Shown piece after piece: positions 1-64,000 of a stretch of 64,000 nucleotides of DNA; within the stretch, counting starts at the first letter, position 1; every line of letters starts with the position of its first letter. The translations under genes and the position numbers were made by a program. The stretch is taken from the IMG/VR virus record IMGVR_UViG_3300035156_000206, positions 1-64,000 of that record; one strand, 5' to 3'. The notes under the pieces were generated by a model. The model was not told where the DNA came from and ran no database searches. It saw only the letters and a list, made by a program, of their open reading frames with translations.

Positions 1-6
1 CCAGGG

Positions 7-172
7 GGGTCGGGGCCCGGGGGGGTCGGGCGGTAGTTATTATGGGGCGGGTCGGGGTCGGGGGATGTACCGGAAGTTGGTGGTCGGGAAGGGGGGTCGG
101 GTCGGGGCCTTGTTGACCGGGGTCGGGTCGGGGGCTGGAGTTCCAATGACCAGTCGGGGTCGGGGGGGTCGG
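7..172 (+). repeat. Cluster of about 10 GGGTCGG heptamers, G-quadruplex-capable
   Basis: GGGTCGG at about 7, 23, 49, 55, 94, 99, 120, 125, 157, 166. Confidence 0.9.
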
Positions 173-426
173 ACAGTGAAGCTATTCATCCCACAGACGG
201 CTAACATGAACCTCAACTCGCCGAGTGTGATCTCATTGCCACCATCGGGCTCGGCATCGTACAGGAAGCGATAGACCTCTTCCTTATCTTCTTGTGTGGC
301 TTTGAAGTCTGTGAAGACATAGAGGATGTCTTCAAGAGCATGGTTAGGAAGTTGGTAAAGCTTCATGCTGTTGGAAAGAAGCTCACCAATCTTCTGGGAC
401 ATCAACGCAATGCGATGAGTGGTCAT
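40..426 (-). CDS. Hypothetical protein with Pro-rich C-terminus encoded by the GGGTCGG repeats
   Basis: 128-aa ORF; GGAG RBS; TTGACT-17-TATAAT promoter at 454-482. Confidence 0.65.
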   Translation of the reverse strand: MTTHRIALMSQKIGELLSNSMKLYQLPNHALEDILYVFTDFKATQEDKEEVYRFLYDAEPDGGNEITLGELRFMLAVCGMNSFTVRPPRPRLVIGTPAPDPTPVNKAPTRPPFPTTNFRYIPRPRPAP

Positions 427-453
427 GTTAATCTCCAGGGTGATGGTGAGCTT

Positions 454-483
454 ATTATACTGACTTTATTTTAGAAAGTCAAC
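454..483 (-). promoter_or_regulatory. sigma70-type early promoter, short form of the repeat
   Basis: minus strand TTGACT-17-TATAAT. Confidence 0.8.
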
Positions 484-488
484 GAGGG

Positions 489-743
489 CTAGTCGACGTA
501 CCTGAGGATGCAGCAGAAGGGGACGCTGATGATGCCCATTTCATTTTCAGGAACCCGGAACTCTGGATCGAGACGAATCATGGCCCAGTCTGCATCACCC
601 GGTTCTTCATCGTACTCCATCAAGAGACGAACAGCAGTTACGGTCCCGATCTGCTCAGGGTAGACTTCCCAGACCTTCTCTGGGTCAATGGGGGTACCAA
701 TGACCACTTTCTTGCCGGTGTCTTGTTGCGTGAGCTTCAGCAT
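489..743 (-). CDS. Hypothetical protein
   Basis: 84-aa ORF overlapping upstream gene, operon-like. Confidence 0.7.
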   Translation of the reverse strand: MLKLTQQDTGKKVVIGTPIDPEKVWEVYPEQIGTVTAVRLLMEYDEEPGDADWAMIRLDPEFRVPENEMGIISVPFCCILRYVD

Positions 744-925
744 GGGATGTGTCCTAACATATCAGCGAGGTCTTGTTTGATTTCGTCCTTGGTCTTGCAC
801 CCTTCATCGCCCTGGAGGTGAGGGATGAATGTCCCCTCATACCAGTCTGAGAAGTCCTGCTTGAACAGCATCTTGTAGATGGCCTCGTCCACGTCGCCAA
901 TATCAAGAGCCACGATAGCTCCCAT
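737..925 (-). CDS. Hypothetical protein
   Basis: 62-aa ORF overlapping neighbours. Confidence 0.6.
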   Translation of the reverse strand: MGAIVALDIGDVDEAIYKMLFKQDFSDWYEGTFIPHLQGDEGCKTKDEIKQDLADMLGHIPC

Positions 926-1325
926 CAGCCACTGCCTTCAAGGCTGCATAGTAAGCTTGGAGGGCACCTGCTTTTGCAGGACGGGTAAAAGAGGAACCAT
1001 CAATCTGGTAGGCTGTGACCACGCCTTCGATGTAGGCTTCTTCATCTTCAGTGCAGCGCTCTTGCACCACAACATTGTCGATGACGAGTGAGCGCTCACT
1101 GGCACAATCGAAGTAGGAGAAGTTGCCGCCTGGAGAAGCGATCACGAACGCCTCGATGTTGTAGACGTCCGATTCGAGACCAACGTACCACAATTCGAGG
1201 TCGCCGTCTTCACCCATCTTGTGGCACTGGTTGTGGCTGTGAATGGACAGGTCAATGTCACCATCGAACTTCATCACGGTGAACAGTGCTGCCAGGTTGG
1301 ATGCTGCTGTGATTGCGTTAATCAT
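903..1325 (-). CDS. Hypothetical protein
   Basis: 140-aa ORF directly downstream of repeat promoter and AAGGAG RBS. Confidence 0.8.
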   Translation of the reverse strand: MINAITAASNLAALFTVMKFDGDIDLSIHSHNQCHKMGEDGDLELWYVGLESDVYNIEAFVIASPGGNFSYFDCASERSLVIDNVVVQERCTEDEEAYIEGVVTAYQIDGSSFTRPAKAGALQAYYAALKAVADGSYRGS

Positions 1326-1336
1326 TTTGTACTCCT

Positions 1337-1383
1337 TCGTCAGTTGATGTAATCATTATACTGACTTTTGGAAGAAAGTCAAC
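1337..1383 (-). promoter_or_regulatory. Conserved early promoter+leader repeat
   Basis: GTTGACT-17-TATAAT GATTACATCAACTGACGAA then GGAG. Confidence 0.9.
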
Positions 1384-1391
1384 TGCAATGC

Positions 1392-1413
1392 AAAAAGGAC
1401 CCGAAGGTCCTTT
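1392..1413 (-). terminator. Rho-independent terminator, UUCG loop
   Basis: AAGGACC-CGAA-GGTCCTT hairpin with A run on the + strand. Confidence 0.85.
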
Positions 1414-1415
1414 GC

Positions 1416-1988
1416 TTAATCGTACAGCGAACGATTGCTTGGTGCTTTAGGCTTTTTGGCTTTGGTCACACCCATCTTGATCAGCCATGCTTCGAAGTCA
1501 ACCAAGGTCATCATGATTGGGCCCAGATTGATGTCATCGTCTTGATGTCCGGTGCCTTCTCTGAACTGGTTGTATGGGAGGCAGTGGCCATCATCCTGCA
1601 ACTGGATAGAGTTCTTCCACTTGATGTATGTGAGCTGGTAGAACTCAGTGGGCTTCAGGCGGCACGACAGTTGCTTGCAGATGTACTTGATGATGTCTTC
1701 ATCAGGGAGAACCACATCCTTGACTGCACCAAGGTTGGCCTTGGCCAGGAATGCATCCAGCTCATCGATCGAGGTGAAGGTCTGGCGCTTCTTGACGTTG
1801 ACAACCTCGACGTTGACAACCTCGACGTTGTATTCCTTCTTGCCCGTCAACCAGTTCTTGTCGATGTCGAGATCAATCAGAAACTGACCCTTTGGAGTCG
1901 AGGCCCGAAACACCTGCATGTCCGGAGCATCGTGATACTTAGCGCGGCGTACCAGATTGTACTTCGCTTTGAGTTCTGTGAGTGTCAT
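1416..1988 (-). CDS. Hypothetical protein
   Basis: 190-aa ORF between repeat promoter and terminator. Confidence 0.85.
   Translation of the reverse strand: MTLTELKAKYNLVRRAKYHDAPDMQVFRASTPKGQFLIDLDIDKNWLTGKKEYNVEVVNVEVVNVKKRQTFTSIDELDAFLAKANLGAVKDVVLPDEDIIKYICKQLSCRLKPTEFYQLTYIKWKNSIQLQDDGHCLPYNQFREGTGHQDDDINLGPIMMTLVDFEAWLIKMGVTKAKKPKAPSNRSLYD
1794..1830. repeat. 15-bp tandem repeat, 2.5 copies, encodes NVEVV-NVEVV
   Basis: GACGTTGACAACCTC x2 plus GACGTTG. Confidence 0.85.
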
Positions 1989-2001
1989 TTGGTTTCTCCA
2001 T

Positions 2002-2049
2002 TTCGTCAGTCGATGTAATCATTATACTGACTTTTGGAAAAATGTCAAC
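2002..2049 (-). promoter_or_regulatory. Conserved early promoter+leader repeat
   Basis: TTGACA-17-TATAAT...GACTGACGAAA. Confidence 0.9.
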
Positions 2050-2051
2050 GG

Positions 2052-2414
2052 TTACAAAATGGGGCCACGTTGTGCATACGAGTAGTTGTTGACCATATCG
2101 GATTCCATCAACTCAACAAGGGACAAGTCCTTGGCGGCGTATCCACAGTACATGTCCGTCACATCCCCTGTGATATCAAACAGGCGACCGTTGATCCTGG
2201 ACAGGATATGACAATTATTGGTCAAGCAGACAGGCTGGGCATCAAAGGCCAATGCCAACATGATGGCAAGGTTGCCGCAATTACCTTTTGAGAATATCTC
2301 GGTGATGATATTCTTGGCGCAATCATCTGGATCAAGACCAGGACACCAACTTGCATCCTGGCTCCGAAGAGCAGATAAGAACAACTGCACCTCGGCTAAA
2401 TTTATCTGTTTCAT
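2052..2414 (-). CDS. Hypothetical protein, possible Cys-His-Asp (papain/transglutaminase-like) fold
   Basis: 120 aa; GNCGNLA...HILSRINGRLFDITG spacing. Confidence 0.7.
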   Translation of the reverse strand: MKQINLAEVQLFLSALRSQDASWCPGLDPDDCAKNIITEIFSKGNCGNLAIMLALAFDAQPVCLTNNCHILSRINGRLFDITGDVTDMYCGYAAKDLSLVELMESDMVNNYSYAQRGPIL

Positions 2415-2426
2415 TCAATCTCCAAA

Positions 2427-2474
2427 TTCGTCAGTCGATGTAATCATTATACTGACTTTTGGAAATTTGTCAAC
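2427..2474 (-). promoter_or_regulatory. Conserved early promoter+leader repeat
   Basis: TTGACA-17-TATAAT...GACTGACGAA. Confidence 0.9.
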
Positions 2475-2476
2475 TG

Positions 2477-2553
2477 TGGTAGGCCGTACTGGACTCGAAC
2501 CAGTGACCAATCCATTATGAGTGAACTGCTCTAACCAACTGAGCTAACGGCCC
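2477..2553 (-). tRNA. tRNA anticodon CAT, Ile2-like (or Met)
   Basis: GGGCCGT/ACGGCCT acceptor, CT-CAT-AA loop, GGTTCGAGTCC T-arm, CCA; body resembles bacterial Ile2. Confidence 0.85.
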
Positions 2554-2563
2554 CACATACAAC

Positions 2564-2585
2564 AAAGGACCCGAAGGTCCTTTTT
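2564..2585 (-). terminator. Terminator hairpin, same as 1392
   Basis: AAAGGACC-CGAA-GGTCCTTTTT. Confidence 0.8.
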
Positions 2586-2586
2586 A

Positions 2587-2841
2587 TTACGCAGTACGCT
2601 TCTGTGCGTACTTACTGCCTTTGTTGCCCTTGCCTTCAGGCGCTTTCGACTTCGGACGCTGGGCATCGCGTTCTGCTGCCAGCGTTTCGGCTTCACGCTT
2701 GATACGCTCCAGGGCACGAACGGTCTTCACCTTGCCGTGGATCGCCTTGGTCTGAGCCGGGCCTTTTTGACCTGCCAGGTGTAGGGCCGTGAACTGCTTG
2801 GCGATGATCTTCTTCTGTACTGCTTTGTTCTGACGAGTCAT
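2587..2841 (-). CDS. Small basic hypothetical protein
   Basis: 84-aa Lys-rich ORF inside tRNA cluster. Confidence 0.75.
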   Translation of the reverse strand: MTRQNKAVQKKIIAKQFTALHLAGQKGPAQTKAIHGKVKTVRALERIKREAETLAAERDAQRPKSKAPEGKGNKGSKYAQKRTA

Positions 2842-2877
2842 GTATCTCTTTCTGACGAGTGGAACTACTAAGGAAAC

Positions 2878-2952
2878 TGGATGCGGGAGGACGAATCGAA
2901 CGTCCGGGGCTTGGCTTATGAGACCTAGTTTGCCACCAACGACATTCCCGCA
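2878..2952 (-). tRNA. tRNA-Met/fMet-like (CAT), atypical
   Basis: TGCGGGA/TCCCGCA acceptor, CT-CAT-AA, TTCGATT T-loop, CCA; mismatch in anticodon stem and weak D-stem. Confidence 0.7.
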
Positions 2953-2960
2953 CTGAAACT

Positions 2961-3036
2961 TGGTGCCCTCAGCAGGATTCGAACCCGCGACCCCCTGATT
3001 ACAAATCAGGTGCTCTACCAGCTGAGCTATAAGGGC
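2961..3036 (-). tRNA. tRNA-Thr (TGT)
   Basis: canonical cloverleaf, TT-TGT-AA loop, CCA. Confidence 0.95.
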
Positions 3037-3052
3037 GAAACTTGTATTACTT

Positions 3053-3129
3053 TGGTGCCACGAGAGGGACTCGAACCCCCAACCTCCGGCTTCGTAGGCC
3101 AGCGCTCTATCCAGTTGAGCTATCGAGGC
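3053..3129 (-). tRNA. tRNA-Arg (ACG)
   Basis: canonical cloverleaf, CT-ACG-AA loop, CCA. Confidence 0.95.
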
Positions 3130-3146
3130 AGACTGCTATTTAGTGC

Positions 3147-3269
3147 TTACCACAACTTAGCAACAAAATGGGTCACAATCCATATCACAGCAATTGCACC
3201 AACAATGGCAGTACCACCCGCAATCACAATCACCATCTCAATTGCAGTAAAGCCGTTTTGCTGATTCAT
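3147..3269 (-). CDS. 40-aa type IV prepilin-like peptide
   Basis: Hand-translated MNQQNG|FTAIEMVIVIAGGTAIVGAIAVIWIVTHFVAKLW; class III signal motif; own promoter at 3302-3330. Confidence 0.75.
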   Translation of the reverse strand: MNQQNGFTAIEMVIVIAGGTAIVGAIAVIWIVTHFVAKLW

Positions 3270-3301
3270 CTTGCTCTCGCTGTTTGTTAACCGATGAAGA
3301 C

Positions 3302-3330
3302 AGTATACGGTGGCTTCATCAGTTAGTCAA
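3302..3330 (-). promoter_or_regulatory. sigma70-type promoter for prepilin-like ORF and tRNA cluster
   Basis: TTGACT-17-TATACT inside an inverted repeat. Confidence 0.75.
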
Positions 3331-3339
3331 CAGTTTTCT

Positions 3340-3609
3340 CTACAGCTTCACCCACTCATTGTAGATCTCTTCTGCCTCTGCCTTGATGGAGGCATCAATG
3401 TCCTCGTCCGTCATATCTGCAGTTCGGTCATCGTCCCAGATGGAGTACAGCTCAGTAGCAATAGTGTTCAAAGCTGTCAGCTTCGCATCCGGATCTTTGA
3501 TGTTGATGGCCAGCTCAGGCATATCACGAAGAGTATCTTCTTCACAGCTCTGGTTGTGAACTGCACCAATCAGTGCAGACTTGAACACGCGGAATGTACT
3601 GTTTGCCAT
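3340..3609 (-). CDS. Hypothetical protein
   Basis: start moved to MANSTF after GAGGAG RBS and repeat promoter. Confidence 0.8.
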   Translation of the reverse strand: MANSTFRVFKSALIGAVHNQSCEEDTLRDMPELAINIKDPDAKLTALNTIATELYSIWDDDRTADMTDEDIDASIKAEAEEIYNEWVKL

Positions 3610-3620
3610 TTCATTCTCCT

Positions 3621-3666
3621 CATCAGTTAATACATTCATTATACTGACTTTTGGAAAAATGTCAAC
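3621..3666 (-). promoter_or_regulatory. Early promoter+leader repeat (variant)
   Basis: TTGACA-17-TATAAT...AACTGATGAGGAG. Confidence 0.85.
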
Positions 3667-4397
3667 TAGGCTTTACGCATCACAAACAGAGTCATCGTCT
3701 TGTCTGGAATCTGTTGCAGTTTGTCCTGCTTCAGTTTCCATTGCTCCATGCCGGCAGGCGTCAGGCCCGAAGGTGCTGTACGAGGCAGGGGACGTGCAGA
3801 CCACAACTTGTCATCTGGCAGGTTGCTACCGTTGTAGACGAACGGTTTGCCATTTGCGTCTGGCATTGGGACACCATCAACAATCACATTGATGACATAG
3901 CCACGTGCACCAGCGGCGAGCTTCTTCCACAACTCAGCACCACCTTGGTATTGGGTGTTGTCGCTGATGATCGTCAAGCCCATCTCAACGAGGGCAACGT
4001 ACAGCATCGCACCGTAGCCACCACGAGCCATCTTCGGATCATTTGCAACGACGAGGTCGACCTGCACCGCACCTGGCAATTTAAGGCCCGGATTGCTGTT
4101 GCTGATCATCTGCTCTTTAAAGTCCAGCGTCACGTAGACGGCTGCACCAGCGACATTGTCTGCAGGACGAGTACCGCGCTTACCAATGAATGCTCCGCTG
4201 TGGTCTTGGCGAATGTAGACGACGTAGTTCGGGTCGTCCTTCACCAGCTTGAATTCATCGGCCAAGGTCCGATCGCTAAAGAAGTGATCGAAGCTGCTGG
4301 TATCCATTTGGAGCTTTTTTGGTTTGCCATCGGCATCTTCAGGGGCGTATGGCATCTCTTTGAGCAGGTTCTCGTTAAGTATTTGGTCTAATCGCAT
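3666..4397 (-). CDS. Late protein with GNAT-like motif A and N-terminal ILNE, possible internal head protein
   Basis: 243 aa; MRLDQILNE; ARGGYGAMLY; TAAATA at 4420-4425. Confidence 0.7.
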   Translation of the reverse strand: MRLDQILNENLLKEMPYAPEDADGKPKKLQMDTSSFDHFFSDRTLADEFKLVKDDPNYVVYIRQDHSGAFIGKRGTRPADNVAGAAVYVTLDFKEQMISNSNPGLKLPGAVQVDLVVANDPKMARGGYGAMLYVALVEMGLTIISDNTQYQGGAELWKKLAAGARGYVINVIVDGVPMPDANGKPFVYNGSNLPDDKLWSARPLPRTAPSGLTPAGMEQWKLKQDKLQQIPDKTMTLFVMRKA

Positions 4398-4418
4398 TTG
4401 GGTTCCTTTGTTATGGGC

Positions 4419-4718
4419 TTATTTAGCCTCGAACTGAGACAAGAACTCCAGGCAGTCCTTCAAGCCATCACGGCCGACGAACACAATATGATCTTGATCT
4501 TCGGGGCCATAGACAACGAGGATGTTGCATTCGTCCATGTCGAGGCTCTGGCGACCATTACGATCCCCGTACACCCAGTGGCGACCATAGGCACCTGCTT
4601 TGGTGTTGATGAGCTCTTTGATCTCGTCATCATCGTATACCTTGTCCTGCGAGCCATGCGTGACGGCACCGAACACTTTAACCTCAGACAATGGAGGTGG
4701 GCTGTAGATGGTAATCAT
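4419..4718 (-). CDS. Hypothetical protein
   Basis: start moved to MITIYS after repeat leader. Confidence 0.75.
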   Translation of the reverse strand: MITIYSPPPLSEVKVFGAVTHGSQDKVYDDDEIKELINTKAGAYGRHWVYGDRNGRQSLDMDECNILVVYGPEDQDHIVFVGRDGLKDCLEFLSQFEAK

Positions 4719-4727
4719 TGAATGCCT

Positions 4728-4776
4728 TTCGTCAGTTGATATTCCTATTATACTGACTTTCTTACAAAAAGTCAAC
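4728..4776 (-). promoter_or_regulatory. Conserved early promoter+leader repeat
   Basis: TTGACT-17-TATAAT...AACTGACGAAAGG. Confidence 0.9.
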
Positions 4777-4793
4777 TGACGTAGGCTTAAAAG

Positions 4794-5087
4794 TTATGTC
4801 GCATCCGATGTGCGTCTTTGTGGCATTCTTGAGACCAGTTCTTCGAACCAGCCTGGGACGCGCTTGTAGTTGATGTACGCGGCAATGTGCTTGGGATAAA
4901 CTTGCTCCAGCTTTGCCAGGTCATCTGCATCAGCAATCCAGATCAACTCCCAGAGGGCGTTGTTGAATTTGTCTGCTGTGCCGTAGTGCTTGCATTTGAT
5001 TAGGGATAACTCTCCCTCGTCCAGATCGATGTCTGGCTTAGCATCCTCAGGACGCTGCTCTTCCTTAGGATCACCAATAATGTACAT
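4794..5087 (-). CDS. Hypothetical protein
   Basis: 97-aa ORF; GGAGG RBS; TTGACA-17-TATAGT promoter near 5120-5148. Confidence 0.8.
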   Translation of the reverse strand: MYIIGDPKEEQRPEDAKPDIDLDEGELSLIKCKHYGTADKFNNALWELIWIADADDLAKLEQVYPKHIAAYINYKRVPGWFEELVSRMPQRRTSDAT

Positions 5088-5166
5088 CTTGATACCTCCG
5101 TTGTGAGTGTCAGTAAGTCACTATACTGTGTTACGGAGGAAATGTCAACGATCACATCGCAAAAGG

Positions 5167-5186
5167 AAAAGGACCCGAAGGTCCTT
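5167..5186 (-). terminator. Terminator hairpin, same as 1392
   Basis: AAGGACC-CGAA-GGTCCTT with A run. Confidence 0.8.
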
Positions 5187-5191
5187 GTCTC

Positions 5192-5368
5192 TCAATCCAT
5201 TTCAGACTGAGTCAGTTTATCGATTGCTTGGTTGTAGCTTCGGCGCATCGCACGCATGAAAGCTTTGCGTCCTTTACGGCCGCTTGGTGCACAGCATGAG
5301 CAGTGCAAACCTCCACCACCGAGCTTGGCATGGCAGGTTTTGAGAAAGTGTTTCTTTTCGCGAATCAT
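5192..5368 (-). CDS. Small basic CxCC protein
   Basis: start moved to MIREKK after GGAG RBS; GGGGLHCSCC motif. Confidence 0.65.
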   Translation of the reverse strand: MIREKKHFLKTCHAKLGGGGLHCSCCAPSGRKGRKAFMRAMRRSYNQAIDKLTQSEMD

Positions 5369-5420
5369 GGTTAGGGTCTCCTTATAATAACCTAATGCAT
5401 GGTACGCTCCTTTCTTTTGT

Positions 5421-5617
5421 TGGGCAGGACTAGATGGAATCGCACCACCGACCTCTTGGTTAAATACCAAGCGCTCTACCATCACGGCCGTTGGTTGGAG
5501 CACCCAGGTAACGTTACCTCCCGGGCGAGTCTGACGTCGTTTCGTGATGTTGGACATTCACATTAACGAGGAGGCCTCCCCGTCGCAGCCGCAGTCCACA
5601 AACTGAGCTATAGTCCC
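5421..5617 (-). ncRNA. tRNA-like RNA (UUU anticodon) with 120-nt insertion in the D-loop
   Basis: GGGACTA/TAGTCCT acceptor, GCTC/GAGC D-stem, CTTGG/CCAAG anticodon stem, GGTGG/CCATC T-stem; insert 5481-5600. Confidence 0.8.
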
Positions 5618-5629
5618 ATTGATCTGTAA

Positions 5630-5719
5630 TGGCGGAAACGGTGGGATTCGAACCCACGGGCCCTGTTACGGGCCGCCGGTTTAGCAAACCGGTGCCTTAA
5701 GCCTCTCAGCCACATTTCC
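5630..5719 (-). tRNA. tRNA-Ser (GCT)
   Basis: class II cloverleaf, TT-GCT-AA, long variable arm, CCA. Confidence 0.95.
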
Positions 5720-5736
5720 GAACAACTATTTATTCG

Positions 5737-5827
5737 TGGCGGAAGCGGTGGGATTCGAACCCACGGAGCCCTTTCGGACTCGGCAGTTTTCAAGACTGCT
5801 GCCTTAAACCAGCTCGGCCACGCTTCC
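5737..5827 (-). tRNA. tRNA-Ser (TGA)
   Basis: class II cloverleaf, CT-TGA-AA, CCA. Confidence 0.95.
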
Positions 5828-5846
5828 TTAGTTAAGCACTACGTTA

Positions 5847-5938
5847 CCCGGAGGGAACTAGACGGATCTCCACTCTGACTGCCTTTCGGCACCTGGCGAT
5901 TTCCAAAGAGTCCGAACCTACCCTAGCCGATAACTGGG
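5847..5938 (-). ncRNA. Candidate rod-like RNA with GAAA tetraloop
   Basis: nested helices GCTAG/CTAGT, CGGA/TCCG, ACTCT/AGAGT, TGCC-GAAA-GGCA; no ORF; first unit after promoter. Confidence 0.5.
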
Positions 5939-5998
5939 AGAAATTGTTGCCATCTCCTTCAATAAATCAGAGGCCTACGCAGCGCTTCACTAATGACA

Positions 5999-6026
5999 AT
6001 TATACGCATTGCTACGTAAATGTCAA
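5999..6026 (-). promoter_or_regulatory. sigma70-type promoter for the Ser-tRNA cluster
   Basis: TTGACA-16-TATAAT. Confidence 0.75.
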
Positions 6027-6115
6027 CAGTTACTTTTCTGGATCGAGCCTACATACGATCCAGATCACAATGAGCTTGATCACTGTAACCAAGCTCACAA
6101 TTTCGAAGAACGTCA

Positions 6116-6862
6116 TTACAGACCGTGCTTGATGATCAGGCCGAACACTTCGTCCAGGGACGAGACCTCATTCACCTTGATGCTGACCTGGCGTCCGCCG
6201 GCCATCGGGAACGTCATTTCGTAGCGCGGGATGTGCGTGGCTTCGCCGATGCGATCCATGTGGTTGGGCAACTGTTGAACCGGTGCCTTTGCAACAGGAG
6301 CAGCATGCGCGCCAGAGATGGTTTCCTTGTTCTCGGCCTTGCGAGCGAGACGTTCAGCCTTCTTCGATGCCGATTCAGCTTCTTCGGCCGAGCGGTGCAT
6401 ATTCTTCTGGTACGACACTTTGCTCTTGGCCGATGTGATGGCGCGCTGATGAGTGCCGAGTTGTTCTGGCGACATGTCAGCCGTTGGAATCGCTTGCAGT
6501 GCCAGCAGGGCCGTTTGTGCTGCTTCCATCTTCGGCTTGATCTCTGCTGCGGTGGTTGTTTTGCGTGCCATGGTATTTCCTTTCGTCATTTGAGTGGAGT
6601 GTGTCCAACCCGTTGGAGGTGTGTACTCGGTCTCTGTTCCAAGTTCACTATTAATCACGATACCCAATGTATCGCGTACATGCTCCCGCGCCTTTGTCAG
6701 GTTCGGGAAAGGCTGATCGTCTACCGTCCAGCGCTTCTCCGGATGAGGCATACGTACCCCATCCGAAGTCTCCCCACGAACAATGAACTGGTCAATGTCC
6801 GGGAAGGAGCCATAGCGCTTATTGGGAAACAACCTTATTGCTGTAGTCGCACTGTTCTTCAA
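6116..6862 (-). CDS. Hypothetical protein with possible internal start MARKTT at 6571
   Basis: 248-aa ORF; promoter TTGATT-17-TATAAT near 6910-6938; internal RBS TGACGAAAGGA. Confidence 0.75.
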   Translation of the reverse strand: MKNSATTAIRLFPNKRYGSFPDIDQFIVRGETSDGVRMPHPEKRWTVDDQPFPNLTKAREHVRDTLGIVINSELGTETEYTPPTGWTHSTQMTKGNTMARKTTTAAEIKPKMEAAQTALLALQAIPTADMSPEQLGTHQRAITSAKSKVSYQKNMHRSAEEAESASKKAERLARKAENKETISGAHAAPVAKAPVQQLPNHMDRIGEATHIPRYEMTFPMAGGRQVSIKVNEVSSLDEVFGLIIKHGL

Positions 6863-6933
6863 TATATCCCCTCGTCAGCTATTTTGATCAACGCTTAGTT
6901 GATAAGGCTATTATACTGAAATTTGGAAATTAA

Positions 6934-7620
6934 TCAACTCTTTTTTGTAAGATTGTGGTAATAGGTAGACGCACCAGCTTCTGTCAATCCTGCATCACGA
7001 ACTAGCTTCTTGATGACTGTCTTGCGGCTGCGGTCTTTGTTGCGCTTGATGATCCAGATGGCTTTGTCCTTCTTGGTACCAAATGCAATCTTCTCAGGCA
7101 TAGAGGTAGGAACATGGACTGGCTCCGAAGGAACGAGTCTGGTTTTGCAAGCAACACATTGGTACTTGTCCAACATGATCTTGCGGCGCATGATGCTGGC
7201 GTAGACGTGACTATCGTCGTTGCAAGCACAAAGGAACTTGTAGGTGGTGAACTGACGTTTGCTGATGTTCGTATCCAACCCATGACACCGATCAGGCTTC
7301 AGCCCCATCAGGATCATAATTGCCTTCCATTCCTTACCATGCGCTTGGGTATCATGTCCGTGAATGTGCTCTGTGATGACGTGAGCAACCTCATGAGGTA
7401 CAATTTGGTATAGGAACGCAGAAGGGTACGCACTCAGCAATATGGGATCGAAATTGACATGGTAGTGGATACCACGAGCCCAGCCAGCAGTCGTGTAGCT
7501 ACGCTGGTAGGTGATGATAAGAGGAGGAAGGTTTAAATCAGGATACACTGCCTCCACGCGTGCGATTGAGTCGAGGACGACAGCACGAACTTGGTTGTGG
7601 AGGTCAGGAGGGATGTTCAT
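6934..7620 (-). CDS. SprT-like zinc metalloprotease with Cys cluster and C-terminal repeat-family domain
   Basis: HEVAH (HExxH), HGKEWK, CxC...CxxC; C-terminal GLTEAGASTYYHN. Confidence 0.85.
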   Translation of the reverse strand: MNIPPDLHNQVRAVVLDSIARVEAVYPDLNLPPLIITYQRSYTTAGWARGIHYHVNFDPILLSAYPSAFLYQIVPHEVAHVITEHIHGHDTQAHGKEWKAIMILMGLKPDRCHGLDTNISKRQFTTYKFLCACNDDSHVYASIMRRKIMLDKYQCVACKTRLVPSEPVHVPTSMPEKIAFGTKKDKAIWIIKRNKDRSRKTVIKKLVRDAGLTEAGASTYYHNLTKKS

Positions 7621-7644
7621 GTCCCTATTTATGGGCAACTAATG

Positions 7645-7751
7645 CCATATGGGGTGAGTTGTGGGCCCGTAATTCGCGCTTCATCGCTAGCGCCGCCAAA
7701 GGCGGCAAAGCTTGGTTCGCACTTTTCTGTTTGCACAACCCACCCCATATG
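7645..7751 (-). ncRNA. Candidate ~106-nt structured RNA
   Basis: about 18-bp closing stem CATATGGGGTG-GGTTGTG/CACAACT-CACCCCATATG plus inner hairpins. Confidence 0.65.
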
Positions 7752-7758
7752 ACACTAT

Positions 7759-7898
7759 GTAGATGACTAAAGGGTGGCCACCGAAGGCGCCTGCGAGAAG
7801 GGAAGCCTGACGAAAGGAGGAGGTCTCAGCCCGCCTTGGGGGGAAGGTGGATCTCTACTTTACGCAAGCGGCCTCGGCGCCACTCTTTAATCGACTAC
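7759..7898 (-). ncRNA. 140-nt sRNA with C-rich loops, antisense to early leader/SD
   Basis: promoter 7905-7933 predicts +1 near 7898; ends pair; hairpin contains ACCUCCUCCUUUCGUCAG. Confidence 0.75.
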
Positions 7899-7904
7899 AA
7901 GATC

Positions 7905-7933
7905 ATTTTATCACATACATCGTCAAAAGTCAA
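7905..7933 (-). promoter_or_regulatory. sigma70-type promoter of the 140-nt sRNA
   Basis: TTGACT-17-TAAAAT. Confidence 0.8.
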
Positions 7934-7949
7934 CGATTAATTCTGGGAT

Positions 7950-8213
7950 GAAGATTCAACTAGAGCTACTGCTGATGCAGGACTTAGGTAGCTACTCCCA
8001 GTCGTACACCAGCCTTCGAGTCCATCTCCGCTGACTCGCGCTCGATCCGGCATCCCCTGTCAGGGCCCTTCAACTGATTGGCTGCATGAGTGGTCTCAGT
8101 GTTCACGAACTGGTGCTCTATGCGCGGCACTCAACGAGCCGCAGAACGCGCGTTCATTAGTACTAAGCCCTACAGGCTGACAGGCCTGTTCACTCACTTC
8201 TAGTTGAACCTTC
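7950..8213 (-). ncRNA. Candidate 264-nt multi-helix RNA
   Basis: 15-bp closing helix GAAGGTTCAACTAGA/TCTAGTTGAATCTTC; CCTGTCAG/CTGACAGG; several hairpins; no credible ORF. Confidence 0.7.
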
Positions 8214-8322
8214 TTTATGAGCATGTCTCTATATAATGGCATGCGCATAAAGAAGATCCCTCTTCTTCCTAGTTTCCGTTCTAGGTTATGGGGCACTCCC
8301 CATTCGGTAACTGCAAGTTATT

Positions 8323-8475
8323 TGGTACCGGGGGCAGGCCTCGAACCTGCAAAAAAGCAAACTCAACACGGCCGTGCCTTGTTCGCCCTTACAACCCATG
8401 GCCTCCCCACTCACCTAGTCTAGCTTCACTGAGCAGGTACTAACACAGGGCGTCTACCACTTTCGCCACCCCAGC
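8323..8475 (-). ncRNA. tRNA-Leu-like RNA with about 60 extra nt in the anticodon/variable region
   Basis: GCTGGGG/CCCCGGT acceptor, Leu-type D-arm GGCGAAAGTGGTAGACGC, GCAGG-TTCGAGG-CCTGC T-arm, ACCA; 153 nt. Confidence 0.75.
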
Positions 8476-8483
8476 ATAACTCT

Positions 8484-8645
8484 TTAGTCGACGAGGTCAC
8501 CCGCGTCAACAAAACTTTCACCCCAACGAACCATCAGGCCAAGCAGGAAGCCAACAACGGCACCGATAACAGGCTCTGCCCAGACATAATGTCCAACGAC
8601 GGCACCGAGAGCAGTACTCAACACCAACAGCAAAAATGTCAACAT
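8484..8645 (-). CDS. Small membrane protein, 53 aa
   Basis: hand-translated MLTFLLLVLSTALGAVVGHYVWAEPVIGAVVGFLLGLMVRWGE...; AAGGAG RBS. Confidence 0.65.
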   Translation of the reverse strand: MLTFLLLVLSTALGAVVGHYVWAEPVIGAVVGFLLGLMVRWGESFVDAGDLVD

Positions 8646-8661
8646 GCACTACTCCTTAAAA

Positions 8662-9059
8662 TGGGTCCCCCTTTCGATGACAGGGACTAGTGAACCTTTC
8701 GGCTCAGTAGCGGGGGATTATTTCAACCCTGCAAAGTTAGTTAGGCGTAAGCCGCTACTTTGAATTGTGAGTCGTTTGCATTTACATGCTTGCATCTTTT
8801 CGCCTTACGGCCGAGGATCGCTTCTCGTGTTGTCAACCTACGGTTATCTCACCACGTCGAAACCAGGTCGCCCCCATCAGCTGCACTTTCAGGTCTATGT
8901 CTGGTGTACCAGTCCTGAGAATTGATGTTATCTCATCTTCGAAAGCGCAGTTGGTGGAGGCGGCGGGAATCGAACCCGCGTCCGCAATGCCTTCACTTTG
9001 GCATCTGGATAGGTCTTACCCTACCCCACAACAATGTATCCGTTGATTTCTCAACTGAT
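8662..9059 (-). ncRNA. ssrA: Circularly permuted (two-piece) tmRNA
   Basis: acceptor piece ending GGTTCGATTCCCGCCGCCTCCACCA at 8952 is transcribed before GGGGGCGACCTGGTTTCGAC at 8875; tag ANDSQFKVAAYA at 8741-8779; outer ends approximate. Confidence 0.9.
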
Positions 9060-9065
9060 GAAGCC

Positions 9066-9094
9066 ATTATATAGACTTCTTCAGTTGAAGTCAA
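9066..9094 (-). promoter_or_regulatory. sigma70-type promoter of the tmRNA/ncRNA operon
   Basis: TTGACT-17-TATAAT inside inverted repeat. Confidence 0.8.
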
Positions 9095-9103
9095 CAGTTA
9101 ATT

Positions 9104-9439
9104 TCACAAGAGCTGATCAGCCAGCTTGACCAACTCGGCACGGTCCAGTTCAAACTCCGGACGCAGACGCTCCTGTTTCGACGATTGTGCCTCAGGCCAG
9201 TATGCCAGCTCATGAGGAGTCTTCATGGTCGAATGGTGAATCCCAGCCAAGCGGTTCCACTTCAACTCGGTTGGATGGAAGACCGAGATGATCGCATGCG
9301 ACTGGAAGTCATACGAGTCGCTCTTGATCGAGATGGACAACTTGTGCCCCTTCATTTCGAAAACTTGATGCAGCGTCAATGACTGACGCGCTTTAAGAAT
9401 TTCGTCCTGAATCATTTTGATCTTGGATGCTTTTGCCAT
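9104..9439 (-). CDS. Hypothetical protein
   Basis: 111 aa; downstream of repeat promoter, AAGGAG. Confidence 0.8.
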   Translation of the reverse strand: MAKASKIKMIQDEILKARQSLTLHQVFEMKGHKLSISIKSDSYDFQSHAIISVFHPTELKWNRLAGIHHSTMKTPHELAYWPEAQSSKQERLRPEFELDRAELVKLADQLL

Positions 9440-9455
9440 TTTGTTCTCCTTGGGT

Positions 9456-9503
9456 TTCGTCAGTTGATATAGCTTATTATACTGACTTTTGGAAAAATGT
9501 CAA
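9456..9503 (-). promoter_or_regulatory. Conserved early promoter+leader repeat
   Basis: TTGACA-17-TATAAT...AACTGACGAAA. Confidence 0.9.
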
Positions 9504-9955
9504 CTGGCTTTCCAAGGGTTAGCTTTGGGAATCACTTCGCCATTCTTGACCTTGTAGAACTCGCTACCTTCCTGGCGGTACAGTGGACTGACCTTGGCGT
9601 CAGCTATTTCAGCATTCGCTAAATCGTCCCAGAGAGCTTCCAGGTGCTCGTAGTAGTTCTTCCGGTGATGCTTGCGGTACAGCCGGTTGACGTCTTCCAT
9701 CGTGAAGCCGTGCTTCCGCATGTACGGACCCAACTGGTCAATTGGGTCGCCACCGTCGCAGGCGTAGCCGAGGGCATTATCGGCAGCCTGATAGAGAGCC
9801 TGCAACTTCAGGTCATTGATGGCCTTGCGTTCAGCAGCGGTCTGCCTCTTAGGCGCATCATAGCTTTCGCGCCACGCTTCCACTCCCGATTGGTTCAGGT
9901 TGCGGAAGCGTTTGTAGGTGCCCGATTTATTTGGGACTTGAACGGATGAGCTCAT
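9500..9955 (-). CDS. Hypothetical protein
   Basis: start moved to MSSSVQ, ATGA overlap with upstream stop. Confidence 0.75.
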   Translation of the reverse strand: MSSSVQVPNKSGTYKRFRNLNQSGVEAWRESYDAPKRQTAAERKAINDLKLQALYQAADNALGYACDGGDPIDQLGPYMRKHGFTMEDVNRLYRKHHRKNYYEHLEALWDDLANAEIADAKVSPLYRQEGSEFYKVKNGEVIPKANPWKAS

Positions 9956-10146
9956 GGCGCAGTGTAGGTGAACAAGCACATTGCTTGTTGTTGAAGGACG
10001 GAACGACCACGGTCGCAATTGTTGATCTTGGTGACTGCCGCAATGGCAACCAAAGGATCGTCAAACGCGACGGTGATAGTATGGACAGCAACCTGACCAC
10101 CATTTGGGGTCATGGTAGTGGTCACCAGGATTTGGAATTGGCTCAT
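9952..10146 (-). CDS. Hypothetical protein
   Basis: 64 aa; ATGA overlaps on both sides. Confidence 0.65.
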   Translation of the reverse strand: MSQFQILVTTTMTPNGGQVAVHTITVAFDDPLVAIAAVTKINNCDRGRSVLQQQAMCLFTYTAP

Positions 10147-10715
10147 GCCCAGATCCCCTTGCGCAGGTTGTATTCGTACGTCGTCGCACCTGGCTTCGAC
10201 AACTGGAGTTCTTTCATGAACAGCTCGATGATCTGGTGCTTGTCAGGCATGTTCGCAATGTTCTGCTTGTACAGTGCGATACAGCGGTCTTTCTTCGACA
10301 TGCCACTCGAACGAGCGATGCGTGGCTTCTTGGCTGTGGTACCGAGTTCTTCAGCCGCAATGACTGCTTCAGCGTGCTTCTCGGCAATCACGTCAGGATT
10401 GACCCATGGGTTCTTTGCGAGGAACTCACCAGCCTTCTTCTGCGCCAGAGCAATGGCTTGGTCAATCTCCATGTACTCTTTCATGTTGTAGAAGCGGACC
10501 GATTCCTGGATCAGGTAGCCAAACACCAATTCGGCAACCTTAACATCCTTCGTTTCCACATCCTGCTCCGTGAGCTCCTTGATGTAGGCATCGAAGTTGC
10601 ACTTCAGACCTGCAGCACGCTCAATCAGGTTGTCGCGGACGAAGTACTGTGCCGAAACAAAACTGTCAGTTGGAATGCCCATCGCTTTGATACGTTCAAT
10701 GATTACTGGTACCAT
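10143..10715 (-). CDS. Protein with C-terminal repeat-family domain
   Basis: start moved to MVPVII after AAGGAG; LSKPGATTYEYN motif; promoter at 10753-10780. Confidence 0.8.
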   Translation of the reverse strand: MVPVIIERIKAMGIPTDSFVSAQYFVRDNLIERAAGLKCNFDAYIKELTEQDVETKDVKVAELVFGYLIQESVRFYNMKEYMEIDQAIALAQKKAGEFLAKNPWVNPDVIAEKHAEAVIAAEELGTTAKKPRIARSSGMSKKDRCIALYKQNIANMPDKHQIIELFMKELQLSKPGATTYEYNLRKGIWA

Positions 10716-10821
10716 GATGACTTCTCCTTCGTCGTTGGATTCAATATAGACAATTATACTCACTTTTGGAAAAATGTCAACAGTTGCTTTCCAAATAAAT
10801 AAAGCATCATAGGAGCACACA

Positions 10822-11073
10822 ATGGCAATAGAACCATCCGGCATCATATATTTGTTGAAGAAGATCGAGGTAGCGGCAGATATCGAAACGACACTGGCAG
10901 AGATTTATATCAACCTGCCAACATGCATCAATCGCGCAATTGGAACCCTCCAGTGTACTCAATTAGAAAACGAGTACCGAGGGGTCATGCAGAAACTGAA
11001 GGTCGACTTTGAGTTCGACCTTCATCAAGCTTTCAAAGACCAGGTTGGAAAGATCCTGGCCCGTCCACGTTAA
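10822..11073 (+). CDS. Hypothetical protein, probably late
   Basis: 83 aa; AGGAG RBS; TAAATA at 10796-10801. Confidence 0.65.
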   Translation: MAIEPSGIIYLLKKIEVAADIETTLAEIYINLPTCINRAIGTLQCTQLENEYRGVMQKLKVDFEFDLHQAFKDQVGKILARPR

Positions 11074-11606
11074 TGGACTGTGGTGTTCGGCGGCACTGAA
11101 GCTTCTGGCTCACCATTCTCGGCCCGCTCCTGAGCCGCCCGTCCGGCCATCATCAATGATACGATGGCTGCGACGAGTGGATGCTGCTCGCGCTCCTCTT
11201 CATCATCGTCACCATGAACCATTTGGCAACCAGGGCACCAGCCTTCAGGCTTGTCTTCATCGCCGGCCTTGGTTTTGATCTCGGCCTTCTTGCGAGCCAC
11301 GAATTCGTCAACAGCACCCTTCGTGATGATCTTGTGCTCTTCCAGGATCACGAGCATCTCGCCCATGACTTCGGACACGCCAGCAATCAAGCCAAGTGGC
11401 ATCGCAATTTGTGCGTGCCCGATTTGGTTCATGGTAAGGCCAGGTGGCGCCTGTTCCAGGATGTGTTCCATCGCATCAGCAAACTTCTCATGCAACGCAG
11501 CGGCCCCGGCCGCAACATGCAAGATGCGTTCTTCTTTTGACATACCAGCGAGGAACTCCTCGTGGTCCTTTTTCTGCTCAGCTTGCTTCTCTTTGGTCGT
11601 TGCCAT
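11070..11606 (-). CDS. Hypothetical protein
   Basis: 178 aa; GACGAAAGGG leader; promoter near 11637-11664. Confidence 0.8.
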   Translation of the reverse strand: MATTKEKQAEQKKDHEEFLAGMSKEERILHVAAGAAALHEKFADAMEHILEQAPPGLTMNQIGHAQIAMPLGLIAGVSEVMGEMLVILEEHKIITKGAVDEFVARKKAEIKTKAGDEDKPEGWCPGCQMVHGDDDEEEREQHPLVAAIVSLMMAGRAAQERAENGEPEASVPPNTTVH

Positions 11607-11737
11607 TTTATTCCCTTTCGTCTAAGTGATGTGTTCATTATAGACAGAATTTGTGTAAAGTCAACAGTAATATTGAGATAGCATTATTAAGCAAAAGCTA
11701 TTATAATGAGGGAACTATACAACTTCGGGAGTTTCCC

Positions 11738-11992
11738 ATGTCGCATGCTCTAGTGACCCTCATTGATGAGGTTTTGAAAGACGCTGAGGTTCATGATGTT
11801 GAGGTGTCAATCCAAGTCGACACCGGATCGAAGACGATGGGTGCATCTTATAAGGACGATGTTGGGATGTGCCGCTACTACGTCAATGATATCGATGCCC
11901 TGTGGTATGAGATCCAGAAGGAACTGGAAGGCGAACAAACCTCAATGATCGACGCTTTTTGGTCAATCTTGAATACCGTATATAAGATTTAA
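11738..11992 (+). CDS. Hypothetical protein
   Basis: start moved to MSHALV after GGGAG. Confidence 0.7.
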   Translation: MSHALVTLIDEVLKDAEVHDVEVSIQVDTGSKTMGASYKDDVGMCRYYVNDIDALWYEIQKELEGEQTSMIDAFWSILNTVYKI

Positions 11993-12130
11993 ATGAAAAA
12001 CCATTGAGAAATCTCAAGGGCCTTAGCAGATTACCGTTGATTTCTGATATTTCCACCGTATGATTAAGTTATCAACTCTACCGCACTCAATAGTGGGAGC
12101 GGGGAAGTTACTAACCCAAGGAGAATCAAG

Positions 12131-12463
12131 ATGGCAACCTCGAATCGTAATCACGGCTCTAAAGCACCATTGGTCCCTGAGCCACAGCACACCGGCCGCA
12201 ACGCGGAATCGTTCTCGACGCAGCAAGGCAGCAACAAAGCAGCCATTGCCCGCAAAATCTTTAACGAGATCGGTACCGACCAGCCACGCAAGGCCGTCAT
12301 CGAGCGCTTCCAGTCCGAAGCACACCTGACCCCTGCAGGCGCGGCAACCTACTACCAGAACATGAAAAAAGAAGCCGGCCTCGTCGCAGTTGGCGGCCCA
12401 GGCAACACACGCGCGCAAAACAATGCGCCGGCTGAAGGCGGCGCAGCAACGGCCAAGAAATAA
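12131..12463 (+). CDS. Small basic protein, repeat-family domain
   Basis: 110 aa; LTPAGAATYYQN motif; AAGGAG RBS; terminator follows. Confidence 0.8.
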   Translation: MATSNRNHGSKAPLVPEPQHTGRNAESFSTQQGSNKAAIARKIFNEIGTDQPRKAVIERFQSEAHLTPAGAATYYQNMKKEAGLVAVGGPGNTRAQNNAPAEGGAATAKK

Positions 12464-12509
12464 TTCACTTACCGGTGATTATCTGGCCCCCTTTATGGTG
12501 GCCATGTTT

Positions 12510-12536
12510 GGGGAGACTTCGGTCTCCCCCTTTTTT
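12510..12536 (+). terminator. Rho-independent terminator
   Basis: GGGGAGAC-TTCG-GTCTCCCC then T6. Confidence 0.9.
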
Positions 12537-12545
12537 ATCCCTACT

Positions 12546-12593
12546 GTTGACTTTCTTCCAAATGTCAGTATAATGAAATCATCGACTGACGAA
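12546..12593 (+). promoter_or_regulatory. Conserved early promoter+leader repeat, plus-strand copy
   Basis: TTGACT-17-TATAAT GAAATCATCGACTGACGAAAGGGAG. Confidence 0.9.
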
Positions 12594-12606
12594 AGGGAGA
12601 TACAAA

Positions 12607-12972
12607 ATGAAATTTAGTGACCTCACAAGCGATGTTGCACGGGTAGATTATCTGAAGGCTCAGCTGACCCAGGATGACCGGTTGATCATGCGTTGCCTAT
12701 TGGCAATCTACAATAACCAGACCTTGGATGAACAAAGCTCCAAGACTGTTAACAAGCACAATGGCATCGGCTTTAAGTCGATGGATGCGAAGATCCTCAC
12801 GGAGTATGTACAGACGGCAGAGCGTCGTCGTGTGACTGAGGCTCTGGAGAACAAGAATGTTGAATTCTGCTTGGAGCGTGTACTGTCCGAGAAGCAGGCA
12901 GCATTCCTGCGCCGTGCAATGCCAAAGTATGCCCGTCAACTTTTGAAGGTAATCAAGGAGAAACAAAAATGA
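12607..12972 (+). CDS. Conserved phage hypothetical protein
   Basis: 121 aa; LLAIYNNQT.DEQ...HNGIGF pattern. Confidence 0.8.
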   Translation: MKFSDLTSDVARVDYLKAQLTQDDRLIMRCLLAIYNNQTLDEQSSKTVNKHNGIGFKSMDAKILTEYVQTAERRRVTEALENKNVEFCLERVLSEKQAAFLRRAMPKYARQLLKVIKEKQK

Positions 12973-13250
12973 ACATCACTACCCAGGTAAGTCGTTTGGA
13001 TTCCAAATCTCGCAAAGTTGGTGGCGAGATGCAGCAAAGCACTGCCCACACCATCCAGGTTGATGGCAAAACCTTCCTTCATGGAGGACCTAAGGTAATT
13101 GTGACTGAGTACCCGAATGGGAAGACGACGATCACGGCCACCGAAGCATATGGTCGCATCTACTTGGTAGATGGGAAGGTACATCAATTTGCCTCCGTAC
13201 AAGCAGCAGCAGAAGCGCTGGTTGCAAAGGAGCTGAAACAAACTCCTTGA
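12969..13250 (+). CDS. Hypothetical protein
   Basis: 93 aa; ATGA overlap; AAGGAG. Confidence 0.75.
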   Translation: MNITTQVSRLDSKSRKVGGEMQQSTAHTIQVDGKTFLHGGPKVIVTEYPNGKTTITATEAYGRIYLVDGKVHQFASVQAAAEALVAKELKQTP

Positions 13251-13293
13251 TCTTCAGGACCTACCTCCTCTACAATGCTCCACTTAGTTCCAT

Positions 13294-13301
13294 TATAAAT
13301 A
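13294..13301 (+). promoter_or_regulatory. T4-like late promoter
   Basis: exact TATAAATA ahead of a gene-free hairpin-rich stretch. Confidence 0.6.
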
Positions 13302-13719
13302 TGGGACTACAGTGGATGTTTGTTTTTCGGGCATTATGTTTCCACTATAAAAACATAAAGAACGACGGGCCTTGGAGTAGAGCCCAATAACTACTAACCA
13401 GGTGGGGGATGTGCGAGCGACCCAATCCAACCGCTGTCGTAGCGGCGATTACAAACAGAAATGGGCAGACGGTTTATACATGATTTAGTTCATGCCGGCG
13501 TGACGGTCTCGACGATACAGAGACATGCTGATAAAACACCTTACGACCAAGATTGATCACTTCCAATCTTGAACTAGTTCTTTAGGACAGATTCCTTCTT
13601 CCAGGTTGAATTAATTTAAATTATTCCTTCCTGTTTTTGAAAAGCTCTGACCGGGTCCTAGGCTCATGTCCTGTACCCCTACGGGTTGACAAAAACCTAA
13701 GACTTCAGTATGATGCAAA

Positions 13720-14085
13720 TCAATCCTCCATGTCCTTCCATACCCCGAACTCCACTACCGAGATAGGTTGGCCGTACTCAGTCGCCGATTTGTGCCAGTG
13801 CTCGATCAGACTAACAGGCACATCAGGATATGCAGCCACTACCTGCTCAATAATCAAACTATCAAACAAGTCCTGACGCATCTGGGTCAGATACAGATTG
13901 GCCGTATCCAGAGCCAATGCCTCATCGTCAAATGCCTCACAGGTGTAACCCTTGGCCTGACCGAATGTGCTGGAGGACGACACACGATATGTGGTCCCAG
14001 CTGCACCCTCATACTTCGTGCAAGTAACATGCATCACGGTGTCACCAAACACGTGACTAAATTGCAACAGGGTTGTGGTTTTCAT
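13720..14085 (-). CDS. Hypothetical protein
   Basis: 121 aa; repeat promoter, AAGGAG. Confidence 0.8.
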   Translation of the reverse strand: MKTTTLLQFSHVFGDTVMHVTCTKYEGAAGTTYRVSSSSTFGQAKGYTCEAFDDEALALDTANLYLTQMRQDLFDSLIIEQVVAAYPDVPVSLIEHWHKSATEYGQPISVVEFGVWKDMED

Positions 14086-14095
14086 CTTTTACTCC

Positions 14096-14143
14096 TTCGT
14101 CAGTTGATGTAGTCATTATACTGACTTTTGGAAATTTGTCAAC
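14096..14143 (-). promoter_or_regulatory. Conserved early promoter+leader repeat
   Basis: TTGACA-17-TATAAT...AACTGACGAAGGAG. Confidence 0.9.
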
Positions 14144-14153
14144 GGGATGGGAA

Positions 14154-14336
14154 TTAGACGTTGTCCGCAGGACCAATGATCTGGAAGCCACCTTCAGATA
14201 CCTCAAACTCACATTCGCCATCTGTCAGGTCATCCGAGTAGCTAATGTAGTTGACCACGGAGTCCAACTCCTCATCCGTGCAACCATCCAACAACGCCTT
14301 CAGCTCACGCAGGGTCTTGAAAGTTCCTTCAGCCAT
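14154..14336 (-). CDS. Small acidic hypothetical protein
   Basis: 60 aa; repeat promoter, GGAG. Confidence 0.7.
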   Translation of the reverse strand: MAEGTFKTLRELKALLDGCTDEELDSVVNYISYSDDLTDGECEFEVSEGGFQIIGPADNV

Positions 14337-14347
14337 GATATTCTCCA

Positions 14348-14391
14348 GTAGTTGATGTAGTCATTATACTGACTTTTGGAAATTTGTCAAC
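14348..14391 (-). promoter_or_regulatory. Early promoter repeat (variant leader)
   Basis: TTGACA-17-TATAAT GACTACATCAAC. Confidence 0.85.
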
Positions 14392-14509
14392 GGGAACAAA
14401 TACCAAACGATTTAAACGCGTTATACGCGATTTGTTTTACAATCGGTAAGCAAATGCGATCGACGAAGGAAAACCGTGCAAACGTTGATCTGAACGGTTT
14501 CCGATGTGT

Positions 14510-14785
14510 TTACGTGAGGAGGACAGATAGCGGATCGATGGTCTCGATGTTCAGCTTTGTGAACACGCGTTCCATGAGCTCATCGGTGAGGTCTGGTTGA
14601 TCGGCTCCCCACATGCGGTACACTGTCCAGAAGCGGCCATTGCTTTCTTTCAGGCCGTTGATCAGCCACTCGCAGATCTGGTGCATCAAGTAGCGAGCTT
14701 CTGGTGTGTACTCTGGTGCACCGATCAGTCCGGTCTGGACATCACGGAACACCGCAATCACGTCGTCCTTGCAAGTGGCGATCAT
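14510..14785 (-). CDS. Hypothetical protein
   Basis: 91 aa; ATGA overlap. Confidence 0.75.
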   Translation of the reverse strand: MIATCKDDVIAVFRDVQTGLIGAPEYTPEARYLMHQICEWLINGLKESNGRFWTVYRMWGADQPDLTDELMERVFTKLNIETIDPLSVLLT

Positions 14786-15342
14786 GCTGTTGCCTTATCG
14801 TCTGGGTTGACGTATACTTGCATCAGCAGTTCCCGCGGTTGCATCTTGACCTTTGGGAACAGGGCATTGTGTCCCATGTTGACCACGACCGGCTTGCCAC
14901 AGTGTTCGCCACCAGCAACCACGACGCCGCTTTCGCCAGTATCAATTGTCTTCACGACCATGCCGGCCCACATTGGGAACCGAGGCGGAAGCCACTTGAC
15001 AATATCGGCGGTCCATTCGAACATCTGCAGTGCGGTGATCTTGCCCGCATCATGTGCGTGGAAGTAGTACTCGGCCAGCTCTGGAATGGTGACGCACTCA
15101 TCGACGCCCATGCCATAGTAGCCCATGCCGTACAAGGCATTCAGCCGTTCCGTAACCGATGTGGTCTGGAGGAAGATGTAGGCATCGATTACGTGGAACA
15201 GCTTCTCGTCCGAAAAGAAGTTGCCACGCCACGGCAGACCTTTGATTTGGTCCGAATTGGTGATCACGAGCTCGCCGATTGCATCCAGGCGACGTCGCAT
15301 CTCAGCAGCATTGCCGGTCAGTAGTATGGTCTTGTCAGTCAT
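14782..15342 (-). CDS. Hypothetical protein
   Basis: 186 aa; repeat promoter, GGAG. Confidence 0.8.
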   Translation of the reverse strand: MTDKTILLTGNAAEMRRRLDAIGELVITNSDQIKGLPWRGNFFSDEKLFHVIDAYIFLQTTSVTERLNALYGMGYYGMGVDECVTIPELAEYYFHAHDAGKITALQMFEWTADIVKWLPPRFPMWAGMVVKTIDTGESGVVVAGGEHCGKPVVVNMGHNALFPKVKMQPRELLMQVYVNPDDKATA

Positions 15343-15355
15343 TTTGTATCTCCGT

Positions 15356-15403
15356 TTCGTCAGTTGATGTAATCATTATACTGCTTTTTCCAAAATAGTC
15401 AAC
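15356..15403 (-). promoter_or_regulatory. Conserved early promoter+leader repeat, back-to-back with a + promoter
   Basis: TTGACT-17-TATAAT; shared palindrome GTCAACTGTTGAC. Confidence 0.9.
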
Positions 15404-15433
15404 TGTTGACTTTTCTGAGAATCCAAGTATAAT

Positions 15434-15518
15434 AGACTTACCGTGACCATAGGAGAGGGGAGGTATGGCGATACGGTTCGCAACGGGACACAACAAAAGA
15501 GGACCGAAGTCCTCTTTT
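15434..15518 (+). ncRNA. Three-copy small RNA/peptide cassette, copy A
   Basis: TTGACT-16-TATAAT then AGACTTACCG-N7-AGGAGAG-N4-GGTATGGCGATACGGTTC; terminator 15495-15518. Confidence 0.6.
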
Positions 15519-15520
15519 GG

Positions 15521-15859
15521 TTAGCGGATGATCAGGACCTTCAGGATTGGCTGGTTGCAATATTCTGCAGGCGAATCCAAATCGACCTCCTGGTCTTCGT
15601 CATCCATTGCACCGCGCAGGGCACGTTCAGCTTCTTCGACCTTCTCTTCATCCAGGGTCTGGAACTTCTCTGCGTTCGAGCACCATGCAACTGACTCGAC
15701 CGTAATCTGACCAATCTCCTCAGCCACTTCCGTCCGCCAGTAATCGCCCAGGGGCCGAGCAAAGTGAATTGGATTAGCCAACTCGTCTGGGTCCATTTGG
15801 GCCAACAGATCCATTAGTTGCTTACCGGTGATGGAACCACTTTCGCTGTGACGTGCCAT
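15521..15859 (-). CDS. Hypothetical acidic protein
   Basis: 112 aa; repeat promoter near 15893-15921, AGGAG. Confidence 0.8.
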   Translation of the reverse strand: MARHSESGSITGKQLMDLLAQMDPDELANPIHFARPLGDYWRTEVAEEIGQITVESVAWCSNAEKFQTLDEEKVEEAERALRGAMDDEDQEVDLDSPAEYCNQPILKVLIIR

Positions 15860-15925
15860 TTTAGTTCTCCTGTTTGTTTAGTCAATATAATCATTATACT
15901 GACTTTTGGAAAAATGTCAACGCTG

Positions 15926-16411
15926 TTACTCTGCGTTCCACGAACTGGTTGGCAGACCCACAAATTCGATTTCGTCGCCAATGCGCATATAGCGTTGGAT
16001 GTGGTATTGGTTCATCATGTGATCAAACCACAGGCAGGTGTTGGTACCAACATCAATACCAACAACTTCAAATTCACGGCTGGCGCCGGCCGAGCGTTGC
16101 AGGAAGTAGTCAAGGTGGTCGAATGACTCCACCCGGCCGAGGTCGTACACATGGTCCCCCTGAGCTTCCAGGGCACAGAAGGTCAGCAGTGGTACAGCAT
16201 CATTCTCGCAGCGGATGACCCCGTGCCAATCCTGAGACAACTCAACCGCGCTGATGCCCCATTCACAACCTGGCACATCATGCCAAAGAATTTGGTTCGT
16301 TTCCTGCTTCACGGCAATAGGTTCCATGCCCGTATAACCAGCAGCTTCGAATGCCTGACCTATCATGGCACAGGTCATTTCCTTTTCTACTTCCAGGCGC
16401 TTGAGTTTCAT
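15926..16411 (-). CDS. Hypothetical protein
   Basis: start moved to MKLKRL after repeat leader. Confidence 0.8.
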   Translation of the reverse strand: MKLKRLEVEKEMTCAMIGQAFEAAGYTGMEPIAVKQETNQILWHDVPGCEWGISAVELSQDWHGVIRCENDAVPLLTFCALEAQGDHVYDLGRVESFDHLDYFLQRSAGASREFEVVGIDVGTNTCLWFDHMMNQYHIQRYMRIGDEIEFVGLPTSSWNAE

Positions 16412-16421
16412 TTTATTCCCT

Positions 16422-16469
16422 TTCGTCAGTTGATGCAATCATTATACTGATTTTTCCAAAATTGTCAAC
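16422..16469 (-). promoter_or_regulatory. Conserved early promoter+leader repeat, back-to-back with a + promoter
   Basis: TTGACA-17-TATAAT...AACTGACGAAAGGG. Confidence 0.9.
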
Positions 16470-16526
16470 TGTTGACTTTATTGGCAAATTGTATTATAGT
16501 GTTTACATCAACAATAGGAGATCACA

Positions 16527-16922
16527 ATGCATGTAACAGAACATACGTTGAATGGTGAACGCACCATGACGCCATTCGTCCAGAAGCTGGTTAATGAACT
16601 GGGTGAATGCTGCCGGGAGTACCGCCTCACAGAAGAGGACGACAAGGTCACCTTTGTGTTCCCTTACATGAAGCGTCAGGGCGTGATCATGTACGATGGC
16701 GAGCTGATGTTGCTGGCAGGAGCGTACATCATCAGTTCCGATGACGACACTGAACACTACTTCATCCTTGTTGCTGGCACTATGGACGGGGACTCGTTCT
16801 TGTTCACTCCAGTCGACGAGGTACAAGAAGTCGTTGGGATGGATCTCGGCAACTTGCCTGTCCTCTACATCCAGCAACACGATATCGGCTTCGTCGATAT
16901 GCTGGCTCCACTGGTTAACTAA
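16527..16922 (+). CDS. Hypothetical acidic protein
   Basis: 131 aa; AGGAG RBS; divergent promoter. Confidence 0.75.
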   Translation: MHVTEHTLNGERTMTPFVQKLVNELGECCREYRLTEEDDKVTFVFPYMKRQGVIMYDGELMLLAGAYIISSDDDTEHYFILVAGTMDGDSFLFTPVDEVQEVVGMDLGNLPVLYIQQHDIGFVDMLAPLVN

Positions 16923-16958
16923 ACCAGCGTTGATTATCTCCCTGAAATGGGAGATAAT

Positions 16959-17038
16959 AGACTTACCGGTGAGCAGGAGAGTCGAGGTATGGGGATTCGG
17001 TTCACCCCTGGCAACAAGGAGCAACTGCTCCTTGTTGC
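16959..17038 (+). ncRNA. Three-copy small RNA/peptide cassette, copy B
   Basis: TTGATT-17-GATAAT then AGACTTACCG-N6-AGGAGAG-N4-GGTATGGGGATTCGGTTC; 12-bp hairpin 17011-17038. Confidence 0.6.
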
Positions 17039-17335
17039 TTACTTCTCCTGCGTCTCGGTAACGAACCGCCAGCCTTCCAGCTTAGGAAAGCGTTCAAGCG
17101 TCGCATCGGTCGGCTTCAAGTACCAGTCGGTCTGGTTGGCACCATACAGCGCGGTCGGGGGCCGCTTCTCATGCTGATGCACATACCATTCGGTGGTCTG
17201 CCCACCCAGGTCGACAACCTTCAATATCATGTCTGCCGACATATCAATGCCTTCCTGGTCGGCACCAAAGGACCGGACGCGGTGTTTGTGATCTGTACCA
17301 GAAGCAGCAGTGGCAAGGTTGAGTGTCGTGTTCAT
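17039..17335 (-). CDS. Hypothetical protein
   Basis: 98 aa; GGAGG RBS. Confidence 0.75.
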   Translation of the reverse strand: MNTTLNLATAASGTDHKHRVRSFGADQEGIDMSADMILKVVDLGGQTTEWYVHQHEKRPPTALYGANQTDWYLKPTDATLERFPKLEGWRFVTETQEK

Positions 17336-17391
17336 AGTACCTCCAGCAGATGGAAAAAAGGGAGCCCTCAGGCCCCCTCCTTGTTGGCTTA

Positions 17392-17658
17392 TTAGGCCGT
17401 AGCGCCCTGGCCGATCAGACCAGCTTTGCGCTTGAAGTTCTGCAGGTACGTTGCAGCACCTTTCGGGGTCAGGTCCGCAGCTGCAACAACCAGCTCCAGG
17501 ATCGCCGAACGCTTCGGCACTGGCTGCTCGCTGTAAGCCGCCTGGAAGATTTCAGCAGCCTTGGCTGCCTTCGAAACAGCCACCGGGGTGCTGATCACTT
17601 CAGCAGCGGTGCTCACTGCAGCGGTTGCGACGACTGCTTTGTTGGAGTTCTTTTTCAT
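17392..17658 (-). CDS. Small Ala/Lys-rich protein, repeat-family domain
   Basis: 88 aa; LTPKGAATYLQN motif; promoter near 17718-17745. Confidence 0.8.
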   Translation of the reverse strand: MKKNSNKAVVATAAVSTAAEVISTPVAVSKAAKAAEIFQAAYSEQPVPKRSAILELVVAAADLTPKGAATYLQNFKRKAGLIGQGATA

Positions 17659-17873
17659 GATAGTTTCTCGCTTTCTTGGTTATTCGCATCAGCATTATTG
17701 CTTCAGTCGATATATTCATTATACTTACTTTTCATCTTTTGTCAACAGTTTCTTTTTCGCTGCCACCGGTTCCTGTTAACACTTCTTCCCAACCGATGAG
17801 ATCAGTATACTTGCTTTTCAACTAAAGTCAACGGCATTCCCTTGTTGACTTCTATGGGAAGCCTCCGTATAAT

Positions 17874-17957
17874 AGACTTACCGGTCCCTAGGAGAGAGGT
17901 GGTATGGGGATTTGGTTCAGGCGGGGGAACCTGGACCAAGGACCACGGCCTAGGTGA
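17874..17957 (+). ncRNA. Three-copy small RNA/peptide cassette, copy C
   Basis: TTGACT-17-TATAAT then AGACTTACCG-N6-AGGAGAG-N4-GGTATGGGGATTTGGTTC; 3' end uncertain. Confidence 0.55.
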
Positions 17958-18029
17958 GGTTGCACCAGGACCAAGGTGCTGGCCTATGTTCAACCTGAGC
18001 CAGGACCTAGTGGTGCAGGCTCAAACCAT

Positions 18030-18385
18030 GGTCCTCCACAAATGCCCGACCCCCTGGTCCTACCAGAACCAAGATCCACAATTGGGTTTTGACAACCTGA
18101 AACTAGGTCCTCCACAAATGCCCGACCCCCCTGTACCAAACCACAATTGGGATTTTGAAGACCAAACCACAATTGGGAAAACATGGTACATTGCAATTGG
18201 CCAACCCCCTGCACCAAACCACAATTGGTCAAATGGCACAATTCCACAATTGGGATTTTGGTCGATTTCAAATGGGGGTGGACGGACCGGTCGACAATTG
18301 ACAACTGGTTGTTTCAGAACCACAACAGGAGGATGAGGTACAACTAGGGATGGCACGATATGAACGAACCAGATCCACAAATGGG
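18030..18385. repeat. Iteron-like direct repeats, putative origin or packaging/terminal signal
   Basis: CCACAATTGG at 18076, 18141, 18167, 18219, 18244; 24-bp GGTCCTCCACAAATGCCCGACCCC at 18030 and 18106. Confidence 0.85.
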
Positions 18386-18460
18386 GAATTAGGAAATCAG
18401 AATGGGACACGCAACATGACTTGTGAACCAAGACCATGGTGGTTTGAAACTAGACTGGTA

Positions 18461-18538
18461 GGGGTCGGGGGGTGAGCCTACTGAAATACAGGGGGGTCGG
18501 GGGGGTACGTAATTGCGCCTAACCACGGGGGTCGGGGG
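18461..18538 (+). repeat. Second GGGTCGG/G-tract cluster
   Basis: GGGTCGG at 18462, 18494, 18529 within long G runs. Confidence 0.85.
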
Positions 18539-18708
18539 CCTAGTATTTGGTGTTGGTACGAATCACTTGTCTCTTTCAATCTTGTGCTCGTACCAACTTG
18601 ACATCAACACCGACATATTATTCCAATCATCTAGCGGGTGGTAGGTACCGGACATCAGCGCATATTGAATTAACGTGCTGCATCTAGCCCATATGTTGAT
18701 GTCTGGTA

Positions 18709-18942
18709 TTACGCTACTGCCGAGCCACCTTCACGGGAGGTGACCATGCCGGCCTTGCGACGGCAATTCTGGTAGTAGGTCGAAGCACCCTTCTCGGTCA
18801 GGCCAACTTCTTTCTGCAGGCGCGCCAGGACGATCTTGCGACTGAACCCGATGGTATCAGAGAAGATCTTGGCTGCTTTCACAACTTTACTTTCGCCACG
18901 TGGGGTACGGATTGTGGTCGAATTGGTTGTGGGCTTAGTCAT
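18709..18942 (-). CDS. Small basic protein, repeat-family domain
   Basis: 77 aa; LTEKGASTYYQN motif; GGAG RBS; TTGACT-17-TAGAAT at 19033-19061. Confidence 0.8.
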   Translation of the reverse strand: MTKPTTNSTTIRTPRGESKVVKAAKIFSDTIGFSRKIVLARLQKEVGLTEKGASTYYQNCRRKAGMVTSREGGSAVA

Positions 18943-19132
18943 GGTGGTACTCCTTCAGGGGTTAAATAACAGGGTTTGGGTTATCTACCAGTGGAGGGAA
19001 CGAACGTGTTCTTCCTCCACCGCTAAGTAACCATTCTACTTACTACAAAAACAAAAGTCAAGGAAAACATCGAGTACCTGTTGATTAAAATCAAAATTTA
19101 CTGTAATAAACATTTCCTCTCGGAAACATCCT

Positions 19133-19582
19133 TCAGGCCATCATACCTTGACGCTTCATGTACTTAGTAACAAGCACAATGTGTTTACACGCACCTGGTA
19201 TTGCATCTCCCGGGTTCAAAGGAGCCCTCTTGGGCCTCTGCCTCAAATGGTCCGGGACAGGCACATACTTCGGTCTGTGCATTCCGAACAGCGCATGCAC
19301 CTTTCGGTTTGCCTCGCTGAACCAGAACCTAAAACTAGGACAATTGCATCGGACCACAACATTGTTCTCCTCACTGACAGGTCCTTCGACCTGGTTGAAT
19401 TGAACAACGACCTTATAGACCTTCTTGTCCGGAGATGCTACCTCCGCCCGAACAATCTTGGTCTTCACACCAAGCATGTCCGTAACATGAAAATCAAATA
19501 TGGCATAATCCTCAATCACCGCCCTATTAAATACTCCAGGCTGCAACGCTTCACCGCCTGCAACAAGATCACTAAACTTCAT
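19133..19582 (-). CDS. SWIM zinc-finger protein
   Basis: CNC...CKH pattern (VRCNCPSF...GACKHIV); promoter near 19618-19646. Confidence 0.75.
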   Translation of the reverse strand: MKFSDLVAGGEALQPGVFNRAVIEDYAIFDFHVTDMLGVKTKIVRAEVASPDKKVYKVVVQFNQVEGPVSEENNVVVRCNCPSFRFWFSEANRKVHALFGMHRPKYVPVPDHLRQRPKRAPLNPGDAIPGACKHIVLVTKYMKRQGMMA

Positions 19583-19714
19583 CTGTTCACCTGCTAATGT
19601 AATACACTATGATGATCATTATACTGATTTCTTGCTTAAAGTCAACGCTGTTCTCTTAAAAACCTAACTAATATACAATACGAATTCTCAATCGAAATTT
19701 GGAACCATACTATT

Positions 19715-20059
19715 ATGATAACCACCTCCCCGACTACCATCGATCGCTTCACAGCCATTGCAACAGAAGTCATCCAGACACTTACCAACACAGGCGTCCT
19801 CCGACTCCTTAAAGATGCGGCTGGGACCGACCCCCTAGATGCAACATCTGCTGACGGCCAACGCATCATCCGAGCCATGGCCACTAAGATCTATGATGGT
19901 GCAATCAAAGATATGAACCAACATCTCGCCCTGGACCAACCACAACCGTCCGACCCCGATGCAGACCTAATCGCCAAACAAGAACTGGACCGACAGTGGC
20001 AAGAGCAACAAGCACTACTGGGCCCCAAGCCAGGACCGGCGCGCCGGACTATCAGCTAA
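19715..20059 (+). CDS. Hypothetical protein
   Basis: 114-aa ORF. Confidence 0.65.
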   Translation: MITTSPTTIDRFTAIATEVIQTLTNTGVLRLLKDAAGTDPLDATSADGQRIIRAMATKIYDGAIKDMNQHLALDQPQPSDPDADLIAKQELDRQWQEQQALLGPKPGPARRTIS

Positions 20060-20140
20060 TAAACCTCGTTGACAAATCTGTGTAATCCTCTCTATAATAG
20101 AATTAATCGATCGGCGAGATTAATTCCATAGGGACTGACT

Positions 20141-20980
20141 ATGCATCACAATTACGAAGAACCCAGCGTCACAGCGGAACACATTGTTCAGGCCAAAAAC
20201 CTGAACATCCTTCCACTGACCATGGAACAAGCAATTATCATCCAAGGCTTCACAGGCCTCAATATCGTACCACCAGAACTGTTCGACCAGGACAAAGCCG
20301 AGCGCCTGAACGGTGGCATCGAGTTCGACACGACCCAGACACAATACCGAGAAGACTTCCTCCGGCTGGTACGTGGCGTCTACCAGAATGAAATGGACGA
20401 CTACCCAGCACTGACCAAAATGGTCTACCGCCTCATCGAACAGAAAATGGACAACGATCCATTTGCCTGCTGGGACACACGGGTCGACATCCTGATCGCA
20501 ACACACCTGAACCACAAGACCCAGGCATCCCTGCGCGTCTCCATTGAACTGGAACACCAAGGTACTATCGAGTTCACAGAACGCCCAGGGCCAACTCCAC
20601 AAACATGGATTGTGATCAACAGGCCCGATCCTACCGCAGACCAACTGAACGTCGCCATCACCAATGTCGTCGAACAGATGCATGGCGACCAGCCACTGTC
20701 GGGGACATACGAAATGATCCTCCCCATGAGCCTTCCGACCCGGGTGGAACAATCCTTCTCCGACCAGGTAAAGGCCCTGTACAAATTGGACAGCCTCGAG
20801 ATCACCAGGGGTCGGTTCACAAGGCACCAAACCAAGTTGACATTGACCAAGGGGTCGGACCTGGGAATTAACGACGGGGGGTCGGGGGCACTGGAACCAG
20901 CATTCACCGGTACCCTCAATGAGGTGCGCATCGCCTCCCAGGGTCGGGAGCACGATGAGCGAGGTTGGCAGCCTAAGTAA
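20141..20980 (+). CDS. Hypothetical protein
   Basis: 279 aa; TTGACA-18-TATAAT at 20069-20098. Confidence 0.8.
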   Translation: MHHNYEEPSVTAEHIVQAKNLNILPLTMEQAIIIQGFTGLNIVPPELFDQDKAERLNGGIEFDTTQTQYREDFLRLVRGVYQNEMDDYPALTKMVYRLIEQKMDNDPFACWDTRVDILIATHLNHKTQASLRVSIELEHQGTIEFTERPGPTPQTWIVINRPDPTADQLNVAITNVVEQMHGDQPLSGTYEMILPMSLPTRVEQSFSDQVKALYKLDSLEITRGRFTRHQTKLTLTKGSDLGINDGGSGALEPAFTGTLNEVRIASQGREHDERGWQPK

Positions 20981-21932
20981 TCATCGGCAGTAGGTTGAAG
21001 AGGTCGGAGAACAGGCCGTGAATGTTCTGGACTATGTACTGTGTGTCGGATCCATGGTACGAGGTACAGTTCATAGCCACGGCCTGTCGGGCCTCCATCC
21101 TAAGGGTCGGGTCGTACTTCCACATTCTGATGATTCGGAAGCCAGACCGTATGGCGATATGGTTCAGCTCCGACTTGCCAAGGTTGCAGATGTCCACCAC
21201 GTACACATTGGCGGGGTCGGACGGGTACTGGGCACAATACATCACAGCAACATTCTCCAACAAACCTGGTAATGGATCGTGACCTAAAAAGATCGACCAA
21301 CCACACCAGTCCGACCCATACACCTCATCAGGCCTCCATGGTAGATCACTATGGGCATAGGTCGCGCGCCACTTCAACCATTCAGGATGGTCCCTCAATC
21401 CCAGGCGCGATACAAACTTCACAGCCTCCATGAACGGCCTGTACCCGACCCCCTTGGGGAACGGAACCAAGTTGTCGATATTTCCCAGGGCCGACGGCCT
21501 ATGTTGCTTCTTCTGTCCCAAGAACTTAACCCAACCTTCCCATTCATCCTTATAGTACCTATCCGGTTGCTTCGGGATCCTATGGGGTCGGGGGGACAGA
21601 TCCTTATGAGCCTCATGGTACTGATCCATGGTCAATAGGTTCAATGGTGCAATAAGGTCCTTAGCCTCTTGGTACGACATAAAGGTTGTACCTAACCAAT
21701 CTGGCCAACCCGTCCACCGCTCCTTATAGGCTAGGTCAGGACGCTTGGGAATGTCCCCAGGCAACTTCGGACCATCACAGAACTGTTCCCAATCCTTTTG
21801 GTTCTCCAGACCTTGCCTGTGCACATATTGTAGGGCGAGCCTATACGAACGGTGCCTAAGTTTTGGTCGTCCCGGACCAGTTTGTTTCTTAGGTCTTCCA
21901 GCCTTAACAATTCGTTCCTTGGTGTTTTCCAC
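20973..21932 (-). CDS. AT-hook-like plus integrase-repeat-unit DNA-binding protein
   Basis: two GRP motifs; three repeats Y/F..A...L.L....W...P..PD..Y...W.GW..L G; TAAATA at 21970-21975. Confidence 0.8.
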   Translation of the reverse strand: MENTKERIVKAGRPKKQTGPGRPKLRHRSYRLALQYVHRQGLENQKDWEQFCDGPKLPGDIPKRPDLAYKERWTGWPDWLGTTFMSYQEAKDLIAPLNLLTMDQYHEAHKDLSPRPHRIPKQPDRYYKDEWEGWVKFLGQKKQHRPSALGNIDNLVPFPKGVGYRPFMEAVKFVSRLGLRDHPEWLKWRATYAHSDLPWRPDEVYGSDWCGWSIFLGHDPLPGLLENVAVMYCAQYPSDPANVYVVDICNLGKSELNHIAIRSGFRIIRMWKYDPTLRMEARQAVAMNCTSYHGSDTQYIVQNIHGLFSDLFNLLPMIT

Positions 21933-22127
21933 TTTTACCCCTGCTACGGTTACTGTTGTACATACGGGCTATTTATTGTGGACAAAATGTCTGGATTTGT
22001 ACTATAATGAACAATGGGTTAGGTTGTCCCCACTATACTGGTTTTTCGGCAACTTTTCAACAAATCTTCTTGACTGGTTGCAGCTATGTGTTGTACGTTA
22101 ATCGTTTTGTCTCTTTTGGGGAGTATC

Positions 22128-22337
22128 ATGGGTTCTGGTTTCTTGGATGGGTTGATGCGTGACTTGTTGATAAGTTTGCTAGCGGTTGTGTTCGCGGTTG
22201 GGTTATTGAGTGCAGGCGGTATGTATCTCTACATGAGGAGTTCTATCGATACGCCAGAGGTAGCTGCTAGTAAGTTGGCTAAGGAGCGTGCTCGTGTTAT
22301 GGAGGAATGTATTAAGGCTCGTATGGTGTGTAAGTAA
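22128..22337 (+). CDS. Small membrane protein, C-x5-VC family
   Basis: TM helix then CIKARMVC. Confidence 0.7.
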   Translation: MGSGFLDGLMRDLLISLLAVVFAVGLLSAGGMYLYMRSSIDTPEVAASKLAKERARVMEECIKARMVCK

Positions 22338-22401
22338 GACTGCTTGTCAGCCATGCGGGGGATATTGTATAATAAAGAGTTGATCTCAAAGGGAAGCTGA
22401 T

Positions 22402-23370
22402 ATGAACTGGTTGTTTGTAGGTGGTATGTTTGATGATGTAGGTGGTCGTGCTTCTGGTTACTTTGGGAAGTTGTGGCAGGCTGTGGCTGCTCTTTATCCT
22501 GGTGCTAATACGTTCGTGGTCAATGGGGGCAAGTTTAGTAAGTTGGCTGACTTGGCTACTTATAAGGCGACGCATATTGTATGGATGGTTGATGTGTCCA
22601 ATGAGTATGAGAAGTTGTTGCCTTCTATTATGGAGGCTAATCCTGGTGCTGTATTGATTCAGTCCAAATCGAACATTGGTGGGAGGTATAGTAGGGAGCA
22701 GTTGTTTGCGAGAATGCGTGCTTCTGGTGCCGAGATGTTGATTGAGTTTGATCGGGGTTGTGTTGGGCATATTACGGCTGGGTTGTTGTCTGTTAGTGGG
22801 AGGTACATTGGATACTCTGGTAGTGACATTGGGAATCTGGCTGCTGATATTGGTATTGAGGTAGATCGGATTGGGAGTTTGTTGTACCCATTGCGTAGGG
22901 AGAAGAAGTTGTTGCCTGTAAAGGATCATCCTGGTGCGTTTGGTGTTGTGCGGAAGAACCATGTGCATGAGGGGGTTGATTTGTATGGGGAGGTTGGGGA
23001 AAGTGTTGATGCGATGGAGACTGGGATTGTAGTTGGTCTTTATCAGTTCACAGGGGAGGATGTTGGTAGTCCTTGGTGGAATGATACATTTTGTGTTTTG
23101 GTTGCAGGGGAAAGTGGTGTCATCAATTATGGTGAGATACATCCTTGGTCTCCTGATTGGGTTAAGGTTGGTGACACAATTGAGAGGGGTGCGCAAGTTG
23201 GTACATTGCTGAGCGTCTTGAAGAAGGACAAGGGGAAGCCGATGACTATGTTGCATATTGAGAGGTATGTGATTGGGACAAAGCGGCATATTGATTCATG
23301 GGATTTGGACAAGGTGTGGCCGGCGAAGTTGCTGGACCCGACTGTCTTGTTAAGGAGTGCCATGTTATGA
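22402..23370 (+). CDS. M23-family peptidase with unknown N-terminal domain
   Basis: HEGVD (HxxxD) and LHIE (HxE variant) motifs in the C-terminal half. Confidence 0.8.
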   Translation: MNWLFVGGMFDDVGGRASGYFGKLWQAVAALYPGANTFVVNGGKFSKLADLATYKATHIVWMVDVSNEYEKLLPSIMEANPGAVLIQSKSNIGGRYSREQLFARMRASGAEMLIEFDRGCVGHITAGLLSVSGRYIGYSGSDIGNLAADIGIEVDRIGSLLYPLRREKKLLPVKDHPGAFGVVRKNHVHEGVDLYGEVGESVDAMETGIVVGLYQFTGEDVGSPWWNDTFCVLVAGESGVINYGEIHPWSPDWVKVGDTIERGAQVGTLLSVLKKDKGKPMTMLHIERYVIGTKRHIDSWDLDKVWPAKLLDPTVLLRSAML

Positions 23371-24245
23371 AAACTGTAGCTATTATTGGGGCTCGTGGGG
23401 TTGTATCTACGATGTTGCAGGCTAAGTTGGCTGATGACCCGGAAATTGTGGTTGCTGTTGTTGAGACTTCCTTGTTCATGTTGGCTCCCAATCCAAGGAT
23501 GGCATTAGCAGGTGCAGACTTGGTGGTTGTATGTACTGAGGAGGCTTTAAGCAGGGAAGTTGTTGCCAAAATCGATCCTGATATGGCTATTTTGGACATT
23601 AGTCCTGCGTTCAGGTGCGATTCTGAATGGGTATATGGGATGTCTACGTTGATGGGGACGAATCAGCTGATAAATGGGGCGAAGCGAGTGGCGAATCCTG
23701 GTTGTATGGCGACTGCTGCCATCTTGATTCTGCAGCCATTGGTTGAGGAGGAGTTGGTTGGTACATTTGATCCTTTGTATCTGGATGCGATGATTGGTTA
23801 TTCGGCTGGTGGTCGCAAGATGATTGCGAAGTATCAGGCTGGGGTTGCGATGAAGAAGCCACCATTTGAAATCATGACTAGTCTGGTTGAAGCGCACCCC
23901 CATGTTGGTGAGATCAAGCATGTTACTGGGTTGAGGGGTGATGTGGTATTGGCTCCGAAGATTGGTACCTACTTTAGTGGTATTCGGATGTCGATTATGG
24001 TACCAAGGACGTATGCTCCGTTCTTGTTGGGGATGTACAATTTCGCTTATGCTGGTACCGACATTGTGGTTGAGAACGACAACCCGAAGAAGATATGTGC
24101 TGATGAGATGGAGGGGAAGCCTGGAGCGATCATTCGGGTTTATCAGCATGGGGAATCGTGCCTTGTTGTGTGTACCATGGACAATTTGTTTAAGGGTGCA
24201 GTTGACACAGCCTATGAGAACATTGGGTTGATGTTAGGGATGTAA
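23367..24245 (+). CDS. argC: N-acetyl-gamma-glutamyl-phosphate reductase-like (ArgC/ASADH family)
   Basis: VAIIGARG Rossmann start, RVANPGC catalytic Cys, GYSAGG, HPHVGEI, DNLFKGA. Confidence 0.8.
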   Translation: MKTVAIIGARGVVSTMLQAKLADDPEIVVAVVETSLFMLAPNPRMALAGADLVVVCTEEALSREVVAKIDPDMAILDISPAFRCDSEWVYGMSTLMGTNQLINGAKRVANPGCMATAAILILQPLVEEELVGTFDPLYLDAMIGYSAGGRKMIAKYQAGVAMKKPPFEIMTSLVEAHPHVGEIKHVTGLRGDVVLAPKIGTYFSGIRMSIMVPRTYAPFLLGMYNFAYAGTDIVVENDNPKKICADEMEGKPGAIIRVYQHGESCLVVCTMDNLFKGAVDTAYENIGLMLGM

Positions 24246-24291
24246 GGCTGATGGTGTAGCTGCTACCTCTACCGTTATGGATGTTGTGCTA

Positions 24292-24297
24292 TAAATA
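24292..24297 (+). promoter_or_regulatory. Late promoter TAAATA
   Basis: CTATAAATAC 27 nt upstream of the fibre gene. Confidence 0.7.
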
Positions 24298-24324
24298 CAC
24301 AACATATAACGTGAGGTAGAACAA

Positions 24325-25428
24325 ATGCCAGGAATTCAATACCATATCAAATACACGGACCCGTCGATTCCAGGAAAGACGCCGTTCGTTATTGAACCAA
24401 ATACAACAAATGGGCCATTGAGCCCAATCACAGCCGTGCCTGACCTGAATGCAACGTCATACAACACGTCTGTTACTTTGCCAGGCATGGGGCTGATCCA
24501 ATATGGTGAGCGTGTTGATGAAGCAATCGTTCACATCCTTGAGAATTTTGCTAGTGCTGGTGTTCCACCTGTTGCCCCAACTGTTGGGCAATTGTGGTTC
24601 GACTATTCTGTTCGTCTTCTGAAGGTGTATTCGCACAACGGGACAACTGGTGTGTGGAACTTCGTAGGTGACAATGGTACTGGTGGTGCTGTTACGGCAG
24701 CCATTGCAGCCAAAGTTGCTCGTGCAGGTGACACCATGACTGGTTTCTTGACACTCAATGCTGATCCAACATCACCACTCCATGCTGCCACAAAGCAGTA
24801 TATCGACAACAAGGCTATGACTCCTGGTCCAGCCGGTCCTCAAGGGCCAGCAGGATTGAATAGTACTGTTCCTGGTCCTCAAGGTCCAGCTGGTGCTAAT
24901 GGGGCGAACGGCGCTAATGGGGCAACTGGTGCAACCGGACCTCAAGGGCCACAGGGACCTCAAGGACCACAAGGCCCGCAGGGACCTCAAGGTGTTACGG
25001 GAGCAACTGGTGCGACTGGTGCAGCATCATTTGTTCCTGGCCCACAAGGTCCTCAGGGAGCAACTGGTGCGACGGGTGCAACCGGAGCAGCTGGTCCTGT
25101 TCCAACTTTGGTTGCTAGTGGATCGATTGCCACCAACTTCAGCTCAACAGCTGCGGCTCGTATTCTGATTGATACCGGCGTCGACATGGGTGGTGCGTGG
25201 AACGATGCATCAACGGAAGTTTGGCATGCAAATGCTACCATCTCTGGTGGTTTTTCGAGTGGTGGTGGTTGCTACGGAGTTGGGCTAGCAAGAATAGGTC
25301 ACTTGGATGGTCTTGGTGCAGGGTATGCGGATGGTCGCATCTACATCGTATTCGAGTGGGCACGATCGGGTGGTAGTGGATCGTTAACAGCAACATCAGT
25401 TTCATGGAAATTAACAAAGGTATCATAA
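24325..25428 (+). CDS. Collagen-like tail fibre/baseplate-associated protein
   Basis: YGE...HILENFA...GQLWFD N-terminus; HAATKQYID; long Gly-X-Y run. Confidence 0.85.
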
Positions 25429-25622
25429 TGAAAGTAGATTACTTTAATATGGATGAAGAGGGAAACATGGTAGTTCGGCACGTTGAGCTACCAGATCACT
25501 TGTTGACGAAGACTTATGCCACAGCGATGTTGGCTAAGTTTGACGATCCTCAAGATGCGTATGAGGCTATGCGCATTGAGCGTGAAGCGGCAATGGTCGA
25601 TGTTGATCCGGTCGTAAAATAG
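25428..25622 (+). CDS. Hypothetical protein
   Basis: TAATG overlap; 64 aa. Confidence 0.6.
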   Translation: MKVDYFNMDEEGNMVVRHVELPDHLLTKTYATAMLAKFDDPQDAYEAMRIEREAAMVDVDPVVK

Positions 25623-25678
25623 TTGTTGACATTGTTGGTGAGAAGTTCGATCATGATGTTTTCCACTAGGAGGTTGTT

Positions 25679-25738
25679 ATGACGTTTCTCATCATCGCTG
25701 GTTTGGTAGGCTACATTGTCTACCTGAAGACCAAGTAA
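25679..25738 (+). CDS. 19-aa hydrophobic peptide
   Basis: MTFLIIAGLVGYIVYLKTK; AGGAGG RBS; hairpin terminator follows. Confidence 0.45.
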   Translation: MTFLIIAGLVGYIVYLKTK

Positions 25739-25798
25739 TAGCAGGTAAGGAGGCCTTGAGCCTCCTTTTTTATGTGTGGAGTTTTAGGAATGTGTCCA

Positions 25799-25999
25799 AT
25801 GGTAGATAGATACACGCTCTTTGGGTTGGTTTGCATTACTGCCTTGGGCATAACTGGGATATTCGTGATGGACTATGTATCAAATGGTCAACGAACTCGT
25901 GTGGAACGGATCATGGCTATTGCGGTCGAATGTTCAAAACTGGAAATTGTGTGCGTCATTGAGGAGAAGAAGGATGAACAAGGAACAAAAGGAAAATGA
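25799..25999 (+). CDS. Small membrane protein, C-x5-VC family
   Basis: TM helix then CSKLEIVC. Confidence 0.7.
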   Translation: MVDRYTLFGLVCITALGITGIFVMDYVSNGQRTRVERIMAIAVECSKLEIVCVIEEKKDEQGTKGK

Positions 26000-26159
26000 G
26001 AACCTAATGGGTACGGTCATTGGCGCTATGTTGGTGGTTGCATTTCTGGCAATAGCCCTTGTGCCTGTTGACAACACTGCAAAGGTGGATACCAAAATGA
26101 AGGTGTTCATGTTGAAGTGCAAAGAGATGAACATGGTCTGTACACCAAAGCCAAAATGA
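25974..26159 (+). CDS. Small membrane protein, C-x5-VC family
   Basis: TM helix then CKEMNMVC. Confidence 0.7.
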   Translation: MNKEQKENENLMGTVIGAMLVVAFLAIALVPVDNTAKVDTKMKVFMLKCKEMNMVCTPKPK

Positions 26160-26443
26160 TCAACCTCACCATCCATGAACTGGAACGCATGTCATACATG
26201 TTTCCAGACAACAAGCAGTTGCAGGAAGCCTTTGCCAACAGGTGCAGAGATATGGTTGAGGATGCACGTTTGGAAGTGTACAACACGCGCCATCAGGTGG
26301 GTTTAATGGCGGAGATCGCTCAGGACCTAGATGATGAACTAACTGAGTTGTATCATGACTCATTAGGGCTGTTCCGTGATCCAGCCTTGACCAAGCAATT
26401 GCAAGAAATCAGGCTGTCGATGTTGGCTAAGTTTGTGGTGTAG
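26156..26443 (+). CDS. Hypothetical protein
   Basis: ATGA overlap; 95 aa. Confidence 0.7.
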   Translation: MINLTIHELERMSYMFPDNKQLQEAFANRCRDMVEDARLEVYNTRHQVGLMAEIAQDLDDELTELYHDSLGLFRDPALTKQLQEIRLSMLAKFVV

Positions 26444-26501
26444 GATCTGGGAACCAGTAGGATAAATAAAGTTGTTGACTGGTTTGTTTTTTGTGTTGAA
26501 T

Positions 26502-26726
26502 ATGTACAACATCTTGTACACAACTTTGGATCCCCACCTCATGACCTCGAACCAACACAACCTGTATTTGCTCAAAGAATTACACGAAGAAGCGCTGGCT
26601 AATGTTGGCAGGTTTAAAGGGACGGTGGCAGAGTTGGCTTGGCAGGTAACAGCGAACTTCCTGGACTTAAAAGTCATCAATCTCGAGGCGGACATGGCCG
26701 CAGTCGAGAGGCTAAGGAACAAGTAA
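26502..26726 (+). CDS. Hypothetical protein
   Basis: 74-aa ORF; start uncertain. Confidence 0.6.
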   Translation: MYNILYTTLDPHLMTSNQHNLYLLKELHEEALANVGRFKGTVAELAWQVTANFLDLKVINLEADMAAVERLRNK

Positions 26727-26728
26727 AG

Positions 26729-27133
26729 ATGGACTGGAACAAACTCCCCCCAGGAACGCTGGCAATCAAATTGCCAGAAGCAGATTCACACGAACACACC
26801 CATCAGATTATGAAGGATCTGTTCGCTGTAGCCAAGAAGTACAACATTGTTGTGATTACCCATACCACACACAGGAACAAACCCGTGAACATCAAATTTG
26901 TAACTGTTGAAGACTACATGAAGTTTGTGGCACGATATGACATCTGCCCTAACAAAGCATGGTACCGTTTCGGTCAAGCGTTCTACAACGAAATGGTTGG
27001 TCCTGTTCTTCGTGCTCCAGGCATGCCAGAACACTCGCACCCAGAACTGTTCAATTGCACAGACCGTAAGAAGGCTGAGCAGATCATCTGGGACACATAC
27101 ATCGTTGAAAATGACACCAACTTCAAACCATAA
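26729..27133 (+). CDS. Hypothetical protein
   Basis: 134 aa from MDWNKL; operon spacing. Confidence 0.75.
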   Translation: MDWNKLPPGTLAIKLPEADSHEHTHQIMKDLFAVAKKYNIVVITHTTHRNKPVNIKFVTVEDYMKFVARYDICPNKAWYRFGQAFYNEMVGPVLRAPGMPEHSHPELFNCTDRKKAEQIIWDTYIVENDTNFKP

Positions 27134-27402
27134 TGAACTGCACCTGTATTACTGTTGATAATGCTATCATGATGTGGGATAGTGCTTGTCCAAAGCACGC
27201 AATTGGCTCAGCCTCAGAAGAGCCAATTGCGGTTCGTCCATTGACCAGATCCACAATTGAGAGATTGTGGTTGAAGTCGAAGACTGATGCAATGCGCAAC
27301 TTCTACATGGACCGCAATGGTGGTCAGAATCTGGATACCAGGGACTGCTACAAAGCATTTGCGTGGGATATCGAACGGTACATCAAGGGCGAAGACGTAT
27401 GA
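27133..27402 (+). CDS. Hypothetical protein
   Basis: TAATG overlap; 89 aa. Confidence 0.7.
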   Translation: MNCTCITVDNAIMMWDSACPKHAIGSASEEPIAVRPLTRSTIERLWLKSKTDAMRNFYMDRNGGQNLDTRDCYKAFAWDIERYIKGEDV

Positions 27403-27563
27403 AGTATCGGATTGTGGTGTGGTCTGCCGCTCTGGTTGTTGCGGCCTTGACAGCAATCTTTGTTGGACCCGATGCGGGGCAAGGCTTTGCCATCGGGTTC
27501 TTTGTTCAATATTTCTGCCTCGAAATAGGCGCTTTCATTTATGATCGGGTAAGTAAACAATGA
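27399..27563 (+). CDS. Small membrane protein
   Basis: two hydrophobic segments; ATGA overlap. Confidence 0.65.
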   Translation: MKYRIVVWSAALVVAALTAIFVGPDAGQGFAIGFFVQYFCLEIGAFIYDRVSKQ

Positions 27564-27916
27564 TCATCTACCGCATTCGTAGTCGCATGACTGGTCTTTT
27601 CTCAGCCGGTGGCCAAGAGCCACGATGGGTCAAAACTGGCAAGATCTGGAAGGGGCTTGGTCCTCTGAAACTGCACTTCAACTCATTGACTCATCGTGGA
27701 CGTAGCATCTACGATAGCCAAGATGCTGAGGTGGTTGAATACGAAGTGATCGAGACAGAAGGCAAAGCAACTGATGCTGATATCTGGATCGCAGATGTTC
27801 TGAAGCGAAAGGCCACCAAGGCGGCCGAAGTACAAGCGTACCGCGACAGCCGGGAAAAGCTGGACCGCGAAGTACTTTTCAAGAAACTGTCCAAAGAGTT
27901 TGGACCAACCAAGTAG
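27560..27916 (+). CDS. Hypothetical protein
   Basis: 118 aa; ATGA overlap. Confidence 0.8.
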   Translation: MIIYRIRSRMTGLFSAGGQEPRWVKTGKIWKGLGPLKLHFNSLTHRGRSIYDSQDAEVVEYEVIETEGKATDADIWIADVLKRKATKAAEVQAYRDSREKLDREVLFKKLSKEFGPTK

Positions 27917-27923
27917 GAGCAAC

Positions 27924-28121
27924 ATGTTACTATCAATCAGCAAGGTCACAATTGACACTAGCCACAAGGACTATGATCGGATTGGGTTTCGAGTAGCACT
28001 TCCAGCCCCCGCATCATTTCATGAATGTCCAATGGTGCTTGAGGTGCCAGTAGACAAGGGCGAAGCAGAAGCCTGGATGAAACTACATTACCCATCCATT
28101 GGGTACACTGTGGTAAAATAG
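27924..28121 (+). CDS. Hypothetical protein
   Basis: 65 aa; AGGAG RBS. Confidence 0.65.
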   Translation: MLLSISKVTIDTSHKDYDRIGFRVALPAPASFHECPMVLEVPVDKGEAEAWMKLHYPSIGYTVVK

Positions 28122-28183
28122 GCTCGTTGACAATTGGTGAAATCTGCTGTATAATTTTCACATCGACTCGTTAAGGAAGCATC

Positions 28184-28516
28184 ATGGCAAGACCTAAGTG
28201 GGCAAGTGCTGAAGCGAAAGCCAATGCTCTGAAGCTGGAACAGGAGTGGCTCGTGTTGCAGAAGAAGCATGCTTCCAAGCCTGCACCTAAGCGGAACCTC
28301 AAGAAGCCACCTGTCATGGCGTCCAATCCACGAATTGCGGAACTGCGTGCCTTGAAGAGTGTTGACACAGGAGCATCAGGTTCTGATACACCAAAGGCTG
28401 AGCCTCAAGTGTACACTGGGGACAAGATCATTGGCATTGCAACAATGCACAAATCGAACATTGTGCCGATCTTTTCTGATGATGCAGCCAAAGACGTATC
28501 ATCCATGCGTCGATAA
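28184..28516 (+). CDS. Conserved phage protein
   Basis: YTGDKIIGIATMHKSNIVPIF motif recalled from T4-like phages; own promoter and terminator. Confidence 0.8.
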   Translation: MARPKWASAEAKANALKLEQEWLVLQKKHASKPAPKRNLKKPPVMASNPRIAELRALKSVDTGASGSDTPKAEPQVYTGDKIIGIATMHKSNIVPIFSDDAAKDVSSMRR

Positions 28517-28534
28517 AGCAAATCGATTTAGACC

Positions 28535-28557
28535 AAAGAGCCTTCGGGCTCTTTTTT
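28535..28557 (+). terminator. Rho-independent terminator
   Basis: AAAGAGCC-TTCG-GGCTCTTTTTT. Confidence 0.85.
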
Positions 28558-28632
28558 ATTTGCACAAACTTGTTGTCAATGTTCTTTTCGCGTTGTACAA
28601 TTGTAATATAGAAATATTAATGGCGGTAAATA

Positions 28633-29460
28633 ATGGCTTTTCGTGGAGAATATTGGTCTTGTAGCAAATTTGCAGACAAGATCTGGAAACTGAGTGGTGC
28701 CGATCCGAAGCCATCCAGTGAAACATCTAAAGGATGGCGCGAATGGAGGGAGGATCGCAAGACGAACCACCCGATTGCGTACTGGATCGTCGAGGAAGGA
28801 CTTGGTATGGCACAAGATTTCATCAATTGGCCGATGGACAAGTACAATGACTTCAGGCATTGGTTCCGGCAGCGCTACATCAAGCAAACACACATGGTGC
28901 CAACGTACCTACCAAAAGGTGAGTATGTTGAGTTCGATACACGCCTACTGCACGCTGTGTTTGGCATGCTCCGCGACTTTGTGGAGACTGATATGGCGTA
29001 TGACCAGCTGAGCTGGGGCAGCTTTACGGTGGAAGACGGGGATGTACCTGCTCCAACGAACGAGCCTTGGTGGGTAAAGTCACGCCTGACACATTGGGGC
29101 GTCCTTCGCAGTCGTGAGCTGGGCATGAAGCGGTGCGAATGGCACATCAGCCTCGCAACACGTGCAGAAGATCCAAACGTTCGCCAAGCGGCAATGGGCC
29201 AAGAAATCAAGGACCTCTACCTTTGGTGGATGGATGTTCGTCCTAATCGGAAAGAGCCTGGCGATATCTCTGGATCCAACAAAATGTTCGAAGGCGATAA
29301 CTGGGACAGAATATTCGATGATGATGCCGAAACGCAACCATCTCGAACAGACTACCATGCGGCAATCATGCTGGATGCCGAACTGGAAAAGAAGTACAAA
29401 CAAGAGGACGAGGACATGTTGATCCGAGTCATTAAATTAAGGGAGTCGCTGTGGACGTAA
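28633..29460 (+). CDS. Hypothetical Trp-rich protein
   Basis: 275-aa ORF. Confidence 0.85.
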   Translation: MAFRGEYWSCSKFADKIWKLSGADPKPSSETSKGWREWREDRKTNHPIAYWIVEEGLGMAQDFINWPMDKYNDFRHWFRQRYIKQTHMVPTYLPKGEYVEFDTRLLHAVFGMLRDFVETDMAYDQLSWGSFTVEDGDVPAPTNEPWWVKSRLTHWGVLRSRELGMKRCEWHISLATRAEDPNVRQAAMGQEIKDLYLWWMDVRPNRKEPGDISGSNKMFEGDNWDRIFDDDAETQPSRTDYHAAIMLDAELEKKYKQEDEDMLIRVIKLRESLWT

Positions 29461-29567
29461 ATTGGGAACGCCTGATCAGTTTGGGCGTTATCGTGGTAGT
29501 GTCTGGAGCCATTATCGGCTTCGCGTTTATGACCAAAGTGGGCATTATTGCTCCTTGGGCTCAGTAA
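29451..29567 (+). CDS. 38-aa membrane peptide
   Basis: GTG start after AGGGAG; one TM helix. Confidence 0.55.
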   Translation: MDVNWERLISLGVIVVVSGAIIGFAFMTKVGIIAPWAQ

Positions 29568-29575
29568 AGGAACAA

Positions 29576-29779
29576 ATGAAAAAGTTACTTTTGCTGGCAG
29601 CAATCATACTGATCGCTGGTTGCGATTCGACCACCTACGATTTGAGTAAGCCTGACCTTGATAGGTCACTGTCGTTGTGTTCCGCAAATGGAGGCATCCG
29701 AAAGGTAGCCGTAGGCTTCAGAGCCTATGTTGTGGATTGCAACAATGATGCACGATTCATTCAACAAAAGACCTCATGA
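29576..29779 (+). CDS. Lipoprotein
   Basis: MKKLLLLAAIILIAG|C lipobox. Confidence 0.8.
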   Translation: MKKLLLLAAIILIAGCDSTTYDLSKPDLDRSLSLCSANGGIRKVAVGFRAYVVDCNNDARFIQQKTS

Positions 29780-30078
29780 AAAACCTAATTATCGCAGCCT
29801 TGCTGCTCGCCACAACCCATGCCATGGCCGGAACACAATATGTGTACGTACCAACTCCCATGCCAGTTGGTGCATCGCCTTGCTTCGTCACAGTAGGCAC
29901 TCACCTGATCAATGTAAATTTCATTTCGCGTGTCGCCAAGCACATATACAAGGACAACACGATTACCATTTACATTGCAGGTGACGACAGTGTAGCAATG
30001 ACAATGGCTCCTGGTAAGACGGTGGAGCAATCCATTGCTGACTTCCACAAATACATCCAAGCAAAGTGCCCACGATGA
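29776..30078 (+). CDS. Secreted protein, paralog of next gene
   Basis: signal peptide ending AMA; C...N.N.I pattern. Confidence 0.75.
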   Translation: MKNLIIAALLLATTHAMAGTQYVYVPTPMPVGASPCFVTVGTHLINVNFISRVAKHIYKDNTITIYIAGDDSVAMTMAPGKTVEQSIADFHKYIQAKCPR

Positions 30079-30332
30079 AAAAGCTCCTGATCATTCTGGC
30101 CTTGATGGCTAGTGCTCCAGTAATGGCGGATGAGCCTTGCTGGTTGAAGATAGAAGACACAACGTTCAATGCAAACCAACTGACTCACATGAGTGGGTAC
30201 AGGAACGGGGTATACTTCTACTTCAACAAGGAATACTTCACCGTCAATGTGCCTAACCTCGCAGCAGGGCAAAAACTGATTGCTCAGGTGGTTGAGAAGC
30301 ACAGAGCGTGCACAGCCCGTAAGGCCAAGTAA
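30075..30332 (+). CDS. Secreted protein, paralog of previous gene
   Basis: signal peptide ending VMA; C...N.N.L pattern. Confidence 0.75.
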   Translation: MKKLLIILALMASAPVMADEPCWLKIEDTTFNANQLTHMSGYRNGVYFYFNKEYFTVNVPNLAAGQKLIAQVVEKHRACTARKAK

Positions 30333-30430
30333 TGGACATGCTCGTCCTTGGATTGGCAATTGCGTTCCTGGGCGCAATCTTTGTTGCTGTCCTTGTGGTC
30401 GAAATCAAACAATTGAACCGGAGGCCTTGA
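30332..30430 (+). CDS. 32-aa membrane peptide
   Basis: TAATG overlap; one TM helix. Confidence 0.55.
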   Translation: MDMLVLGLAIAFLGAIFVAVLVVEIKQLNRRP

Positions 30431-30612
30431 TGCGCATTCGTATGGTAATCCTTGTGCTAGGACAAATAGTGATCCCTGTTGCTAGTGCAGCTACGTGTTT
30501 GGCTGTGGTAAATTACTACGGCCCGGTAGCCTTCATTTGCGCCACTGCTGTGGTAGCTTATGCTATGGTCAAGTTTGTACCACGTTTTCACAAATGGTGC
30601 GACGAAAAGTAG
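30430..30612 (+). CDS. Small membrane protein
   Basis: TGATG overlap; two TM helices. Confidence 0.65.
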   Translation: MRIRMVILVLGQIVIPVASAATCLAVVNYYGPVAFICATAVVAYAMVKFVPRFHKWCDEK

Positions 30613-30721
30613 TTGTCTGAATCGAGTGTTTGTTGGAGACTGTTCAGTAACAAGTCTTCAACAACTCTAAGGCAACTATGCAATACCTCTTCCAGCTGTT
30701 CCTCCCTTCGAAGGACCTACC

Positions 30722-31021
30722 ATGACTCGTCAAGACATCCTTGAGGGGTTCGTTGACACCACCAAGTTTGTGATCATTGCTACGGCATACTTCATAGTAC
30801 TCATGGTCTGTGGCTTCAGGTGGGCAATTGGCAAACAGGAGATTCACGTGTACGACAAAGTTGGCTTCGTAGTGATGATGGTGCTGGTAATCCCAGCTTG
30901 GTTCGTCCTGTTGTCTGTGCTGTCAACGATGGTGATGGTGGCAATGTTGTCTACCATTGCAGCCATCATTGGTGTATCATTTGCATGCATACCTCTAATC
31001 AGGTGGGTGAACAAGCAATAA
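30722..31021 (+). CDS. Membrane protein
   Basis: 99 aa, three hydrophobic segments. Confidence 0.75.
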   Translation: MTRQDILEGFVDTTKFVIIATAYFIVLMVCGFRWAIGKQEIHVYDKVGFVVMMVLVIPAWFVLLSVLSTMVMVAMLSTIAAIIGVSFACIPLIRWVNKQ

Positions 31022-31197
31022 TGGACCCGATGAAACTACTCGTCAAAGCGTTCCCGATCATACTGACGTTAGTGTTGGTGATTGGGTACTGCCTCAAACC
31101 ACTGGTTGGTCCACATATGTGCTACCCATTCGCACTGATCGTGATCATGATGATTGTATCGTGCCTGCCACCAGACGACCCTGAAGAAGAGACATGA
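31021..31197 (+). CDS. Small membrane protein
   Basis: TAATG overlap; two TM helices. Confidence 0.65.
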   Translation: MDPMKLLVKAFPIILTLVLVIGYCLKPLVGPHMCYPFALIVIMMIVSCLPPDDPEEET

Positions 31198-32048
31198 AGA
31201 TTACAACTGGACCATCACAGTTCCGCACTGAGTTCGTGTTGCAGCACAATGGCCTCAAGTGCAGTGAGGTGCAAGCCACCTTGGACGCCATGCAGGGTCT
31301 AACTGGATACAGCTATGGCTTGATCCCATTCTCAAAAGACATAACTGGTCTTGACACAATACCACGTGCAGACTATCCGATGGTAGCACTAGGGTCAACA
31401 AAGTTGGTCCAGATGCACCATGAAGGTCTGCTGCCAGACAACTGGCTGGTCTTTCACGACATGACAACATTCAGCCAGGATTACTATGGACCATTGCTTG
31501 GTTCAGAGCTACTGAACCACAAATCGACATTCATGTCCTTGGAATCAGCAATGAACCTAGGAGCATTTGATGAAATGATGTTCATCAAGCCTGCAGATGA
31601 CCTGAAAATGTTTGCTGGTGGCCTCATGTGCGAAGGTGATTCAGTAGCCAGCATGCTCAGCAACATGCAACACCAAGAGCTGGATATGGAGGCCACGGTG
31701 CTATTGGCACCTTATCAAGAACTATATCGGGAGTACCGCGTATTTGTTGTTGATGGTGTGGCTGTTGGGTTCACGCAGTACAAGGATGAGAACCAAAACA
31801 TCAAGGCAGCAACTGTATCACAAACGACCCGCGATCAGCTGTACTTCAATACGAAGCGGATCGACAAGCACTTCCGTCCTGCAGATGTGTACACAATCGA
31901 TTATGCTGAAGTTGGACCAACGAAGAAACTGAAGGTAGTTGAGTACAATTGTTTTAACTGTTCGGGCATGTACAAGGCAGATCGCAATGCCGTATTGAAG
32001 TACCTTGCAACCTATATCGACTCACTGGAGCTACATTTTGAATATTAA
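31194..32048 (+). CDS. ATP-grasp domain protein (R2K-like)
   Basis: FIKP..D.K.F.G, EYRVFVVDG, YTID, VVEYN..N.SG motifs. Confidence 0.8.
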   Translation: MKITTGPSQFRTEFVLQHNGLKCSEVQATLDAMQGLTGYSYGLIPFSKDITGLDTIPRADYPMVALGSTKLVQMHHEGLLPDNWLVFHDMTTFSQDYYGPLLGSELLNHKSTFMSLESAMNLGAFDEMMFIKPADDLKMFAGGLMCEGDSVASMLSNMQHQELDMEATVLLAPYQELYREYRVFVVDGVAVGFTQYKDENQNIKAATVSQTTRDQLYFNTKRIDKHFRPADVYTIDYAEVGPTKKLKVVEYNCFNCSGMYKADRNAVLKYLATYIDSLELHFEY

Positions 32049-32331
32049 CCAAATCAATTCCGGCCATTACCATGAAGTACTGGACCGGATTCACTGGATC
32101 AACTGCTTAATCGAGGATGCTGTATTCAAGTCCTTACCAGCTGATCACCACCCAGGCCTCAAAGCAAAGGTGGAAGAAGCAATGACGCTTCTGTCCAATG
32201 CCTACCAAATTTGCGGAGATGCTCTGTGGACCTTGGAGGACAAAGAGAAAGCCATCGAGAAGACTCGCATCATCAAAGAGTGGCACGCCAGCCAACAGTG
32301 CGAGGCAAAAACCATGCTGCCAGTGTTTTAA
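32038..32331 (+). CDS. Hypothetical protein
   Basis: TTG start assumed; 97 aa. Confidence 0.65.
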   Translation: MNINQINSGHYHEVLDRIHWINCLIEDAVFKSLPADHHPGLKAKVEEAMTLLSNAYQICGDALWTLEDKEKAIEKTRIIKEWHASQQCEAKTMLPVF

Positions 32332-32332
32332 C

Positions 32333-32527
32333 ATGACCAACAAACTCGTTCTTACCCTGAAGGCGCCTGATGCGCTAGATTATGGCATCAAGGACTACCT
32401 TGTTGACAATCCAGATGCTGACGAGGACAATATCCGTGATATTGCATCCAACTTTTTCAAGTGGGGCGAATACTGCACCATTGAGATCGATCTCATCAAC
32501 CGTACTGCAAAGGTTCTAACCAAATGA
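32333..32527 (+). CDS. Hypothetical protein
   Basis: 64 aa from MTNKLV. Confidence 0.65.
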   Translation: MTNKLVLTLKAPDALDYGIKDYLVDNPDADEDNIRDIASNFFKWGEYCTIEIDLINRTAKVLTK

Positions 32528-32841
32528 GCAACATCAACGACAAAATCTGTGTGCCTGGTATCATCGAAACTGCTGGTGATGCTTTGCATGTGGTAGCCAA
32601 ATACCGGGTGGGTACAATTCTGTACTTTGCCAACTTTGTTGCCTCCTCGGTGGCTCGACTGAAGGTAAATGCGGTACAAATCACGATCAGTTCTGATGGC
32701 AAGTATAAGGTAGCATACAGCTGCTCAGACCCGTCTCGCCCGAGCACAACAGCCACGTGGTACGATCAACAGGCACATCTGTACTTGTCCATGGAAGCGG
32801 CTGCTCAGGCCGTCTGGAAATTATCAGACCCTGTCTTGTAA
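32524..32841 (+). CDS. Hypothetical protein
   Basis: 105 aa; overlap with upstream stop. Confidence 0.7.
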   Translation: MSNINDKICVPGIIETAGDALHVVAKYRVGTILYFANFVASSVARLKVNAVQITISSDGKYKVAYSCSDPSRPSTTATWYDQQAHLYLSMEAAAQAVWKLSDPVL

Positions 32842-32844
32842 TAT

Positions 32845-33282
32845 ATGTTGACGTTTGTACAGTTTCAGGTGATACTGGATGTGTACAATGAGCAAACAAG
32901 GACAGTAATGGAAAGTAAAGAACAGCGGGCGATATTGAAGGCACGTAAGATAGTGCTTGGTATTGTTGACGCACCGAATGGCTCTCTTGCAGACCGCCTC
33001 AAGGCGGCTGAACGAGATGTCAAGGTGCTAGGAGCTGCGATTGCACTCTGGGTCGACAAGACCTCCCTTATGTATCAATATGTGGGCTGTGATCAGGATG
33101 AATGGCGCGAAGACATTCGTGCGTGGTTCGCTGCACAGCAGTTCTACGTCGATGATGACGTTAATGATGGCACAATGTTACGCTGTCATCTCAATAACGT
33201 AGGCTGGGGACGACATGTCATCCTTTCCTTCCGTTTGGGTGGTGCAAAGAAGAAAGGTACAAATCGCAATGAACCTATTTGA
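32845..33282 (+). CDS. Hypothetical protein
   Basis: 145-aa ORF. Confidence 0.7.
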   Translation: MLTFVQFQVILDVYNEQTRTVMESKEQRAILKARKIVLGIVDAPNGSLADRLKAAERDVKVLGAAIALWVDKTSLMYQYVGCDQDEWREDIRAWFAAQQFYVDDDVNDGTMLRCHLNNVGWGRHVILSFRLGGAKKKGTNRNEPI

Positions 33283-33499
33283 CGAACCAGAGTATCCAAA
33301 GCCAACAGGCTTTCGCAATGTGGCAGTTGAAGCACCAGTTGAGGAACCTGCAGTACCCATGCGAATGACTGTTGACGAGCAGGTTTGGCTTTCAGCATGG
33401 AACTCTGCCACTCTCCGGCCAGACAGCGTCGAGCCGAACTGTGCTGGATGGTGGGCAGACCACTGCCTCGATGAGTTTCACGCACGCTTCCGTAAATAA
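33269..33499 (+). CDS. Hypothetical protein
   Basis: 76 aa from MNLFDE. Confidence 0.7.
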   Translation: MNLFDEPEYPKPTGFRNVAVEAPVEEPAVPMRMTVDEQVWLSAWNSATLRPDSVEPNCAGWWADHCLDEFHARFRK

Positions 33500-33522
33500 C
33501 CAACAAAAGAAAGGTAGTACCA

Positions 33523-34161
33523 ATGAACGCCAATTTGTTATCCACCCGCTACGAATTCTCACCAGGGTTCCGCCAATACGAGAACGAAACGTTTGTAGCC
33601 ATCCTACAAAGCGCATTCGACCGTGTGTCTCACACTGCTGTGGTGAGCTCGCTACGTGACACAGACCATACCATCCGTCTGGCTGAAGCCCTACGTGAAG
33701 TAAAGAACGAGATCGAGCAGTTCCGTTTTCAGAACAGCTACCGCAAGGACGAAGTGTTCCTGACCACAGACCGCAACCTCGTCATCTCGACACGCAAACT
33801 GCTCCAATCGGCAATCTTCAAGTTCGACAGCCTGTTGAGTGATGTGAAGCTGGCCATTGAAACTCAGCTGTTCCTAATGAAACACACAGGCTCTGCAGAG
33901 TTGAACAGCCAGGTCATCATTGTCAACTCGTTCCAACAGGTAATTGATCCAGAGAACGTACTTCGTGGTGAACTGGCCGTCGACAACCTGAAGGCACTGT
34001 ACCAGTACTTCCTCAGTTTGTCGAAAAGCATGGCAATGCAAACGATCCGGGAGAACCTGGTCGAGCTCAACACCATTCAGCCAACCATCTCATTCGGTTC
34101 GAAGACCAGCAGCTCAGCCACAATGAACGAAGTAGAGTGGCCTGAAGCAGTTAAGTTCTGA
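33523..34161 (+). CDS. Hypothetical protein
   Basis: 212-aa ORF; AAGG RBS. Confidence 0.8.
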   Translation: MNANLLSTRYEFSPGFRQYENETFVAILQSAFDRVSHTAVVSSLRDTDHTIRLAEALREVKNEIEQFRFQNSYRKDEVFLTTDRNLVISTRKLLQSAIFKFDSLLSDVKLAIETQLFLMKHTGSAELNSQVIIVNSFQQVIDPENVLRGELAVDNLKALYQYFLSLSKSMAMQTIRENLVELNTIQPTISFGSKTSSSATMNEVEWPEAVKF

Positions 34162-34346
34162 TTTCAGCCCTACATCACTTCACCAGATATGTCAACTGAT
34201 ATTCGTTGATAAATTTTAAGATTTCCATTATAATAATCATATAGAGAAATTCTATGGGAATGATCAACGGTGGAAGCGTGGTTAAACACGTTTTCATCGG
34301 GGCCTTAGAGTTGTTGACTTAATGCAGGGTTGTTGGAGTAGATGTA

Positions 34347-34673
34347 ATGGGCAAAAAGACGAAAGAGGACAAGTTGAAGAACCATGGTGTTAAGAGATTT
34401 GAGGATCTCTATGGCATTGTGCTGACTCAACCACTTCACGAGATGTTGCTTGACAGGATCCGGACAAGGATCAAAGCGGAACACATTGACACCCAGAGTC
34501 ATCGGATTTCAATTTGGGCCATTACAATAACCAAAACTGATGTACCGGCTCTGCCTAAGAAGATCAAGGTGCCGGTGGTGTATGATAAACTGAGAAAGAT
34601 GGTCATCTCGGCATTGCCACCTGAGTGCGTTGACATTCATAACATCGGGAAGCATATCCACGAATGGACATAG
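34347..34673 (+). CDS. Hypothetical basic protein
   Basis: 108 aa; GGAG RBS. Confidence 0.75.
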   Translation: MGKKTKEDKLKNHGVKRFEDLYGIVLTQPLHEMLLDRIRTRIKAEHIDTQSHRISIWAITITKTDVPALPKKIKVPVVYDKLRKMVISALPPECVDIHNIGKHIHEWT

Positions 34674-34674
34674 T

Positions 34675-34992
34675 GTGAATGAGTTCAAAACGAACATTGA
34701 GATGATTGCGTTTGTACGGGCACAACTTGATGATGCATTGCCAGAGATTCGCTCCCGTGTTGAGAAACACTACCGCAATCGTAACCTGATAGCATTGCAT
34801 CACTCTTTGGGTGCCACGATACGAGACCAATTCGCATTGTGGCACCCAAGGCACCCTGTGTACAAAACCTGGCTTGCTCAAGGCTCTGATCCGGATAGCC
34901 CTTTCCACCCGGACCAGTACTCCATGGACGTAATGGCCCAAGCATGTGTATTAGCATTCGGCTCACTTCCTGAACCAGCATTGATTGACTAA
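34675..34992 (+). CDS. Hypothetical protein
   Basis: GTG start assumed; ends HPDxxS motif. Confidence 0.7.
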   Translation: MNEFKTNIEMIAFVRAQLDDALPEIRSRVEKHYRNRNLIALHHSLGATIRDQFALWHPRHPVYKTWLAQGSDPDSPFHPDQYSMDVMAQACVLAFGSLPEPALID

Positions 34993-35014
34993 AAGGCGCT
35001 ACGGCGCCTTTTTT
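34992..35014 (+). terminator. Terminator at end of plus-strand block
   Basis: AAAAGGCGC-TACG-GCGCCTTTTTT. Confidence 0.8.
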
Positions 35015-35199
35015 AATGTCCAAAGCACCCACTGGGTGCTTTTTCTTTTGTGGTTGTGTACTGCAAATAACAGAAGGATATACATTTATAACCACAATTT
35101 AACGCGATTTAACGCGTTTATACGGCGATTACAAATGATAAATGTGAATAGCTAAGAGAAGAAATTGTCAAAGAGGTGGGAATTGACGATAGACAAAAA

Positions 35200-35223
35200 G
35201 AAAGCACCCGAAGGTGCTTTTTG
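35200..35223 (-). terminator. Terminator at end of minus-strand block
   Basis: AAAGCACC-CGAA-GGTGCTTT. Confidence 0.8.
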
Positions 35224-35225
35224 TG

Positions 35226-36074
35226 TTAGGCTGCTACTGGTAACAACAAGTGCTCATCAACGACTTGGCGCTTGAGAATCTGGAAGTTGGGTTGATATGA
35301 AGGGATCTTATAGTACCCTTCGCCCAAGCAAGCAAAATACAGTTGCTCGCGCCACAGCGGCTGGCTTTGTGTCATCACATGTACAAATTCGGACTCCTCG
35401 AGTGACAACAGGAACTTGATTGGACGAACGATCAAGTGATGGTTCGGTTGCATCGCCAACTTCAGGTAGTCGTTGGTGGTCTTGATACCAGCAAAGTTGA
35501 GTTGCGCTTCAATGTCTGCACTATGGCCTTGGTAGTCGTGTTCAGCGTAGTACAGGAAGAGTGCCTTGTTCGGAAGAGCATTCTCTTCCAGAATCTGCAC
35601 CAACTTGTCTTCGTGAGTGCCAGTGATCTTAACGTCGTCGATGAACAGCAGCACCTTGCCTTCGATGAAGCCTTTGTTCAGGTAGAATTCGTCATTGTCG
35701 ATCAGTGCCCGGCGCTTTTCTTTCGGCAGGAACCCGTAGTCGTTGGTGTAACTGACTTTCCGGTGGATAATACTCCATTCGACGTGCGAGCCGTTAGCGT
35801 GCACCATCAGGTTATTCAGGTGCGAGATGAAGTGCTGTGCCATAACAGTGGCCGCGTTCTTCACGTAGTTGTAGGGACTTGGAATCACCACGCACTCATT
35901 GGCCAGCAAAATTTCGCTGTGCTCTTTGAACACGTGTTCAGCCAATTCGTAACCAAACTGGTGTGCAACCGAGTCTGATCCGAACTTGAGTTTGGAGTAG
36001 GACTCGGCACTGAATGGCAAATCTGCCATGGTGCTAAAGCGATGGACGGCACTGCTGATATGATTTGGGTTCAT
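35226..36074 (-). CDS. Type I phosphoribosyltransferase-like protein
   Basis: VLLFIDDVKITGTH PRPP-binding motif. Confidence 0.85.
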   Translation of the reverse strand: MNPNHISSAVHRFSTMADLPFSAESYSKLKFGSDSVAHQFGYELAEHVFKEHSEILLANECVVIPSPYNYVKNAATVMAQHFISHLNNLMVHANGSHVEWSIIHRKVSYTNDYGFLPKEKRRALIDNDEFYLNKGFIEGKVLLFIDDVKITGTHEDKLVQILEENALPNKALFLYYAEHDYQGHSADIEAQLNFAGIKTTNDYLKLAMQPNHHLIVRPIKFLLSLEESEFVHVMTQSQPLWREQLYFACLGEGYYKIPSYQPNFQILKRQVVDEHLLLPVAA

Positions 36075-36078
36075 TTTA

Positions 36079-36768
36079 TTATGGCATGAGGAGTTTAACG
36101 GTATCGGCCGGGTCCTTCACATACATTGGCCGCATGGATGCTTTGGTGGCACCGCCAACATCGCATATCTGGTTGTCACCCACGTGCATGACCAAGGCGG
36201 GTGCGATATTGGCCTGAGCACGAGACCTGGCATTTACCAGGATAGCATTGAAGAATGCGGAGCTCGGTTTGCTGTGGCCGAACGCATCGGAATACAGCGC
36301 AAAGTCGAATTGTGTGGGCCACTTGTCAAATAGCACATCTTGCATTGTGGCACCACTGATGAAGTTAGTGTTGCTGGCAATGCTGACATTGTAGCCTGCA
36401 CGCTTCAGTTCACCAATCATCTTTTTGATCTCTGGCAGTACGATGGGTGGGTAACGGCGAAACAGCGCACGAATCCCAGCATGTACTTCAAACATACTGG
36501 CCCTGTCATTGGGACCAATGTAATCGCCAAACTGATCGTAGAGGCGCTTCAGCACTTGTGGTGTTGATGGACCCGTACCTTCAAGTTCAGCTTCCTGGTC
36601 CACTTCTGTCTTGACCTGCGTGTACACCTGCCTGACGGTCTTATTTGTGAGACCGAGTACCATAGCAAGGTATGTGTTCCGCATCTCGGCGTACTCTGGG
36701 TTAGCACTGATCAAAGTGCCCCACACATCAAATGAGATGTGCCTGATACCAGCTAAATTGTAATTCAT
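36079..36768 (-). CDS. HAD-superfamily hydrolase
   Basis: SFDVWGTL, ASNT, KPS, HVGDNQICD motifs. Confidence 0.9.
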   Translation of the reverse strand: MNYNLAGIRHISFDVWGTLISANPEYAEMRNTYLAMVLGLTNKTVRQVYTQVKTEVDQEAELEGTGPSTPQVLKRLYDQFGDYIGPNDRASMFEVHAGIRALFRRYPPIVLPEIKKMIGELKRAGYNVSIASNTNFISGATMQDVLFDKWPTQFDFALYSDAFGHSKPSSAFFNAILVNARSRAQANIAPALVMHVGDNQICDVGGATKASMRPMYVKDPADTVKLLMP

Positions 36769-36886
36769 AGTGCTCCACTCACATTATTATAAGTTCCCAA
36801 CAACTTCTTCACTATACGGAAACTTTACAACTTTGTCAACAGTCCTCAATTAGTTGAGCACACAAAAAAGGCCCTTTCGGGCCTTT

Positions 36887-37078
36887 TTAGATGATTCTGT
36901 CACAAGCGGCGGAATCCAGAGCCTTCGCATACCCCACTCCGTATCCATGAGAGTAGCCCCGTTCGTAGGCATCTCTGCCTTTTGTCAACAGTTCCTCCTC
37001 CAGCTCAGCAATACGGGCCCGAAGCAATACTGGGTCTTCTTCCAGCTTCTCAACAAACAGGATCCTGAGGCTTTCCAT
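36887..37078 (-). CDS. Small coiled-coil protein
   Basis: start moved to MESLRI; AYERGYSHGY repeat. Confidence 0.6.
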   Translation of the reverse strand: MESLRILFVEKLEEDPVLLRARIAELEEELLTKGRDAYERGYSHGYGVGYAKALDSAACDRII

Positions 37079-37079
37079 A

Positions 37080-38429
37080 TTACACTCCGAAGTTGTGAGG
37101 GGCGATGTTAACCGAGTCGAACTCTCCACCGAATGATGGTACAGCAACTGAGTAGAACTGCGACTTCACAGAACCGTCTGGCACTTGCTTATCGGGACGA
37201 CTATGCTGACGGTCCAGCAACTGCTGTAACGATGCTGGGATGTACAAGGCAGTAACACGCATCCCACGCTGACGAGCCATATCGATGTAACGCTTTCGAC
37301 GTTTGGCACCAAGGTTGGTGTTATCTACCAAGATGTGCTTGTTGTCTTTGAACACCGCATTGATTGCCTCTGTCACATACGCATCGAACTCTTTCTCATT
37401 CGCTACCGCATATTCATAGGCGCTGTGGTAGTTGAAGCGGTTGCACTCGGGAGAGATCCCTTTCATCACGTCAACGTGGCCTAAAGCAAACTTGTAACGC
37501 AAGTCGTCAAGTGAGAACGGGACGAACCCTGGCAATGCCGCACGCAATGAAGACTTACCAGCACCTGATGGACCAATCATCATGATCATCTCAGGTGTAT
37601 CTTGTTTGTTGTTGATCTGTTCGTTCAGATGAAACACAGTAGCCCCCATGTTCTCCAGAGTAGATTGGCGTTCAGCAATCCAATCCATCATGCGACCGCA
37701 GTTACCAGCGTAGTCGTCCGAATCGCGTCCTTCTGTATCGCCCTTCAGCATGTTGAAGAACACCTCTGGTCCATTAGGCAAGAAGGTCATTACCAACGAC
37801 TTGTCAAGTGCCAGTACTTTGTCCTTGTTCTTCAGGCCGTAAGGCAAGTGATGCTCGATCATCCATGTGATGACATACACGTCCCAGATCGTGATCAGAC
37901 CTTCGAACATCGCCCAGTTGTCGATCACGTAGCCTTCGAACCTGCGGGCAGACTCAGCTTCGTGGCCAGCATATGAACGGTATTCACCACGCTCATCGGA
38001 GATCTTTGTTACTTCCGCTGCAGGCTTGCCTGTATCGTGGAACAGCAAGGCCAGCGATACCAGAACGATGTGGCGACGATTGAACCAGTTGTGCTCTTCT
38101 GCTACCCTGCGTTCACCTGAGGCAGCATTCAATCGTTCGATGTTGCCTGGTGAGAACGTATCCACACACTCCATCTCAAAACGCTTCAGCAATTGCTCAC
38201 GTTCCGAGTCATATTCAACCAGTGTTGGCTTTGGGAAGTGCTTGGCAGCTGCTACCAGAGTCATCTCGGTATGGAAAGCCACATTGGCTTCACGGTGCCA
38301 AGGAGAGTCCTCGACAGTGTTCTGCATCTCTTTCCAAAAATCTGTCAGCTTGAATTCCCCGATTAACGCTTGTAAACGCGTTAAATCGTATTCTAAGCGT
38401 GGTTTTGCTGTGGAATCAGTAGTAGTCAT
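37080..38429 (-). CDS. HD-domain plus P-loop (AAA_33/PNK-like) kinase fusion
   Basis: WH.E..V..HT and LFHDTGKP; GPSGAGKS and LVDNTN motifs. Confidence 0.85.
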   Translation of the reverse strand: MTTTDSTAKPRLEYDLTRLQALIGEFKLTDFWKEMQNTVEDSPWHREANVAFHTEMTLVAAAKHFPKPTLVEYDSEREQLLKRFEMECVDTFSPGNIERLNAASGERRVAEEHNWFNRRHIVLVSLALLFHDTGKPAAEVTKISDERGEYRSYAGHEAESARRFEGYVIDNWAMFEGLITIWDVYVITWMIEHHLPYGLKNKDKVLALDKSLVMTFLPNGPEVFFNMLKGDTEGRDSDDYAGNCGRMMDWIAERQSTLENMGATVFHLNEQINNKQDTPEMIMMIGPSGAGKSSLRAALPGFVPFSLDDLRYKFALGHVDVMKGISPECNRFNYHSAYEYAVANEKEFDAYVTEAINAVFKDNKHILVDNTNLGAKRRKRYIDMARQRGMRVTALYIPASLQQLLDRQHSRPDKQVPDGSVKSQFYSVAVPSFGGEFDSVNIAPHNFGV

Positions 38430-38588
38430 TTGAATCCCTATTCTTTATCAATTGGTTGTTGTTTCTTGATGCGAATCATACGCAAACAGAAGCAAGAAGT
38501 CAACCGATAAAAACAAGACCAGCACCTACTAGGGACGAAAAAAGAGCCCACCGAAGTGAGCTCAAGTCCTACTGCGAGAAACTAGGTT

Positions 38589-39656
38589 TTACAGCGCGAT
38601 TTCTACCGCACCAAAGAACGCACGCTCAGGTGAGCTGAATGGTGACTCGGCGATGTTACTGCCGATGTTTTGCACTTGGTCAGAAGCACAGTTGCGACGG
38701 AACACCAGTTCGTTAGCCAGCTTCTGCAAGCCAGCATCCGAGGAGTTGCCAGTTGGTGCGTAGTGAGTACACACTTCCGTGGCGATGTTCCATGCATCCA
38801 TCACAGTCAGATGGCTTGGCAACTGAGCCGCAATGGCACGGTTGTCGAGTGCTTCCATCTTGTAGTGACCCATCAAGTGGGCGTATGGATCAACGATCTT
38901 GTACATCCGATGGAGGCCGATGTTGTCTTGGTCCCCATCAGCCTTTTCCAGGCGGCCAGTAATGTGCTTGTCGAGGATCATCAGATCTGCAACAGACGCA
39001 CGTTGGATGGCCATTTCGCCCAGACGGGTTTGGATCTTGGTGTTGATTTTGTTCTGGAGTTGCAGGTTTGCGATCTCCAGGTGCTCATCCCAACGGTTCA
39101 CCAACGGGATCTGCATGTTGATGAACGGTGCGGTATTCACCATGTCGTTCATGCAGGCCACGCGACTGAGACGGAACACCGAACTCACGTTCTTCGCGAA
39201 CGGGTTCCAGTTGAATGACAGAATGGAGAAGAACTCCCCACCAGTCTTCATCATCGGGATTTCGATTTCGTCCTTGCTCCACACTTTACCGAGGCCGATG
39301 TCTTGGCTTTGGGTTCGGTTGAGCATACGGTGCGTCGCACGGTCCTGCTTGGTGGTGATCTCGGTATAGCCAATGACCTTCATCAGGTTGTCCAGAGCGT
39401 CGTCCGAGTGACTGAACCCAACATAGTTCTGGTCACGGAAGTCGACGAGCTGATCGTCCAGGAAGAAGTAATCACCACCAGTCAGGCGCTTGGCCAATTC
39501 GTTTGGCATGACCAGCTGCAGCTGTTGCGAAATCCGGCTGCTTGCTGAAAACTGGTGTTGATATTCGTCATTGACGGTAATGAGTGCGCAGACACCGGCA
39601 TGGCTGTCTACTGCTTCTACTTGAACATTAGCGTCGCGAATCATGGCATGTTGCAT
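38589..39656 (-). CDS. DUF932-like protein
   Basis: 355 aa; FRLSRVACMNDM resembles R.vC.NG motif. Confidence 0.6.
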   Translation of the reverse strand: MQHAMIRDANVQVEAVDSHAGVCALITVNDEYQHQFSASSRISQQLQLVMPNELAKRLTGGDYFFLDDQLVDFRDQNYVGFSHSDDALDNLMKVIGYTEITTKQDRATHRMLNRTQSQDIGLGKVWSKDEIEIPMMKTGGEFFSILSFNWNPFAKNVSSVFRLSRVACMNDMVNTAPFINMQIPLVNRWDEHLEIANLQLQNKINTKIQTRLGEMAIQRASVADLMILDKHITGRLEKADGDQDNIGLHRMYKIVDPYAHLMGHYKMEALDNRAIAAQLPSHLTVMDAWNIATEVCTHYAPTGNSSDAGLQKLANELVFRRNCASDQVQNIGSNIAESPFSSPERAFFGAVEIAL

Positions 39657-39732
39657 TTGTGTACCCCTTTGTGAAAATCGGAGATCTGAAATGACATCCG
39701 ATTTAGTAATCTTACAGGGTTTTCACAAAAAG

Positions 39733-40305
39733 TCAACGGAACCTTTTCAAGAGAGCCTTGAATTTTCGCATACCAGCAACCATCGGCCGGATTTTGGCAA
39801 CAGCAGCAGGTTCAGGTGCGCACGGATGCAGGCACGTCTTCGCACCTTCCACGGCTGGCTTTGGTACTTGGTAGTAATCGAACCGGTAGCATGGATAACC
39901 ACTGGACGAATTACAGTACTCGATGATGTGAATCAGAATCAACTTCGGATCATCGAAGTAGTCACGCAGGAAGTTCTGCATCGCCGTCCCGTCGTGGTAG
40001 CTGCTGTTGGCTTGGCGAACGTGTTTGTTCTCGCAGTCTTGGTACTTTTTGTAGTCCCAGGACTGCATACGATCGTGGTATGCCGAGCCATTAGCTTTCA
40101 CCTTGGCACCATAGTGGATGTACTGGACGATTGGGTCATAGCTGTACGGATGAGACTGCTTGGTCCGTTTGGCAACAACACCTTTCTCGTCCGTGTACCC
40201 GATTACCGGTTGGATAGGACCATCCCATTCAACATGGTCAATCATGTTCCCATGCAGATCGAACTTCATGTTGTAGATGTTCGTGTACTTACGTGATGTG
40301 GACAT
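39733..40305 (-). CDS. Hypothetical protein
   Basis: 190 aa; SHPYSYDP motif. Confidence 0.8.
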   Translation of the reverse strand: MSTSRKYTNIYNMKFDLHGNMIDHVEWDGPIQPVIGYTDEKGVVAKRTKQSHPYSYDPIVQYIHYGAKVKANGSAYHDRMQSWDYKKYQDCENKHVRQANSSYHDGTAMQNFLRDYFDDPKLILIHIIEYCNSSSGYPCYRFDYYQVPKPAVEGAKTCLHPCAPEPAAVAKIRPMVAGMRKFKALLKRFR

Positions 40306-40307
40306 GG

Positions 40308-40583
40308 CTATCCTTTCGGGTTCGGCCAGAGTGAATGTTCCGATGCGTAGATGGTTACGCCCTTGCTGTTGTATTCTAGCCGGTGCTTGCCACTCATGGC
40401 TTCGGCTGCATGCCTAGGATCTACCTGCAACATCCCATTGTGGGTCATAACGGCCTGCGTCAAGATACGCGTCATGAACGCGTTCTCGCGTAACAGCATC
40501 CTGTTTGCTTCCAGGATTGCTGTTATGTGGTCAACGCTTTGTTGAAGCTGATCGTTGACCTTGATGATGTCTCCGTGTGCCAT
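40308..40583 (-). CDS. Hypothetical protein
   Basis: 91 aa; AAGGA RBS. Confidence 0.75.
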   Translation of the reverse strand: MAHGDIIKVNDQLQQSVDHITAILEANRMLLRENAFMTRILTQAVMTHNGMLQVDPRHAAEAMSGKHRLEYNSKGVTIYASEHSLWPNPKG

Positions 40584-40591
40584 GTGGTTCC

Positions 40592-41710
40592 TTATTCTGC
40601 GTAGTACAGTTCTTTGGCCTTGGTAATATCAAAGACCGGCGGAATGGAAAGGTCTTCGTTGACGAACAACGAAGACATCTTGGTGCTCGTGCTGTGGAAC
40701 ATGCCCTTGGTCGTCAGGTACTTGATGACGGCCCGGACAGTGATGTATTCTTGAAGCGTTTGTGTCTGGTTAAGCAGTCCCATCAACCACGTAAGACCAT
40801 GCGAAGGCCGGAGGCCGATGCTGAAGGTGGACTTGATCGCTTTGGACAGTGCCGGGATGTTCACGGTAGACAACTGCAACATGATCTCTGGCAACTGCAA
40901 CGGCTCAACAGCATCAAAGCCGAAGATGTTGGAGATCGCTTTCGCACTATTGAGTGTGAAGTTGAGGTTCAGGTTGTAGTTCTTGTCCAGCGAATCGATC
41001 AGGATCGACAGGCGCTCTTCTGTAACTGTGATTGCAGCCGAACCATCAAGATAGTCCTCACGTTCCGAACGCGAATCGGTTTCGACTGTTGCGCTGCTGC
41101 CGATTGCATCCACGTTCTTCCAGATGGGCGGCGTCATGCAGAACGCTTCACCCGAAACGAAAGCCAGCACGCCACGTTCTTCGCTGATGATGCCGGTACG
41201 GAAGACAGGTTTGTTAGCCTCGTACAAGTCCACACAATCGACCTTCATCGTGCGGAACTTGCCATCGCGGCTGATTGGAATTGGGTAGTCGTCACTCTTG
41301 AGGCGGTCAAGTGCGTCTTGCTCGACGTTGTAGACATAGCGACCATCGAAATACCAGGTCTGTTCACCCAGCTTGTTGTCGAGGTGATCGGTTACGAAGG
41401 TTTCGATCTTGGAGGTCCACTTCTGACCTGCTTCTTGGTTCAGGATGCCAGTTGCCAAGTCGCGTTCGATGTTGATTACTTCACCATCGTAACGGAGCAC
41501 GGCAATCTCTACCGGCTTCAGGTACTTGGTGAACTTCGTCTCTGCTACGAACTTCCGCATCACTGCGAATGGAACATCGACTTTGACCAACGCTTCGGTC
41601 CCTGCAGGAGCAGTACGGTCGATGATGTGCATCGAACCCCCAAGAGCCGTAGTGCAGCTCTTGAGCAGTTCGTAGTTGACGGTCAACAGCTCGCGGTTGA
41701 ATGGAAACAT
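40592..41710 (-). CDS. Hypothetical protein, 372 aa
   Basis: start moved to MFPFNR after CTGACGAAAGGG leader and promoter 41748-41775. Confidence 0.85.
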   Translation of the reverse strand: MFPFNRELLTVNYELLKSCTTALGGSMHIIDRTAPAGTEALVKVDVPFAVMRKFVAETKFTKYLKPVEIAVLRYDGEVINIERDLATGILNQEAGQKWTSKIETFVTDHLDNKLGEQTWYFDGRYVYNVEQDALDRLKSDDYPIPISRDGKFRTMKVDCVDLYEANKPVFRTGIISEERGVLAFVSGEAFCMTPPIWKNVDAIGSSATVETDSRSEREDYLDGSAAITVTEERLSILIDSLDKNYNLNLNFTLNSAKAISNIFGFDAVEPLQLPEIMLQLSTVNIPALSKAIKSTFSIGLRPSHGLTWLMGLLNQTQTLQEYITVRAVIKYLTTKGMFHSTSTKMSSLFVNEDLSIPPVFDITKAKELYYAE

Positions 41711-41720
41711 GGTAAACCCT

Positions 41721-41776
41721 TTCGTCAGTTGTTCAGATATGCTTATCATTATAAACATATTCTCAGAATTGTCAAC
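41721..41776 (-). promoter_or_regulatory. Distant variant of early promoter+leader repeat
   Basis: TTGACA-16-TATAAT...AACTGACGAAAGGG. Confidence 0.75.
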
Positions 41777-41796
41777 GTGTTTTTTGCTGATCAAAT

Positions 41797-42438
41797 TCAG
41801 TCAACTGGGCTCACTTTACCCCACGTACGATGCACTTCTCGTACACGATGTGTGATGTCTTCAAGACGTTCTTGGTATGCATCGACGAGCTTCTTCTTTT
41901 CAGCCCACTTCAGATCTTTGAAGGTCGCCACTTTACGTGGATCGGTTTCAAGTACCGCTCGGTATCGTGCCATCACATCAGCAATATGGTTAGTACGCTG
42001 GTTTGTTTCTGGAGCACGGAAGTCCCCATGGAGGCTGTCTTCCGAGCCGAGCAGTTTGCTACCGAATGCAGTTCCTGCAGCCAGTACCACTGACCACATC
42101 AGATCACAGTACACTGAAGTTTGATGGCTCATGTTCCAGTCCATGAACGTGAACGAAATAGTAGGCCACCATGTATCCAGTTCCGATTGGAAGAACACTG
42201 CATCGATTACAAACAGCAGAATCATGCCCAATACGTACACAATACACCACATCGTAGTGAATTGCATGGCGAAGTACGCTCGTTCCCGAAGCGTAACAGC
42301 ATTCTTGACACGTTTCCAGTACACTGGAAGCAAAGCACCAGCCAAGCCCAGTGTACCAAAGAACACTGCCATCGCGAACAGATTCGATATCAGTGTGATT
42401 GTGTTCAGGAACGGGATCTTGCTTTCTTGATTATGCAT
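41797..42438 (-). CDS. Membrane protein
   Basis: 213 aa; three hydrophobic segments. Confidence 0.8.
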   Translation of the reverse strand: MHNQESKIPFLNTITLISNLFAMAVFFGTLGLAGALLPVYWKRVKNAVTLRERAYFAMQFTTMWCIVYVLGMILLFVIDAVFFQSELDTWWPTISFTFMDWNMSHQTSVYCDLMWSVVLAAGTAFGSKLLGSEDSLHGDFRAPETNQRTNHIADVMARYRAVLETDPRKVATFKDLKWAEKKKLVDAYQERLEDITHRVREVHRTWGKVSPVD

Positions 42439-43594
42439 GTTGAACCAAACCTTTCCGGTTGCCAGTTTCTGGCATTACATTCGATTGAGCCACGTAAGCA
42501 AACTCGCGCTCTACCCAGTTGCCAACACGCTGGAACAACAACCGATGCGTTTCTGGCGTACCTACGATGACCGTGGTATCTTTGTTCTTACCGGACAGCG
42601 GATTGATCAGTTCCCAGACATTGCAGGCACTGTCTGGACGAGCCGCTCGTCCGATAACCTGATTCAGTTGCGTGTAGCTGCCGTACTGGCGACCCAGCAA
42701 CACATCAGTACAACCTTTTACGTCAACACCTTCGTTGATCTTGTTGCAGTTGACGATGAACTGAATGTTCCCACCTGCTGAGAAATCATCCAGAACTACG
42801 TTGACTGCTGCTTCTGATTGTTTGGAGATCAGAGCACTTTTGTAGCCCAGTTCTGTCAGATACTCGTGAATCTCGGTCGCTTCCTTGACGGTCTTCACAA
42901 AAACCATCGTCTGTCCCATCTCGTGGCCGAAATGAGAAATGACTGATTTGATAATAGTGGCTTTGCTGCCTGTCGTTGGATCAACGATTGAATGCAGACG
43001 CGTTGGAGCCAAGAAGCCTTGTTCAACTGCTTCTTCGCGTGTAATCGGTTCAACAATCTTTTCGAACTTGATGACGCAACCGTCTGCACGCTCGTCCGTA
43101 GCCGTCAGGCCGATGATTGGATAGTCGCCCATCACCATCAGCTGACGCTGGATCGTCATCATTGCTTCGTGGTGTGCTTCATCGATCACGATGATGTCGA
43201 TACCTTCATCGACTACATGTTGTGGGATTGGCGAGAATGCCGATTGGTAGATGACGTCGACGCCGTTCTCTTCTGCAAACGTCCGCTCCGCCTGGGTCAA
43301 CAGGCGATGCTTGTGCGCTACAAACAGAACACGCATGCGACGATCCATTGGAATACCAAGGATGCGATGCAGTTCAGGATTGTTCAGAGTGAACGTGATG
43401 GTGATCGTCTTACCGGTGCCAGTAGGCTGCTTGATCAGGATCCGGCGGAACCCTTGGGAGAAGTACTGAATCGCAGCATTGCATGACGCGATTTGAAACC
43501 AGCGAACTTGTTTCTCGCCGTAGTACACATCCAGGTTGTCTTCGACATTGTCGATCATTTCAACCATGCTGGTGTCGTCGCCTACTGTGCTCAT
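42431..43594 (-). CDS. Superfamily 2 (DEAH) helicase
   Basis: PTGTGKT, DEAHH, LTAT, QVIGRAAR motifs. Confidence 0.9.
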   Translation of the reverse strand: MSTVGDDTSMVEMIDNVEDNLDVYYGEKQVRWFQIASCNAAIQYFSQGFRRILIKQPTGTGKTITITFTLNNPELHRILGIPMDRRMRVLFVAHKHRLLTQAERTFAEENGVDVIYQSAFSPIPQHVVDEGIDIIVIDEAHHEAMMTIQRQLMVMGDYPIIGLTATDERADGCVIKFEKIVEPITREEAVEQGFLAPTRLHSIVDPTTGSKATIIKSVISHFGHEMGQTMVFVKTVKEATEIHEYLTELGYKSALISKQSEAAVNVVLDDFSAGGNIQFIVNCNKINEGVDVKGCTDVLLGRQYGSYTQLNQVIGRAARPDSACNVWELINPLSGKNKDTTVIVGTPETHRLLFQRVGNWVEREFAYVAQSNVMPETGNRKGLVQHA

Positions 43595-43621
43595 GTAGTT
43601 CTCCTCGTGAAATTTGCATAT

Positions 43622-43667
43622 CAAAATTGAATAACCCCATTGTATAGGGAATATTCAATTTTGTCAA
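43622..43667 (-). promoter_or_regulatory. Helicase promoter inside 12-bp inverted repeat
   Basis: TTGACA-17-TACAAT; CAAAATTGAATA...TATTCAATTTTG. Confidence 0.75.
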
Positions 43668-43688
43668 CGAGGAATTTTGCGAATCGAT

Positions 43689-44228
43689 TTAGCCCTTTAT
43701 ATGAGGCCTCAGCGTCCGCTCATACAGTTTGATCACCTCACGTGCGAATTTACCTATGGTGTGGACGTTTGCTATCCCAGCCAGGTCAATGGTGACACCA
43801 TTCAATTCAGGGACTTTTGTCAGAGCCACAGCAAGAGCCAGATTGTCATTGAATAGCTTTTGCCCCAAAGAGTCGAGATGCTCTGGGCTAAATGGCACCA
43901 ATGGCTCGGCAAGGACGGGTGCGGGAGCAGGCGTCTTTCTTGGGCGTGGCATTTGCACATTGATCAGTGGGATGGCATTAGGTGGGCCACCAATTGACCA
44001 AATGCAGCTATGCCGAACGCCATTCAACATATACACATTTTCGACTACATGGAGTGAGTTGTGCATCTCAATGGGTTGCATGTGTTCAAGATGCTCTTCC
44101 CACACTACCGTAGCAGCAGCGTCAGATAACTTCGTGTCTACCCACTTACCGAAGATCGAATCCAGTTGGTCTTCCGTAAAGCCACCAGCTGGCACAGCAT
44201 ATGGATTAGGCTTCTGTTCCTTGCTCAT
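43689..44228 (-). CDS. Hypothetical protein
   Basis: start moved to MSKEQK, overlap with coaD stop. Confidence 0.75.
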   Translation of the reverse strand: MSKEQKPNPYAVPAGGFTEDQLDSIFGKWVDTKLSDAAATVVWEEHLEHMQPIEMHNSLHVVENVYMLNGVRHSCIWSIGGPPNAIPLINVQMPRPRKTPAPAPVLAEPLVPFSPEHLDSLGQKLFNDNLALAVALTKVPELNGVTIDLAGIANVHTIGKFAREVIKLYERTLRPHIKG

Positions 44229-44767
44229 GGTGCCACCTGTGTATAACATTGATTCTTGAAGCTCTGCTTGGCGCGGAGGAGACCAAATGTGTTGTTGTGA
44301 ACGTAAGGACGAACCCGCTCTTCCCAATTAGCCAATCCCACCAAACCACGAATGGCTGAGGAACTGATCTTGGCCACATCAGGAGGTGGCATCAGGAATA
44401 CGGTGCTGATGTGGGGAGCAAAGTCGTTATTGAACTGCTGCATCCCTTGTTCGTACGTGAAGTCTGCCGAATTACGAAGCCCACGGAACATTAAGGTGGC
44501 ACCATGCTTGTCACACAGGTCCACGATCATGCCGTTATCAGCATATACCACAATTACCTTCTTGGCGTCATCCCAAGGCAACTCTTCCTCAATTGCCGAA
44601 TTGACGGTAGCCCAGCGTTCCTTGTCCGTAAAGTAGGGTACGCCCTTGTCTGCATTGCGTGCAATCGCGACATACAAGGTGTCAACCATCTTGACGGCAC
44701 TCTTGATTACGGCCAAGTGACCTTTGGTGATGGGGTCATACGACCCTGATACGAGACCGATAGTCAT
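44225..44767 (-). CDS. coaD: Phosphopantetheine adenylyltransferase
   Basis: GSYDPITKGH, RGLR...DF.YE, ISSS motifs. Confidence 0.92.
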   Translation of the reverse strand: MTIGLVSGSYDPITKGHLAVIKSAVKMVDTLYVAIARNADKGVPYFTDKERWATVNSAIEEELPWDDAKKVIVVYADNGMIVDLCDKHGATLMFRGLRNSADFTYEQGMQQFNNDFAPHISTVFLMPPPDVAKISSSAIRGLVGLANWEERVRPYVHNNTFGLLRAKQSFKNQCYTQVAP

Positions 44768-46023
44768 GGTGCTCCTCCATCACGTGCACTGTTCTTGTTA
44801 AGATCAACAACCAGTTTCATGCGTTCCAGGATACCAACAATGTTTGCACGCGCTGGCTCTTCCAGATGTGCGTACGTCTCGGTATGGAACAATTTCGGGC
44901 GGTTCAGGAAGGCTGACATTGCCTGGATGCGACCAGTCGCAAACTGAAGATCGCTGTACTGGCTAAATTCGGCCCTGATCTGTTCATCTGACTCGATAAT
45001 GTCTGCTGTACTGCCCATACCGAGGCCACACAAATCCATATCCAGGAACAGCCCACAATCGTTCAGCAACTCAGGACGACTGAGAATGTAAGGCGACCTG
45101 ATCTGGTGGCCCTTTGTCGCACAGATCATTTCAGCAGCAATCTGTGCCGACCGCTTGGAGTGTTGTGTCAACTGACCATTGTGGTACGCGGTGAGTTGTT
45201 GGAACATCACATGTGCGCTGTCGTACTCACTGAGAGGGTACGATTCAGGATCTGTGCTGTACACGTAATCGTGCCACCAAATGGCAATCTCGACTGCTAG
45301 CGGATCGTGCATCAGCGGCTTGACCTTGTCGAACTGCTCAAAAATGTTGACGAGGTGCATGAGACCGTGGTAATGGCGGTGTTCTTCTGTGTAGGCAGCT
45401 TGGAGTTGCAACCACAAATCATGATTCCCAAATGTATTCAGAAATCGCAGTTCGAGAAGATCCATCTTCACGCCATTAGCAACTTCCGTAGCGTACTCGG
45501 CCATTTGCTCCAACGACTGATTAGTGTCAACAGCAATATCAGCCAAGGCTGCCTTCATTGTGCTGCTAAATTGTTCAGCCATAATGGCCTCAGCCTTTTC
45601 AACGCTGAAGCGGCCACGTTCGGCGATCCGTTCGCGTTGTGTGTCAATATCACAGAATACTGTGACCACAACTGCACCTTGATCGGCAAACATGATTGGG
45701 CCATCATGCTCGAAGTACAGAGGGAAGTCGAAGATGGTGTTATTGCCAATCATGGCATCGTGCATCCGCTGCTGCAGGTATTGCTTGGAGAGCCTTTCCA
45801 GCCATTCGCGGTGGATCTCATTCTTGAACACGAATGTTGAAATCTCGGCGCGGTCCGTGGTGCCAAAGCGGCCTTTCAGGGACTTGCAGAACATGTCGTC
45901 CAAGTACAGCTTGTGAATTTCGGCATCCACATCGAAAAGCTTATAATGTGGAAGACGGTCAGTGAGCATCTTGGTGAAGGTGCTCTTACCACAACCGATG
46001 TTGCCGGTGATAATGATGTTCAT
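44764..46023 (-). CDS. coaE: Dephospho-CoA kinase fused to HD-type phosphohydrolase
   Basis: ITGNIGCGKST, DAEIH, DRAEI, R...R.R, Q; C-terminal RHYH.L.H and WWHDYVY. Confidence 0.85.
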   Translation of the reverse strand: MNIIITGNIGCGKSTFTKMLTDRLPHYKLFDVDAEIHKLYLDDMFCKSLKGRFGTTDRAEISTFVFKNEIHREWLERLSKQYLQQRMHDAMIGNNTIFDFPLYFEHDGPIMFADQGAVVVTVFCDIDTQRERIAERGRFSVEKAEAIMAEQFSSTMKAALADIAVDTNQSLEQMAEYATEVANGVKMDLLELRFLNTFGNHDLWLQLQAAYTEEHRHYHGLMHLVNIFEQFDKVKPLMHDPLAVEIAIWWHDYVYSTDPESYPLSEYDSAHVMFQQLTAYHNGQLTQHSKRSAQIAAEMICATKGHQIRSPYILSRPELLNDCGLFLDMDLCGLGMGSTADIIESDEQIRAEFSQYSDLQFATGRIQAMSAFLNRPKLFHTETYAHLEEPARANIVGILERMKLVVDLNKNSARDGGAP

Positions 46024-46024
46024 G

Positions 46025-46624
46025 CTATGCCTTTGGTTCTGGTGGTACATAACCACGGAATGTGAAACTTACTCGTTCGCCACACTGGAACCCTGCTTTA
46101 GGAATCCTGTGGACGTGTGAAATCTGCATCCCTGGCTGCATCAGGCAGAGGCTGCCGTGTTCAAGCTTCAGGGACGTAACGTCCTTCTTGTCTTCATACG
46201 GAGCGAAATGAATCTCGCGTTCCGCACCGAAGGTGATCAACGCGATTGGGCGCGTGTGATCCATGATTGGGCTATTGTCAGCGTGCCAGCCAAGCCAATT
46301 GCGCTCATTCATATAACGATTGAGGAACAATACCTCAAATTGGGTACTGTAGAAATCTTGTACCGCAACTTGTGCACCACGCAAGAATGGTGTCCACTCC
46401 TGCTGTTCGTACGTGCGCTCCCCAACGCCTTCACCATAAGTGTAGGCGCCATCAATGTCAGCCACAAAGTATTCCATCCGTGTTGGAGTGCGGTCAGCCC
46501 AATCCAGTGTACCCAGGTGTGCAATGACGTTGTCACGCGTCACTTCTGGCATCCAAACCACACGGCCGGCTTCATCGAACGCGAAGTCCTTGAAATATTC
46601 AACTGGTACATTAGGGATCAACAT
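46025..46624 (-). CDS. alkB: AlkB-family 2OG-Fe(II) dioxygenase
   Basis: GWHAD (HxD), L.HGSL..M, H.IPK, RVSFTFR. Confidence 0.9.
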   Translation of the reverse strand: MLIPNVPVEYFKDFAFDEAGRVVWMPEVTRDNVIAHLGTLDWADRTPTRMEYFVADIDGAYTYGEGVGERTYEQQEWTPFLRGAQVAVQDFYSTQFEVLFLNRYMNERNWLGWHADNSPIMDHTRPIALITFGAEREIHFAPYEDKKDVTSLKLEHGSLCLMQPGMQISHVHRIPKAGFQCGERVSFTFRGYVPPEPKA

Positions 46625-46694
46625 AATTGTTCTTCTTGATTTGTATAGGAATTCTGCGATCTTAATATGTCAGAGTGAAAAAGTCAACAAAAAG

Positions 46695-47879
46695 TTAACG
46701 ACCTAACCGTTCGGCAATGTCTGCTATTTCACGAACCACGTTTTGCTGGTTGTGGTCAACGTACTTGATACCTAATTTGAGTGCACATGCTGTGTAATCT
46801 GGAACAAACAATACCGCATGCAACGTGTGCTGCAAATTGCGGCGCATGGTAAAGTCTGGGATCAGCGTCCCGTTCCCCACAGCAACAAGTCGCATGGCTT
46901 GCATATATTGCTCCATCTGAGTTGGATTACCAAGAACAGGTACTCCATAGTACACGCAAGCCGACACCAGACCATGAGCAGCATGAGACACTACCAGATT
47001 ACAGGTAGGCAACAACGCATCGAGGCGTACGGGAGTTGTGTGCAATACCATATTTGGTGAAGCGTACTGCTCCTTGATGTCATCCGGGAGACCTGGAATG
47101 TAACAAATTACATTGAGGTCAATTGCGGTCAGCGCATCGAGTAGGTTGCACACAGACTCATTGTACTGTACATACACAAATACGTTTTTCTGGCCACCTG
47201 CAGGCCACTTCACATCAAGTCCATGCTCCACGTCAAACAGAGGACCAAAATACTTTCCGTCCTGCCGATCAGGGTAGTGGTCAAACTCTGGAAACGTGAG
47301 CAGAGCCTCTTCGTCAGCGCGCATGCACGACGGAAGGTTGCTGAACATTGACCTACCATACATCAGCGCAATGGTATTAAGTATCCCTACTATCTGATCT
47401 TCTCCCAGCTTCAATGCCTCTTTGTTGGCTTTGTGCCGAAAGATTGGATATGTGCGATCCCATTTTGGTGGAATCTCGAAGCCAGTACCAATGTTGAAAG
47501 TAGGAATCCCAGCCATGCGTGCTGCAAAGAGGGCGGCGGGTGAATGGTCAAGCAGTACCACGTCAGGTTCTTCTGCTAGGAATATGTCGATCCAAGCAGC
47601 GATGGTGGGCTCCATCACATCAATCCTGCCGAACCCTTTGGACAACAGGATGTCGCCATAACTGGAAATCTTCCGCCCTGCTGGGCGCTGATCGATCAGC
47701 AAATGTGGAATGGTACCATATTCAAACCTATCCTCTCCTAGCACCGTGTGAGCAATTTCCATATCCTTCAGGAAGAAGATGATGGTATGACCACGTGAAC
47801 GCAACTCACGAGCGATCAGGCGTTGGCGAAGGATGTGGCCTAGATTGGCACCCAGTTCCCACGCAAATAGGAATTTCAC
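46695..47879 (-). CDS. GT-B glycosyltransferase (GT1/GT28-like)
   Basis: WELGANLGH, VVSHAAHG, GVPVLGNP...EQ motifs. Confidence 0.85.
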   Translation of the reverse strand: MKFLFAWELGANLGHILRQRLIARELRSRGHTIIFFLKDMEIAHTVLGEDRFEYGTIPHLLIDQRPAGRKISSYGDILLSKGFGRIDVMEPTIAAWIDIFLAEEPDVVLLDHSPAALFAARMAGIPTFNIGTGFEIPPKWDRTYPIFRHKANKEALKLGEDQIVGILNTIALMYGRSMFSNLPSCMRADEEALLTFPEFDHYPDRQDGKYFGPLFDVEHGLDVKWPAGGQKNVFVYVQYNESVCNLLDALTAIDLNVICYIPGLPDDIKEQYASPNMVLHTTPVRLDALLPTCNLVVSHAAHGLVSACVYYGVPVLGNPTQMEQYMQAMRLVAVGNGTLIPDFTMRRNLQHTLHAVLFVPDYTACALKLGIKYVDHNQQNVVREIADIAERLGR

Positions 47880-48058
47880 TAGTAGCCCTCGATTTTGAAG
47901 TACTGCAACATTTTTAAGGTCTCGCTCTCATACTGACTCGACAAGAAGAGCTGTGAGCCATCCAGTAGGTGGAGGAACCAACCACCACTAGGTGCAGGCT
48001 CGAGCCGCATGATTGCGGTTGCAGGAATATAGAAGTGCCCTACACGAATGGCTATCAT
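47879..48058 (-). CDS. Hypothetical protein, 59 aa
   Basis: hand-translated MIAIRVGHFYIPATAIMRLEP...; fills operon gap. Confidence 0.6.
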   Translation of the reverse strand: MIAIRVGHFYIPATAIMRLEPAPSGGWFLHLLDGSQLFLSSQYESETLKMLQYFKIEGY

Positions 48059-48249
48059 GATACGGACATTGATATCACAAATGGAGCATGGGTGATGCTG
48101 TAGTACAGAATGAATCCACCGATCAAGCCTGGGATGATTGCTAACTTCTCCATGCTACCAAAAGCATGGGACACAAGTAGCATCGTGAAAGACCACCAAC
48201 AGAGGTAGCAGCCAATGAGGATCAGGATAAGGAAACCAAAGATTGCCAT
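48055..48249 (-). CDS. Small membrane protein
   Basis: 64 aa; two TM helices. Confidence 0.7.
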   Translation of the reverse strand: MAIFGFLILILIGCYLCWWSFTMLLVSHAFGSMEKLAIIPGLIGGFILYYSITHAPFVISMSVS

Positions 48250-48356
48250 GTGAGTCTTTCAATGTTGTGGAGGAATACAACAATCATACACAAACTTATG
48301 TTTGCAGACAACAAAAAACCCGCCGAAGCGGGTTGGGTGCTGCAGGAGATGACTTG

Positions 48357-49418
48357 TTATACCGTTACTGCCTCATAGAGGAATGTGGTATCACCGATCA
48401 GCTTGCGGTTGTTTGACGTCGATTGGACGAACACCGTATACCGCTCACGGTCAAATGTAGGCTTGATGTCGACGCTTTCGCCTTCTGGGAGACCCAGGAC
48501 TTCGCGTGCGGCACTACCTTGGTACATGTCACCAGTTTCCTTGTCCAGGATGACGATCTCTTTCTTCGCCTGGATAGTTTCTCGCTTGGTGAACTCGTAG
48601 AAGCCACGACCGGTCTTGAATACGAGACCACTCGCCTCTACCAACTGCTTGATCGGTTGATCGTAATCAACCGGGATTTGCTGGAAGCGACCTTCTGCCA
48701 CAGCCTTAGCATCAACCTTGCGGTAGCGACCTTTCGAGTCACGCTTGTTGAGGCTATCGAAGATTGACGACATAGTACGTGTCATGCGCTTCGATGTGGT
48801 TACTTCTTCCTCGTACTTCTGCAAAGCTTCTGGGCTCTGTTGTTGATATACAACTGCCAGGAACATCTCTGTAGCTTCACTAAATTGTGACAGCTTGATG
48901 TGTGCACCGCCTGAGCGGTGGGCAAGTTCAGCATAGAATGCGGTAGCTTGACCTTCATTCAATGCTTGCACACCATGGACCAGAACGCCTTTGGAGGTAA
49001 GCGTGTCCAACTCTTTGCGCCAGTCGAGACGCTTTGGGTTATGTGCAGGAGGGTGGGGAATAGCATCACCGATAACAGCAAGTACTCGCTTGCTATCCGG
49101 GCGCCATTGAACAACAGAGTGGGCTTCATGCAAGACCAGCTCGTAGCACTCAGGCCAATCGCCACCGCCGGTAGACGAGACGTGATTAACGAAGTGCGAT
49201 ACCGCTTCAGGGTCGCTGGTCAATTGCAAGTGTTTGGTAACGTAGGTACTACGCTCATCACAGTAGTCACCGTGGGCGATCAGTCCGATACGTAAATTGG
49301 GAACATCATTGAAGAGGCGCTTGGCCGTTGCTGCGATCTCGCGGCGCACTTGGGCGAGACACGGATACATGGATCCGGTGGTGTCAAAAGAGAATACGAT
49401 GTCAATAGGTTGATTCAT
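48357..49418 (-). CDS. von Willebrand factor A domain protein
   Basis: DIVFSFDTTGSM MIDAS, GGGD.PE, IGDA.PH. Confidence 0.9.
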   Translation of the reverse strand: MNQPIDIVFSFDTTGSMYPCLAQVRREIAATAKRLFNDVPNLRIGLIAHGDYCDERSTYVTKHLQLTSDPEAVSHFVNHVSSTGGGDWPECYELVLHEAHSVVQWRPDSKRVLAVIGDAIPHPPAHNPKRLDWRKELDTLTSKGVLVHGVQALNEGQATAFYAELAHRSGGAHIKLSQFSEATEMFLAVVYQQQSPEALQKYEEEVTTSKRMTRTMSSIFDSLNKRDSKGRYRKVDAKAVAEGRFQQIPVDYDQPIKQLVEASGLVFKTGRGFYEFTKRETIQAKKEIVILDKETGDMYQGSAAREVLGLPEGESVDIKPTFDRERYTVFVQSTSNNRKLIGDTTFLYEAVTV

Positions 49419-49549
49419 AATACATTTTCCAGTCTAAAAGGTCTGTTTAAGTTCTAAAATTAGTGTACAACTAGCATGTCGCACACGCTAAGTAAGTATT
49501 TATACTGAAAAACACCAAGGTTTTGGGGTTCCTTGGTGTTTTATTTGAA

Positions 49550-49873
49550 TCAATCGCCGCTGTCTATCGATTTTGTTGCTGTGCATTTTGAGCACTTGTA
49601 CTTCGTCATGCCGCTAGCACTCTTTGTGGTTTCCCACTTGTGAGTCCCTGGTGCGCACAGGGCTGCTTTCTCTTTGGCCTTTCGTTCTTCGTTGGCCTTC
49701 CGAGCTGCTGCACCCTTTTCTGCCAGTGCATCATCAATCTTCTTTTGTTCCTCAGCGGTCTTACGCTTTGGTACTTTGCCGTCAGCTTCTGCCCGTGCCC
49801 ACTGATCGGCTAGTGTATCAGGGCGCTTTAGCGACTGACGGTCTTCTTCATTCAAAATTTCGGTGATCTTCAT
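49550..49873 (-). CDS. Late protein with MKITEILNE N-terminus and Cys cluster
   Basis: TAAATA at 49900-49905; GAGG RBS. Confidence 0.75.
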   Translation of the reverse strand: MKITEILNEEDRQSLKRPDTLADQWARAEADGKVPKRKTAEEQKKIDDALAEKGAAARKANEERKAKEKAALCAPGTHKWETTKSASGMTKYKCSKCTATKSIDSGD

Positions 49874-49923
49874 AGTTACCTCGTAGTTGTTGGGTAGCGT
49901 ATTTATCGCACAGACGGGTAAGG

Positions 49924-50196
49924 TTAGGTTTTGTAGTTGATTTGGTTGTCCAACACAAAAGATATTACCACCTCACAGGTACGAATTGGCGCACTCCCAT
50001 TTAGAACTTCGCAACTATGTGTATTATCGTCGAAGTTATTGCAGTTCTTGCAAGTGGAATCGTGTCCCCAGTATTTGTCCCAATGATCCTGGGCTAGGGA
50101 AACACCACTACACTTACCACCACCAAAGCGGTGCGGGAATCTATACGCCCTGCAATCACAGACGTACTCCCCGGTTCGGCTCTTTCTAGCTTTCAA
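49924..50196 (-). CDS. Cys-rich putative zinc-binding protein
   Basis: CDC...H...C, CKNC...C. Confidence 0.7.
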   Translation of the reverse strand: MKARKSRTGEYVCDCRAYRFPHRFGGGKCSGVSLAQDHWDKYWGHDSTCKNCNNFDDNTHSCEVLNGSAPIRTCEVVISFVLDNQINYKT

Positions 50197-50374
50197 TTGT
50201 GATTAGCTCTACATCAATGTACCGCTGAAAAGTACCAGGGTCCAATTCCACAAAATGTCCAGGTACAGAATCGGTAGGCTGTATCACTAAGTAGTAGTTC
50301 CCACTCTCCGTGAGGAATCGAATGTCCCCTTGCTGTGGCCCAAGCATGAACTTCTGGCCGACTGAATATGGCAT
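50186..50374 (-). CDS. Hypothetical protein
   Basis: start moved to MPYSVG. Confidence 0.55.
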   Translation of the reverse strand: MPYSVGQKFMLGPQQGDIRFLTESGNYYLVIQPTDSVPGHFVELDPGTFQRYIDVELITIES

Positions 50375-50378
50375 GGAT

Positions 50379-50963
50379 CTAGCAGTCACAGTGTGATGAT
50401 GGCATTGTGCCACGTGGATCAAACGTCTTGTCAAAGTAGACGGTGTAGAAGTGCTTTGGCTCTTCACCATATTCTTCCATAAATGCATCGATCACTTCCT
50501 GCTCATCCTTTGGATTGAGCACACTGACGCACTCGTGAGTGTACCGAACAGCCGTAGTGATCTGGTTCAGATGTTTCTTCGGAGCAACTGGAGGTGCAGC
50601 CGCTGCACTGTCACCAACGATCCTTATCAGGACCTCGTCGCTCATATCGTCTTGGTCGAACTCCATGTTGGCAAATTGCTCTTGGGTGATCTCTTTGACT
50701 CCCATGTAGCAATGGGCAAACCAGTGAAAGCGTTCCCAGGTGGGTGTGTTGTTTTTGAACATCACGGTATTGAACCGCTTGTTGGGGAATTCTTCGAACG
50801 TCACGGTTGAAGAAGATTGGCTTACGTCAATGCGAGCGACCGTCAGCTCATCGCCCACTTCTAGCAGTAGGTTGGCATTAGTTACGTCGCTGTCGTAACC
50901 ACCTTTACCGGTGTACACTACCTTACCACCAGATGCTGTGTTGATATCCATCAGATTCTCCAA
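50379..50963 (-). CDS. Hypothetical protein
   Basis: 194 aa; FNTVMF motif. Confidence 0.8.
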   Translation of the reverse strand: MENLMDINTASGGKVVYTGKGGYDSDVTNANLLLEVGDELTVARIDVSQSSSTVTFEEFPNKRFNTVMFKNNTPTWERFHWFAHCYMGVKEITQEQFANMEFDQDDMSDEVLIRIVGDSAAAAPPVAPKKHLNQITTAVRYTHECVSVLNPKDEQEVIDAFMEEYGEEPKHFYTVYFDKTFDPRGTMPSSHCDC

Positions 50964-51012
50964 TTCAAAAACGTCACCCTAGACAAAAAGAAAAACAAAA
51001 ACAACAGTTATT

Positions 51013-51615
51013 TTAGGCCCACCACTTGTCGAGAGACAAGTTAGAGTCAAACACTGTCGATTCGATCTTGGTCTCTAGCACTTCAATATCGATTCCCCGA
51101 GCAGCATTCCTGCCTTTGAGACGATTGGAGTCCTTCATGATCTGGTAGTCAATCCAGCGCACGTCCCCTTTGTAGTAGCGGGCATTGACAAAGACGGTCT
51201 CCATATCGCCCTTCACTTCCATTGGGTTGGAAGATTGGACAAAACCATCTGGCATGAATATCTCTTGTCCCACCTTTTTGCGCACCTTGATATGGCATTC
51301 ACGATACGTAGTTAGCCCCACAGGAAGTGTTGGTAGGGATTCGTGCTCCAGCTTCTGGCGAATCACAGTATGCCCATCGTCTGTTAGAGCTAGCGCTGTG
51401 TTACGCACGCTGTGCATCATACTAGTCACGTCAGGCGTCTTGATAGTATCTGTCACGTAATGGCGGGTGATCATCACGTCTTTCTGCTTCCGGTCGCCTT
51501 TTGCTAACAGGATGATCGTTGTCTTCCAGCCTGGTGGTGCAACGAACTTGTCGTCGTCTGTCAACAGGGTAATGTGGGCATGAAATTTGCCCTTGAGGTC
51601 TGCAACTGCCGTCAT
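51013..51615 (-). CDS. Hypothetical protein
   Basis: start moved to MTAVAD; H.H...K.E...E pattern, CYTH-like possible. Confidence 0.75.
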   Translation of the reverse strand: MTAVADLKGKFHAHITLLTDDDKFVAPPGWKTTIILLAKGDRKQKDVMITRHYVTDTIKTPDVTSMMHSVRNTALALTDDGHTVIRQKLEHESLPTLPVGLTTYRECHIKVRKKVGQEIFMPDGFVQSSNPMEVKGDMETVFVNARYYKGDVRWIDYQIMKDSNRLKGRNAARGIDIEVLETKIESTVFDSNLSLDKWWA

Positions 51616-51616
51616 A

Positions 51617-52033
51617 TTATGCTTTCGGTGTGATTGGTTTGCCGTAGTAGCGATACCATCCAGGCTTCTGACTGATACGGAGTTTGATTCGTTCGCGAAC
51701 AACGTTCTTGTCTGCTTCGCTTGCTTCCCAGTTCTTGTACAAATGGTCAGGCCACTTCTCTTTGGGGAATGGGTGCTGGGGTTCAAAGCCACGGGTGCGC
51801 ATCTCAGCAGTGAGACTCTCATACCGCTCGTGCAAGTACAACCCCTTATTATAGAAGAAGTAGCAGTGGCCAGCATTCAGTGTGAACTTCTTGGGAACCT
51901 TCTTCTCAACATACCCAAGGCTACTATCAAGCGTGCGCTGGAGGTTAGCGCAAAGCAGTCGCATTTCCCGGTACTCGGCAATCAGATGCTGATCCATCAG
52001 TTCTTTTGGCTCGACAAGGTTAATTCTGGTCAT
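51617..52033 (-). CDS. denV: Pyrimidine-dimer DNA glycosylase, T4 endonuclease V-like
   Basis: MTRINLV...L.DQHL.AEYRE, FTL..GH..FFYNK, RI..KP.WY. Confidence 0.95.
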   Translation of the reverse strand: MTRINLVEPKELMDQHLIAEYREMRLLCANLQRTLDSSLGYVEKKVPKKFTLNAGHCYFFYNKGLYLHERYESLTAEMRTRGFEPQHPFPKEKWPDHLYKNWEASEADKNVVRERIKLRISQKPGWYRYYGKPITPKA

Positions 52034-52162
52034 ACAAACTCCGGTGCATATCAAGATTCAACATTATATACGTCAAAAAATAATCCAACAACTGTTGCTT
52101 TTTGTTGGTTCCTTCTGTACAATGAAACACATCATCACAACCCTCAACCATTCTTACGGCAC

Positions 52163-52480
52163 ATGAAACTTACAAACGAGCAACTATTGCAGCAACTGAA
52201 AGACAACATCAACAAGGTAGTATCGGATATGGTCACCTTGAGCCTTCATGATTATGAAACAACAGGGAAGGGACTGATTGTTGGCGACAAGCCACTAGTC
52301 ACACCAGAACTGGTAGTGGATTTGTTTGAGGCTCATGTCAAACGCGTATTCAATCCAGAATATGTCTTGCCCACTCTGAACTCACTGGCAATCTTCCGCT
52401 TGATGAAGTATGATCCTGTGCAAGAAGTGTTGCATTGGAACAAAACCGCCTCTTCAATCTACGTAAAGCAGAACCCATGA
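52163..52480 (+). CDS. Hypothetical protein
   Basis: 105 aa from MKLTNE. Confidence 0.7.
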   Translation: MKLTNEQLLQQLKDNINKVVSDMVTLSLHDYETTGKGLIVGDKPLVTPELVVDLFEAHVKRVFNPEYVLPTLNSLAIFRLMKYDPVQEVLHWNKTASSIYVKQNP

Positions 52481-53133
52481 AATACAATACCAAAGTCATC
52501 AACATGTTCGGGGGCCCAGGTGCTGGCAAAAGTGTTGCCGCAATGGAGCTGACGGCACGGTTGAAGCGTGCTGGCAAGACTGCAGAATATGTTACAGAAG
52601 TAGCAAAAGATCTTGTTCATGAAGATACGACAGTTTTGTATCGCTACCAAGATTGGATTTCTGCAGAGCAAAATCGTCGTCAGGGCCGTTTAATTGGACA
52701 ATACGAATACATCGTCACAGACAGTCCTCTCCTGCTAGGAATCTTCTACTGTCCTCCAAATTACTATCCATCTTTCAAACAGTTGATTCTGGAGAAATTC
52801 TGGTCTTACGACAACATCAACTTCTACCTGCACCGCAATAGCCCATACGAAGCAATCGGCCGGTATCAAGATGAAAATGGTGCCAAGCGACTGGATCTGC
52901 AAATCCAATCGTACCTACGTCACAACGGCATTCAATTCCAGAACATCACATCGGATGACAACATTGGACAGAACCTAATGGATGCAATGTTCCCACCGGC
53001 TCCTGTTATCGTGCCACCACGATTCAAACCAGAGCACGTAGCAGCAGCTCGGAACATATGTGCCTCGTCCACGATAGAACGACCATGGCCATTCCCGGAG
53101 CCAGCCAAGTTCAAGAGCAACGACGGAGCGTAA
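52477..53133 (+). CDS. P-loop NTPase/kinase (AAA_28, NadR-like)
   Basis: GGPGAGKS, E.AK, VTDSPL motifs. Confidence 0.85.
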   Translation: MKYNTKVINMFGGPGAGKSVAAMELTARLKRAGKTAEYVTEVAKDLVHEDTTVLYRYQDWISAEQNRRQGRLIGQYEYIVTDSPLLLGIFYCPPNYYPSFKQLILEKFWSYDNINFYLHRNSPYEAIGRYQDENGAKRLDLQIQSYLRHNGIQFQNITSDDNIGQNLMDAMFPPAPVIVPPRFKPEHVAAARNICASSTIERPWPFPEPAKFKSNDGA

Positions 53134-53134
53134 G

Positions 53135-53542
53135 ATGACACAATTCTTCTTGGACTTCATCGTCCTACCAATTGCAGTGCTGTTCTATCTTGCGTTCTCC
53201 TGGATCGACTACGCTTTGGCCAAGGTTAAAATAGGCATATTTTATGCTCAGTGCTCCATTGGCTACCATAAGACTGTAGAGTGTGGGCCTCATCGTCAGC
53301 AGTGTTCGTGCTGCAACAAACACTTCGATATTGATTTGATGGCTACAAACCTGGAACAGTCCCGCATTGGCTTCACCGAGCAAACAATTCGCTTGGGTTC
53401 GTGCGGCAAGATCGATGAGCTGCCTTGGGTCAACGAATTGACTGGCGGCAAAGGCAACCTGTTATCTGAACTGTACCGCACATACGACATACTGTGGGTT
53501 ATGTGGCATGATGGGATGCACAACTTTAGGAATGACCAATGA
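53135..53542 (+). CDS. Hypothetical protein with N-terminal TM helix and Cys/His cluster
   Basis: 135 aa. Confidence 0.7.
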   Translation: MTQFFLDFIVLPIAVLFYLAFSWIDYALAKVKIGIFYAQCSIGYHKTVECGPHRQQCSCCNKHFDIDLMATNLEQSRIGFTEQTIRLGSCGKIDELPWVNELTGGKGNLLSELYRTYDILWVMWHDGMHNFRNDQ

Positions 53543-54177
53543 TCGATACAACATACCTCTGGATCAACGAATCAATCAGCATATCCATCGAACACTCCCA
53601 GATGGAAATCTACCGCAACAAGTTCGTCCAGTACATTACAGATGGGTGTCTCGTGATTACTGGTACGGGTGGATATCGAATAGGTACTCCAGGTAATGGC
53701 AACATGATGCGGGTGTACGAGATGATCTCCCTTGCTGGGTATGTTGTTGGTGACCAGACATCATTCATGATGGAATTGGCACGCCAAGTAGGCCCGTCTA
53801 ATGAGCACCTGTTGAACTGGGATACCATTGGCCACCAGCTGTTCAAGCTTTTGGCGTCCGATCGAATGGTAGTTCGCGCAATCAAAGACTATGTGGCTGC
53901 TACTCAACGTGAACGTCGTGAGGAGATCATGTTTGCCCAAGGCAGAGTGCAACATCAATTGAGGATGCGTTACGATGACGATTGTGGCATTGAGCCTCAA
54001 TTCATCATCCCTGATGCTAACCCACACCAATTGTACTTCATTGTGGGCTCAGAACTGCGGTATATCCCGGAGGTACGCGGATGGATTCGTGATGGGAGTG
54101 ACGTGACGATCGGAAATATCTCAAATGGTGTTGATCTATCTGTTGCTTCAAAGGAAGATGAATCGGATGAAGAATAA
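53539..54177 (+). CDS. Hypothetical protein
   Basis: 212 aa; ATGA overlap. Confidence 0.75.
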   Translation: MIDTTYLWINESISISIEHSQMEIYRNKFVQYITDGCLVITGTGGYRIGTPGNGNMMRVYEMISLAGYVVGDQTSFMMELARQVGPSNEHLLNWDTIGHQLFKLLASDRMVVRAIKDYVAATQRERREEIMFAQGRVQHQLRMRYDDDCGIEPQFIIPDANPHQLYFIVGSELRYIPEVRGWIRDGSDVTIGNISNGVDLSVASKEDESDEE

Positions 54178-54188
54178 CAAGGACTAAC

Positions 54189-55205
54189 ATGAACGTTTTA
54201 CTGACAATGCCATTCGGCTCGCGCTTGTATGGCACGTTCGATGAAAACTCGGATTGGGACTGGAAGAAGCTGGTACTTCCTGAGATTGAGGACCTCTTGG
54301 TTGGTGTGCCCATCAAGAACAAGTTCTTCTCCTCGGCTTCGGACACTGTAAAGAATACCTCTGATGATACTGACACAGAGATCATTCACCTGCAGACGTT
54401 CGCTCGTGATGTACTAGCTGGTCAGACGTATGCTCTCGAGATGATGTTTGCTGTCCTCAAGGGCCCGCGTCACATCAAGGGCATGGAACTTCACGATGAT
54501 CGTCTCCAGACTTTCTGTGGTGTGCTGTACGACGAATTCTTGACAAGCAACATCAACGCGATGGTGGGCTATGCTTACCACCAAGCCGAACTGTACAGTG
54601 ATAAGGGCAACCGACTGGATAAGCTGCACCAGTTTGAAGCACTGCTGCGGGAAGCAATGATTAAGGTTCCGATGACCAAGGAGTCGAAGCTGGAAGTGTT
54701 GATCGGTAGACCGGAACTGTGGGAACCAATGGTGGACAAGATGTTCTACCTGACTGAGGCACCGAACCCAGATGGTAGTGTTCAAATCTGTTTCAACTTG
54801 CTGGAGAAGCTGTACCCAGAAGGTATTACAATTCTGGAAGCACAGAAGCGTGTCAATTCGCACATCAGCAAATACGGCCGCCGTGCGAACCAAGCCATGG
54901 AGAACAAAGGGAAAGATTGGAAAGCAATTTCCCACGCTGTCCGTGTCACCATGGAAGCTGTCAGCGTGCTCCAGAACAAATGGATGGAACTACCGTTCTA
55001 CCAAGATGAAATCGAACTGCTCAAGAAGATCAAGTACGGCTTGATGCCTTGGGAAGAAGTCCAACCAATTCTTGTTGGTAACATTGACAAGCTGGCTGTA
55101 CTGCAGCGAGACTGCAACCTGCCTGTTTCAAGCCCCGAACTCAATGCGAAGTTTGAGGCATGGCTCAGGGAAGAAATGATGTACTTTTATGGAGTAAGAA
55201 AATGA
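54189..55205 (+). CDS. DNA pol beta-superfamily nucleotidyltransferase
   Basis: FGSRLYGT...SDWD motif; DWKAISHAVR. Confidence 0.85.
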   Translation: MNVLLTMPFGSRLYGTFDENSDWDWKKLVLPEIEDLLVGVPIKNKFFSSASDTVKNTSDDTDTEIIHLQTFARDVLAGQTYALEMMFAVLKGPRHIKGMELHDDRLQTFCGVLYDEFLTSNINAMVGYAYHQAELYSDKGNRLDKLHQFEALLREAMIKVPMTKESKLEVLIGRPELWEPMVDKMFYLTEAPNPDGSVQICFNLLEKLYPEGITILEAQKRVNSHISKYGRRANQAMENKGKDWKAISHAVRVTMEAVSVLQNKWMELPFYQDEIELLKKIKYGLMPWEEVQPILVGNIDKLAVLQRDCNLPVSSPELNAKFEAWLREEMMYFYGVRK

Positions 55206-55375
55206 TTGACCCAACCCGCGTTCAGTTCTACGTAAAGACCCCTTCGGGGGTTCTAGGCCCATTCCCATCCAAGTTTGTGGCCGACATGGCAGTGCTGGCA
55301 CAACCAGCAGATGTCCAATCACAGTGCATCGTCGAAGGTAAGACCGACGACGGCAAAAACATTCTACTGGGATAA
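55202..55375 (+). CDS. Hypothetical protein
   Basis: 57 aa; ATGA overlap; ends ILLG. Confidence 0.65.
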   Translation: MIDPTRVQFYVKTPSGVLGPFPSKFVADMAVLAQPADVQSQCIVEGKTDDGKNILLG

Positions 55376-55377
55376 CC

Positions 55378-55662
55378 ATGGTCACCGTTACCAGCGACGC
55401 TGATTTACCTTGGTACGTTCTTCCACCAAAGGATGATCCTATGCACAATACGGTATTCAAAGCCCTCACAGCATTTGGCGTTGCACAAAGTGCTGGTGAG
55501 GAGTTGGATGCCGAGAACACTCAAGTCCTGGTAACGGCACGGAAGGTGTTCTATCAGCGTGCAGAGCGCCAACTTGATCGCCAGATGCAAGAACAACTTG
55601 CAGCAATGCTGGAAGATGACGGCGATCTGTTGGATGTACTTGAGCTTTACTGGGGCGACTGA
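55378..55662 (+). CDS. Hypothetical protein
   Basis: 94-aa ORF. Confidence 0.7.
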   Translation: MVTVTSDADLPWYVLPPKDDPMHNTVFKALTAFGVAQSAGEELDAENTQVLVTARKVFYQRAERQLDRQMQEQLAAMLEDDGDLLDVLELYWGD

Positions 55663-55964
55663 TGGACCAAAACATCACACTTCCATTTCCATTGGAACAG
55701 CAAGAGCAGGCTGAGTGGGACGCCTTCACAAAACAAAAGGCTGACGAGCTCGACGAGGAGATAGTACAGGACTTGTTGAAACTTGTCAATGAAGGCAAGG
55801 TATCAGCTTGTGCGTGTATGGGACCTCTCCGTGGGGATCCGTACTGCTTCTGTGAGATGAACCGAAGAGGGCTGACGCCTACTCCGTCTAGCCCTGAAGA
55901 AGACGCACAACTGAAAGCCGCATTGGCCAAAATGTTTGGCTGGGAGGAAGTAAAACGTGGATAA
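55662..55964 (+). CDS. Hypothetical protein with CACMGP...CFC cluster
   Basis: 100 aa; TGATG overlap. Confidence 0.7.
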   Translation: MDQNITLPFPLEQQEQAEWDAFTKQKADELDEEIVQDLLKLVNEGKVSACACMGPLRGDPYCFCEMNRRGLTPTPSSPEEDAQLKAALAKMFGWEEVKRG

Positions 55965-56127
55965 TCGAATCGTCCGAGCCTATCACTTGGTAGTATCAAG
56001 TACCCAATCAGGATTGACTGAAGAGGTCAATTTTAGGATTGACCATGGATTTCAACCATTTGGCAGTGGCTATTACAATAGTGCTGGTGGATATTATTGC
56101 CAGCCCATGGTGACATATGAAGATTAG
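55957..56127 (+). CDS. Small DUF1737-like protein
   Basis: hand-translated 56 aa ending GFQPFG...YCQPMV. Confidence 0.55.
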   Translation: MDNRIVRAYHLVVSSTQSGLTEEVNFRIDHGFQPFGSGYYNSAGGYYCQPMVTYED

Positions 56128-56374
56128 TCCTCATATCACAAGCATTCGATTCTCCTCTGCACCTGAGCGCAAACCCGCTCTCAAGACAGGTACAACTAAG
56201 TTCTTCAAAGGGACTGGTCACAAAAAGGGATGGTATATCTTGAAGCACGAGAAGTACCATAACTTCAGAGGTGAACCGTTAGGGTACGTCAGTAATGGTC
56301 GAGGTGGGCTCAGAACAGAGTGGGTAAAAATGGATCCCCAGCCGGAAGCACCTGTAAATGTCAGCTCAAGTTGA
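56117..56374 (+). CDS. Hypothetical basic protein
   Basis: 85-aa ORF. Confidence 0.65.
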   Translation: MKISPHITSIRFSSAPERKPALKTGTTKFFKGTGHKKGWYILKHEKYHNFRGEPLGYVSNGRGGLRTEWVKMDPQPEAPVNVSSS

Positions 56375-56417
56375 GTAACTGATAAATACCCCTTTAAAAC
56401 AATCCACTGGAGAAAAT

Positions 56418-56927
56418 ATGGACTTCCTTAAAAGCATTCTCGAGACGGCGTCAGAGCTGGATCAAAAGAAACTGTACGAAGCGATCGAAGCTGACATCAC
56501 TGCTGCTTTCGGCAAATGTGTGGAACTGGCTAAGTCACAAAACGAACACCTGGACGAAGAAGTGGCTGACGATGTTGTGTCAACCATGGGCATGGACAAG
56601 CTGGACGAAGTGTCACGTCAAGATGATGAAGGCATCAATCTGAATCTCGGCGAATCTGTTGACGCAGCGTTCCAATCGGATGTAGACTTACTGGAAAGTG
56701 TTTCAGATGCAACTATTGTTGGTATCTACGACATCATGACCGAGACATTCGAGCAAGCTGTACAACGCATCGAGAAGTCAGACCGCAAACTGCGTATGAC
56801 CTCAAAAGATGGCAAAACCAAATACAAGACTCGTCGTCGTGCAGCAGAAGCTTGTGCTGCAGCATCGATGGCTGCTGTATTCGGCAAAAAAGGTGTAAGT
56901 GCCAAAGCGAAGCGCGGCAAGGCCTAA
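56418..56927 (+). CDS. Late acidic protein, possible head protein
   Basis: TAAATA 56383-56388; GGAG; MDFLKSILE, several LxE sites. Confidence 0.75.
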   Translation: MDFLKSILETASELDQKKLYEAIEADITAAFGKCVELAKSQNEHLDEEVADDVVSTMGMDKLDEVSRQDDEGINLNLGESVDAAFQSDVDLLESVSDATIVGIYDIMTETFEQAVQRIEKSDRKLRMTSKDGKTKYKTRRRAAEACAAASMAAVFGKKGVSAKAKRGKA

Positions 56928-57012
56928 TTTGTAAACAAAGGCACTTGGGAAACCGAGTGCTCTTTCGAGAATATATAATGGGACAACTTAGTATGAATAC
57001 CGGAGCAACATT

Positions 57013-57204
57013 GTGAATTCTCAAAAGGAAGACAAGAATACCGTGGCCCAAGATAGTCTCATCAAGAAATTGAAGGTCATGGTGGTAACACTGCAACGGT
57101 CACTCCAAATCAATGATTTAAAGATGCGGAGGCAGGCTCAAGAAATCAGGGAGCTAAAGGCCGAAAACACGTCCTTAAAAGAGAAGGTAAAACGACATGG
57201 GTAA
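57013..57204 (+). CDS. Small coiled-coil protein
   Basis: 63 aa; GGAG RBS. Confidence 0.65.
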   Translation: MNSQKEDKNTVAQDSLIKKLKVMVVTLQRSLQINDLKMRRQAQEIRELKAENTSLKEKVKRHG

Positions 57205-57637
57205 CATTTTTGAAGCAGCAGTACAATCAGCAATGCCTTGGTACGTACGTCACTGGCGTACCATTTTGGTAGTGTTGGCAGCGATCGTAGTTACGGTCTA
57301 TATCAACGTTCTCCAGGGCAAGCTCGATCAACAAGCAATCGAGTTGAAAACCGCAAGTGATGCACTAGTTCGTGCAACTACTCAGTACCAGTCTGATCTA
57401 GCTTACCTGAAGGCTTCGATCTACAAGCAGAACTTAGCCATCACAGAAGCGGAACTGGCCGCAAAACAAGCCAAGACTGAACTTGCTTACGCAGCTACTA
57501 AAAGTAGCACACTGAAAGCGAATGCAGATCGCCAAGTGAATCAGATTCTGCAGCAACCCAAGCCAGCCAACGCCGATGCAGCAATCACATCGCTCGTCGT
57601 TGGTGTGTCTTACTTACAGTGGGATCAAATCAAATGA
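57197..57637 (+). CDS. i-spanin (Rz-like)
   Basis: N-terminal TM then coiled coil; overlaps a lipoprotein gene. Confidence 0.75.
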   Translation: MGNIFEAAVQSAMPWYVRHWRTILVVLAAIVVTVYINVLQGKLDQQAIELKTASDALVRATTQYQSDLAYLKASIYKQNLAITEAELAAKQAKTELAYAATKSSTLKANADRQVNQILQQPKPANADAAITSLVVGVSYLQWDQIK

Positions 57638-57954
57638 AACAATACGCCCTCATCCTCGCCGTGTTGCTGACCGGATGTGCTAGTGTGGGAGGTGGTCAAA
57701 ACGTTGTTCCTACACGTGTTGACACCGTTGAAGTCAAGGTGCAGGTTATGGTACCTATTCCAGCACCACCTGTCACAGCTCGGCCTGCACTTGTGATCTT
57801 TGATCTCAAGGAAGCAGACAAGAAAGACCCGGGCAAAGTCGCGCTTGCTTATCAAGCCACAATCAAGCAGCTTCAAGGATATGCGTTACAATTGGAAACG
57901 GTTGTAGAGAGCTATCGCAAGCTATCAAAGGAGAAACCGAATGAAGGTAAATGA
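57634..57954 (+). CDS. o-spanin (Rz1-like lipoprotein)
   Basis: LLTG|C lipobox; Pro-rich segment. Confidence 0.75.
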   Translation: MKQYALILAVLLTGCASVGGGQNVVPTRVDTVEVKVQVMVPIPAPPVTARPALVIFDLKEADKKDPGKVALAYQATIKQLQGYALQLETVVESYRKLSKEKPNEGK

Positions 57955-58252
57955 GATTTTCGGTCTCAATGAGGCTGGTCCAGTGGATCAGTCCGAATTG
58001 GATGATACCACTTACGATGCCATCAAGCACGAGCTAGATGTACTATCGAAAGAAGAGGAGCGCGAGTTTCCAACGGCACTTGCCTTGGTACATGCTGCTT
58101 ATGAGGCGACCGATGTTGAACGTCCAACGCCTGCCATGCGAGGTGGTTGGATTCAGTACGAGACATTGATCACCCTAGCTGTACAAATCCTTGCCAAGAA
58201 CCGTCCTGATGGTAATTGGCGTCTGACTACTGCTACATCGAAAGCAAAATAA
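57941..58252 (+). CDS. Protein with MKVNEIFGLNE N-terminus, possible head protein
   Basis: 103 aa; AAGGAG. Confidence 0.75.
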   Translation: MKVNEIFGLNEAGPVDQSELDDTTYDAIKHELDVLSKEEEREFPTALALVHAAYEATDVERPTPAMRGGWIQYETLITLAVQILAKNRPDGNWRLTTATSKAK

Positions 58253-58572
58253 TGGGCTTCATCAGCAAGATCCGCGAACACTTCACAGAGAAGAAGGCAG
58301 AACGAGAATACCTAGAGGCGAAGGCAATGCTTGAAAGCCCAGACCTCTTCTCAAAAGCGCAGCGTGCTGCCCTGTATGAGTTGTTCCCAAAAGCCTGGAC
58401 CCACATGGATAACTTCACTCAAGAAGAGATCTTCCGGATCGCAGTAACAATGGCCTTGTTTGGAATGGCATGTGACACTCCACAAAAGTTGAAAAATGCA
58501 ATGGACCTATTGCTGGTCCAGAAGATTTACTTCGTTGATGGTGGTAATCCAAACGTTCTCAAGCGGGCGTAA
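58252..58572 (+). CDS. Hypothetical protein
   Basis: TAATG overlap; 106 aa. Confidence 0.7.
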   Translation: MGFISKIREHFTEKKAEREYLEAKAMLESPDLFSKAQRAALYELFPKAWTHMDNFTQEEIFRIAVTMALFGMACDTPQKLKNAMDLLLVQKIYFVDGGNPNVLKRA

Positions 58573-58603
58573 TAAATAACACTAACTATCACTTGGAGTA
58601 ACT

Positions 58604-59128
58604 ATGGATCTCAAACGCATGAAACAACTGGCTGGATTGAACGAAGCCAAAGAAGAAGGTATGCAACCTCTGGAAAAGAGCGATGCAGGTAAGAAGAGTG
58701 CCGTTGAGGCAATCAAAAAAGGTATCCCACCAGGTACTGAGCACGAAACAGAAGACCATGATGTCGTTCTGGACGACCGTGGCAATGTCAAGGTCAGCAA
58801 CGAAAAAGTCATTACCAAAACTGGTGGTGAGCCAGCTAAAGTCACTGCCCCAGGCAAACTGAAGCTGAAAGAAGCATTCTTCGAACTTCTGGAAAACAGC
58901 GTAGCAGCCGCTAAGGCAAAGCGCGATGGTGACCGTAAAGCTGCTGAAGAACTGCACAAGAAGGAAGCTAGCGACCTGAACTTCACGTCGTATGGTGCCT
59001 GGGCTGCTGCAGTTAAGAAGCGTGGCGGGACGATCGATGGTGACTCAGAGAACGCAACTGCCCATGCTGGTGACCACCGCATTGGCGATTGGGATGCTGA
59101 AGATGGTGGTATTGTCCACCGCGTATAA
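58604..59128 (+). CDS. Late protein with LAGLNE N-terminus, possible head protein
   Basis: TAAATA 58573-58578; GGAG; MDLKRMKQLAGLNE. Confidence 0.8.
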   Translation: MDLKRMKQLAGLNEAKEEGMQPLEKSDAGKKSAVEAIKKGIPPGTEHETEDHDVVLDDRGNVKVSNEKVITKTGGEPAKVTAPGKLKLKEAFFELLENSVAAAKAKRDGDRKAAEELHKKEASDLNFTSYGAWAAAVKKRGGTIDGDSENATAHAGDHRIGDWDAEDGGIVHRV

Positions 59129-59140
59129 CAAAGGAAACAA

Positions 59141-59332
59141 ATGTCAATTCTCATTAGCCTTATTGTGTATCTGATCGTCTTCGGACTGATCTGGTGGCTG
59201 ATCTCATTCCTGCCATTGCCACAACCAGTTGCACAAATCGTTCAGGTGTTGTTTATCATCATCATGATCCTGATTGTGTTGTCTGCATTTGGCTTCATCC
59301 CAGGTGGGCATCTGCCTGCACTACACTTGTAA
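59141..59332 (+). CDS. Small two-TM membrane protein
   Basis: LLPLPQP-type hinge between helices. Confidence 0.8.
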   Translation: MSILISLIVYLIVFGLIWWLISFLPLPQPVAQIVQVLFIIIMILIVLSAFGFIPGGHLPALHL

Positions 59333-59357
59333 CTTGCTGTTTGACAGCACCGTAGTT

Positions 59358-59386
59358 TTGAAGGTCCTTCGGGACCTTCCTTTTTA
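59358..59386 (+). terminator. Rho-independent terminator
   Basis: GAAGGTCC-TTCG-GGACCTTC then T run. Confidence 0.85.
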
Positions 59387-59409
59387 TAACCATACCATAT
59401 AGGTACACA

Positions 59410-59703
59410 ATGCCCTTTTTTCGCGTCAAACCAGTAGTAGTTAAAGCCACCCGTTGGAATCACATGGGTGATCATGACTCCGTTGAATACGGCCTTGCCA
59501 CCCCAGAAGGATTGGTAACCGGTCTCGACAATGTAGCAGTTTGGCAAGGCGCTCATGGCGTCACAGAAGTATTCGTGCTCTTCACCCCACAAGGTGCAGC
59601 GTACGTCAACCCAGGCGACTGGATCGTCCGCAATCAAGACGGATCATACAGCGTCTTCAATCCCGAGCAGTTTAACCAGTTGTACGAATTCGCAGCGGAG
59701 TAA
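59410..59703 (+). CDS. Conserved phage protein, PGDW/PGDYG-type motif
   Basis: TPQG...VNPGDWIVRNQDG. Confidence 0.8.
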   Translation: MPFFRVKPVVVKATRWNHMGDHDSVEYGLATPEGLVTGLDNVAVWQGAHGVTEVFVLFTPQGAAYVNPGDWIVRNQDGSYSVFNPEQFNQLYEFAAE

Positions 59704-59705
59704 CA

Positions 59706-59957
59706 ATGAAAACATCAAACATCAACAAAATGACCCTCAAGGGTGCTGAAGAACTCCTCAAAACACTGAAGGCAAAGCTGACCGCAGATGAAGATATGTG
59801 GGAAGGTGAAGATTGGCGCACCGAGATTGGTTACGAAGATGACCACGACGAGAATTCCATCTACAATCTGAGCAATCTGGTAGACTGTCTGGAAAACTAT
59901 TGTGAAGATGGCGATGAGTTCGGTACAGAGGGCTGGCAACATCGGTACGATTTCTAA
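59706..59957 (+). CDS. Acidic hypothetical protein
   Basis: 83 aa; GGAG RBS. Confidence 0.7.
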   Translation: MKTSNINKMTLKGAEELLKTLKAKLTADEDMWEGEDWRTEIGYEDDHDENSIYNLSNLVDCLENYCEDGDEFGTEGWQHRYDF

Positions 59958-60175
59958 GTTCTGCCAGGGAGAGGCGTTGAACCCTCTCCTTTCCTTGCAC
60001 AAAAGATTCACCTAAATATTTTCATCGAAAGTAGTTGACTGGTTTGCTGAAGTTGTTGAATATGGACAACATTGATGCAAACGACCGGGGATTCCGGTGC
60101 ACAGTAAACACTTCACCCAGTTTTGTAGTACCGTCCAGGATAGACCTGAACGTTTTTATTATAGAGGATTTCTAT

Positions 60176-61387
60176 ATGTCACATGCAACAACTCCCGCCC
60201 TCAAGAAATACGATGTCATCTTTTTCATTTGCCGTGCCCAGCCATTTACAAATGGCCACAAGCACAACATTGATCAAGCGCTTGAACAAGCCAATCGTGT
60301 TGTAGTTGTCCTGGGTTCAGCCCACCGGGCGCGCGATGTCCGCAACCCATTCACATACGAAGAGCGCAAGGCAATGATTCGCGATGTGTATCGTGCTGAA
60401 GGCATCGACCACCGCATTTCGTTCCGCCCGCAACGCGACTATCCATACAGTGATACAATGTGGGCATCGTATATACAGAAGACTGTTAGCGACTACTGCT
60501 CGACTTACCATATGGGCCGAACGGACGTCAAGGTCGGCCTAATCGGCCACATGAAGGAAGACACTTACTACCTGAATCTGTTCCCGCAGTGGGACTTTGT
60601 TCCAGTGCAAGGCATGGGTGACACATCGGATATGAATGCGACGAATGTTCGCAAGGCGTACTTCGAAGAATCTACGTTCCATGGCCGCGAAGGTGCCGAG
60701 TATAGCCTGCTCGACTATATCGAGCAAGTGACCAATCGTGTTCCTGCCCTTGTCAGCTATTTTTTATATGAATTCAAGTACGGCGTGAAGCCAGGTAACA
60801 TCAGCTACGCAGAGCTGACCAAACCACGCACAGACGGACCAACTCCTGTGTGGCCTGCGCCTGAGACACTGACGGATCAGTATCGCAACCTCAAAAATGA
60901 GCACTTCCACATCAAGAAGTACCGTGCAGCATGGGATGCAGCGCCATATGCACCGATGTTTGTTACGTGCGATTGCCTGATCGTGCAAAGTGGTCACGTA
61001 CTGCTGATCCAGCGCAAAGCGGCACCAGGCAAAGGTCTCTGGGCAATCCCAGGTGGCTTCCTAAACCAAGGCGAACGGATCGTTGATGGTATCTTCCGTG
61101 AGCTGAAGGAAGAAACAGTCATCAAGGTACCAATGAAGGTACTTCGTGGTAGCCTGGTTGGCCAACATGTTTACGACCACCCTCAGCGTTCACAGCGCGG
61201 CCGTGTGATTACGCATGCAGGCGTTGTGCACCTCGAAGACGGTCCACTGCCGAAGGTAAAGGGTTCAGACGATGCTGCCAAGGCAAAGTGGTTCCCAATC
61301 AACGAAGTGTACAAGATGCAAGACCAATTCTTCGAAGACCACTTCTTCATCATTGAAGACCTTCTGAACCGTTTCCCAAAGAAGTAA
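60176..61387 (+). CDS. nadM: Bifunctional NMN adenylyltransferase / ADP-ribose Nudix hydrolase
   Basis: RAQPFTNGH, GSA...RNPF...ER; Nudix box GGFLNQGE...RELKEET. Confidence 0.92.
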   Translation: MSHATTPALKKYDVIFFICRAQPFTNGHKHNIDQALEQANRVVVVLGSAHRARDVRNPFTYEERKAMIRDVYRAEGIDHRISFRPQRDYPYSDTMWASYIQKTVSDYCSTYHMGRTDVKVGLIGHMKEDTYYLNLFPQWDFVPVQGMGDTSDMNATNVRKAYFEESTFHGREGAEYSLLDYIEQVTNRVPALVSYFLYEFKYGVKPGNISYAELTKPRTDGPTPVWPAPETLTDQYRNLKNEHFHIKKYRAAWDAAPYAPMFVTCDCLIVQSGHVLLIQRKAAPGKGLWAIPGGFLNQGERIVDGIFRELKEETVIKVPMKVLRGSLVGQHVYDHPQRSQRGRVITHAGVVHLEDGPLPKVKGSDDAAKAKWFPINEVYKMQDQFFEDHFFIIEDLLNRFPKK

Positions 61388-61396
61388 GGCACAGCC

Positions 61397-61648
61397 ATGA
61401 AATTCTTACCGACTGAAGTGCTCGATTCAGTATTGGCAAAACACATCCTCCAGATCAACGAGGATTCGACTGTGATGGAGGTGTTTCGCATCTACGACGA
61501 GATTACTCTGATGCGGGACCGGGACCCAGTAGTATCGTACCGCATCATCGCCAAGATCAAGGATTTCCTGGACAAAGCGATGGTTCGTGACAACATGACG
61601 CTCAAAGAGCTGGGTAACCGCGCCATGTGGCGCGATGAAGACAATTAA
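61397..61648 (+). CDS. Hypothetical protein
   Basis: 83-aa ORF. Confidence 0.7.
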   Translation: MKFLPTEVLDSVLAKHILQINEDSTVMEVFRIYDEITLMRDRDPVVSYRIIAKIKDFLDKAMVRDNMTLKELGNRAMWRDEDN

Positions 61649-61659
61649 GGAACAGTACC

Positions 61660-61929
61660 ATGGCTACAGAACTTTCGCGCGACGAGCGCATTGACTTGGC
61701 AGTATGTTATTATGGTTGGTACACATTCGGCATGGCTGCAACTGACTCGGAACGATGTGATGAGGACTGTGCCATGGACAATGGAGGAGTACCACGATAT
61801 GCAGATCAACTGACTGAAAAACACATCGAGGTGCTGGATCGATTGAAACGGGTACCAGCCCATCCAATTGAATCCATTGATGCTATATTAGCACGCCACC
61901 CAGAGTGGAAGCTTCCACCTCTCAACTAA
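61660..61929 (+). CDS. Hypothetical protein
   Basis: 89 aa; AAGGA RBS. Confidence 0.7.
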   Translation: MATELSRDERIDLAVCYYGWYTFGMAATDSERCDEDCAMDNGGVPRYADQLTEKHIEVLDRLKRVPAHPIESIDAILARHPEWKLPPLN

Positions 61930-61940
61930 GGAACGTTATC

Positions 61941-62186
61941 ATGGCAATCCAACCAACAACATTTGCACTCGTCGACATGACAGACCATTCGTTCCTCAAC
62001 TGGAACCTACCGTCGTGGAAGGCAGCAATGAACTTCCATGCTGATTACGTGAACAAACACAACATCGGCATTGTAAAGATTCACAACCGTGTGGTTGTGA
62101 CTGAGATGAGCAAGAACGCAAACAGGCCTACACGCAGACAACGCATCAACCTGGCACTTGCTCGTACGAAATACCCTTTGCGATAG
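61941..62186 (+). CDS. Hypothetical protein
   Basis: 81 aa from MAIQPT; AAGGA RBS. Confidence 0.7.
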   Translation: MAIQPTTFALVDMTDHSFLNWNLPSWKAAMNFHADYVNKHNIGIVKIHNRVVVTEMSKNANRPTRRQRINLALARTKYPLR

Positions 62187-62224
62187 ACGCACTGGGCCTA
62201 CCAATTTGTTAAAGGAGTTTTAAC

Positions 62225-63862
62225 ATGAACACCATCGAAACCAAAATGAACACCATTGCAGCATCAGTCCGTCACGGATTTGAATCCATTCAAGACCAAA
62301 TCCAATCACTGCGCGGTGCATTGACAAGCGACTACAACGTTGCTCTTGATACCGATAGCTACAAACCATCGCACTTCCTGCAGTACCCGCCTAACACGGA
62401 ATACGTGTTCTCGTACGTCGAAGCTCGTGGATCGAGCGACAAGCCGTCGTCGAAGATCATGAAGTCCTTGGAAAACTACCTAACGCCAGAGATGCTGAAG
62501 CTGTTCAAGGCAGAGAATACCACTCAGCCATTCAACTTCACACTGATGTTCGGTCTCCAGTACATCAACAAAATGTACCTGAGCAAGCGCGTCACCAAAG
62601 AAATGGTCGATTACGCTGCCAAGGAATGGAAAGCTCACGGCGAGCCATTCAACTACGACGGTTGGATGTACATTGTCAATGAGCTGGAAGGCAAGTTGCC
62701 AGTTCGCATTCGTGCAGCCAAAGAGGGAGCCATCATCCCTCTCAAGAACGCGCTGATCACAGTTGAGAACACCGATCCCAAATGCTTCTGGCTGACTTCG
62801 TACATTGAGCCAGCAATCCTCCGCGTATGGTATGGCATCACTGTTGGTACACTCAGTTGGACCATCAAGCAGATCATTGCTGCATACCTGCGCAAGAGCT
62901 CAGATACCATGGATGGCCTGCTATTCAAGCTGCACGACTTCGGCTCACGTGGCGTCAGCTCGTACGAAAGTGCGGGCATTGGTGGTGCTGCTCACTTGGT
63001 CAACTTCATGGGCAGTGACACAATGCGTGCCATCCAGGTGCTGAAAGAGATCTACAATGTGGGCGAGGATGAAATGCCTGCATACTCGATCCCAGCTGGT
63101 GAACACAGTTCGTTCACTTCATGGCGCAAGGAATTCGAGAAAGAAGCTTACCGCAACATGATCGTCCAGTTTGGTAAGCCAGGCGCCTTGTTTGCTGCAG
63201 TGTCTGACTCGTACGACATCTTCAATGCAGTCGACAATATCTGGGGCAAAGAGCTGAAAGACGAACTGATTGCATCCGGTGCCACCGCAGTCATTCGCCC
63301 TGACAGTGGCGAACCAAAGGACATCGTCCTCAAAGTTGTGCAACTGCTGGACAAGAACTTCGGTTCGACCATCAACAGCAAGGGATACAAAGTGTTGCAC
63401 CCTTCAGTGCGTGTCATCCAAGGGGATGGCATTAACCTGGATAGCGTTAGCGAAATCTACGACACGCTGCTGGCTGCTGGCTATAGTGCAGACAACGTCG
63501 CCCTGGGAATGGGTGGTGGACTGCTGCAAATGGTCAATCGTGACACATTGCAGTTCGCAATGAAGTGCTCGGCTGCAAAGGTTGCTGGCGAATGGGTTGA
63601 CGTATACAAAGACCCAATCACCGACAGTGGCAAGCGCAGCAAGCGTGGCCGTGTTGGTCTGTTCCAGAACACGGTAACCAGCGAATATGCCACCATTCGC
63701 CTGGATGAAGTCACAGAGCTGAATGGAGAATTCGAGCACAAGGGCGAGATCTACATCGATGCGATGGACACCGTATTTGAGAATGGTGAAGTGCTTGTCG
63801 ATGAAAAGCTGGATGTCATCCGGGCACGATCGAACGATCACTACTTTATCGTCAGCCGTTAA
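62225..63862 (+). CDS. nadV: Nicotinamide phosphoribosyltransferase
   Basis: DTDSYKPSH, HDFGSRG, SDSYD, IRPDSG, VIQGDG motifs. Confidence 0.95.
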   Translation: MNTIETKMNTIAASVRHGFESIQDQIQSLRGALTSDYNVALDTDSYKPSHFLQYPPNTEYVFSYVEARGSSDKPSSKIMKSLENYLTPEMLKLFKAENTTQPFNFTLMFGLQYINKMYLSKRVTKEMVDYAAKEWKAHGEPFNYDGWMYIVNELEGKLPVRIRAAKEGAIIPLKNALITVENTDPKCFWLTSYIEPAILRVWYGITVGTLSWTIKQIIAAYLRKSSDTMDGLLFKLHDFGSRGVSSYESAGIGGAAHLVNFMGSDTMRAIQVLKEIYNVGEDEMPAYSIPAGEHSSFTSWRKEFEKEAYRNMIVQFGKPGALFAAVSDSYDIFNAVDNIWGKELKDELIASGATAVIRPDSGEPKDIVLKVVQLLDKNFGSTINSKGYKVLHPSVRVIQGDGINLDSVSEIYDTLLAAGYSADNVALGMGGGLLQMVNRDTLQFAMKCSAAKVAGEWVDVYKDPITDSGKRSKRGRVGLFQNTVTSEYATIRLDEVTELNGEFEHKGEIYIDAMDTVFENGEVLVDEKLDVIRARSNDHYFIVSR

Positions 63863-63868
63863 GAACCA

Positions 63869-63893
63869 GAGAGCCCGCAAGGGCTCTCTTTTT
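63869..63893 (+). terminator. Rho-independent terminator
   Basis: GAGAGCCC-GCAA-GGGCTCTC then T run. Confidence 0.85.
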
Positions 63894-64000
63894 ATCTGGA
63901 GCTCCCATGCTATCCTTTCTTGGTAATATTGCTGGACTGTTGTGTTTGATGATTTTTATGTTTACAATCTTTCCTGCGATCACTATATTACAGATGACAT

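What the first reader, a model, noticed from the sequence alone, without database searches (positions are those of the whole stretch)
15434..17957. Three-copy promoter-driven cassette: ~85-nt sRNA or tiny peptide family
Seen: at 15434, 16959 and 17874 a sigma70 promoter is followed by AGACTTACCG-N6/7-AGGAGAG-N4-GGTATGG(C/G)GAT(A/T)(C/T)GGTTC, with two short variable windows; copies A and B end in strong hairpins. The ATG opens MAIRFATGH (19 aa), MGIRFTPGN and MGIWFRRGN (17 aa), with synonymous Ile and Gly codons. Each copy has several GGA motifs. Competing inferences: peptide effectors, CsrA/RsmA sponges, SD decoys that titrate the anti-SD sRNA or ribosomes, or nonstop mRNAs feeding the phage tmRNA (the terminator in A precedes its stop codon).
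Basis: partly seen in the sequence, partly recalled or inferred. Interest (0 to 1): 0.75.

Follow-up and report, generated by a model that had tools for sequence, protein, structure and literature searches.

The report
Three tiny early RNA units
A giant soil phage carries three copies of a strong promoter followed by a conserved ribosome-binding start and a 17-19 codon frame, two ending in terminators; they probably make ~80-base translated or regulatory RNAs, but no expression data or relatives exist to show what they do.

Summary
The repeat is real. There are exactly three copies in the 292-kb genome (0 expected by chance). All lie on the + strand, in gaps between leftward early genes of a XacN1-like jumbo myovirus from a biocrust metagenome. 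Each copy has a sigma70-type promoter, a ~25-nt leader with AGGAGAG, an ATG and a conserved block GGTATGGSGATWYGGTTC, then GGN-MAC at codons 8-9. Promoter spacers and the two short windows are at random-level identity, so the blocks look selected, not recently copied. A and B carry a strong hairpin inside the frame, which predicts RNAs of about 80 nt that end at or before a stop codon. B's frame is 62 codons to its stop, not 17. C runs into a repeat-rich non-coding stretch. New: a fourth copy of the ATG block (17/18) lies at 21148-21165, same strand, inside and antisense to gene 20973-21932. No conserved RNA fold, Rfam family, relative or RNA run was found. The CsrA-sponge and anti-SD-decoy readings are not supported. 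Best guess (0.33): short ribosome-loaded regulatory RNAs whose ATG block pairs with that mRNA. Close rivals are micro-peptides, non-stop or attenuator designs, and PeSL-like promoter cassettes.

The parts
15406..15433 (+). Promoter of copy A (TTGACT, 16 nt, TATAAT). Its -35 abuts the -35 of the leftward promoter 15402-15375 as a palindrome.
15434..15491 (+). Conserved module of copy A: initial transcribed AGACTTACCG, a 7-nt window, AGGAGAG, a 4-nt window, the GGT-ATG block, and GGA-CAC at codons 8-9.
15465..15524 (+). Reading frame A: 19 codons, with stop TAG at 15522-15524, after the terminator U-tract.
15495..15518 (+). Hairpin and U-tract of copy A. It is bidirectional and is shared with the convergent gene 15521-15859(-).
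16930..16958 (+). Promoter of copy B (TTGATT, 17 nt, GATAAT; 9/12). A 7-bp inverted repeat sits in its spacer. B may also be reached by read-through from gene 16527-16922(+).
16959..17015 (+). Conserved module of copy B.
16989..17177 (+). Reading frame B: 62 codons to the stop, open through the hairpin. Only about 19 codons lie before the predicted RNA end.
17011..17038 (+). 12-bp hairpin of copy B. The pyrimidine-rich tail is present only on the + strand.
17845..17873 (+). Promoter of copy C (TTGACT, 17 nt, TATAAT).
17874..17930 (+). Conserved module of copy C.
17904..17957 (+). Reading frame C: 17 codons, with TGA at 17955-17957. No terminator follows it.
17930..18600 (.). Repeat-rich stretch with no predicted gene, into which copy C fires. 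It holds CCACAATTGG x5, GGACC-containing 11-mers at 35-nt spacing, and CCCGACCCCC / GGGGGTCGGG sets in inverted orientation.
21148..21167 (+). Fourth copy of the ATG block: 17/18 to the consensus, preceded by AGAC-CGT and lacking the AGGAGAG. It lies inside and antisense to gene 20973-21932(-).

Best explanation
The three copies are paralogous early mini transcription units. They face against the flow of the surrounding leftward early genes. Host RNA polymerase should start about 7 nt after the -10 hexamer, near the A of ACCG. In A and B it should stop at a hairpin about 80 nt later. The kept part is the 5' module of the RNA: a strong Shine-Dalgarno, an AUG 9 nt downstream and the next 15-27 nt. 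No protein body is kept. I read them as abundant, ribosome-loaded small regulatory RNAs with a possible dual function. The working end would be the AUG block GUAUGGSGAUWYGGUUC. The same block occurs once more, 3.2 kb downstream on the same strand, inside a leftward gene. The mRNA of gene 20973-21932 therefore carries its exact complement (RNA A 16/17, C 17/19, B 15/18). Pairing would either silence that mRNA or block ribosome entry on the cassette RNAs. Translation of the 17-19 codon frame runs to the very 3' end of the RNA in A and B, and would set how much of the block is free and how long the RNA lives. Shown by sequence: the repeat, the promoter and terminator motifs, the frame geometry and the fourth copy. 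Inferred: transcription, the RNA ends, translation, pairing, and which RNA regulates which.
For: There are three exact copies and none expected by chance. The blocks are 100% identical, while the promoter spacers and the N6/7 and N4 windows are at roughly random identity. This is read directly and points to selection on discrete motifs rather than a recent duplication. Conservation covers non-coding bases (GGT before the ATG) and the third positions of codons 2, 4 and 5, so it acts at the nucleotide level. A promoter plus a hairpin predicts discrete RNAs of about 80 nt for A and B. The fourth block copy at 21148-21165 compares with an expectation of 0.01 per window even with 2 mismatches allowed. 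The 18-mer occurs once, by chance, in all of IMG/VR. That fourth copy is close by, on the same strand and antisense to a gene. The same phage holds another RNA that is complementary to the conserved leader of its main early genes, so pairing with start-region modules appears to recur here.
Against: No transcript data exist; no RNA run was listed. A conserved AGGAG at the correct distance from a conserved AUG is what a real gene start looks like, not a typical seed. Gly8 kept through GGA/GGC/GGG suggests selection on a peptide. B pairs poorly with the proposed target (three mismatches). C has no terminator. No conserved fold was found. The proposed target rests on a single site. No relative carries the cassette, so nothing can be tested by comparison.
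Confidence: 0.33

Rival explanations
1. Micro-peptide genes. The products are 17-19-residue basic peptides sharing the N-terminus M-(A/G)-I-(R/W)-F-x-x-G-(N/H), which act on a host or phage target.
For: A complete start region with the same layout as ordinary genes of this promoter class. Similar frame lengths of 19, about 19 and 17 codons. Gly8 is encoded by three different codons, and Ile3 is synonymous.
Against: B has no stop before its hairpin, and the stop of A lies after the U-tract. Codon-usage score is -0.22 and -0.23 per codon for A and C. Synonymous sites in codons 2-5 are frozen, while the rest of the peptide cannot be aligned. The fourth block copy, which lacks a Shine-Dalgarno, is left unexplained.
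Confidence: 0.22
2. Translation-linked RNA devices. Either they are designed non-stop messages, whose ribosomes reach the 3' end and call in tmRNA (the phage encodes one at 8650-9044). Or they are leader frames whose ribosome melts the hairpin and lets polymerase read on, antisense to the convergent early genes (A, B) or into the repeat region (C).
For: The hairpin lies inside the frame in A and B, and the frame is open across the first downstream hairpin in all three copies. This would explain why the start region is kept and the peptide tail is not. ArfA mRNA of E. coli (my own knowledge) is a precedent for a hairpin-truncated frame coupled to tmRNA.
Against: Nothing sensible lies downstream in the same orientation for A and B. 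C has a normal stop and no terminator. No alternative antiterminator fold was found. Open frames of this length are not rare: about 0.07 jointly by my estimate.
Confidence: 0.15
3. PeSL-like promoter/start cassettes with no product of their own. They would be portable promoter-leader-start modules serving as recombination points or gene-birth sites in an ORFan-rich early region. The tiny frames would simply be whatever lies behind them.
For: The region is packed with a second, far more abundant promoter-leader cassette. That cassette is also found in metagenome contigs L217 and L223, which share no protein similarity with this genome. All neighbouring genes are database orphans. B has a stem-loop in its promoter spacer, as PeSLs do (PMC2839356).
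Against: In the main cassette family conservation stops at the Shine-Dalgarno. Here it continues 15-27 nt past the ATG. Neutral positions are saturated while the blocks are intact, which argues for a function of the transcribed part. No joints at these cassettes appear in the source reads.
Confidence: 0.17
4. A DNA-level site. The 17-18-bp block is bound by a phage protein (regulator, replication or packaging factor). It occurs four times in one orientation within 5.7 kb, near a repeat-rich region and the GC-skew minimum.
For: Four same-strand copies cluster at 15.4-21.2 kb. One sits in a gene on the other strand, which does not matter for a DNA site. Iteron-like repeats lie at 17930-18600 and the skew minimum at 21.9 kb.
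Against: The block has no dyad symmetry. In the three cassettes it always sits exactly on an ATG behind a Shine-Dalgarno. No candidate binding protein was identified.
Confidence: 0.08
5. A CsrA/RsmA sponge, or a decoy for the phage anti-leader (anti-SD) RNA.
For: GGA motifs occur at three to four times the expected frequency. Copy A alone shows some complementarity to the anti-leader RNA (z = -2.2).
Against: Only 0-1 A-N-GGA motif per RNA, and no repeated GGA loops. No Rfam family matches. The anti-leader RNA matches CUGACGAAAGGAG, which the cassettes lack. B and C show no complementarity beyond shuffles.
Confidence: 0.04

Closest known systems
PeSL cassettes (promoter-early stem-loop) of T4-type phages (PMC2839356, PMC4122927)
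   Same: Short repeated modules in an ORFan-rich early region. They comprise a strong sigma70-type promoter, sometimes a stem-loop within it, and end in a Shine-Dalgarno and start codon.
   Different: Here the conserved part runs 15-27 nt into the frame, the frames are only 17-19 codons, and the units face against the neighbouring genes. The phage is XacN1-like, not T4-like. Recombination between copies could not be tested.
Lambda OOP RNA and similar short phage antisense RNAs (my own knowledge)
   Same: A ~77-80-nt RNA with its own sigma70 promoter and intrinsic terminator, convergent with a neighbouring gene.
   Different: OOP overlaps its target in cis by about 55 nt. Here the cis overlap is only the shared hairpin, and the 17-nt complementarity is to a gene 3-6 kb away. 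OOP has no conserved ribosome-binding module.
Multi-copy seed-sharing small RNAs such as OmrA/OmrB or Qrr (my own knowledge)
   Same: Paralogous short RNAs with an identical 5' region and variable remainder, each with its own promoter and terminator.
   Different: The shared region here is a full translation start. Hfq dependence and targets are unknown, and one copy lacks a terminator.
ArfA-type non-stop message (my own knowledge)
   Same: A hairpin inside the reading frame that should leave the RNA without a stop codon. A tmRNA gene is present in the same genome.
   Different: There is no protein homology. Only B is clearly non-stop, A is borderline and C is not. Nothing shows that the peptides matter.

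Membership tests
PeSL cassettes of T4-type phages | Strong sigma70-like early promoter | tested here: met
   11/12, 9/12 and 11/12 matches to the hexamers.
PeSL cassettes of T4-type phages | Stem-loop within or next to the promoter that terminates upstream transcription | tested here: inconclusive
   B has a 7-bp inverted repeat in its spacer. A and C have only the palindrome made by two abutting -35 boxes. Function was not tested.
PeSL cassettes of T4-type phages | The motif ends at the Shine-Dalgarno and start codon of a downstream ORFan gene | tested here: not met
   Conservation extends 15-27 nt beyond the ATG, and the downstream frames are 17-19 codons or lack a stop.
PeSL cassettes of T4-type phages | Recombination between copies shuffles the flanked genes among related phages | not testable with these tools
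   No relative with this cassette was found. The other cassette family of this phage is shared with unrelated contigs.
Trans-acting small RNA family | Own promoter and intrinsic terminator giving a discrete short RNA | tested here: inconclusive
   Predicted for A and B and absent in C. No RNA data exist.
Trans-acting small RNA family | Conserved seed complementary to a target mRNA | tested here: inconclusive
   One site, 21148-21165, antisense to gene 20973-21932. A pairs at 16/17, C at 17/19 and B at 15/18. No second target rises above background.
CsrB/RsmY/RsmZ-type sponge | Many A-N-GGA motifs displayed in hairpin loops | tested here: not met
   3-5 GGA motifs but only 0-1 A-N-GGA per RNA, no repeated loops, and no Rfam hit.
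Leader-peptide attenuator (trp or pyrBI type) | Short leader frame overlapping a terminator | tested here: met
   In A and B the frame covers the hairpin.
Leader-peptide attenuator (trp or pyrBI type) | Regulated structural gene downstream on the same strand | tested here: not met
   Convergent genes 15521-15859(-) and 17039-17335(-) follow A and B.
ArfA-type non-stop message | Transcript end upstream of the stop codon | tested here: inconclusive
   By sequence this holds for B, is borderline for A (the stop starts 8 nt after the stem) and does not hold for C. 3' ends have not been mapped.
Type I toxin-antitoxin | Small hydrophobic membrane peptide | tested here: not met
   The peptides are basic and hydrophilic. 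The convergent genes encode acidic soluble proteins.
nut/put-type antitermination site | Conserved RNA hairpin between promoter and terminator | tested here: not met
   The promoter-element-terminator layout fits. However, no conserved fold was found, and the native variable windows fold no better than random ones.

The most novel reading that the evidence does not exclude
The phage runs an RNA network built on interchangeable translation-start modules. One RNA (promoter at 7933, minus strand) pairs with the shared leader of the many leftward early genes. A second class of start module, the three cassettes, is paired with a complementary site buried in gene 20973-21932. The cassette RNAs are deliberately non-stop, so their ribosomes are handed to the phage's own tmRNA. 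This would be a phage-built switch that couples early-gene shut-off to ribosome rescue.
Probability: 0.08. Interest if true: 0.8.

Novelty: new variant of a known kind. Interest (0 to 1): 0.45.

Why it matters
Early regions of giant phages are full of orphan genes and repeated control modules, and almost nothing is known about how they are regulated. If these units are short RNAs that act through a conserved start-codon block, two things follow. They would be a compact example of phage riboregulation that uses a ribosome-binding site as the recognition surface. Together with the anti-leader RNA in the same window, they would also give a testable model for how a jumbo phage times its early genes. 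If they turn out to be only promoter cassettes, they extend the PeSL idea beyond T4-like phages.

Tried and rejected
1. Relatives. The following all gave no cassette, so covariation could not be tested:
- megablast against phages;
- exact-pattern scans of IMG/VR, of metagenomes and of genomes (the one hit, L124, is a chance match in a coding region);
- four named relatives;
- five long IMG/VR relatives searched with a sequence model.
2. Flanking proteins of 131 and 186 aa are orphans in 5.8 billion proteins and in viral contigs. No Pfam or PHROG family matches them.
3. RNA evidence. No RNA run was listed. Laying the DNA contigs of two biocrust runs showed no variation or joints at the cassettes.
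4. Conserved fold. RNAalifold gives only a weak CUUACC/GGUAUG helix of -3.3 kcal/mol. A 5-bp helix ACCGN/NYGGU is possible in all four block copies, but the chance value is only about 0.06 by my count. Replacing each variable window with random sequence folds as well as the native one.
5. Rfam found nothing, at gathering or at relaxed thresholds.
6. Other reading frames of the block are rejected. The minus-strand frame has a stop in C. The + strand GTG frame of A (15443-15694) has a stop in B.
7. Duplex energies against the proposed target and against the anti-leader RNA were too noisy to add anything.
8. The equivalent codons of the XacN1 homologue have no second copy in XacN1.
9. Frame-shifted reading from C into the 144-codon open frame downstream is rejected: that frame is made of DNA repeats and was not called as a gene by my codon-usage filter.
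Full report
SETTING
The window is the first 64 kb of a 291,967-bp IMG/VR virus record with 48% G+C. The sequence is held by runs labelled biocrust metagenome. The record encodes a portal, a major head protein, a tail sheath, a DNA ligase and a topoisomerase. Its head protein is 62-65% identical to those of the Xanthomonas jumbo phages XacN1 and Xoo-sp13 and the Stenotrophomonas phages CM1 and RAS14. Bases 1-20,000 hold tRNAs, a permuted tmRNA and dozens of small, mostly leftward genes. Each of these genes sits behind a near-consensus sigma70 promoter.

The motif occurs at 15434, 16959 and 17874 on the + strand, with none expected by chance. There are no further full copies in the genome. The record is judged 84% complete, so copies could exist in the missing part. 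Promoter-like sites precede all three copies; B's is the weakest.

The copies align without gaps, apart from one base in the first window. The invariant parts are:
- AGACTTACCG
- AGGAGAG
- GGTATGG-GAT-GGTTC
- GG and AC at codons 8-9, six bases after GGTTC

By direct comparison, the promoter spacers are about 25% identical on average, and the N6/7 and N4 windows are no better. Neutral positions are therefore saturated while the blocks are untouched. That is the footprint of selection on discrete motifs, not of a recent copy.

WHAT EACH BLOCK IS
AGACTTACC is not special to the cassette. Related CTYACC starts follow the -10 of other promoters that drive ordinary genes (at 290890, 291422, 482 and 282018, and at 20069 as AGAATTAATCG). 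It is probably the start-site region of one promoter class. The RNA would then begin near the A of ACCG.

The leader is about 25 nt long. AGGAG lies 9 nt before the ATG, the layout seen in ordinary genes of this phage. The cassette therefore looks like a genuine gene start. It differs from the abundant leftward promoter-leader family (GATTACATCAACTGACGAA-GGAG, at least 15 copies), where conservation stops at the Shine-Dalgarno. Here conservation continues into the frame.

FRAMES AND HAIRPINS
A has 19 codons, C has 17, and B has 62 to its stop.

In A, a stem of 6 G/C-rich pairs (15499-15514) is followed by UUUUGGUU. The TAG starts 8 nt after the stem, about where intrinsic termination usually occurs. 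Many transcripts would therefore lack a complete stop.

In B, a 12-bp stem (17011-17038) starts at codon 8 and has a pyrimidine-rich tail only on the + strand. It therefore serves the cassette RNA rather than the convergent gene. About 19 codons fit before the RNA end.

C has no terminator. It reads into 17930-18600, a stretch in which my codon-usage filter calls no gene and which is full of repeats.

IS IT CODING?
In favour:
- the complete translation start;
- similar frame lengths;
- Gly8 written as GGA, GGC and GGG;
- the synonymous ATA/ATT at codon 3.
Against:
- across codons 2-9 the variable sites fall 4, 3 and 4 on codon positions 1, 2 and 3, so there is no periodicity;
- third positions of codons 2, 4 and 5 and the GGT before the ATG are invariant;
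- the codon-usage score is negative for A and C;
- B has no usable stop.
The minus-strand frame and a GTG frame were checked and fail because of stop codons.

IS IT A STRUCTURED RNA?
No Rfam family matches. RNAalifold finds only a weak helix. Each copy can fold its 5' module into a hairpin of -10 to -13 kcal/mol. The pairings differ between copies, however, and random replacements of the variable window fold as well as the native sequence.

A FOURTH COPY OF THE ATG BLOCK
A profile search gave a marginal hit (E = 0.11) at 21149-21167. Measured against the consensus it is much stronger. GTATGGSGATWYGGTTC matches there with no mismatch. Only 0.01 matches per window are expected even with two mismatches allowed. 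The 18-mer occurs only once, by chance, in all of IMG/VR.

The site is on the same strand as the cassettes and 3.2 kb beyond C. It is preceded by AGAC-CGT and lacks the Shine-Dalgarno. It lies inside gene 20973-21932(-), which has a weak integrase-repeat Pfam match (below the curated cutoff) and homologues at 26-30% identity in the XacN1 group. The site falls in a part of the protein that is not conserved. All synonymous positions of that stretch agree with the cassette consensus, which argues that the nucleotide sequence itself is kept.

The mRNA of that gene is thus complementary to the cassette RNAs: A 16/17, C 17/19, B 15/18. A weaker fifth match (2 mismatches) lies outside the window at 266299-266282. 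It is sense within a 124-codon frame and may be chance.

Downstream of the promoter at 7933(-) lies an RNA containing CCUCCUCCUUUCGUCAGG. This is the complement of the main-family leader CUGACGAAAGGAG, so RNA pairing with start modules seems to be used in this phage. The cassettes lack that leader and show no consistent complementarity to the RNA, so the decoy idea fails.

GGA motifs are enriched but not in the CsrA context.

The main-family leader also turns up in two metagenome contigs that share no protein similarity with this genome. That is how PeSL cassettes of T4-type phages behave (PMC2839356, PMC4122927).

VERDICT
The feature is real, selected and specific to this phage as far as the collections reach. 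I rank the readings as follows.

| Reading | Confidence |
|---|---|
| Ribosome-loaded small regulatory RNAs acting through the ATG block | 0.33 |
| Micro-peptides | 0.22 |
| PeSL-like modules without a product | 0.17 |
| Non-stop or attenuator devices | 0.15 |
| DNA site | 0.08 |
| Sponge or decoy | 0.04 |

None is shown. Transcript mapping and a pairing test would settle most of it.

Noticed in passing
window 7933-7690, minus strand (core about 7824-7806): Behind a consensus promoter lies an apparently non-coding RNA containing CCTCCTCCTTTCGTCAGG. This is the exact complement of the conserved leader CTGACGAAAGGAG carried by at least 12 early genes. It is a candidate trans-acting anti-leader / anti-Shine-Dalgarno RNA that could shut off the early genes together.
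   Followed up: partly
window 1-20000, mainly minus strand (e.g. 1382, 2048, 2473, 9503, 14142, 15402, 16468): At least 15 copies of a promoter-leader cassette: TTGACA, a spacer ending in CCAAAAGTCAG, TATAAT, then GATTACATCAACTGACGAA and GGAG. About 50 nt of it (84-88% identical) also occur in metagenome contigs L217 and L223, which share no protein similarity with this genome. It behaves like a PeSL-type mobile regulatory cassette.
   Followed up: partly
window 17930-18600: A repeat-rich stretch with no predicted gene. CCACAATTGG occurs 5 times here and rarely elsewhere in the genome. GGACC-containing 11-mers repeat every 35 nt. CCCGACCCCC and GGGGGTCGGG sets lie in inverted orientation. The stretch is flanked by two small paralogous genes (17392-17658 and 18709-18942, both minus) that share KGA-x-TY-x-QN-xx-RKAG. 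It may be an origin, a partition site or a regulatory site.
   Followed up: partly
window 1-175: The record begins with about six GGGGTCGGG repeats, the same motif as at 18455-18540. The assembly may have broken in a repeat array, or this may mark a genome end or the boundary of a terminal repeat.
   Followed up: no
window about 21900-22130: The cumulative GC skew reaches its minimum at 21.9 kb, exactly where genes switch from leftward to rightward. A TGGACA-18-TATAAT promoter faces right there.
   Followed up: partly
window 7940-8480, minus strand: About 540 nt between the tmRNA gene and the anti-leader promoter have no convincing reading frame and no Rfam match. This may be another structured RNA.
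   Followed up: no
G000 266299-266282, minus strand (outside the window): A weak fifth match to the cassette start. A purine-rich stretch is followed by ATG TTG ATT CGG TTC AGG TAA, a six-codon frame reading MLIRFR. It lies out of frame inside a 124-codon frame and may be chance (nhmmer E = 0.15).
   Followed up: no
window 20069-20143, plus strand: The promoter of gene 20141-20980 has a related start region (AGAATTAATCG). It is followed by an 8-bp terminal hairpin and CCATAGGGAC before the ATG. This shows that the cassette leader belongs to a wider class of rightward gene starts.
   Followed up: partly

What the first reader, a model, noticed from the sequence alone, without database searches (positions are those of the whole stretch)
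19660..24300. Sharp local strand-composition flip near 21.95 kb, independent of coding strand
Seen: plus-strand genes at 19.7-20.9 kb are C/A-rich (19741-19800: 21 C, 10 G) while plus-strand genes at 22.4-24.2 kb are extremely G/T-rich (22981-23040: 26 G, 3 C); the bias fades within a few kb each way. Established: a C-to-G skew switch marks bidirectional origins. Inference: the strong but short-range bias suggests persistent single-strandedness or special replication here.
Basis: partly seen in the sequence, partly recalled or inferred. Interest (0 to 1): 0.6.

Follow-up and report, generated by a model that had tools for sequence, protein, structure and literature searches.

The report
Conserved strand-composition flip in jumbo phages
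A 292-kb phage genome has one spot where the DNA strand switches abruptly from A/C-rich to G/T-rich for a few kb each side; the same switch occurs at the matching spot in nine related phage genomes and contigs, so it looks like the wear mark of a fixed site where DNA synthesis or end-processing starts, not a borrowed gene or an assembly error.

Summary
The window is the first 64 kb of a 291,967-bp jumbo-phage contig from a biocrust metagenome.

- **Uniqueness:** only 19.0-20.8 kb (plus strand A/C-rich) and 21.95-24.26 kb (G/T-rich, GC skew up to +0.63), plus a weaker 25.1-26.1 kb stretch, exceed |GC skew| 0.2. The flip score peaks once, at 21.8 kb (z=8.1).
- **Nature of the bias:** it is strongest at third codon positions (84% G/T against 50.6 ± 5.6%). 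It affects every amino acid and intergenic DNA, and on the left it ignores the coding strand.
- **Not acquired, not an artefact:** bacterial homologues of the skewed genes lack the bias, and an independent assembly spans the switch.
- **Conservation:** six syntenic relatives carry the same flip at the 5' end of the same conserved gene, beside a conserved CCGACCC motif array. Distant cultured relatives (XacN1, Xoo-sp13, RAS14) have equivalent flips. In XacN1 both flips lie within 0.33 kb of its two terminal-repeat boundaries.
- **Polarity:** on both sides the strand whose 5' end points at the centre has lost C and A. This fits outward strand-displacement synthesis.
- **Best reading:** a locus-anchored mutational footprint of an initiation or end-processing site, probably at the terminal-repeat boundary.

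The parts
19009..20836 (.). Left block: plus strand A/C-rich (A .30, C .30, G .19, T .21)
   Evidence: Change points and base frequencies; 150-nt profile. It spans one minus-strand and two plus-strand genes with the same plus-strand bias.
19133..19582 (-). Gene, 149 aa, C-x-C...C-x-H motif (SWIM-like, below threshold); coding-strand third-position G+T 67%
   Evidence: phrog_18980 E=1e-5; codon-position counts; distant paralogue at 186.5 kb; SWIM E=0.23 only.
19715..20059 (+). Gene, 114 aa, no known family; coding-strand third-position G+T only 32%
20141..20980 (+). Gene, 279 aa, behind a 12/12 sigma-70 consensus promoter (20069-20098); third-position G+T 38%. Its last ~145 nt are G-rich and carry four GGGTCGG motifs.
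   Evidence: phrog_13999 E=1.4e-6 on the plus-strand frame and none on the antisense ORF; promoter; counts; motifs.
20973..21932 (-). Conserved 'middle' gene (P0121, 319 aa): three Trp-rich INT_rpt-like repeats plus an alpha/beta C-terminal domain. Nearly neutral composition. It marks the flip in seven genomes.
   Evidence: Pfam INT_rpt below cut-off; homologues at 40-78% identity, always with the flip at the gene's 5' end; C-terminal fold nearest GIY-YIG nucleases at only Z 4.2-4.8.
21933..22127 (.). Switch region: intergenic, T-rich. C frequency drops from 0.286 to 0.129 at 21,948. Holds overlapping divergent promoters (+ at 21979-22008; - at 22060-22032).
   Evidence: Change point; promoter scan; both promoters and the middle gene's RBS/start are conserved in the alignment with L156, L158 and L159.
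21948..24260 (.). Right block: plus strand G/T-rich (GC skew +0.26 to +0.63 per 150 nt)
22128..22337 (+). Small hydrophobic protein gene, third-position G+T 79%
22402..23370 (+). Fusion protein with a C-terminal M23-peptidase-like domain; third position G129 C26 A25 T143 (84% G+T)
   Evidence: Pfam PF01551 E=5e-5, below cut-off; counts; full-length homologues; amino-acid composition shifted towards G/T-coded residues (0.286 against 0.234 ± 0.020).
23367..24245 (+). ArgC-like semialdehyde dehydrogenase gene, third-position G+T 77%
   Evidence: PF22698 and PF01118; TIGR01851 E=3e-37, below cut-off; counts.
24325..25428 (+). Collagen-repeat (tail-fibre-like) gene that interrupts the skew; paralogue at 106,538-107,263
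   Evidence: PF01391; third-position GC skew 0.06; paralogue 76% identical.
25101..26100 (.). Weaker continuation of the G/T-rich bias (C .171, G .288; GC skew about +0.27)
19827..21591 (.). Array of 12 GGGTCGG/CCGACCC motifs beside the switch
   Evidence: 31 copies in 292 kb, of which 27 lie in three clusters. The array is conserved beside the flip in all six syntenic relatives (4-13 copies against 0.4-2 expected).
18030..18541 (.). Repeat-rich stretch behind a consensus promoter (17845-17873): five GGGTCGG motifs and about nine direct CCACAA(T/A)TGG repeats
   Evidence: Equivalent second tight motif clusters in L159 and L162. No Rfam match.

Best explanation
**What it is.** The two blocks are an in-place mutational footprint anchored to one fixed DNA site, the 21.93-22.13 kb intergenic region at the 5' end of a conserved gene. 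On each side, the strand whose 5' end points towards that site has lost C and A and gained T and G. This is the change that deamination of exposed single strands produces (C to U, A to hypoxanthine). Repeated one-sided resynthesis could produce it too.

**Most likely cause (inferred).** In every infection cycle, DNA synthesis starts here and runs outwards in both directions. It peels off 2-4 kb of the 5'-ended strands before they are copied. The start could be an origin-like initiation or a nick-primed strand displacement.

**Where in the genome (inferred).** By analogy with phage XacN1, the site is probably the boundary between the long terminal repeat (the early, tRNA-bearing region to the left) and the unique region (to the right).

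**Candidate machinery (inferred).** The CCGACCC motif array and the conserved repeat-containing protein next to the site are the candidate cis-sites and site-specific factor.

**Shown:** the composition, its anchoring to the locus, its conservation and its polarity. **Inferred:** single-strandedness, the synthesis start, and the terminal-repeat boundary.
For: 1. **A mutational or composition-level bias, not translational.** All synonymous families shift to G/T endings, including TTG over CTG, AGG over CGN and AGT over TCN. Intergenic DNA is skewed as well. Third positions are hit hardest, then first and second positions and amino-acid content. GC3 stays near 0.5, so both C-to-T and A-to-G changes are needed.
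2. **Strand-specific, not gene-specific.** The left block holds genes on both strands with the same plus-strand bias. In relative L159 the skewed block holds other genes and no ArgC-like gene.
3. **Not imported.** Homologues of the M23-fusion/ArgC-like pair in bacterial contigs (43-49% identity) have third-position G+T of 0.48-0.56. M23 homologues in PA5oct, RAS14 and L002 have 0.39-0.55.
4. **Conserved at the locus.** L156, L158, L159, L160, L161 and L162 come from other samples. Their middle gene is 47-78% identical, and all flip within -170 to +185 nt of its start codon. Upstream GC skew is -0.23 to -0.69; downstream it is +0.07 to +0.23.
5. **Flanks diverge faster.** The M23-fusion protein is 51% identical in L156, where the neighbouring middle gene is 76%.
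6. **Equivalent flips in cultured relatives.** RAS14 has one at 266.9 kb (z=6.7), Xoo-sp13 at 71.8 kb (z=6.8), and XacN1 at 66.2 and 318.6 kb (z=5.8 and 5.5). The XacN1 flips lie 0.2-0.33 kb from its terminal-repeat boundaries at 65,875 and 318,796 (PMC5852040). The RAS14 flip maps to the XacN1 repeat end by collinearity.
7. **Same distance from the tRNA cluster.** 16.1 kb here, 16.5 kb in XacN1, 18.7 kb in RAS14 and 19 kb in Xoo-sp13.
8. **Read depth fits a collapsed repeat.** The Logan contig covering 17,696-24,705 has mean depth 18.3. The next contig has 11.1, and the shared 47-nt unitig at 24.7 kb has 20.5. If the depth step lies at 21,948, the left side is 2.07 times deeper.
9. **Motif kept against the bias.** The motif array is conserved beside the flip in all relatives. 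In G000 its G-rich form sits against the local C-rich bias, which suggests selection.
10. **Strong transcription alone is not enough.** About 45 other near-consensus sigma-70 promoters in the early region drive unskewed genes.
Against: - There is no direct measurement of single-stranded DNA, initiation or genome ends.
- The depth argument rests on contig means; the position of the depth step is not observed.
- The left-hand gradient is not monotonic. The 1.1-kb middle gene next to the centre is nearly neutral, and the strongest left skew lies 2.2 kb away.
- The right block ends abruptly at a gene boundary (24,260), which looks gene-wise. It resumes more weakly at 25.1 kb.
- No second flip is seen in this incomplete contig.
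- T5 and CBB, which also have long terminal repeats, show no flip at their boundaries.
- G000 shares no detectable sequence with the XacN1 or RAS14 boundary regions, and in those phages the middle-gene homologue lies elsewhere, beside RNase H and DNA polymerase.
- The RAS14 gene strands to the right of its flip are doubtful.
Confidence: 0.55

Rival explanations
1. A classical transcript-primed bidirectional replication origin, unrelated to genome ends. The two conserved divergent promoters would make RNAs that form R-loops on the G-rich non-template strands and prime leading strands both ways, as at T4 oriF/oriG or ColE1. The CCGACCC array would act as iterons lying partly inside the initiator's own gene, as in lambda O.
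For: - Overlapping divergent promoters are conserved at the centre.
- The right block starts at the promoter and is G-rich on the non-template strand.
- An iteron-like array lies inside and 3' of the conserved gene.
- The genome-wide minimum of cumulative G-C is at 21,947, and this is the main point where gene orientation diverges.
- XacN1 and Xoo-sp13 homologues of the middle gene sit in the replication module.
Against: - No replichore-scale third-position skew exists. The cumulative-skew minimum follows gene orientation.
- XacN1 has two such flips, both at terminal-repeat boundaries, and one of them is not between divergent genes.
- The gene nearest the leftward promoter is the least skewed.
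- No AT-rich unwinding element or known initiator family was identified.
Confidence: 0.25
2. A footprint of recurrent site-specific cutting by the adjacent conserved protein, acting as a GIY-YIG-like endonuclease. Each cut would be resected and repaired over 1-3 kb, and biased repair synthesis of the resected 5'-ended strands would build up the asymmetry.
For: - The gene sits at the flip in seven genomes.
- Block lengths match typical resection or co-conversion tracts.
- The best structural matches of its C-terminal domain are the GIY-YIG nucleases Slx1 (Z 4.8 and 4.5) and HIGLE (Z 4.2).
Against: - These Z scores are below the tool's reliability range. Pfam, Foldseek and the PDB profile search find nothing.
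- The usual catalytic Arg position is not conserved in the G000 subclade (read by eye).
- Deamination of 3' tails left by ordinary 5'-to-3' resection predicts the opposite polarity.
- The XacN1-group flips lack this gene nearby.
Confidence: 0.1
3. Transcription-associated mutational asymmetry, or selection on RNA or DNA composition (C-poor messages, unstructured strands), in a few unusually expressed operons.
For: - The right block coincides to within about 15 nt with one promoter-to-stop unit, and its coding strand is G/T-rich, the usual direction of transcription-coupled asymmetry.
- Strong promoters lie at 20069, 21979 and 22344.
Against: - Genes 19715-20059 and 20141-20980, and their counterparts in the relatives (third-position G+T 0.23-0.37), are A/C-rich on their own coding strand.
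- Dozens of other consensus-promoter genes are unskewed.
- At XacN1 318.8 kb the bias ignores gene orientation.
- No dinucleotide context points to an enzyme.
Confidence: 0.07
4. Two pieces recently acquired from a donor with extreme strand bias, or an assembly chimera.
For: - The blocks have sharp edges.
- The M23-fusion/ArgC-like pair occurs as a cassette in bacterial genomes.
Against: - Homologues outside the lineage lack the bias.
- The bias is shared by syntenic relatives whose proteins have diverged to about 50%, and it covers different genes in L159.
- An independent contig spans the region, and a second sample holds identical pieces.
Confidence: 0.03

Closest known systems
GC/keto-skew switch at bacterial and plasmid replication origins
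   Same: The sign change has the same polarity: the strand running 5'-to-3' away from the centre is G/T-rich. It coincides with the genome-wide minimum of cumulative G-C.
   Different: The bias lasts only 2-4 kb per side instead of a whole replichore. It is 5-10 times stronger locally (third-position G+T 0.84), and no genome-scale third-position bias accompanies it.
Heavy-strand asymmetry of vertebrate mitochondrial DNA (strand-displacement replication)
   Same: Both C-to-T and A-to-G changes accumulate on the strand left single-stranded, giving amino-to-keto depletion at free sites of similar magnitude. This comparison rests on established knowledge, not on a test made here.
   Different: Here the asymmetry is bidirectional around one point, kb-scale, and lies in a 292-kb double-stranded DNA phage.
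Direct-terminal-repeat boundaries of phage XacN1 (65,875-bp repeats; PMC5852040)
   Same: XacN1's only two strong flips lie 0.2-0.33 kb from its two repeat boundaries. The architecture matches: early/tRNA region on one side, the same distance to the tRNA cluster, and divergent genes at the repeat end.
   Different: There is no sequence similarity between the boundary regions. The repeat in the present phage is inferred only from contig depth. The XacN1 paper does not mention skew.
R-loop-prone GC-skewed promoters (CpG-island promoters, PMC3787257; ColE1 and T4 oriF/oriG primers)
   Same: A promoter is followed by a G-rich non-template strand, here on both sides of a divergent promoter pair.
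   Different: The blocks cover whole protein-coding operons. The bias is G+T rather than G alone, and on the left it runs antisense to two genes.
Lambda-type origin with iterons inside the initiator gene
   Same: A short repeated motif is arrayed inside and next to a conserved gene at the presumed initiation site.
   Different: The motif is 7-8 nt long, spread over 1-2 kb in both orientations, with extra clusters kb away. The protein has no similarity to known initiators.

Membership tests
Bidirectional replication origin (skew-switch type) | Sign switch of GC/keto skew with the outward 5'-to-3' strand G/T-rich | tested here: met
   the switch is at 21,948, A/C-rich to the left and G/T-rich to the right.
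Bidirectional replication origin (skew-switch type) | Skew persists along both replichores, independently of gene orientation | tested here: not met
   Third-position G+T in plus-strand terms is about 0.5 in every 10-kb bin outside 19-26 kb.
Bidirectional replication origin (skew-switch type) | Clustered initiator-binding repeats next to the switch | tested here: inconclusive
   The CCGACCC/GGGTCGG array is conserved in seven genomes, but no binding protein has been shown.
Bidirectional replication origin (skew-switch type) | Initiation mapped by nascent strands or copy-number gradient | not testable with these tools
   Only contig-level depth was available.
Terminal-repeat boundary of XacN1-like jumbo phages | Two-fold read depth on the repeat side, with a step at the boundary | tested here: inconclusive
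   The contig covering 17,696-24,705 has mean depth 18.3 against 11.1 next door. This fits 2.07x to the left of 21,948, but the step was not seen directly.
Terminal-repeat boundary of XacN1-like jumbo phages | Same place in the genome architecture (early/tRNA region on one side, about 16-19 kb from the tRNA cluster) | tested here: met
Terminal-repeat boundary of XacN1-like jumbo phages | Sequence homology of the boundary region | tested here: not met
   tblastx of G000 1-45 kb against XacN1 40-80 kb and RAS14 250-290 kb gave no hit at 1e-6.
Transcription-associated mutational asymmetry | The coding (non-template) strand is G/T-rich in every affected gene | tested here: not met
   Genes 19715-20059 and 20141-20980 have coding-strand third-position G+T of 0.32 and 0.38. 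Counterparts in L156 and L158 have 0.23-0.37.
Horizontally acquired compositional island | Homologues in the donor lineage share the composition; relatives of the host genome lack the island | tested here: not met
   Outside homologues are unskewed. Syntenic relatives share the skew.
GIY-YIG nuclease (for the middle gene's C-terminal domain) | Family profile match, or a clear structural match to the GIY-YIG fold | tested here: inconclusive
   No Pfam hit at E<=5. Foldseek found nothing. VIA best matches are Slx1 at Z 4.8 and 4.5 and HIGLE at Z 4.2, below the reliable range.
GIY-YIG nuclease (for the middle gene's C-terminal domain) | Conserved catalytic Tyr...Tyr/Arg/Glu/Asn set | not tested
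   Only inspected by eye in alignment A3. Y30, G38, N74 and N89 are invariant. The Arg position is Ile in G000, L156 and L158.

The most novel reading that the evidence does not exclude
XacN1-like and related jumbo phages may possess a dedicated DNA site where kb-long 5'-ended strands are exposed in every cycle. It would be marked by a CCGACCC motif array and, in the G000 subclade, by a conserved repeat-plus-nuclease-like protein. The site could be a previously undescribed origin or a terminal-repeat-duplication mechanism. Its mutational footprint is strong enough to locate genome ends or origins from sequence alone and to speed up the evolution of the neighbouring genes.
Probability: 0.3. Interest if true: 0.8.

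Novelty: new variant of a known kind. Interest (0 to 1): 0.66.

Why it matters
Replication origins and genome ends of jumbo phages are mostly unknown and hard to map.

- **A sequence-only marker.** A sharp kb-scale strand-composition flip marks one locus in ten phage genomes and contigs, and it coincides with both known terminal-repeat boundaries of XacN1. It could serve to locate such sites in cultured and metagenomic phages from sequence alone.
- **Local mutation pressure.** The flip shows that a local DNA transaction can push third codon positions to 84% G/T and shift protein composition. Phage genes next to such sites may therefore evolve under very different mutation pressure. This matters for codon-usage, horizontal-transfer and phylogenetic inference.
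- **Testability.** XacN1, Xoo-sp13 and RAS14 are cultured, so the idea can be tested directly.

Tried and rejected
**Searches for relatives that found nothing useful**
- Megablast of 19.0-25.5 kb against phage records: no match.
- The search for related loci in viral contigs with four proteins, and in metagenome contigs with the M23-fusion protein: only distant or repeat-driven hits, no close relative. Close relatives were reached only through the middle gene.

**Family and RNA scans**
- PADLOC: no hits.
- Rfam over 16.5-26.5 kb: no hits.
- NCBIfam: only the ArgC-like match, below cut-off.

**Enzyme-signature test**
- Neighbouring-base context of residual C and A at third positions shows no motif, so nothing points to a context-specific deaminase.

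**Paralogue test**
- The collagen-like gene compared with its copy at 107 kb shows C-to-T 25 against T-to-C 13 and A-to-G 19 against G-to-A 15. This is the right direction but weak.

**Ideas dropped**
- I first took the neutral middle gene for a recent mobile insertion. It is in fact the most conserved gene of the locus.
- Ordinary 5'-to-3' resection of a break at the centre, with deamination of the 3' tails, predicts the opposite polarity.

**Negative controls for the flip**
- PA5oct's best flip (z=4.5) lies at convergent genes and is an ordinary coding-strand effect.
- RAS14's second flip (z=4.5, at 24.5 kb) also lies at convergent genes, but it maps to the XacN1 repeat-start boundary by collinearity, so it may be a true counterpart rather than a negative control.
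- T5, CBB and SPO1 show no flip at their repeat boundaries; genome maxima are z 3.2-4.0.

**Structure and literature**
- Foldseek against the PDB and a profile search of PDB sequences gave nothing for the middle protein.
- Four literature searches found no description of such flips.

Full report
**What the window is.** The window is the first 64 kb of a 291,967-bp IMG/VR virus record. CheckV rates it 84% complete and it has linear ends. The source is a biocrust metagenome. The record has 29 tRNA genes and a tmRNA-like gene. Sixty-four near-consensus sigma-70 promoters are concentrated at 0-22 kb and 250-292 kb. The proteins are distantly related to those of the jumbo phages XacN1, Xoo-sp13, RAS14/CM1 and PA5oct.

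- Genome-wide, 1-kb GC skew averages 0.006 ± 0.073. Only 19.0-20.5 kb, 22.0-24.5 kb and 25.0-26.5 kb exceed |0.2|.
- Likelihood change points place an A/C-rich block at 19,009-20,836 and a G/T-rich block at 21,948-24,260, where C falls to 14%.
- A flip score (G+T fraction of the 2 kb to the right minus the 2 kb to the left) has one peak, at 21,800, with z=8.1. The runner-up has z=2.3.

**The bias acts on composition, not on translation.** Third codon positions of 22402-23370 read G129 C26 A25 T143, which is 84% G+T. The mean for 391 crude ORF genes is 50.6 ± 5.6%.
- Every amino acid shifts to G/T-ending codons. Family choice shifts too: TTG over CTG, AGG over CGN, AGT over TCN.
- Intergenic DNA is skewed as well.
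- The M23-fusion protein is enriched in G/T-coded residues compared with 33 homologues (0.286 against 0.234 ± 0.020).
- GC3 stays near 0.5, so both C-to-T and A-to-G changes (amino to keto) are required.
- No neighbouring-base context is visible.

**It is independent of the coding strand.** On the left, the minus-strand gene 19133-19582 and the plus-strand genes 19715-20059 and 20141-20980 share the same plus-strand A/C richness. The two plus-strand genes are therefore A/C-rich on their own coding strand. PHROG hits support the assigned strands.

**It is neither an artefact nor imported.**
- An independent Logan contig (7,010 nt) of the source run spans 19,000-24,705 with no differences. A second sample from another study holds identical short pieces.
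- The M23-fusion and ArgC-like genes form a conserved pair in bacterial contigs at 43-49% identity. There, third-position G+T is 0.48-0.56.
- M23 homologues in PA5oct, RAS14 and L002 have 0.39-0.55.

**The flip is conserved at this locus.** Homologues of the middle gene 20973-21932 led to six contigs from other samples.
- L156, L158 and L159 are syntenic. L160 (303 kb), L161 (315 kb) and L162 (136 kb) are large jumbo-phage contigs.
- With the middle gene on the plus strand, all seven genomes switch from strongly A/C-rich upstream (GC skew -0.23 to -0.69) to G/T-rich downstream (+0.07 to +0.23). The change point lies within -170 to +185 nt of the start codon.
- The orthologous M23-fusion genes have third-position G+T of 0.73-0.81. 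Genes on the other side have 0.23-0.37.
- L159 has different genes in the skewed block, so position matters and gene identity does not.
- The middle gene itself is nearly neutral everywhere. It is much better conserved (76-78%) than the skewed M23-fusion neighbour (51%).
- The intergenic alignment conserves an overlapping divergent promoter pair.

**A conserved motif array lies beside the flip.** GGGTCGG/CCGACCC occurs 31 times in the 292 kb:
- 10 copies in nt 1-175;
- 5 copies at 18.05-18.53 kb;
- 12 copies at 19.8-21.6 kb;
- 4 copies in the remaining 270 kb.

Every relative has 4-13 copies, against 0.4-2 expected. They lie inside and 3' of the middle gene, often with a second tight cluster 1-3 kb further on. 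In the window, the G-rich form lies on the plus strand at 20.8-21.6 kb, against the local bias. This suggests the motif is kept by selection.

**Distant cultured relatives show the same kind of flip.**
- RAS14 has one at 266.9 kb (z=6.7), in a 570-nt unannotated gap, with a graded bias over about 3-5 kb each side.
- Xoo-sp13 has one at 71.8 kb (z=6.8) and another across its joined record ends.
- XacN1 has exactly two, at 66.2 and 318.6 kb (z=5.8 and 5.5).

XacN1's published 65,875-bp direct terminal repeats end at 65,875 and begin at 318,796 (PMC5852040). At the 318.8-kb boundary the bias ignores gene orientation. Collinearity maps the RAS14 flips onto the XacN1 boundaries. The distance from the flip to the tRNA cluster is 16-19 kb in all four phages.

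Controls show no comparable flip. PA5oct's best flip lies at convergent genes, and T5, CBB and SPO1 have none at their repeat boundaries.

**Read depth.** The Logan contig covering 17,696-24,705 has mean depth 18.3. The adjoining 55-kb contig has 11.1. The shared 47-nt unitig at 24.7 kb has 20.5, which is about 11 from this phage plus 9-12 from a related phage. The first contig must therefore be deeper in its left part. If the step sits at 21,948, the left side is 2.07 times deeper, as expected for a collapsed terminal repeat. This is indirect evidence.

**Mechanism.** The polarity means that on both sides the depleted strand is the one whose 5' end faces the centre.
- Outward strand displacement from an origin or a nick fits this.
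- Deamination of 3' tails after ordinary resection does not fit.
- Sense transcription fails for the left-hand plus-strand genes. About 45 other consensus promoters drive unskewed genes.

I therefore favour a locus-anchored mutational footprint of recurrent outward synthesis at a fixed site, probably the terminal-repeat boundary (confidence 0.55). The rivals are a transcript-primed origin (0.25), endonuclease-driven repair (0.10), transcription or selection (0.07), and acquisition or artefact (0.03).

**The middle protein.** It has three INT_rpt-like repeats (below the Pfam threshold) and a confidently modelled alpha/beta C-terminal domain (pLDDT 85). The nearest structures are the GIY-YIG nucleases Slx1 and HIGLE, at only Z 4.2-4.8. 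That is inconclusive.

**Weak points.**
- The left gradient is not monotonic.
- The right block ends at a gene boundary.
- No second flip is visible in this incomplete contig.
- No experiment bears on single-strandedness.
- The RAS14 strand annotation to the right of its flip is doubtful.

**Novelty.** Four literature searches found no report of such flips. I rate this a new variant of a known kind, namely strand asymmetry produced by strand-specific DNA metabolism.

Noticed in passing
window 1-175: The contig begins with about ten tandem-like copies of GGGGTCGG, forming G-quadruplex-type runs. This is the same motif that is arrayed beside the flip. The other contig end (291.5-292.0 kb) stops inside a GGCGTT tandem repeat, so both ends look like assembly breaks at repeats.
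   Followed up: partly
window 17845-18541: A consensus promoter is followed by a repeat-rich stretch with about nine direct CCACAA(T/A)TGG repeats (resembling DnaA-box cores), two 25-nt exact repeats and three GGGGGTCGGGGG copies. There is no Rfam match. It could be a repeat-protein gene, a non-coding RNA or an iteron field.
   Followed up: partly
window 22402-24245; L005-L008: The M23-fusion and ArgC-like genes form a conserved two-gene cassette in bacterial genomes, often near DUF4326, DUF8336 and RecX genes and once near an integrase. Its function is unknown and there is no PADLOC hit.
   Followed up: partly
window 24325-25428 and G000 106,538-107,263: The collagen-repeat tail-fibre-like gene has a diverged paralogue: 76% identical over the first 254 residues, with a different C-terminal part.
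   Followed up: partly
window 1-22000 and G000 250-292 kb: Forty-six of 64 near-consensus sigma-70 promoters lie here, mostly on the minus strand with 16-nt spacers, among tRNA genes and small ORFs. This looks like a host-polymerase early region. The three plus-strand promoters at the flip all have 18-nt spacers.
   Followed up: partly
window 8650-9044: ARAGORN calls a permuted tmRNA-like gene with tag peptide ANDSQFKVAAYA, near six tRNA genes (2.4-5.8 kb).
   Followed up: no
window 24520-24888: The source run also holds a 59-kb contig of a related phage (about 87% identical over 186 nt of the collagen-like gene) at similar depth. Two related jumbo phages may therefore coexist in the sample.
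   Followed up: no
L078 (RAS14 267.5-271.8 kb): Annotated plus-strand genes here have second-codon-position G+T of 0.55-0.76, which is unusual for real genes. Either the bias has reshaped these small proteins or the strand annotation is wrong.
   Followed up: no
L160, L161, L162 and G000 contig ends: All four large contigs that carry the flip end 1-30 kb from it. For G000, L160 and L161 the end is on the tRNA side. This hints at a shared hard-to-assemble or terminal region.
   Followed up: no

Follow-up and report, generated by a model that had tools for sequence, protein, structure and literature searches.

Coenzyme A (CoA) is a universal cofactor, and the five-step pathway that makes it is usually seen as completely known. 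Its last two reactions are the work of CoaD (PPAT) and CoaE (DPCK) in bacteria and of the bifunctional CoA synthase COASY, with its two activities coupled, in eukaryotes. In E. coli, CoaD is under feedback control by CoA, and the pool of its substrate, 4'-phosphopantetheine, is fed by turnover of the ACP prosthetic group. A pathway enzyme can also be joined to a hydrolase, as in PANK4, in which pantothenate kinase carries a fused, metal-dependent DUF89 phosphatase active on metabolites of the 4'-phosphopantetheine type. On the viral side, the closest described systems are NARP2-type pairs of NAMPT and NMNAT, which are phage-encoded and provide the last salvage steps only of NAD+. Phage manipulation of CoA metabolism has a precedent in LUZ19 Qst, which binds CoaC (bioRxiv 10.1101/577908), and snow viromes contain viral coaD and coaE in abundance as auxiliary metabolic genes (PMC11097641). 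Both genes are thus already on the list of viral auxiliary metabolic genes, and it is their link with an HD domain, reported here, that is without description in the literature searched, where nothing relevant was found on COG4339 or on an HD fusion with a dephospho-CoA kinase.

The locus lies in a window of 64,000 nucleotides that opens the 291,967-bp record IMGVR_UViG_3300035156_000206 (CheckV completeness 84%) and belongs to a jumbo phage. Neither a blastn search in distant mode with the nucleotides of the locus nor a search of GenBank phages with the neighbouring helicase as protein query returned a match, and metagenomes are so far the sole source of this phage lineage. As the sequence-only reading had proposed, coaD is coupled to a coaE that is fused to an HD hydrolase, which the coordinates, an ATGA overlap and HMM scores all confirm, and the same window carries NAMPT and NMNAT, recognised by their matches to PF04095, PF01467 and PF00293 (Table 1). 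The open frame of the fusion gene spans 44764-46056, and the ATG at 46023 was chosen as its start because homologues begin MNI(I/V)ITGNIG and because this ATG lies 1 nt past the upstream stop. The overlap at the coaD start, preceded by GGAGGAG, would couple translation of the fusion gene and coaD. The phage pair resembles COASY in being coupled, whether physically or genetically. Since they combine family-level HMM matches, long frames and conservation in relatives, coaD and the fusion gene are not chance open reading frames. Nineteen full-length homologues of the fusion protein were found at 33-51% identity, and its AF2 model has a pLDDT of 93.

Table 1. Features of the coaD/CoaE-HD locus and of the NAD+ salvage genes in the window
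Feature	Coordinates (strand)	Size	Remarks
ORF, no function assigned	43689..44228 (-)	179 aa	ATG overlaps coaD stop (ATGA)
coaD, phosphopantetheine adenylyltransferase	44225..44767 (-)	180 aa	
ATGA overlap	44764..44767 (-)		Fusion stop shares bases with coaD start; read directly from the sequence
CoaE-HD fusion gene	44764..46023 (-)	419 aa	
HD/PDE-superfamily metal phosphoesterase domain (predicted)	44788..45441 (-)	Residues 195-412	
CoaE (dephospho-CoA kinase) domain	45469..46023 (-)	Residues 1-185	TIGR00152 + PF01121
AlkB-like 2OG-Fe(II) oxygenase	46025..46624 (-)		PF13532 2.6e-15, phrog_21963 3.5e-54
Sigma-70-like promoter match, weak	46659..46687 (-)		Upstream of AlkB-like gene
NMNAT-Nudix fusion	60233..61327 (+)	450-aa open frame	PF01467 + PF00293 in one frame
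NAMPT	62924..63676 (+)	549-aa open frame	Coordinates are the extent of the family match; PF04095 194.7 bits

Sequence and motifs show that CoaD and CoaE are correctly identified and intact. CoaD scores 131.1 bits against the equivalog model TIGR01510 (cut-off 103.3), and all 34 of its 34 PDB sequence matches are PPATs. It retains the (T/H)xGH, RxxxDFxYE and ISSxxxR motifs in alignment with solved PPATs, as GSYDPITKGH (residues 8-17), RGLRNSADFTYE (95-106) and ISSSAIRG (134-141), and it is predicted to catalyse the conversion of 4'-phosphopantetheine and ATP to dephospho-CoA and PPi. Residues 3-174 of the fusion protein pass TIGR00152 narrowly (69.7 bits, cut-off 65.55), and the domain also matches PF01121 (66.6 bits, cut-off 27). 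It has a P-loop, GNIGCGKST, at residues 7-15, while the DxD aspartate D33 and the lid arginines R132 and R136 are invariant across homologues. The best 26 matches in a Foldseek search of the PDB are all dephospho-CoA kinases and reach a target TM of 0.86, and the domain is predicted to phosphorylate the 3'-OH of dephospho-CoA. The phage enzymes thus share folds, motifs and the two predicted reactions with bacterial CoaD and CoaE and with COASY, at equivalog-level HMM scores, but their genes sit in a viral record that lacks the upstream pathway, and the phage CoaE differs in having an additional C-terminal HD phosphoesterase domain.

This combination of kinase and phosphoesterase resembles T4 Pnkp or HD-Pnk, and one may argue that kinase, phosphoesterase and nucleotidyltransferase form a Pnkp-like system for healing or modifying nucleic-acid ends that has nothing to do with CoA. 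Standalone phage members of the HD family do often have PNKP, RNA ligase and Thg1 genes as neighbours, an RNA ligase is found 4 kb downstream of the pair in contig L014, and in the window an AlkB-like gene lies directly upstream of the pair. Nevertheless, CoaD and CoaE both pass equivalog-level models, the kinase domain fits whole CoaE structures (target TM 0.8-0.86), the PPAT substrate motifs are intact, and one Saccharibacteria genome of 0.8 Mb yielded no coaD apart from a CoaD-HD fusion, all of which make an end-healing role extremely unlikely.

The sequence-only reading had also called for a check of the rest of the genome for coaA and coaBC, and the full record bears out the absence it had noted in the window. 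Profiles for the upstream pathway (PF04127, PF02441, PF03309, TIGR00554, PF00550 and PF01648) were run over all 291,967 bp, and no coaA, coaX, coaBC, ACP or AcpS gene was found, a result that for this phage reaches as far as the 84% completeness of its record. In addition, the DFP (coaBC) family had no match in 15 related viral records, three of which are complete and terminally repeated genomes that carry CoaD and CoaE and lack DFP. Salvage steps without a de novo pathway are what NARP-like cofactor reconstitution would look like, and the CoA genes likewise encode the last salvage steps only of an adenine-dinucleotide-like cofactor. Since the phage lacks the earlier pathway steps, its 4'-phosphopantetheine must be derived from the host.

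This logic, shared with NAD+ reconstitution, raises the possibility that the module rebuilds CoA cleaved or depleted by an immune effector or toxin, as NAMPT and NMNAT do for NAD+, and it has further points in its favour: NAMPT and NMNAT-Nudix lie within the window, at 15-18 kb from the pair, NAMPT occurs in 10-11 of 15 related huge-phage records, and one virome study found coaD and coaE, as auxiliary metabolic genes of viruses, abundant together with NAMPT, nadM and nadR (PMC11097641). However, NAMPT is unspecific, being present also in HD-only records and, according to PMC11662467, generally common across jumbo phages. Its presence in the window adds little because the 10-11 records of 15 include records with and without CoaD and CoaE. 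Moreover, defence and anti-defence genes are not conserved beside the pair in ten phage-like contigs, and the pairing of CoaD with the HD domain occurs also in bacterial chromosomes, CPR and eukaryotes, where counter-defence would make no sense. Finally, whereas NAD+-depleting defences are known, no CoA-degrading counterpart was found in the literature searched, and the CoA module differs from NARP2-type systems in being shared as a unit with cellular genomes. We therefore consider counter-defence unlikely.

The CoaD and CoaE pair is a conserved unit. CoaD adjoins CoaE(-HD) in all ten phage-like contigs that carry a CoaE(-HD) homologue, and this adjacency is the sole feature common to the ten. 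The HD domain, in turn, occurs fused to CoaD, to CoaE or to both, or next to them, in all possible arrangements, across huge phages, bacteria, CPR, an archaeal MAG and eukaryotes. A CoaD-HD fusion is encoded by the 462-kb phage LR756500; a Saccharibacteria MAG has CoaE followed by a CoaD-HD fusion; the archaeal case, a single Methanosarcinales MAG, has a CoaD-CoaE fusion followed by HD; and two IMG/VR contigs have a CoaD-CoaE fusion adjoining HD. Atlas clusters add CoaD-HD proteins from ciliates and CPR and CoaE+CoaD+HD proteins of about 600 aa, and the HD domain is also present in the AlphaFold DB cluster 'Bifunctional coenzyme A synthase'. Among 77 cellular HD loci, coaD is fused or immediately upstream at 10, in at least five phyla. 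Because it is present in ordinary bacterial, CPR and eukaryotic genomes, the HD-CoaD link is not a phage invention. In four of these bacterial genomes the HD-adjacent coaD is a second paralogue, so that it was rejected as a candidate housekeeping gene. In the CoaD tree, eight HD-adjacent copies, including those four, form one clade (support 98/97), and phage CoaDs fall on the side of this HD-linked paralogue, away from the housekeeping copy, with moderate support for the split (86/46). These observations establish an evolutionary tie between the HD domain and CoaD/CoaE. Among four phages with CoaD and no adjacent HD, three of which also have CoaE, an HD member is encoded elsewhere in three. 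Brevundimonas jumbo phages are examples of CoaD combined with a distant HD. The domain is dispensable, since a complete phage (G003) has CoaD and CoaE without it.

The HD domain has the all-helical fold and the H...HD...D metal motif of the HD superfamily, laid out as Y218-H219-x3-H223 ... H251-D252 ... H306 ... D328-x-D330, and 19 homologues all keep H219, H223, H251-D252, H306, D328 and D330. The match to phrog_19425, 'phosphohydrolase' (7.8e-25), covers residues 207-398. Against Pfam, including PDEase_I (PF00233) and PF01966, the domain had nothing at E 0.01, and one phage relative matches PF01966 weakly (E 0.004). A search of PDB sequences with the HD profile gave no match, and sequence and fold searches of solved structures found no solved or characterised close relative. 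The structure model (pLDDT 95) has as its best matches, over almost the full domain, the catalytic domains of class I PDEs, with a Z of 14.6 at 12-18% sequence identity, for an all-helical domain barely over the level that the tool flags as possibly generic, and the HD hydrolases YpgQ, YedJ and 2pq7 (Z 9.5-12). All share the YHxxxH ... HD ... D layout of histidines and aspartates with the phage domain. The domain belongs to a very large uncharacterised family, whose profile finds 15,555 clusters and whose fold lies nearest to that of class I PDEs. Most members of the family are standalone, some are fused to CobL-type methylases (a word-indexed protein search limited to the HD region gave three matches, all HD-CobL fusions), and phage members are often among RNA-repair and NAD genes. 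The link of the family to CoA is not exclusive.

Given that the nearest solved folds are cyclic-nucleotide PDEs, the domain could be a cyclic- or signalling-nucleotide phosphodiesterase, possibly with an anti-signalling role, its fusion to CoaE being incidental and only CoaD and CoaE concerning CoA. Some members of a viral Atlas cluster of the family match Pfam PDEase_I, and an adenylate or guanylate cyclase neighbours the HD gene at three cellular loci and a cNMP-binding protein at two. In contrast to class I PDEs, the phage domain has CoA enzymes, not cyclases, as genomic partners, and fusions with CoaD, with CoaE and with both, arising independently in lineages that are unrelated, are hardly accidental, while the nearly generic fold score tempers the structural argument. 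Hence an incidental fusion is very unlikely.

A different assignment came from the sequence-only reading, in which the domain would strip holo-ACP as AcpH does. Its discoverers reportedly placed AcpH in the HD superfamily, and its product, 4'-phosphopantetheine, is the substrate of CoaD, which is in general terms the role that we propose for the phage domain. Kinship is another matter: profile comparison, fold search, phyletic pattern and charge all fail to support the HD domain as a relative of AcpH, and this part of the claim is not upheld. Comparison by hhalign of the HD profile with Marinobacter AcpH gave a probability of 0.2%, with no similarity to PF04336, and the fold neighbours do not include AcpH. 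When 12 genomes bearing the HD domain were searched with PF04336, only a separate true acpH was recovered, in one of them. The domain is net acidic, which makes docking of the acidic ACP unfavourable. In one genome with a CoaD-HD fusion neither ACP nor AcpS was found, an absence that weighs little because the HD domain occurs in only three of 81 genomes of the Saccharibacteria class.

An HD-superfamily enzyme active on CoA is nevertheless on record: MESH1, the metazoan SpoT homologue, is described as a CoA 3'-phosphatase in PMC13221220. The HD domain might likewise be a CoA 3'-phosphatase, or have some other reverse activity, so that kinase and phosphatase together would set the CoA to dephospho-CoA ratio. 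Mutually reversing transferase/HD-hydrolase pairs do exist in GlnD and SpoT, both of them distant fold matches, and the closest folds, the class I PDEs, bind a ribose 3'-phosphate ester. Yet a constitutive kinase-phosphatase fusion would be a futile cycle that burns ATP, the commonest link of the HD domain is with CoaD, not CoaE, and the SpoT/small-alarmone-hydrolase group, whose known relatives include MESH1, matches the fold only at a Z of about 7. MESH1 itself belongs to another HD subfamily and is not fused to CoA-synthesis enzymes. We regard such an activity as quite unlikely. Examples of what it could serve are a supply of dephospho-CoA for RNA 5' capping and a drain of CoA to 4'-phosphopantetheine through the reversible CoaD.

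On balance we lean towards reading the whole as a self-contained salvage module for the last steps of CoA synthesis, in which the HD domain releases 4'-phosphopantetheine before CoaD and CoA is thereby kept up or raised. The fusion's C-terminal domain would act as a metal-dependent phosphoesterase one step before CoaD, freeing 4'-phosphopantetheine from a phosphodiester- or pyrophosphate-linked precursor; CoaD would adenylylate it to dephospho-CoA; and the N-terminal domain of the fusion would phosphorylate the 3'-OH to give CoA. This order, HD then CoaD then CoaE, is consistent with every gene arrangement seen. The most likely role of the HD domain is to supply the substrate or to clean it up, and the likely effect in the phage would be that CoA is maintained or increased during infection, outside host regulation. 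PANK4 shows that a hydrolase with a regulatory or damage-control role can be joined to a CoA-pathway enzyme, but its fold is unrelated, it acts at another step and it is eukaryotic. Taken together, the interpretation from sequence holds for the terminal-step locus, the HD fusion and the missing upstream genes. Its view of the HD domain as a partner of CoaD and CoaE gains strong support from cases of fusion and adjacency that recur independently. AcpH kinship is not supported, and neither is the rebuilding of CoA against a defence: nothing was found that ties the module to a defence system, and the literature searched yielded no defence that cleaves CoA. The locus points to an undescribed CoA salvage step rather than a demonstrated anti-defence system.

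A more specific and more doubtful version of the salvage reading is that the HD domain is a PDE-like phosphodiesterase that regenerates 4'-phosphopantetheine, the source being either holo-carrier proteins or a product of CoA breakdown, for example a cyclic phosphopantetheine. Together with a dedicated CoaD paralogue, and with CoaE, it would constitute a recycling pathway of bacteria, CPR and protists that huge phages would have captured. If so, phages would turn host pools containing 4'-phosphopantetheine into CoA, possibly stopping host fatty-acid synthesis, or they could possibly counter an as yet undescribed defence directed at CoA. The repeated joining of an HD domain to the last two CoA enzymes, in viruses and in three domains of life (the archaea through a single MAG), is a concrete lead to a step missing from the pathway, whether in salvage, recycling or repair. 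Jumbo phages carry end-pathway CoA modules as conserved units beside NAD+ salvage genes, and the module is a defined gene set with which to ask whether cofactor maintenance is metabolic support or counter-defence.

The 179-aa ORF downstream of coaD has neither a Pfam nor a PHROG match, is missing in two syntenic relatives and has no match in eight other phage-like contigs compared. A scan of the region for promoters and terminators gave no more hits than shuffled sequence does, promoter-like sites included, and inspection by eye revealed no CoA-pyrophosphatase motif in the phage's second Nudix protein, which is encoded outside the window. A chromosomal origin of the pair in contigs L003/L097 and L014, considered because of efflux and TetR genes in their flanks, was rejected as unproven; their surroundings are mostly small ORFans with uniform GC content. 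On the upstream side, the AlkB-like gene ends 1 nt ahead of the start of the fusion gene, and its synteny is kept in two relatives, L001 and L098.

The source record, a linear IMG/VR virus sequence of 291,967 bp rated 84% complete by CheckV, is a jumbo phage; the window is its first 64 kb, and no close relative was found among GenBank phages. The pair proposed by the sequence-only reading, coaD next to a gene fusing CoaE to an HD domain, is present and scores at equivalog level in HMM searches. The fusion-gene stop and the coaD start overlap in ATGA, preceded by GGAGGAG, and a second ATGA couples the end of coaD to a 179-aa ORF that neither of the syntenic relatives, L001 and L098, possesses. 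At the other end, the ATG of the fusion gene at 46023 lies 1 nt past the TAG of an upstream AlkB-like gene. Because of the two overlaps and this spacing, the AlkB-like gene, fusion gene, coaD and 179-aa ORF look like a single translationally coupled block. The same spacing, together with the alignment of homologue starts, marks ATG 46023 as the true start; a longer GTG-initiated frame (to 46056) was rejected since homologue N-termini all match this ATG. Promoter and terminator matches around the locus did not exceed the frequency seen in shuffled sequence. Directly upstream of the AlkB-like gene lies a gene for a glycosyltransferase-like protein.

Features of the window and one further gene of the same record
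Feature	Position	Strand	Remark
tRNA genes and permuted tmRNA	2477-5827; 8650-9044	minus	six tRNAs (Met x2, Thr, Arg, Ser x2); tag peptide ANDSQFKVAAYA
Skew spike	22001-24000		sharp GC skew +0.40; AT skew -0.21
ORF, M23-type peptidase-like	22402-23370	plus	judged by eye
ORF with collagen-like stretch	24325-25428	plus	tandem 9-nt GGACCTCAA units at 24937-24992
179-aa ORF	43689-44228	minus	no family match
coaD	44225-44767	minus	180-aa ORF
CoaE-HD fusion gene	44764-46023	minus	419-aa ORF
EryCIII/UDP-glycosyltransferase-like	46695-47879	minus	394 aa
NMNAT-Nudix fusion	60233-61327		in window
NAMPT	62924-63676		in window
Second small Nudix protein	G000:C1:253545-253880 (whole record)	minus	outside window; Nudix box intact

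The CoaD protein scores 131.1 bits on the NCBI CoaD equivalog model (cut-off 103.3), all of its PDB sequence matches (34/34) are phosphopantetheine adenylyltransferases, and its motifs GSYDPITKGH, RGLRNSADFTYE and ISSSAIRG are intact. Residues 3-174 of the fusion pass the CoaE equivalog model narrowly (69.7 bits; cut-off 65.55) and score 66.6 bits on Pfam CoaE, and the P-loop, the DxD aspartate and the lid arginines are invariant across homologues. In addition, the AlphaFold model of the fusion is confident (pLDDT 93), and its best 26 Foldseek PDB matches are dephospho-CoA kinases, with the full CoaE chain covered and a target TM of up to 0.86. Thus, on HMM scores, motifs and structural matches, both terminal steps of CoA synthesis are encoded, by enzymes that look intact. 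This equivalog-level identity contradicts a role of the module in RNA end-healing, which might be read from the PNKP, RNA ligase and Thg1 genes that neighbour standalone phage HD members.

The main result is the association of the HD domain with CoaD and CoaE, which is seen in all possible arrangements. A CoaE-HD fusion accompanied by CoaD is found in the window and its relatives, a CoaD-HD fusion in a 462-kb phage (LR756500), CoaE followed by a CoaD-HD fusion in a Saccharibacteria MAG, where the context is ordinarily cellular, and a CoaD-CoaE fusion followed by HD in a Methanosarcinales MAG or adjoining HD in two IMG/VR contigs (467 and 113 kb). CoaD-HD clusters occur in ciliates (232 members) and CPR bacteria (105 members), an Atlas cluster of 63 members holds CoaE+CoaD+HD proteins of ~600 aa, and a 611-aa 'Bifunctional coenzyme A synthase' in an AlphaFold DB cluster contains the HD domain. 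Of 77 cellular loci recovered via the HD domain, 10 show coaD either in fusion or as the next gene upstream in the same orientation (Verrucomicrobiota, Planctomycetota, Acidobacteriota, Alphaproteobacteria, Kapaibacterium, Saccharibacteria and an archaeal MAG), and no neighbour besides coaD recurs across phyla. Two coaD genes exceed the equivalog cut-off in each of four large bacterial genomes (G016-G019: two Verrucomicrobiota, one Acidobacteriota, one Dongiaceae; loci L031, L041, L044, L059 and L122-L125), and in all four the HD-paired gene is the lower-scoring second copy. In a maximum-likelihood tree, eight HD-adjacent coaD copies, including these four, form one clade (support 98/97) separate from the housekeeping copies of the same genomes, and the phage CoaDs and CoaD-HD fusions fall on the side of this clade (deeper split, with support of only 86/46). 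The coaD region of a GenBank entry named 'Microcystis phage MaAM05' (L100; MW495066.1, 32876-40346), surrounded by rplA, rplK, nusG, secE and tRNA-Trp, has the look of bacterial chromosomal DNA, not of a phage.

In the phage-like contigs, CoaD and CoaE(-HD) are kept together as a unit. The fusion has 19 full-length homologues (33-51% identity), many from 75-280 kb contigs. When 1.84 billion representatives were searched with a profile, ~45 more proteins of ~400 aa were among the best matches, all those checked consisting of CoaE and the same C-terminal domain. CoaD adjoins the fusion in each of the seven phage-like contigs examined (L001, L097, L014, L015, L016, L098, L102) and an unfused CoaE in two IMG/VR contigs (L103, L104). 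The CoaD-CoaE(-HD) pair is the sole feature common to all ten contigs compared (window plus nine); wider synteny, comprising the AlkB-like gene, fusion gene, coaD and a helicase, is seen in the window, L001 and L098. Four phages have CoaD and no adjacent HD (three with adjacent CoaE), and an HD member lies elsewhere in three of them; one complete phage genome of this kind lacks the family genome-wide. An efflux operon (outer-membrane factor, MFS, membrane-fusion protein) with TetR stands beside CoaE-HD/CoaD in L097 (3809-8372) and L014 (1-1662, 2741-4893); in L014, genes for CDP-alcohol phosphatidyltransferase, PlsC-type acyltransferase and CdsA also lie immediately upstream, with radical SAM and RNA ligase genes on the downstream side.

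The HD domain itself matches PHROG 19425 'phosphohydrolase' (7.8e-25), with no Pfam family at E 0.01 and no match among PDB sequences, profile search included. Its invariant pattern is Y218-H219-x3-H223 ... H251-D252 ... H306 ... D328-x-D330, and its model is very confident (pLDDT 95). Among solved structures, the domain comes closest in fold to the catalytic domains of class I cyclic-nucleotide phosphodiesterases (VIA-align Z 14.6 over ~215/234 residues; Foldseek E ~2e-3), followed by HD hydrolases whose function is nucleotide-directed or unknown (2pq7, YpgQ and YedJ); since by the tool's own warning helical domains in general can reach Z of ~13-14, the match suggests superfamily placement only, with no functional call. 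A cyclic-nucleotide phosphodiesterase role, to which this fold and a few cyclase neighbours would point, does not explain the fusions to CoaD and CoaE. The family is very large, numbering 15,555 clusters at an identity of 50% and E up to 0.001; most are standalone proteins ~200-230 aa long, and the family's labels are only generic, such as 'metal-dependent HD superfamily phosphohydrolase'. In three proteins (P0167-P0169, 611-682 aa) an HD member precedes a CobL-type precorrin methyltransferase as an N-terminal fusion that has no relation to CoA, and standalone HD genes on IMG/VR huge-phage contigs (L105-L121) are often near PNKP, RNA ligase, Thg1, NAMPT, NAD kinase, NADAR and Nudix genes; in the record G009, NAMPT is ~4 kb from the HD gene.

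The suggestion that the HD domain acts as AcpH found no support, and membership of the AcpH family is refuted by profile (profile-profile probability 0.2% against genuine AcpH) and by fold, AcpH being absent from the matches among Swiss-Prot models and PDB; an analogous activity, for which no support was found, would be compatible with these results. Moreover, with 16 K+R against 28 D+E the domain has a net acidic composition, contrary to expectation for a surface docking acidic ACP. Neither a carrier protein nor AcpS was found in a 0.8-Mb Saccharibacteria genome (one genome, completeness not established) whose only coaD is a CoaD-HD fusion, the HD domain being rare in its class (3/81). AcpH is absent from 11 of 12 HD-bearing bacterial genomes, which is compatible with functional replacement, although AcpH is rare anyway (1/14 control genomes).

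Within the 292-kb record, no match was found to CoaBC (PF04127, PF02441), pantothenate kinase type III (PF03309) or type I (TIGR00554), carrier proteins (PF00550) or AcpS-type transferases (PF01648), families that identical searches recovered in most or all control genomes. The DFP (coaBC) family was likewise not found in 15 related viral records, nine of them rated at least 90% complete, including three with terminal repeats, CoaD and CoaE (G001-G003). Hence, as far as the 84% complete record and these relatives can tell, no full de novo pathway lies elsewhere in the genome. Profile scores and models show a predicted two-enzyme route, in which CoaD and then CoaE would convert 4'-phosphopantetheine into CoA with no earlier steps encoded. 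NAMPT and NMNAT, on which a parallel with NAD rebuilding had been built, are both in the window. That the module rebuilds CoA depleted by a host defence is possible but gained no specific support: no CoA-depleting defence was found in the literature searched, the same module is present in cells, and NAMPT, in 10-11 of the 15 related records, is a non-specific co-occurrence. No CoA-pyrophosphatase-type motif was seen by eye in the second Nudix protein.

If the HD domain acts first, the linear order HD, CoaD, CoaE would account for all gene arrangements, including the bacterial pairs of HD with a second coaD, in which dephospho-CoA would pass to the housekeeping CoaE. Since this order fits and consecutive enzymes are the commonest fusion partners, we favour a putative hydrolase whose product is 4'-phosphopantetheine, released or regenerated from a compound with a phosphodiester or pyrophosphate linkage. 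Its sporadic distribution and fusion to pathway enzymes would also be in keeping with a role in salvage or damage control, for which the phosphatase domain of PANK4, joined to a CoA-pathway enzyme, is a precedent. A pairing of CoaE kinase with HD phosphatase on CoA has a precedent in the HD enzyme MESH1, recently shown to be a CoA 3'-phosphatase (PMC13221220), but it would be a futile cycle and accords less well with the dominant linkage of HD to CoaD. The simplest benefit of the module to the phage would be to pull the host intermediate into CoA despite feedback control, which in E. coli acts on this route.

Two papers show that phages touch the CoA pathway: Qst of LUZ19 binds CoaC, with a shift in pantothenate intermediates (bioRxiv 10.1101/577908), and in snow viromes coaD and coaE of viral origin rank with the most abundant auxiliary metabolic genes, their purpose being stated by the authors as not known (PMC11097641). 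Viral coaE is also listed among such genes in PMC13384950. In the literature searched, we found no description of the conserved three-part CoaD/CoaE/HD module, of the additional bacterial coaD paralogue linked to HD, or of the cross-kingdom fusion pattern by which this uncharacterised phosphoesterase family is tied to the last CoA steps. With this finding, a possible missing CoA-salvage step becomes directly testable. Elsewhere in the window, the repeat units listed in the table encode Gly-Pro-Gln, and the collagen-like ORF is probably a fibre protein.
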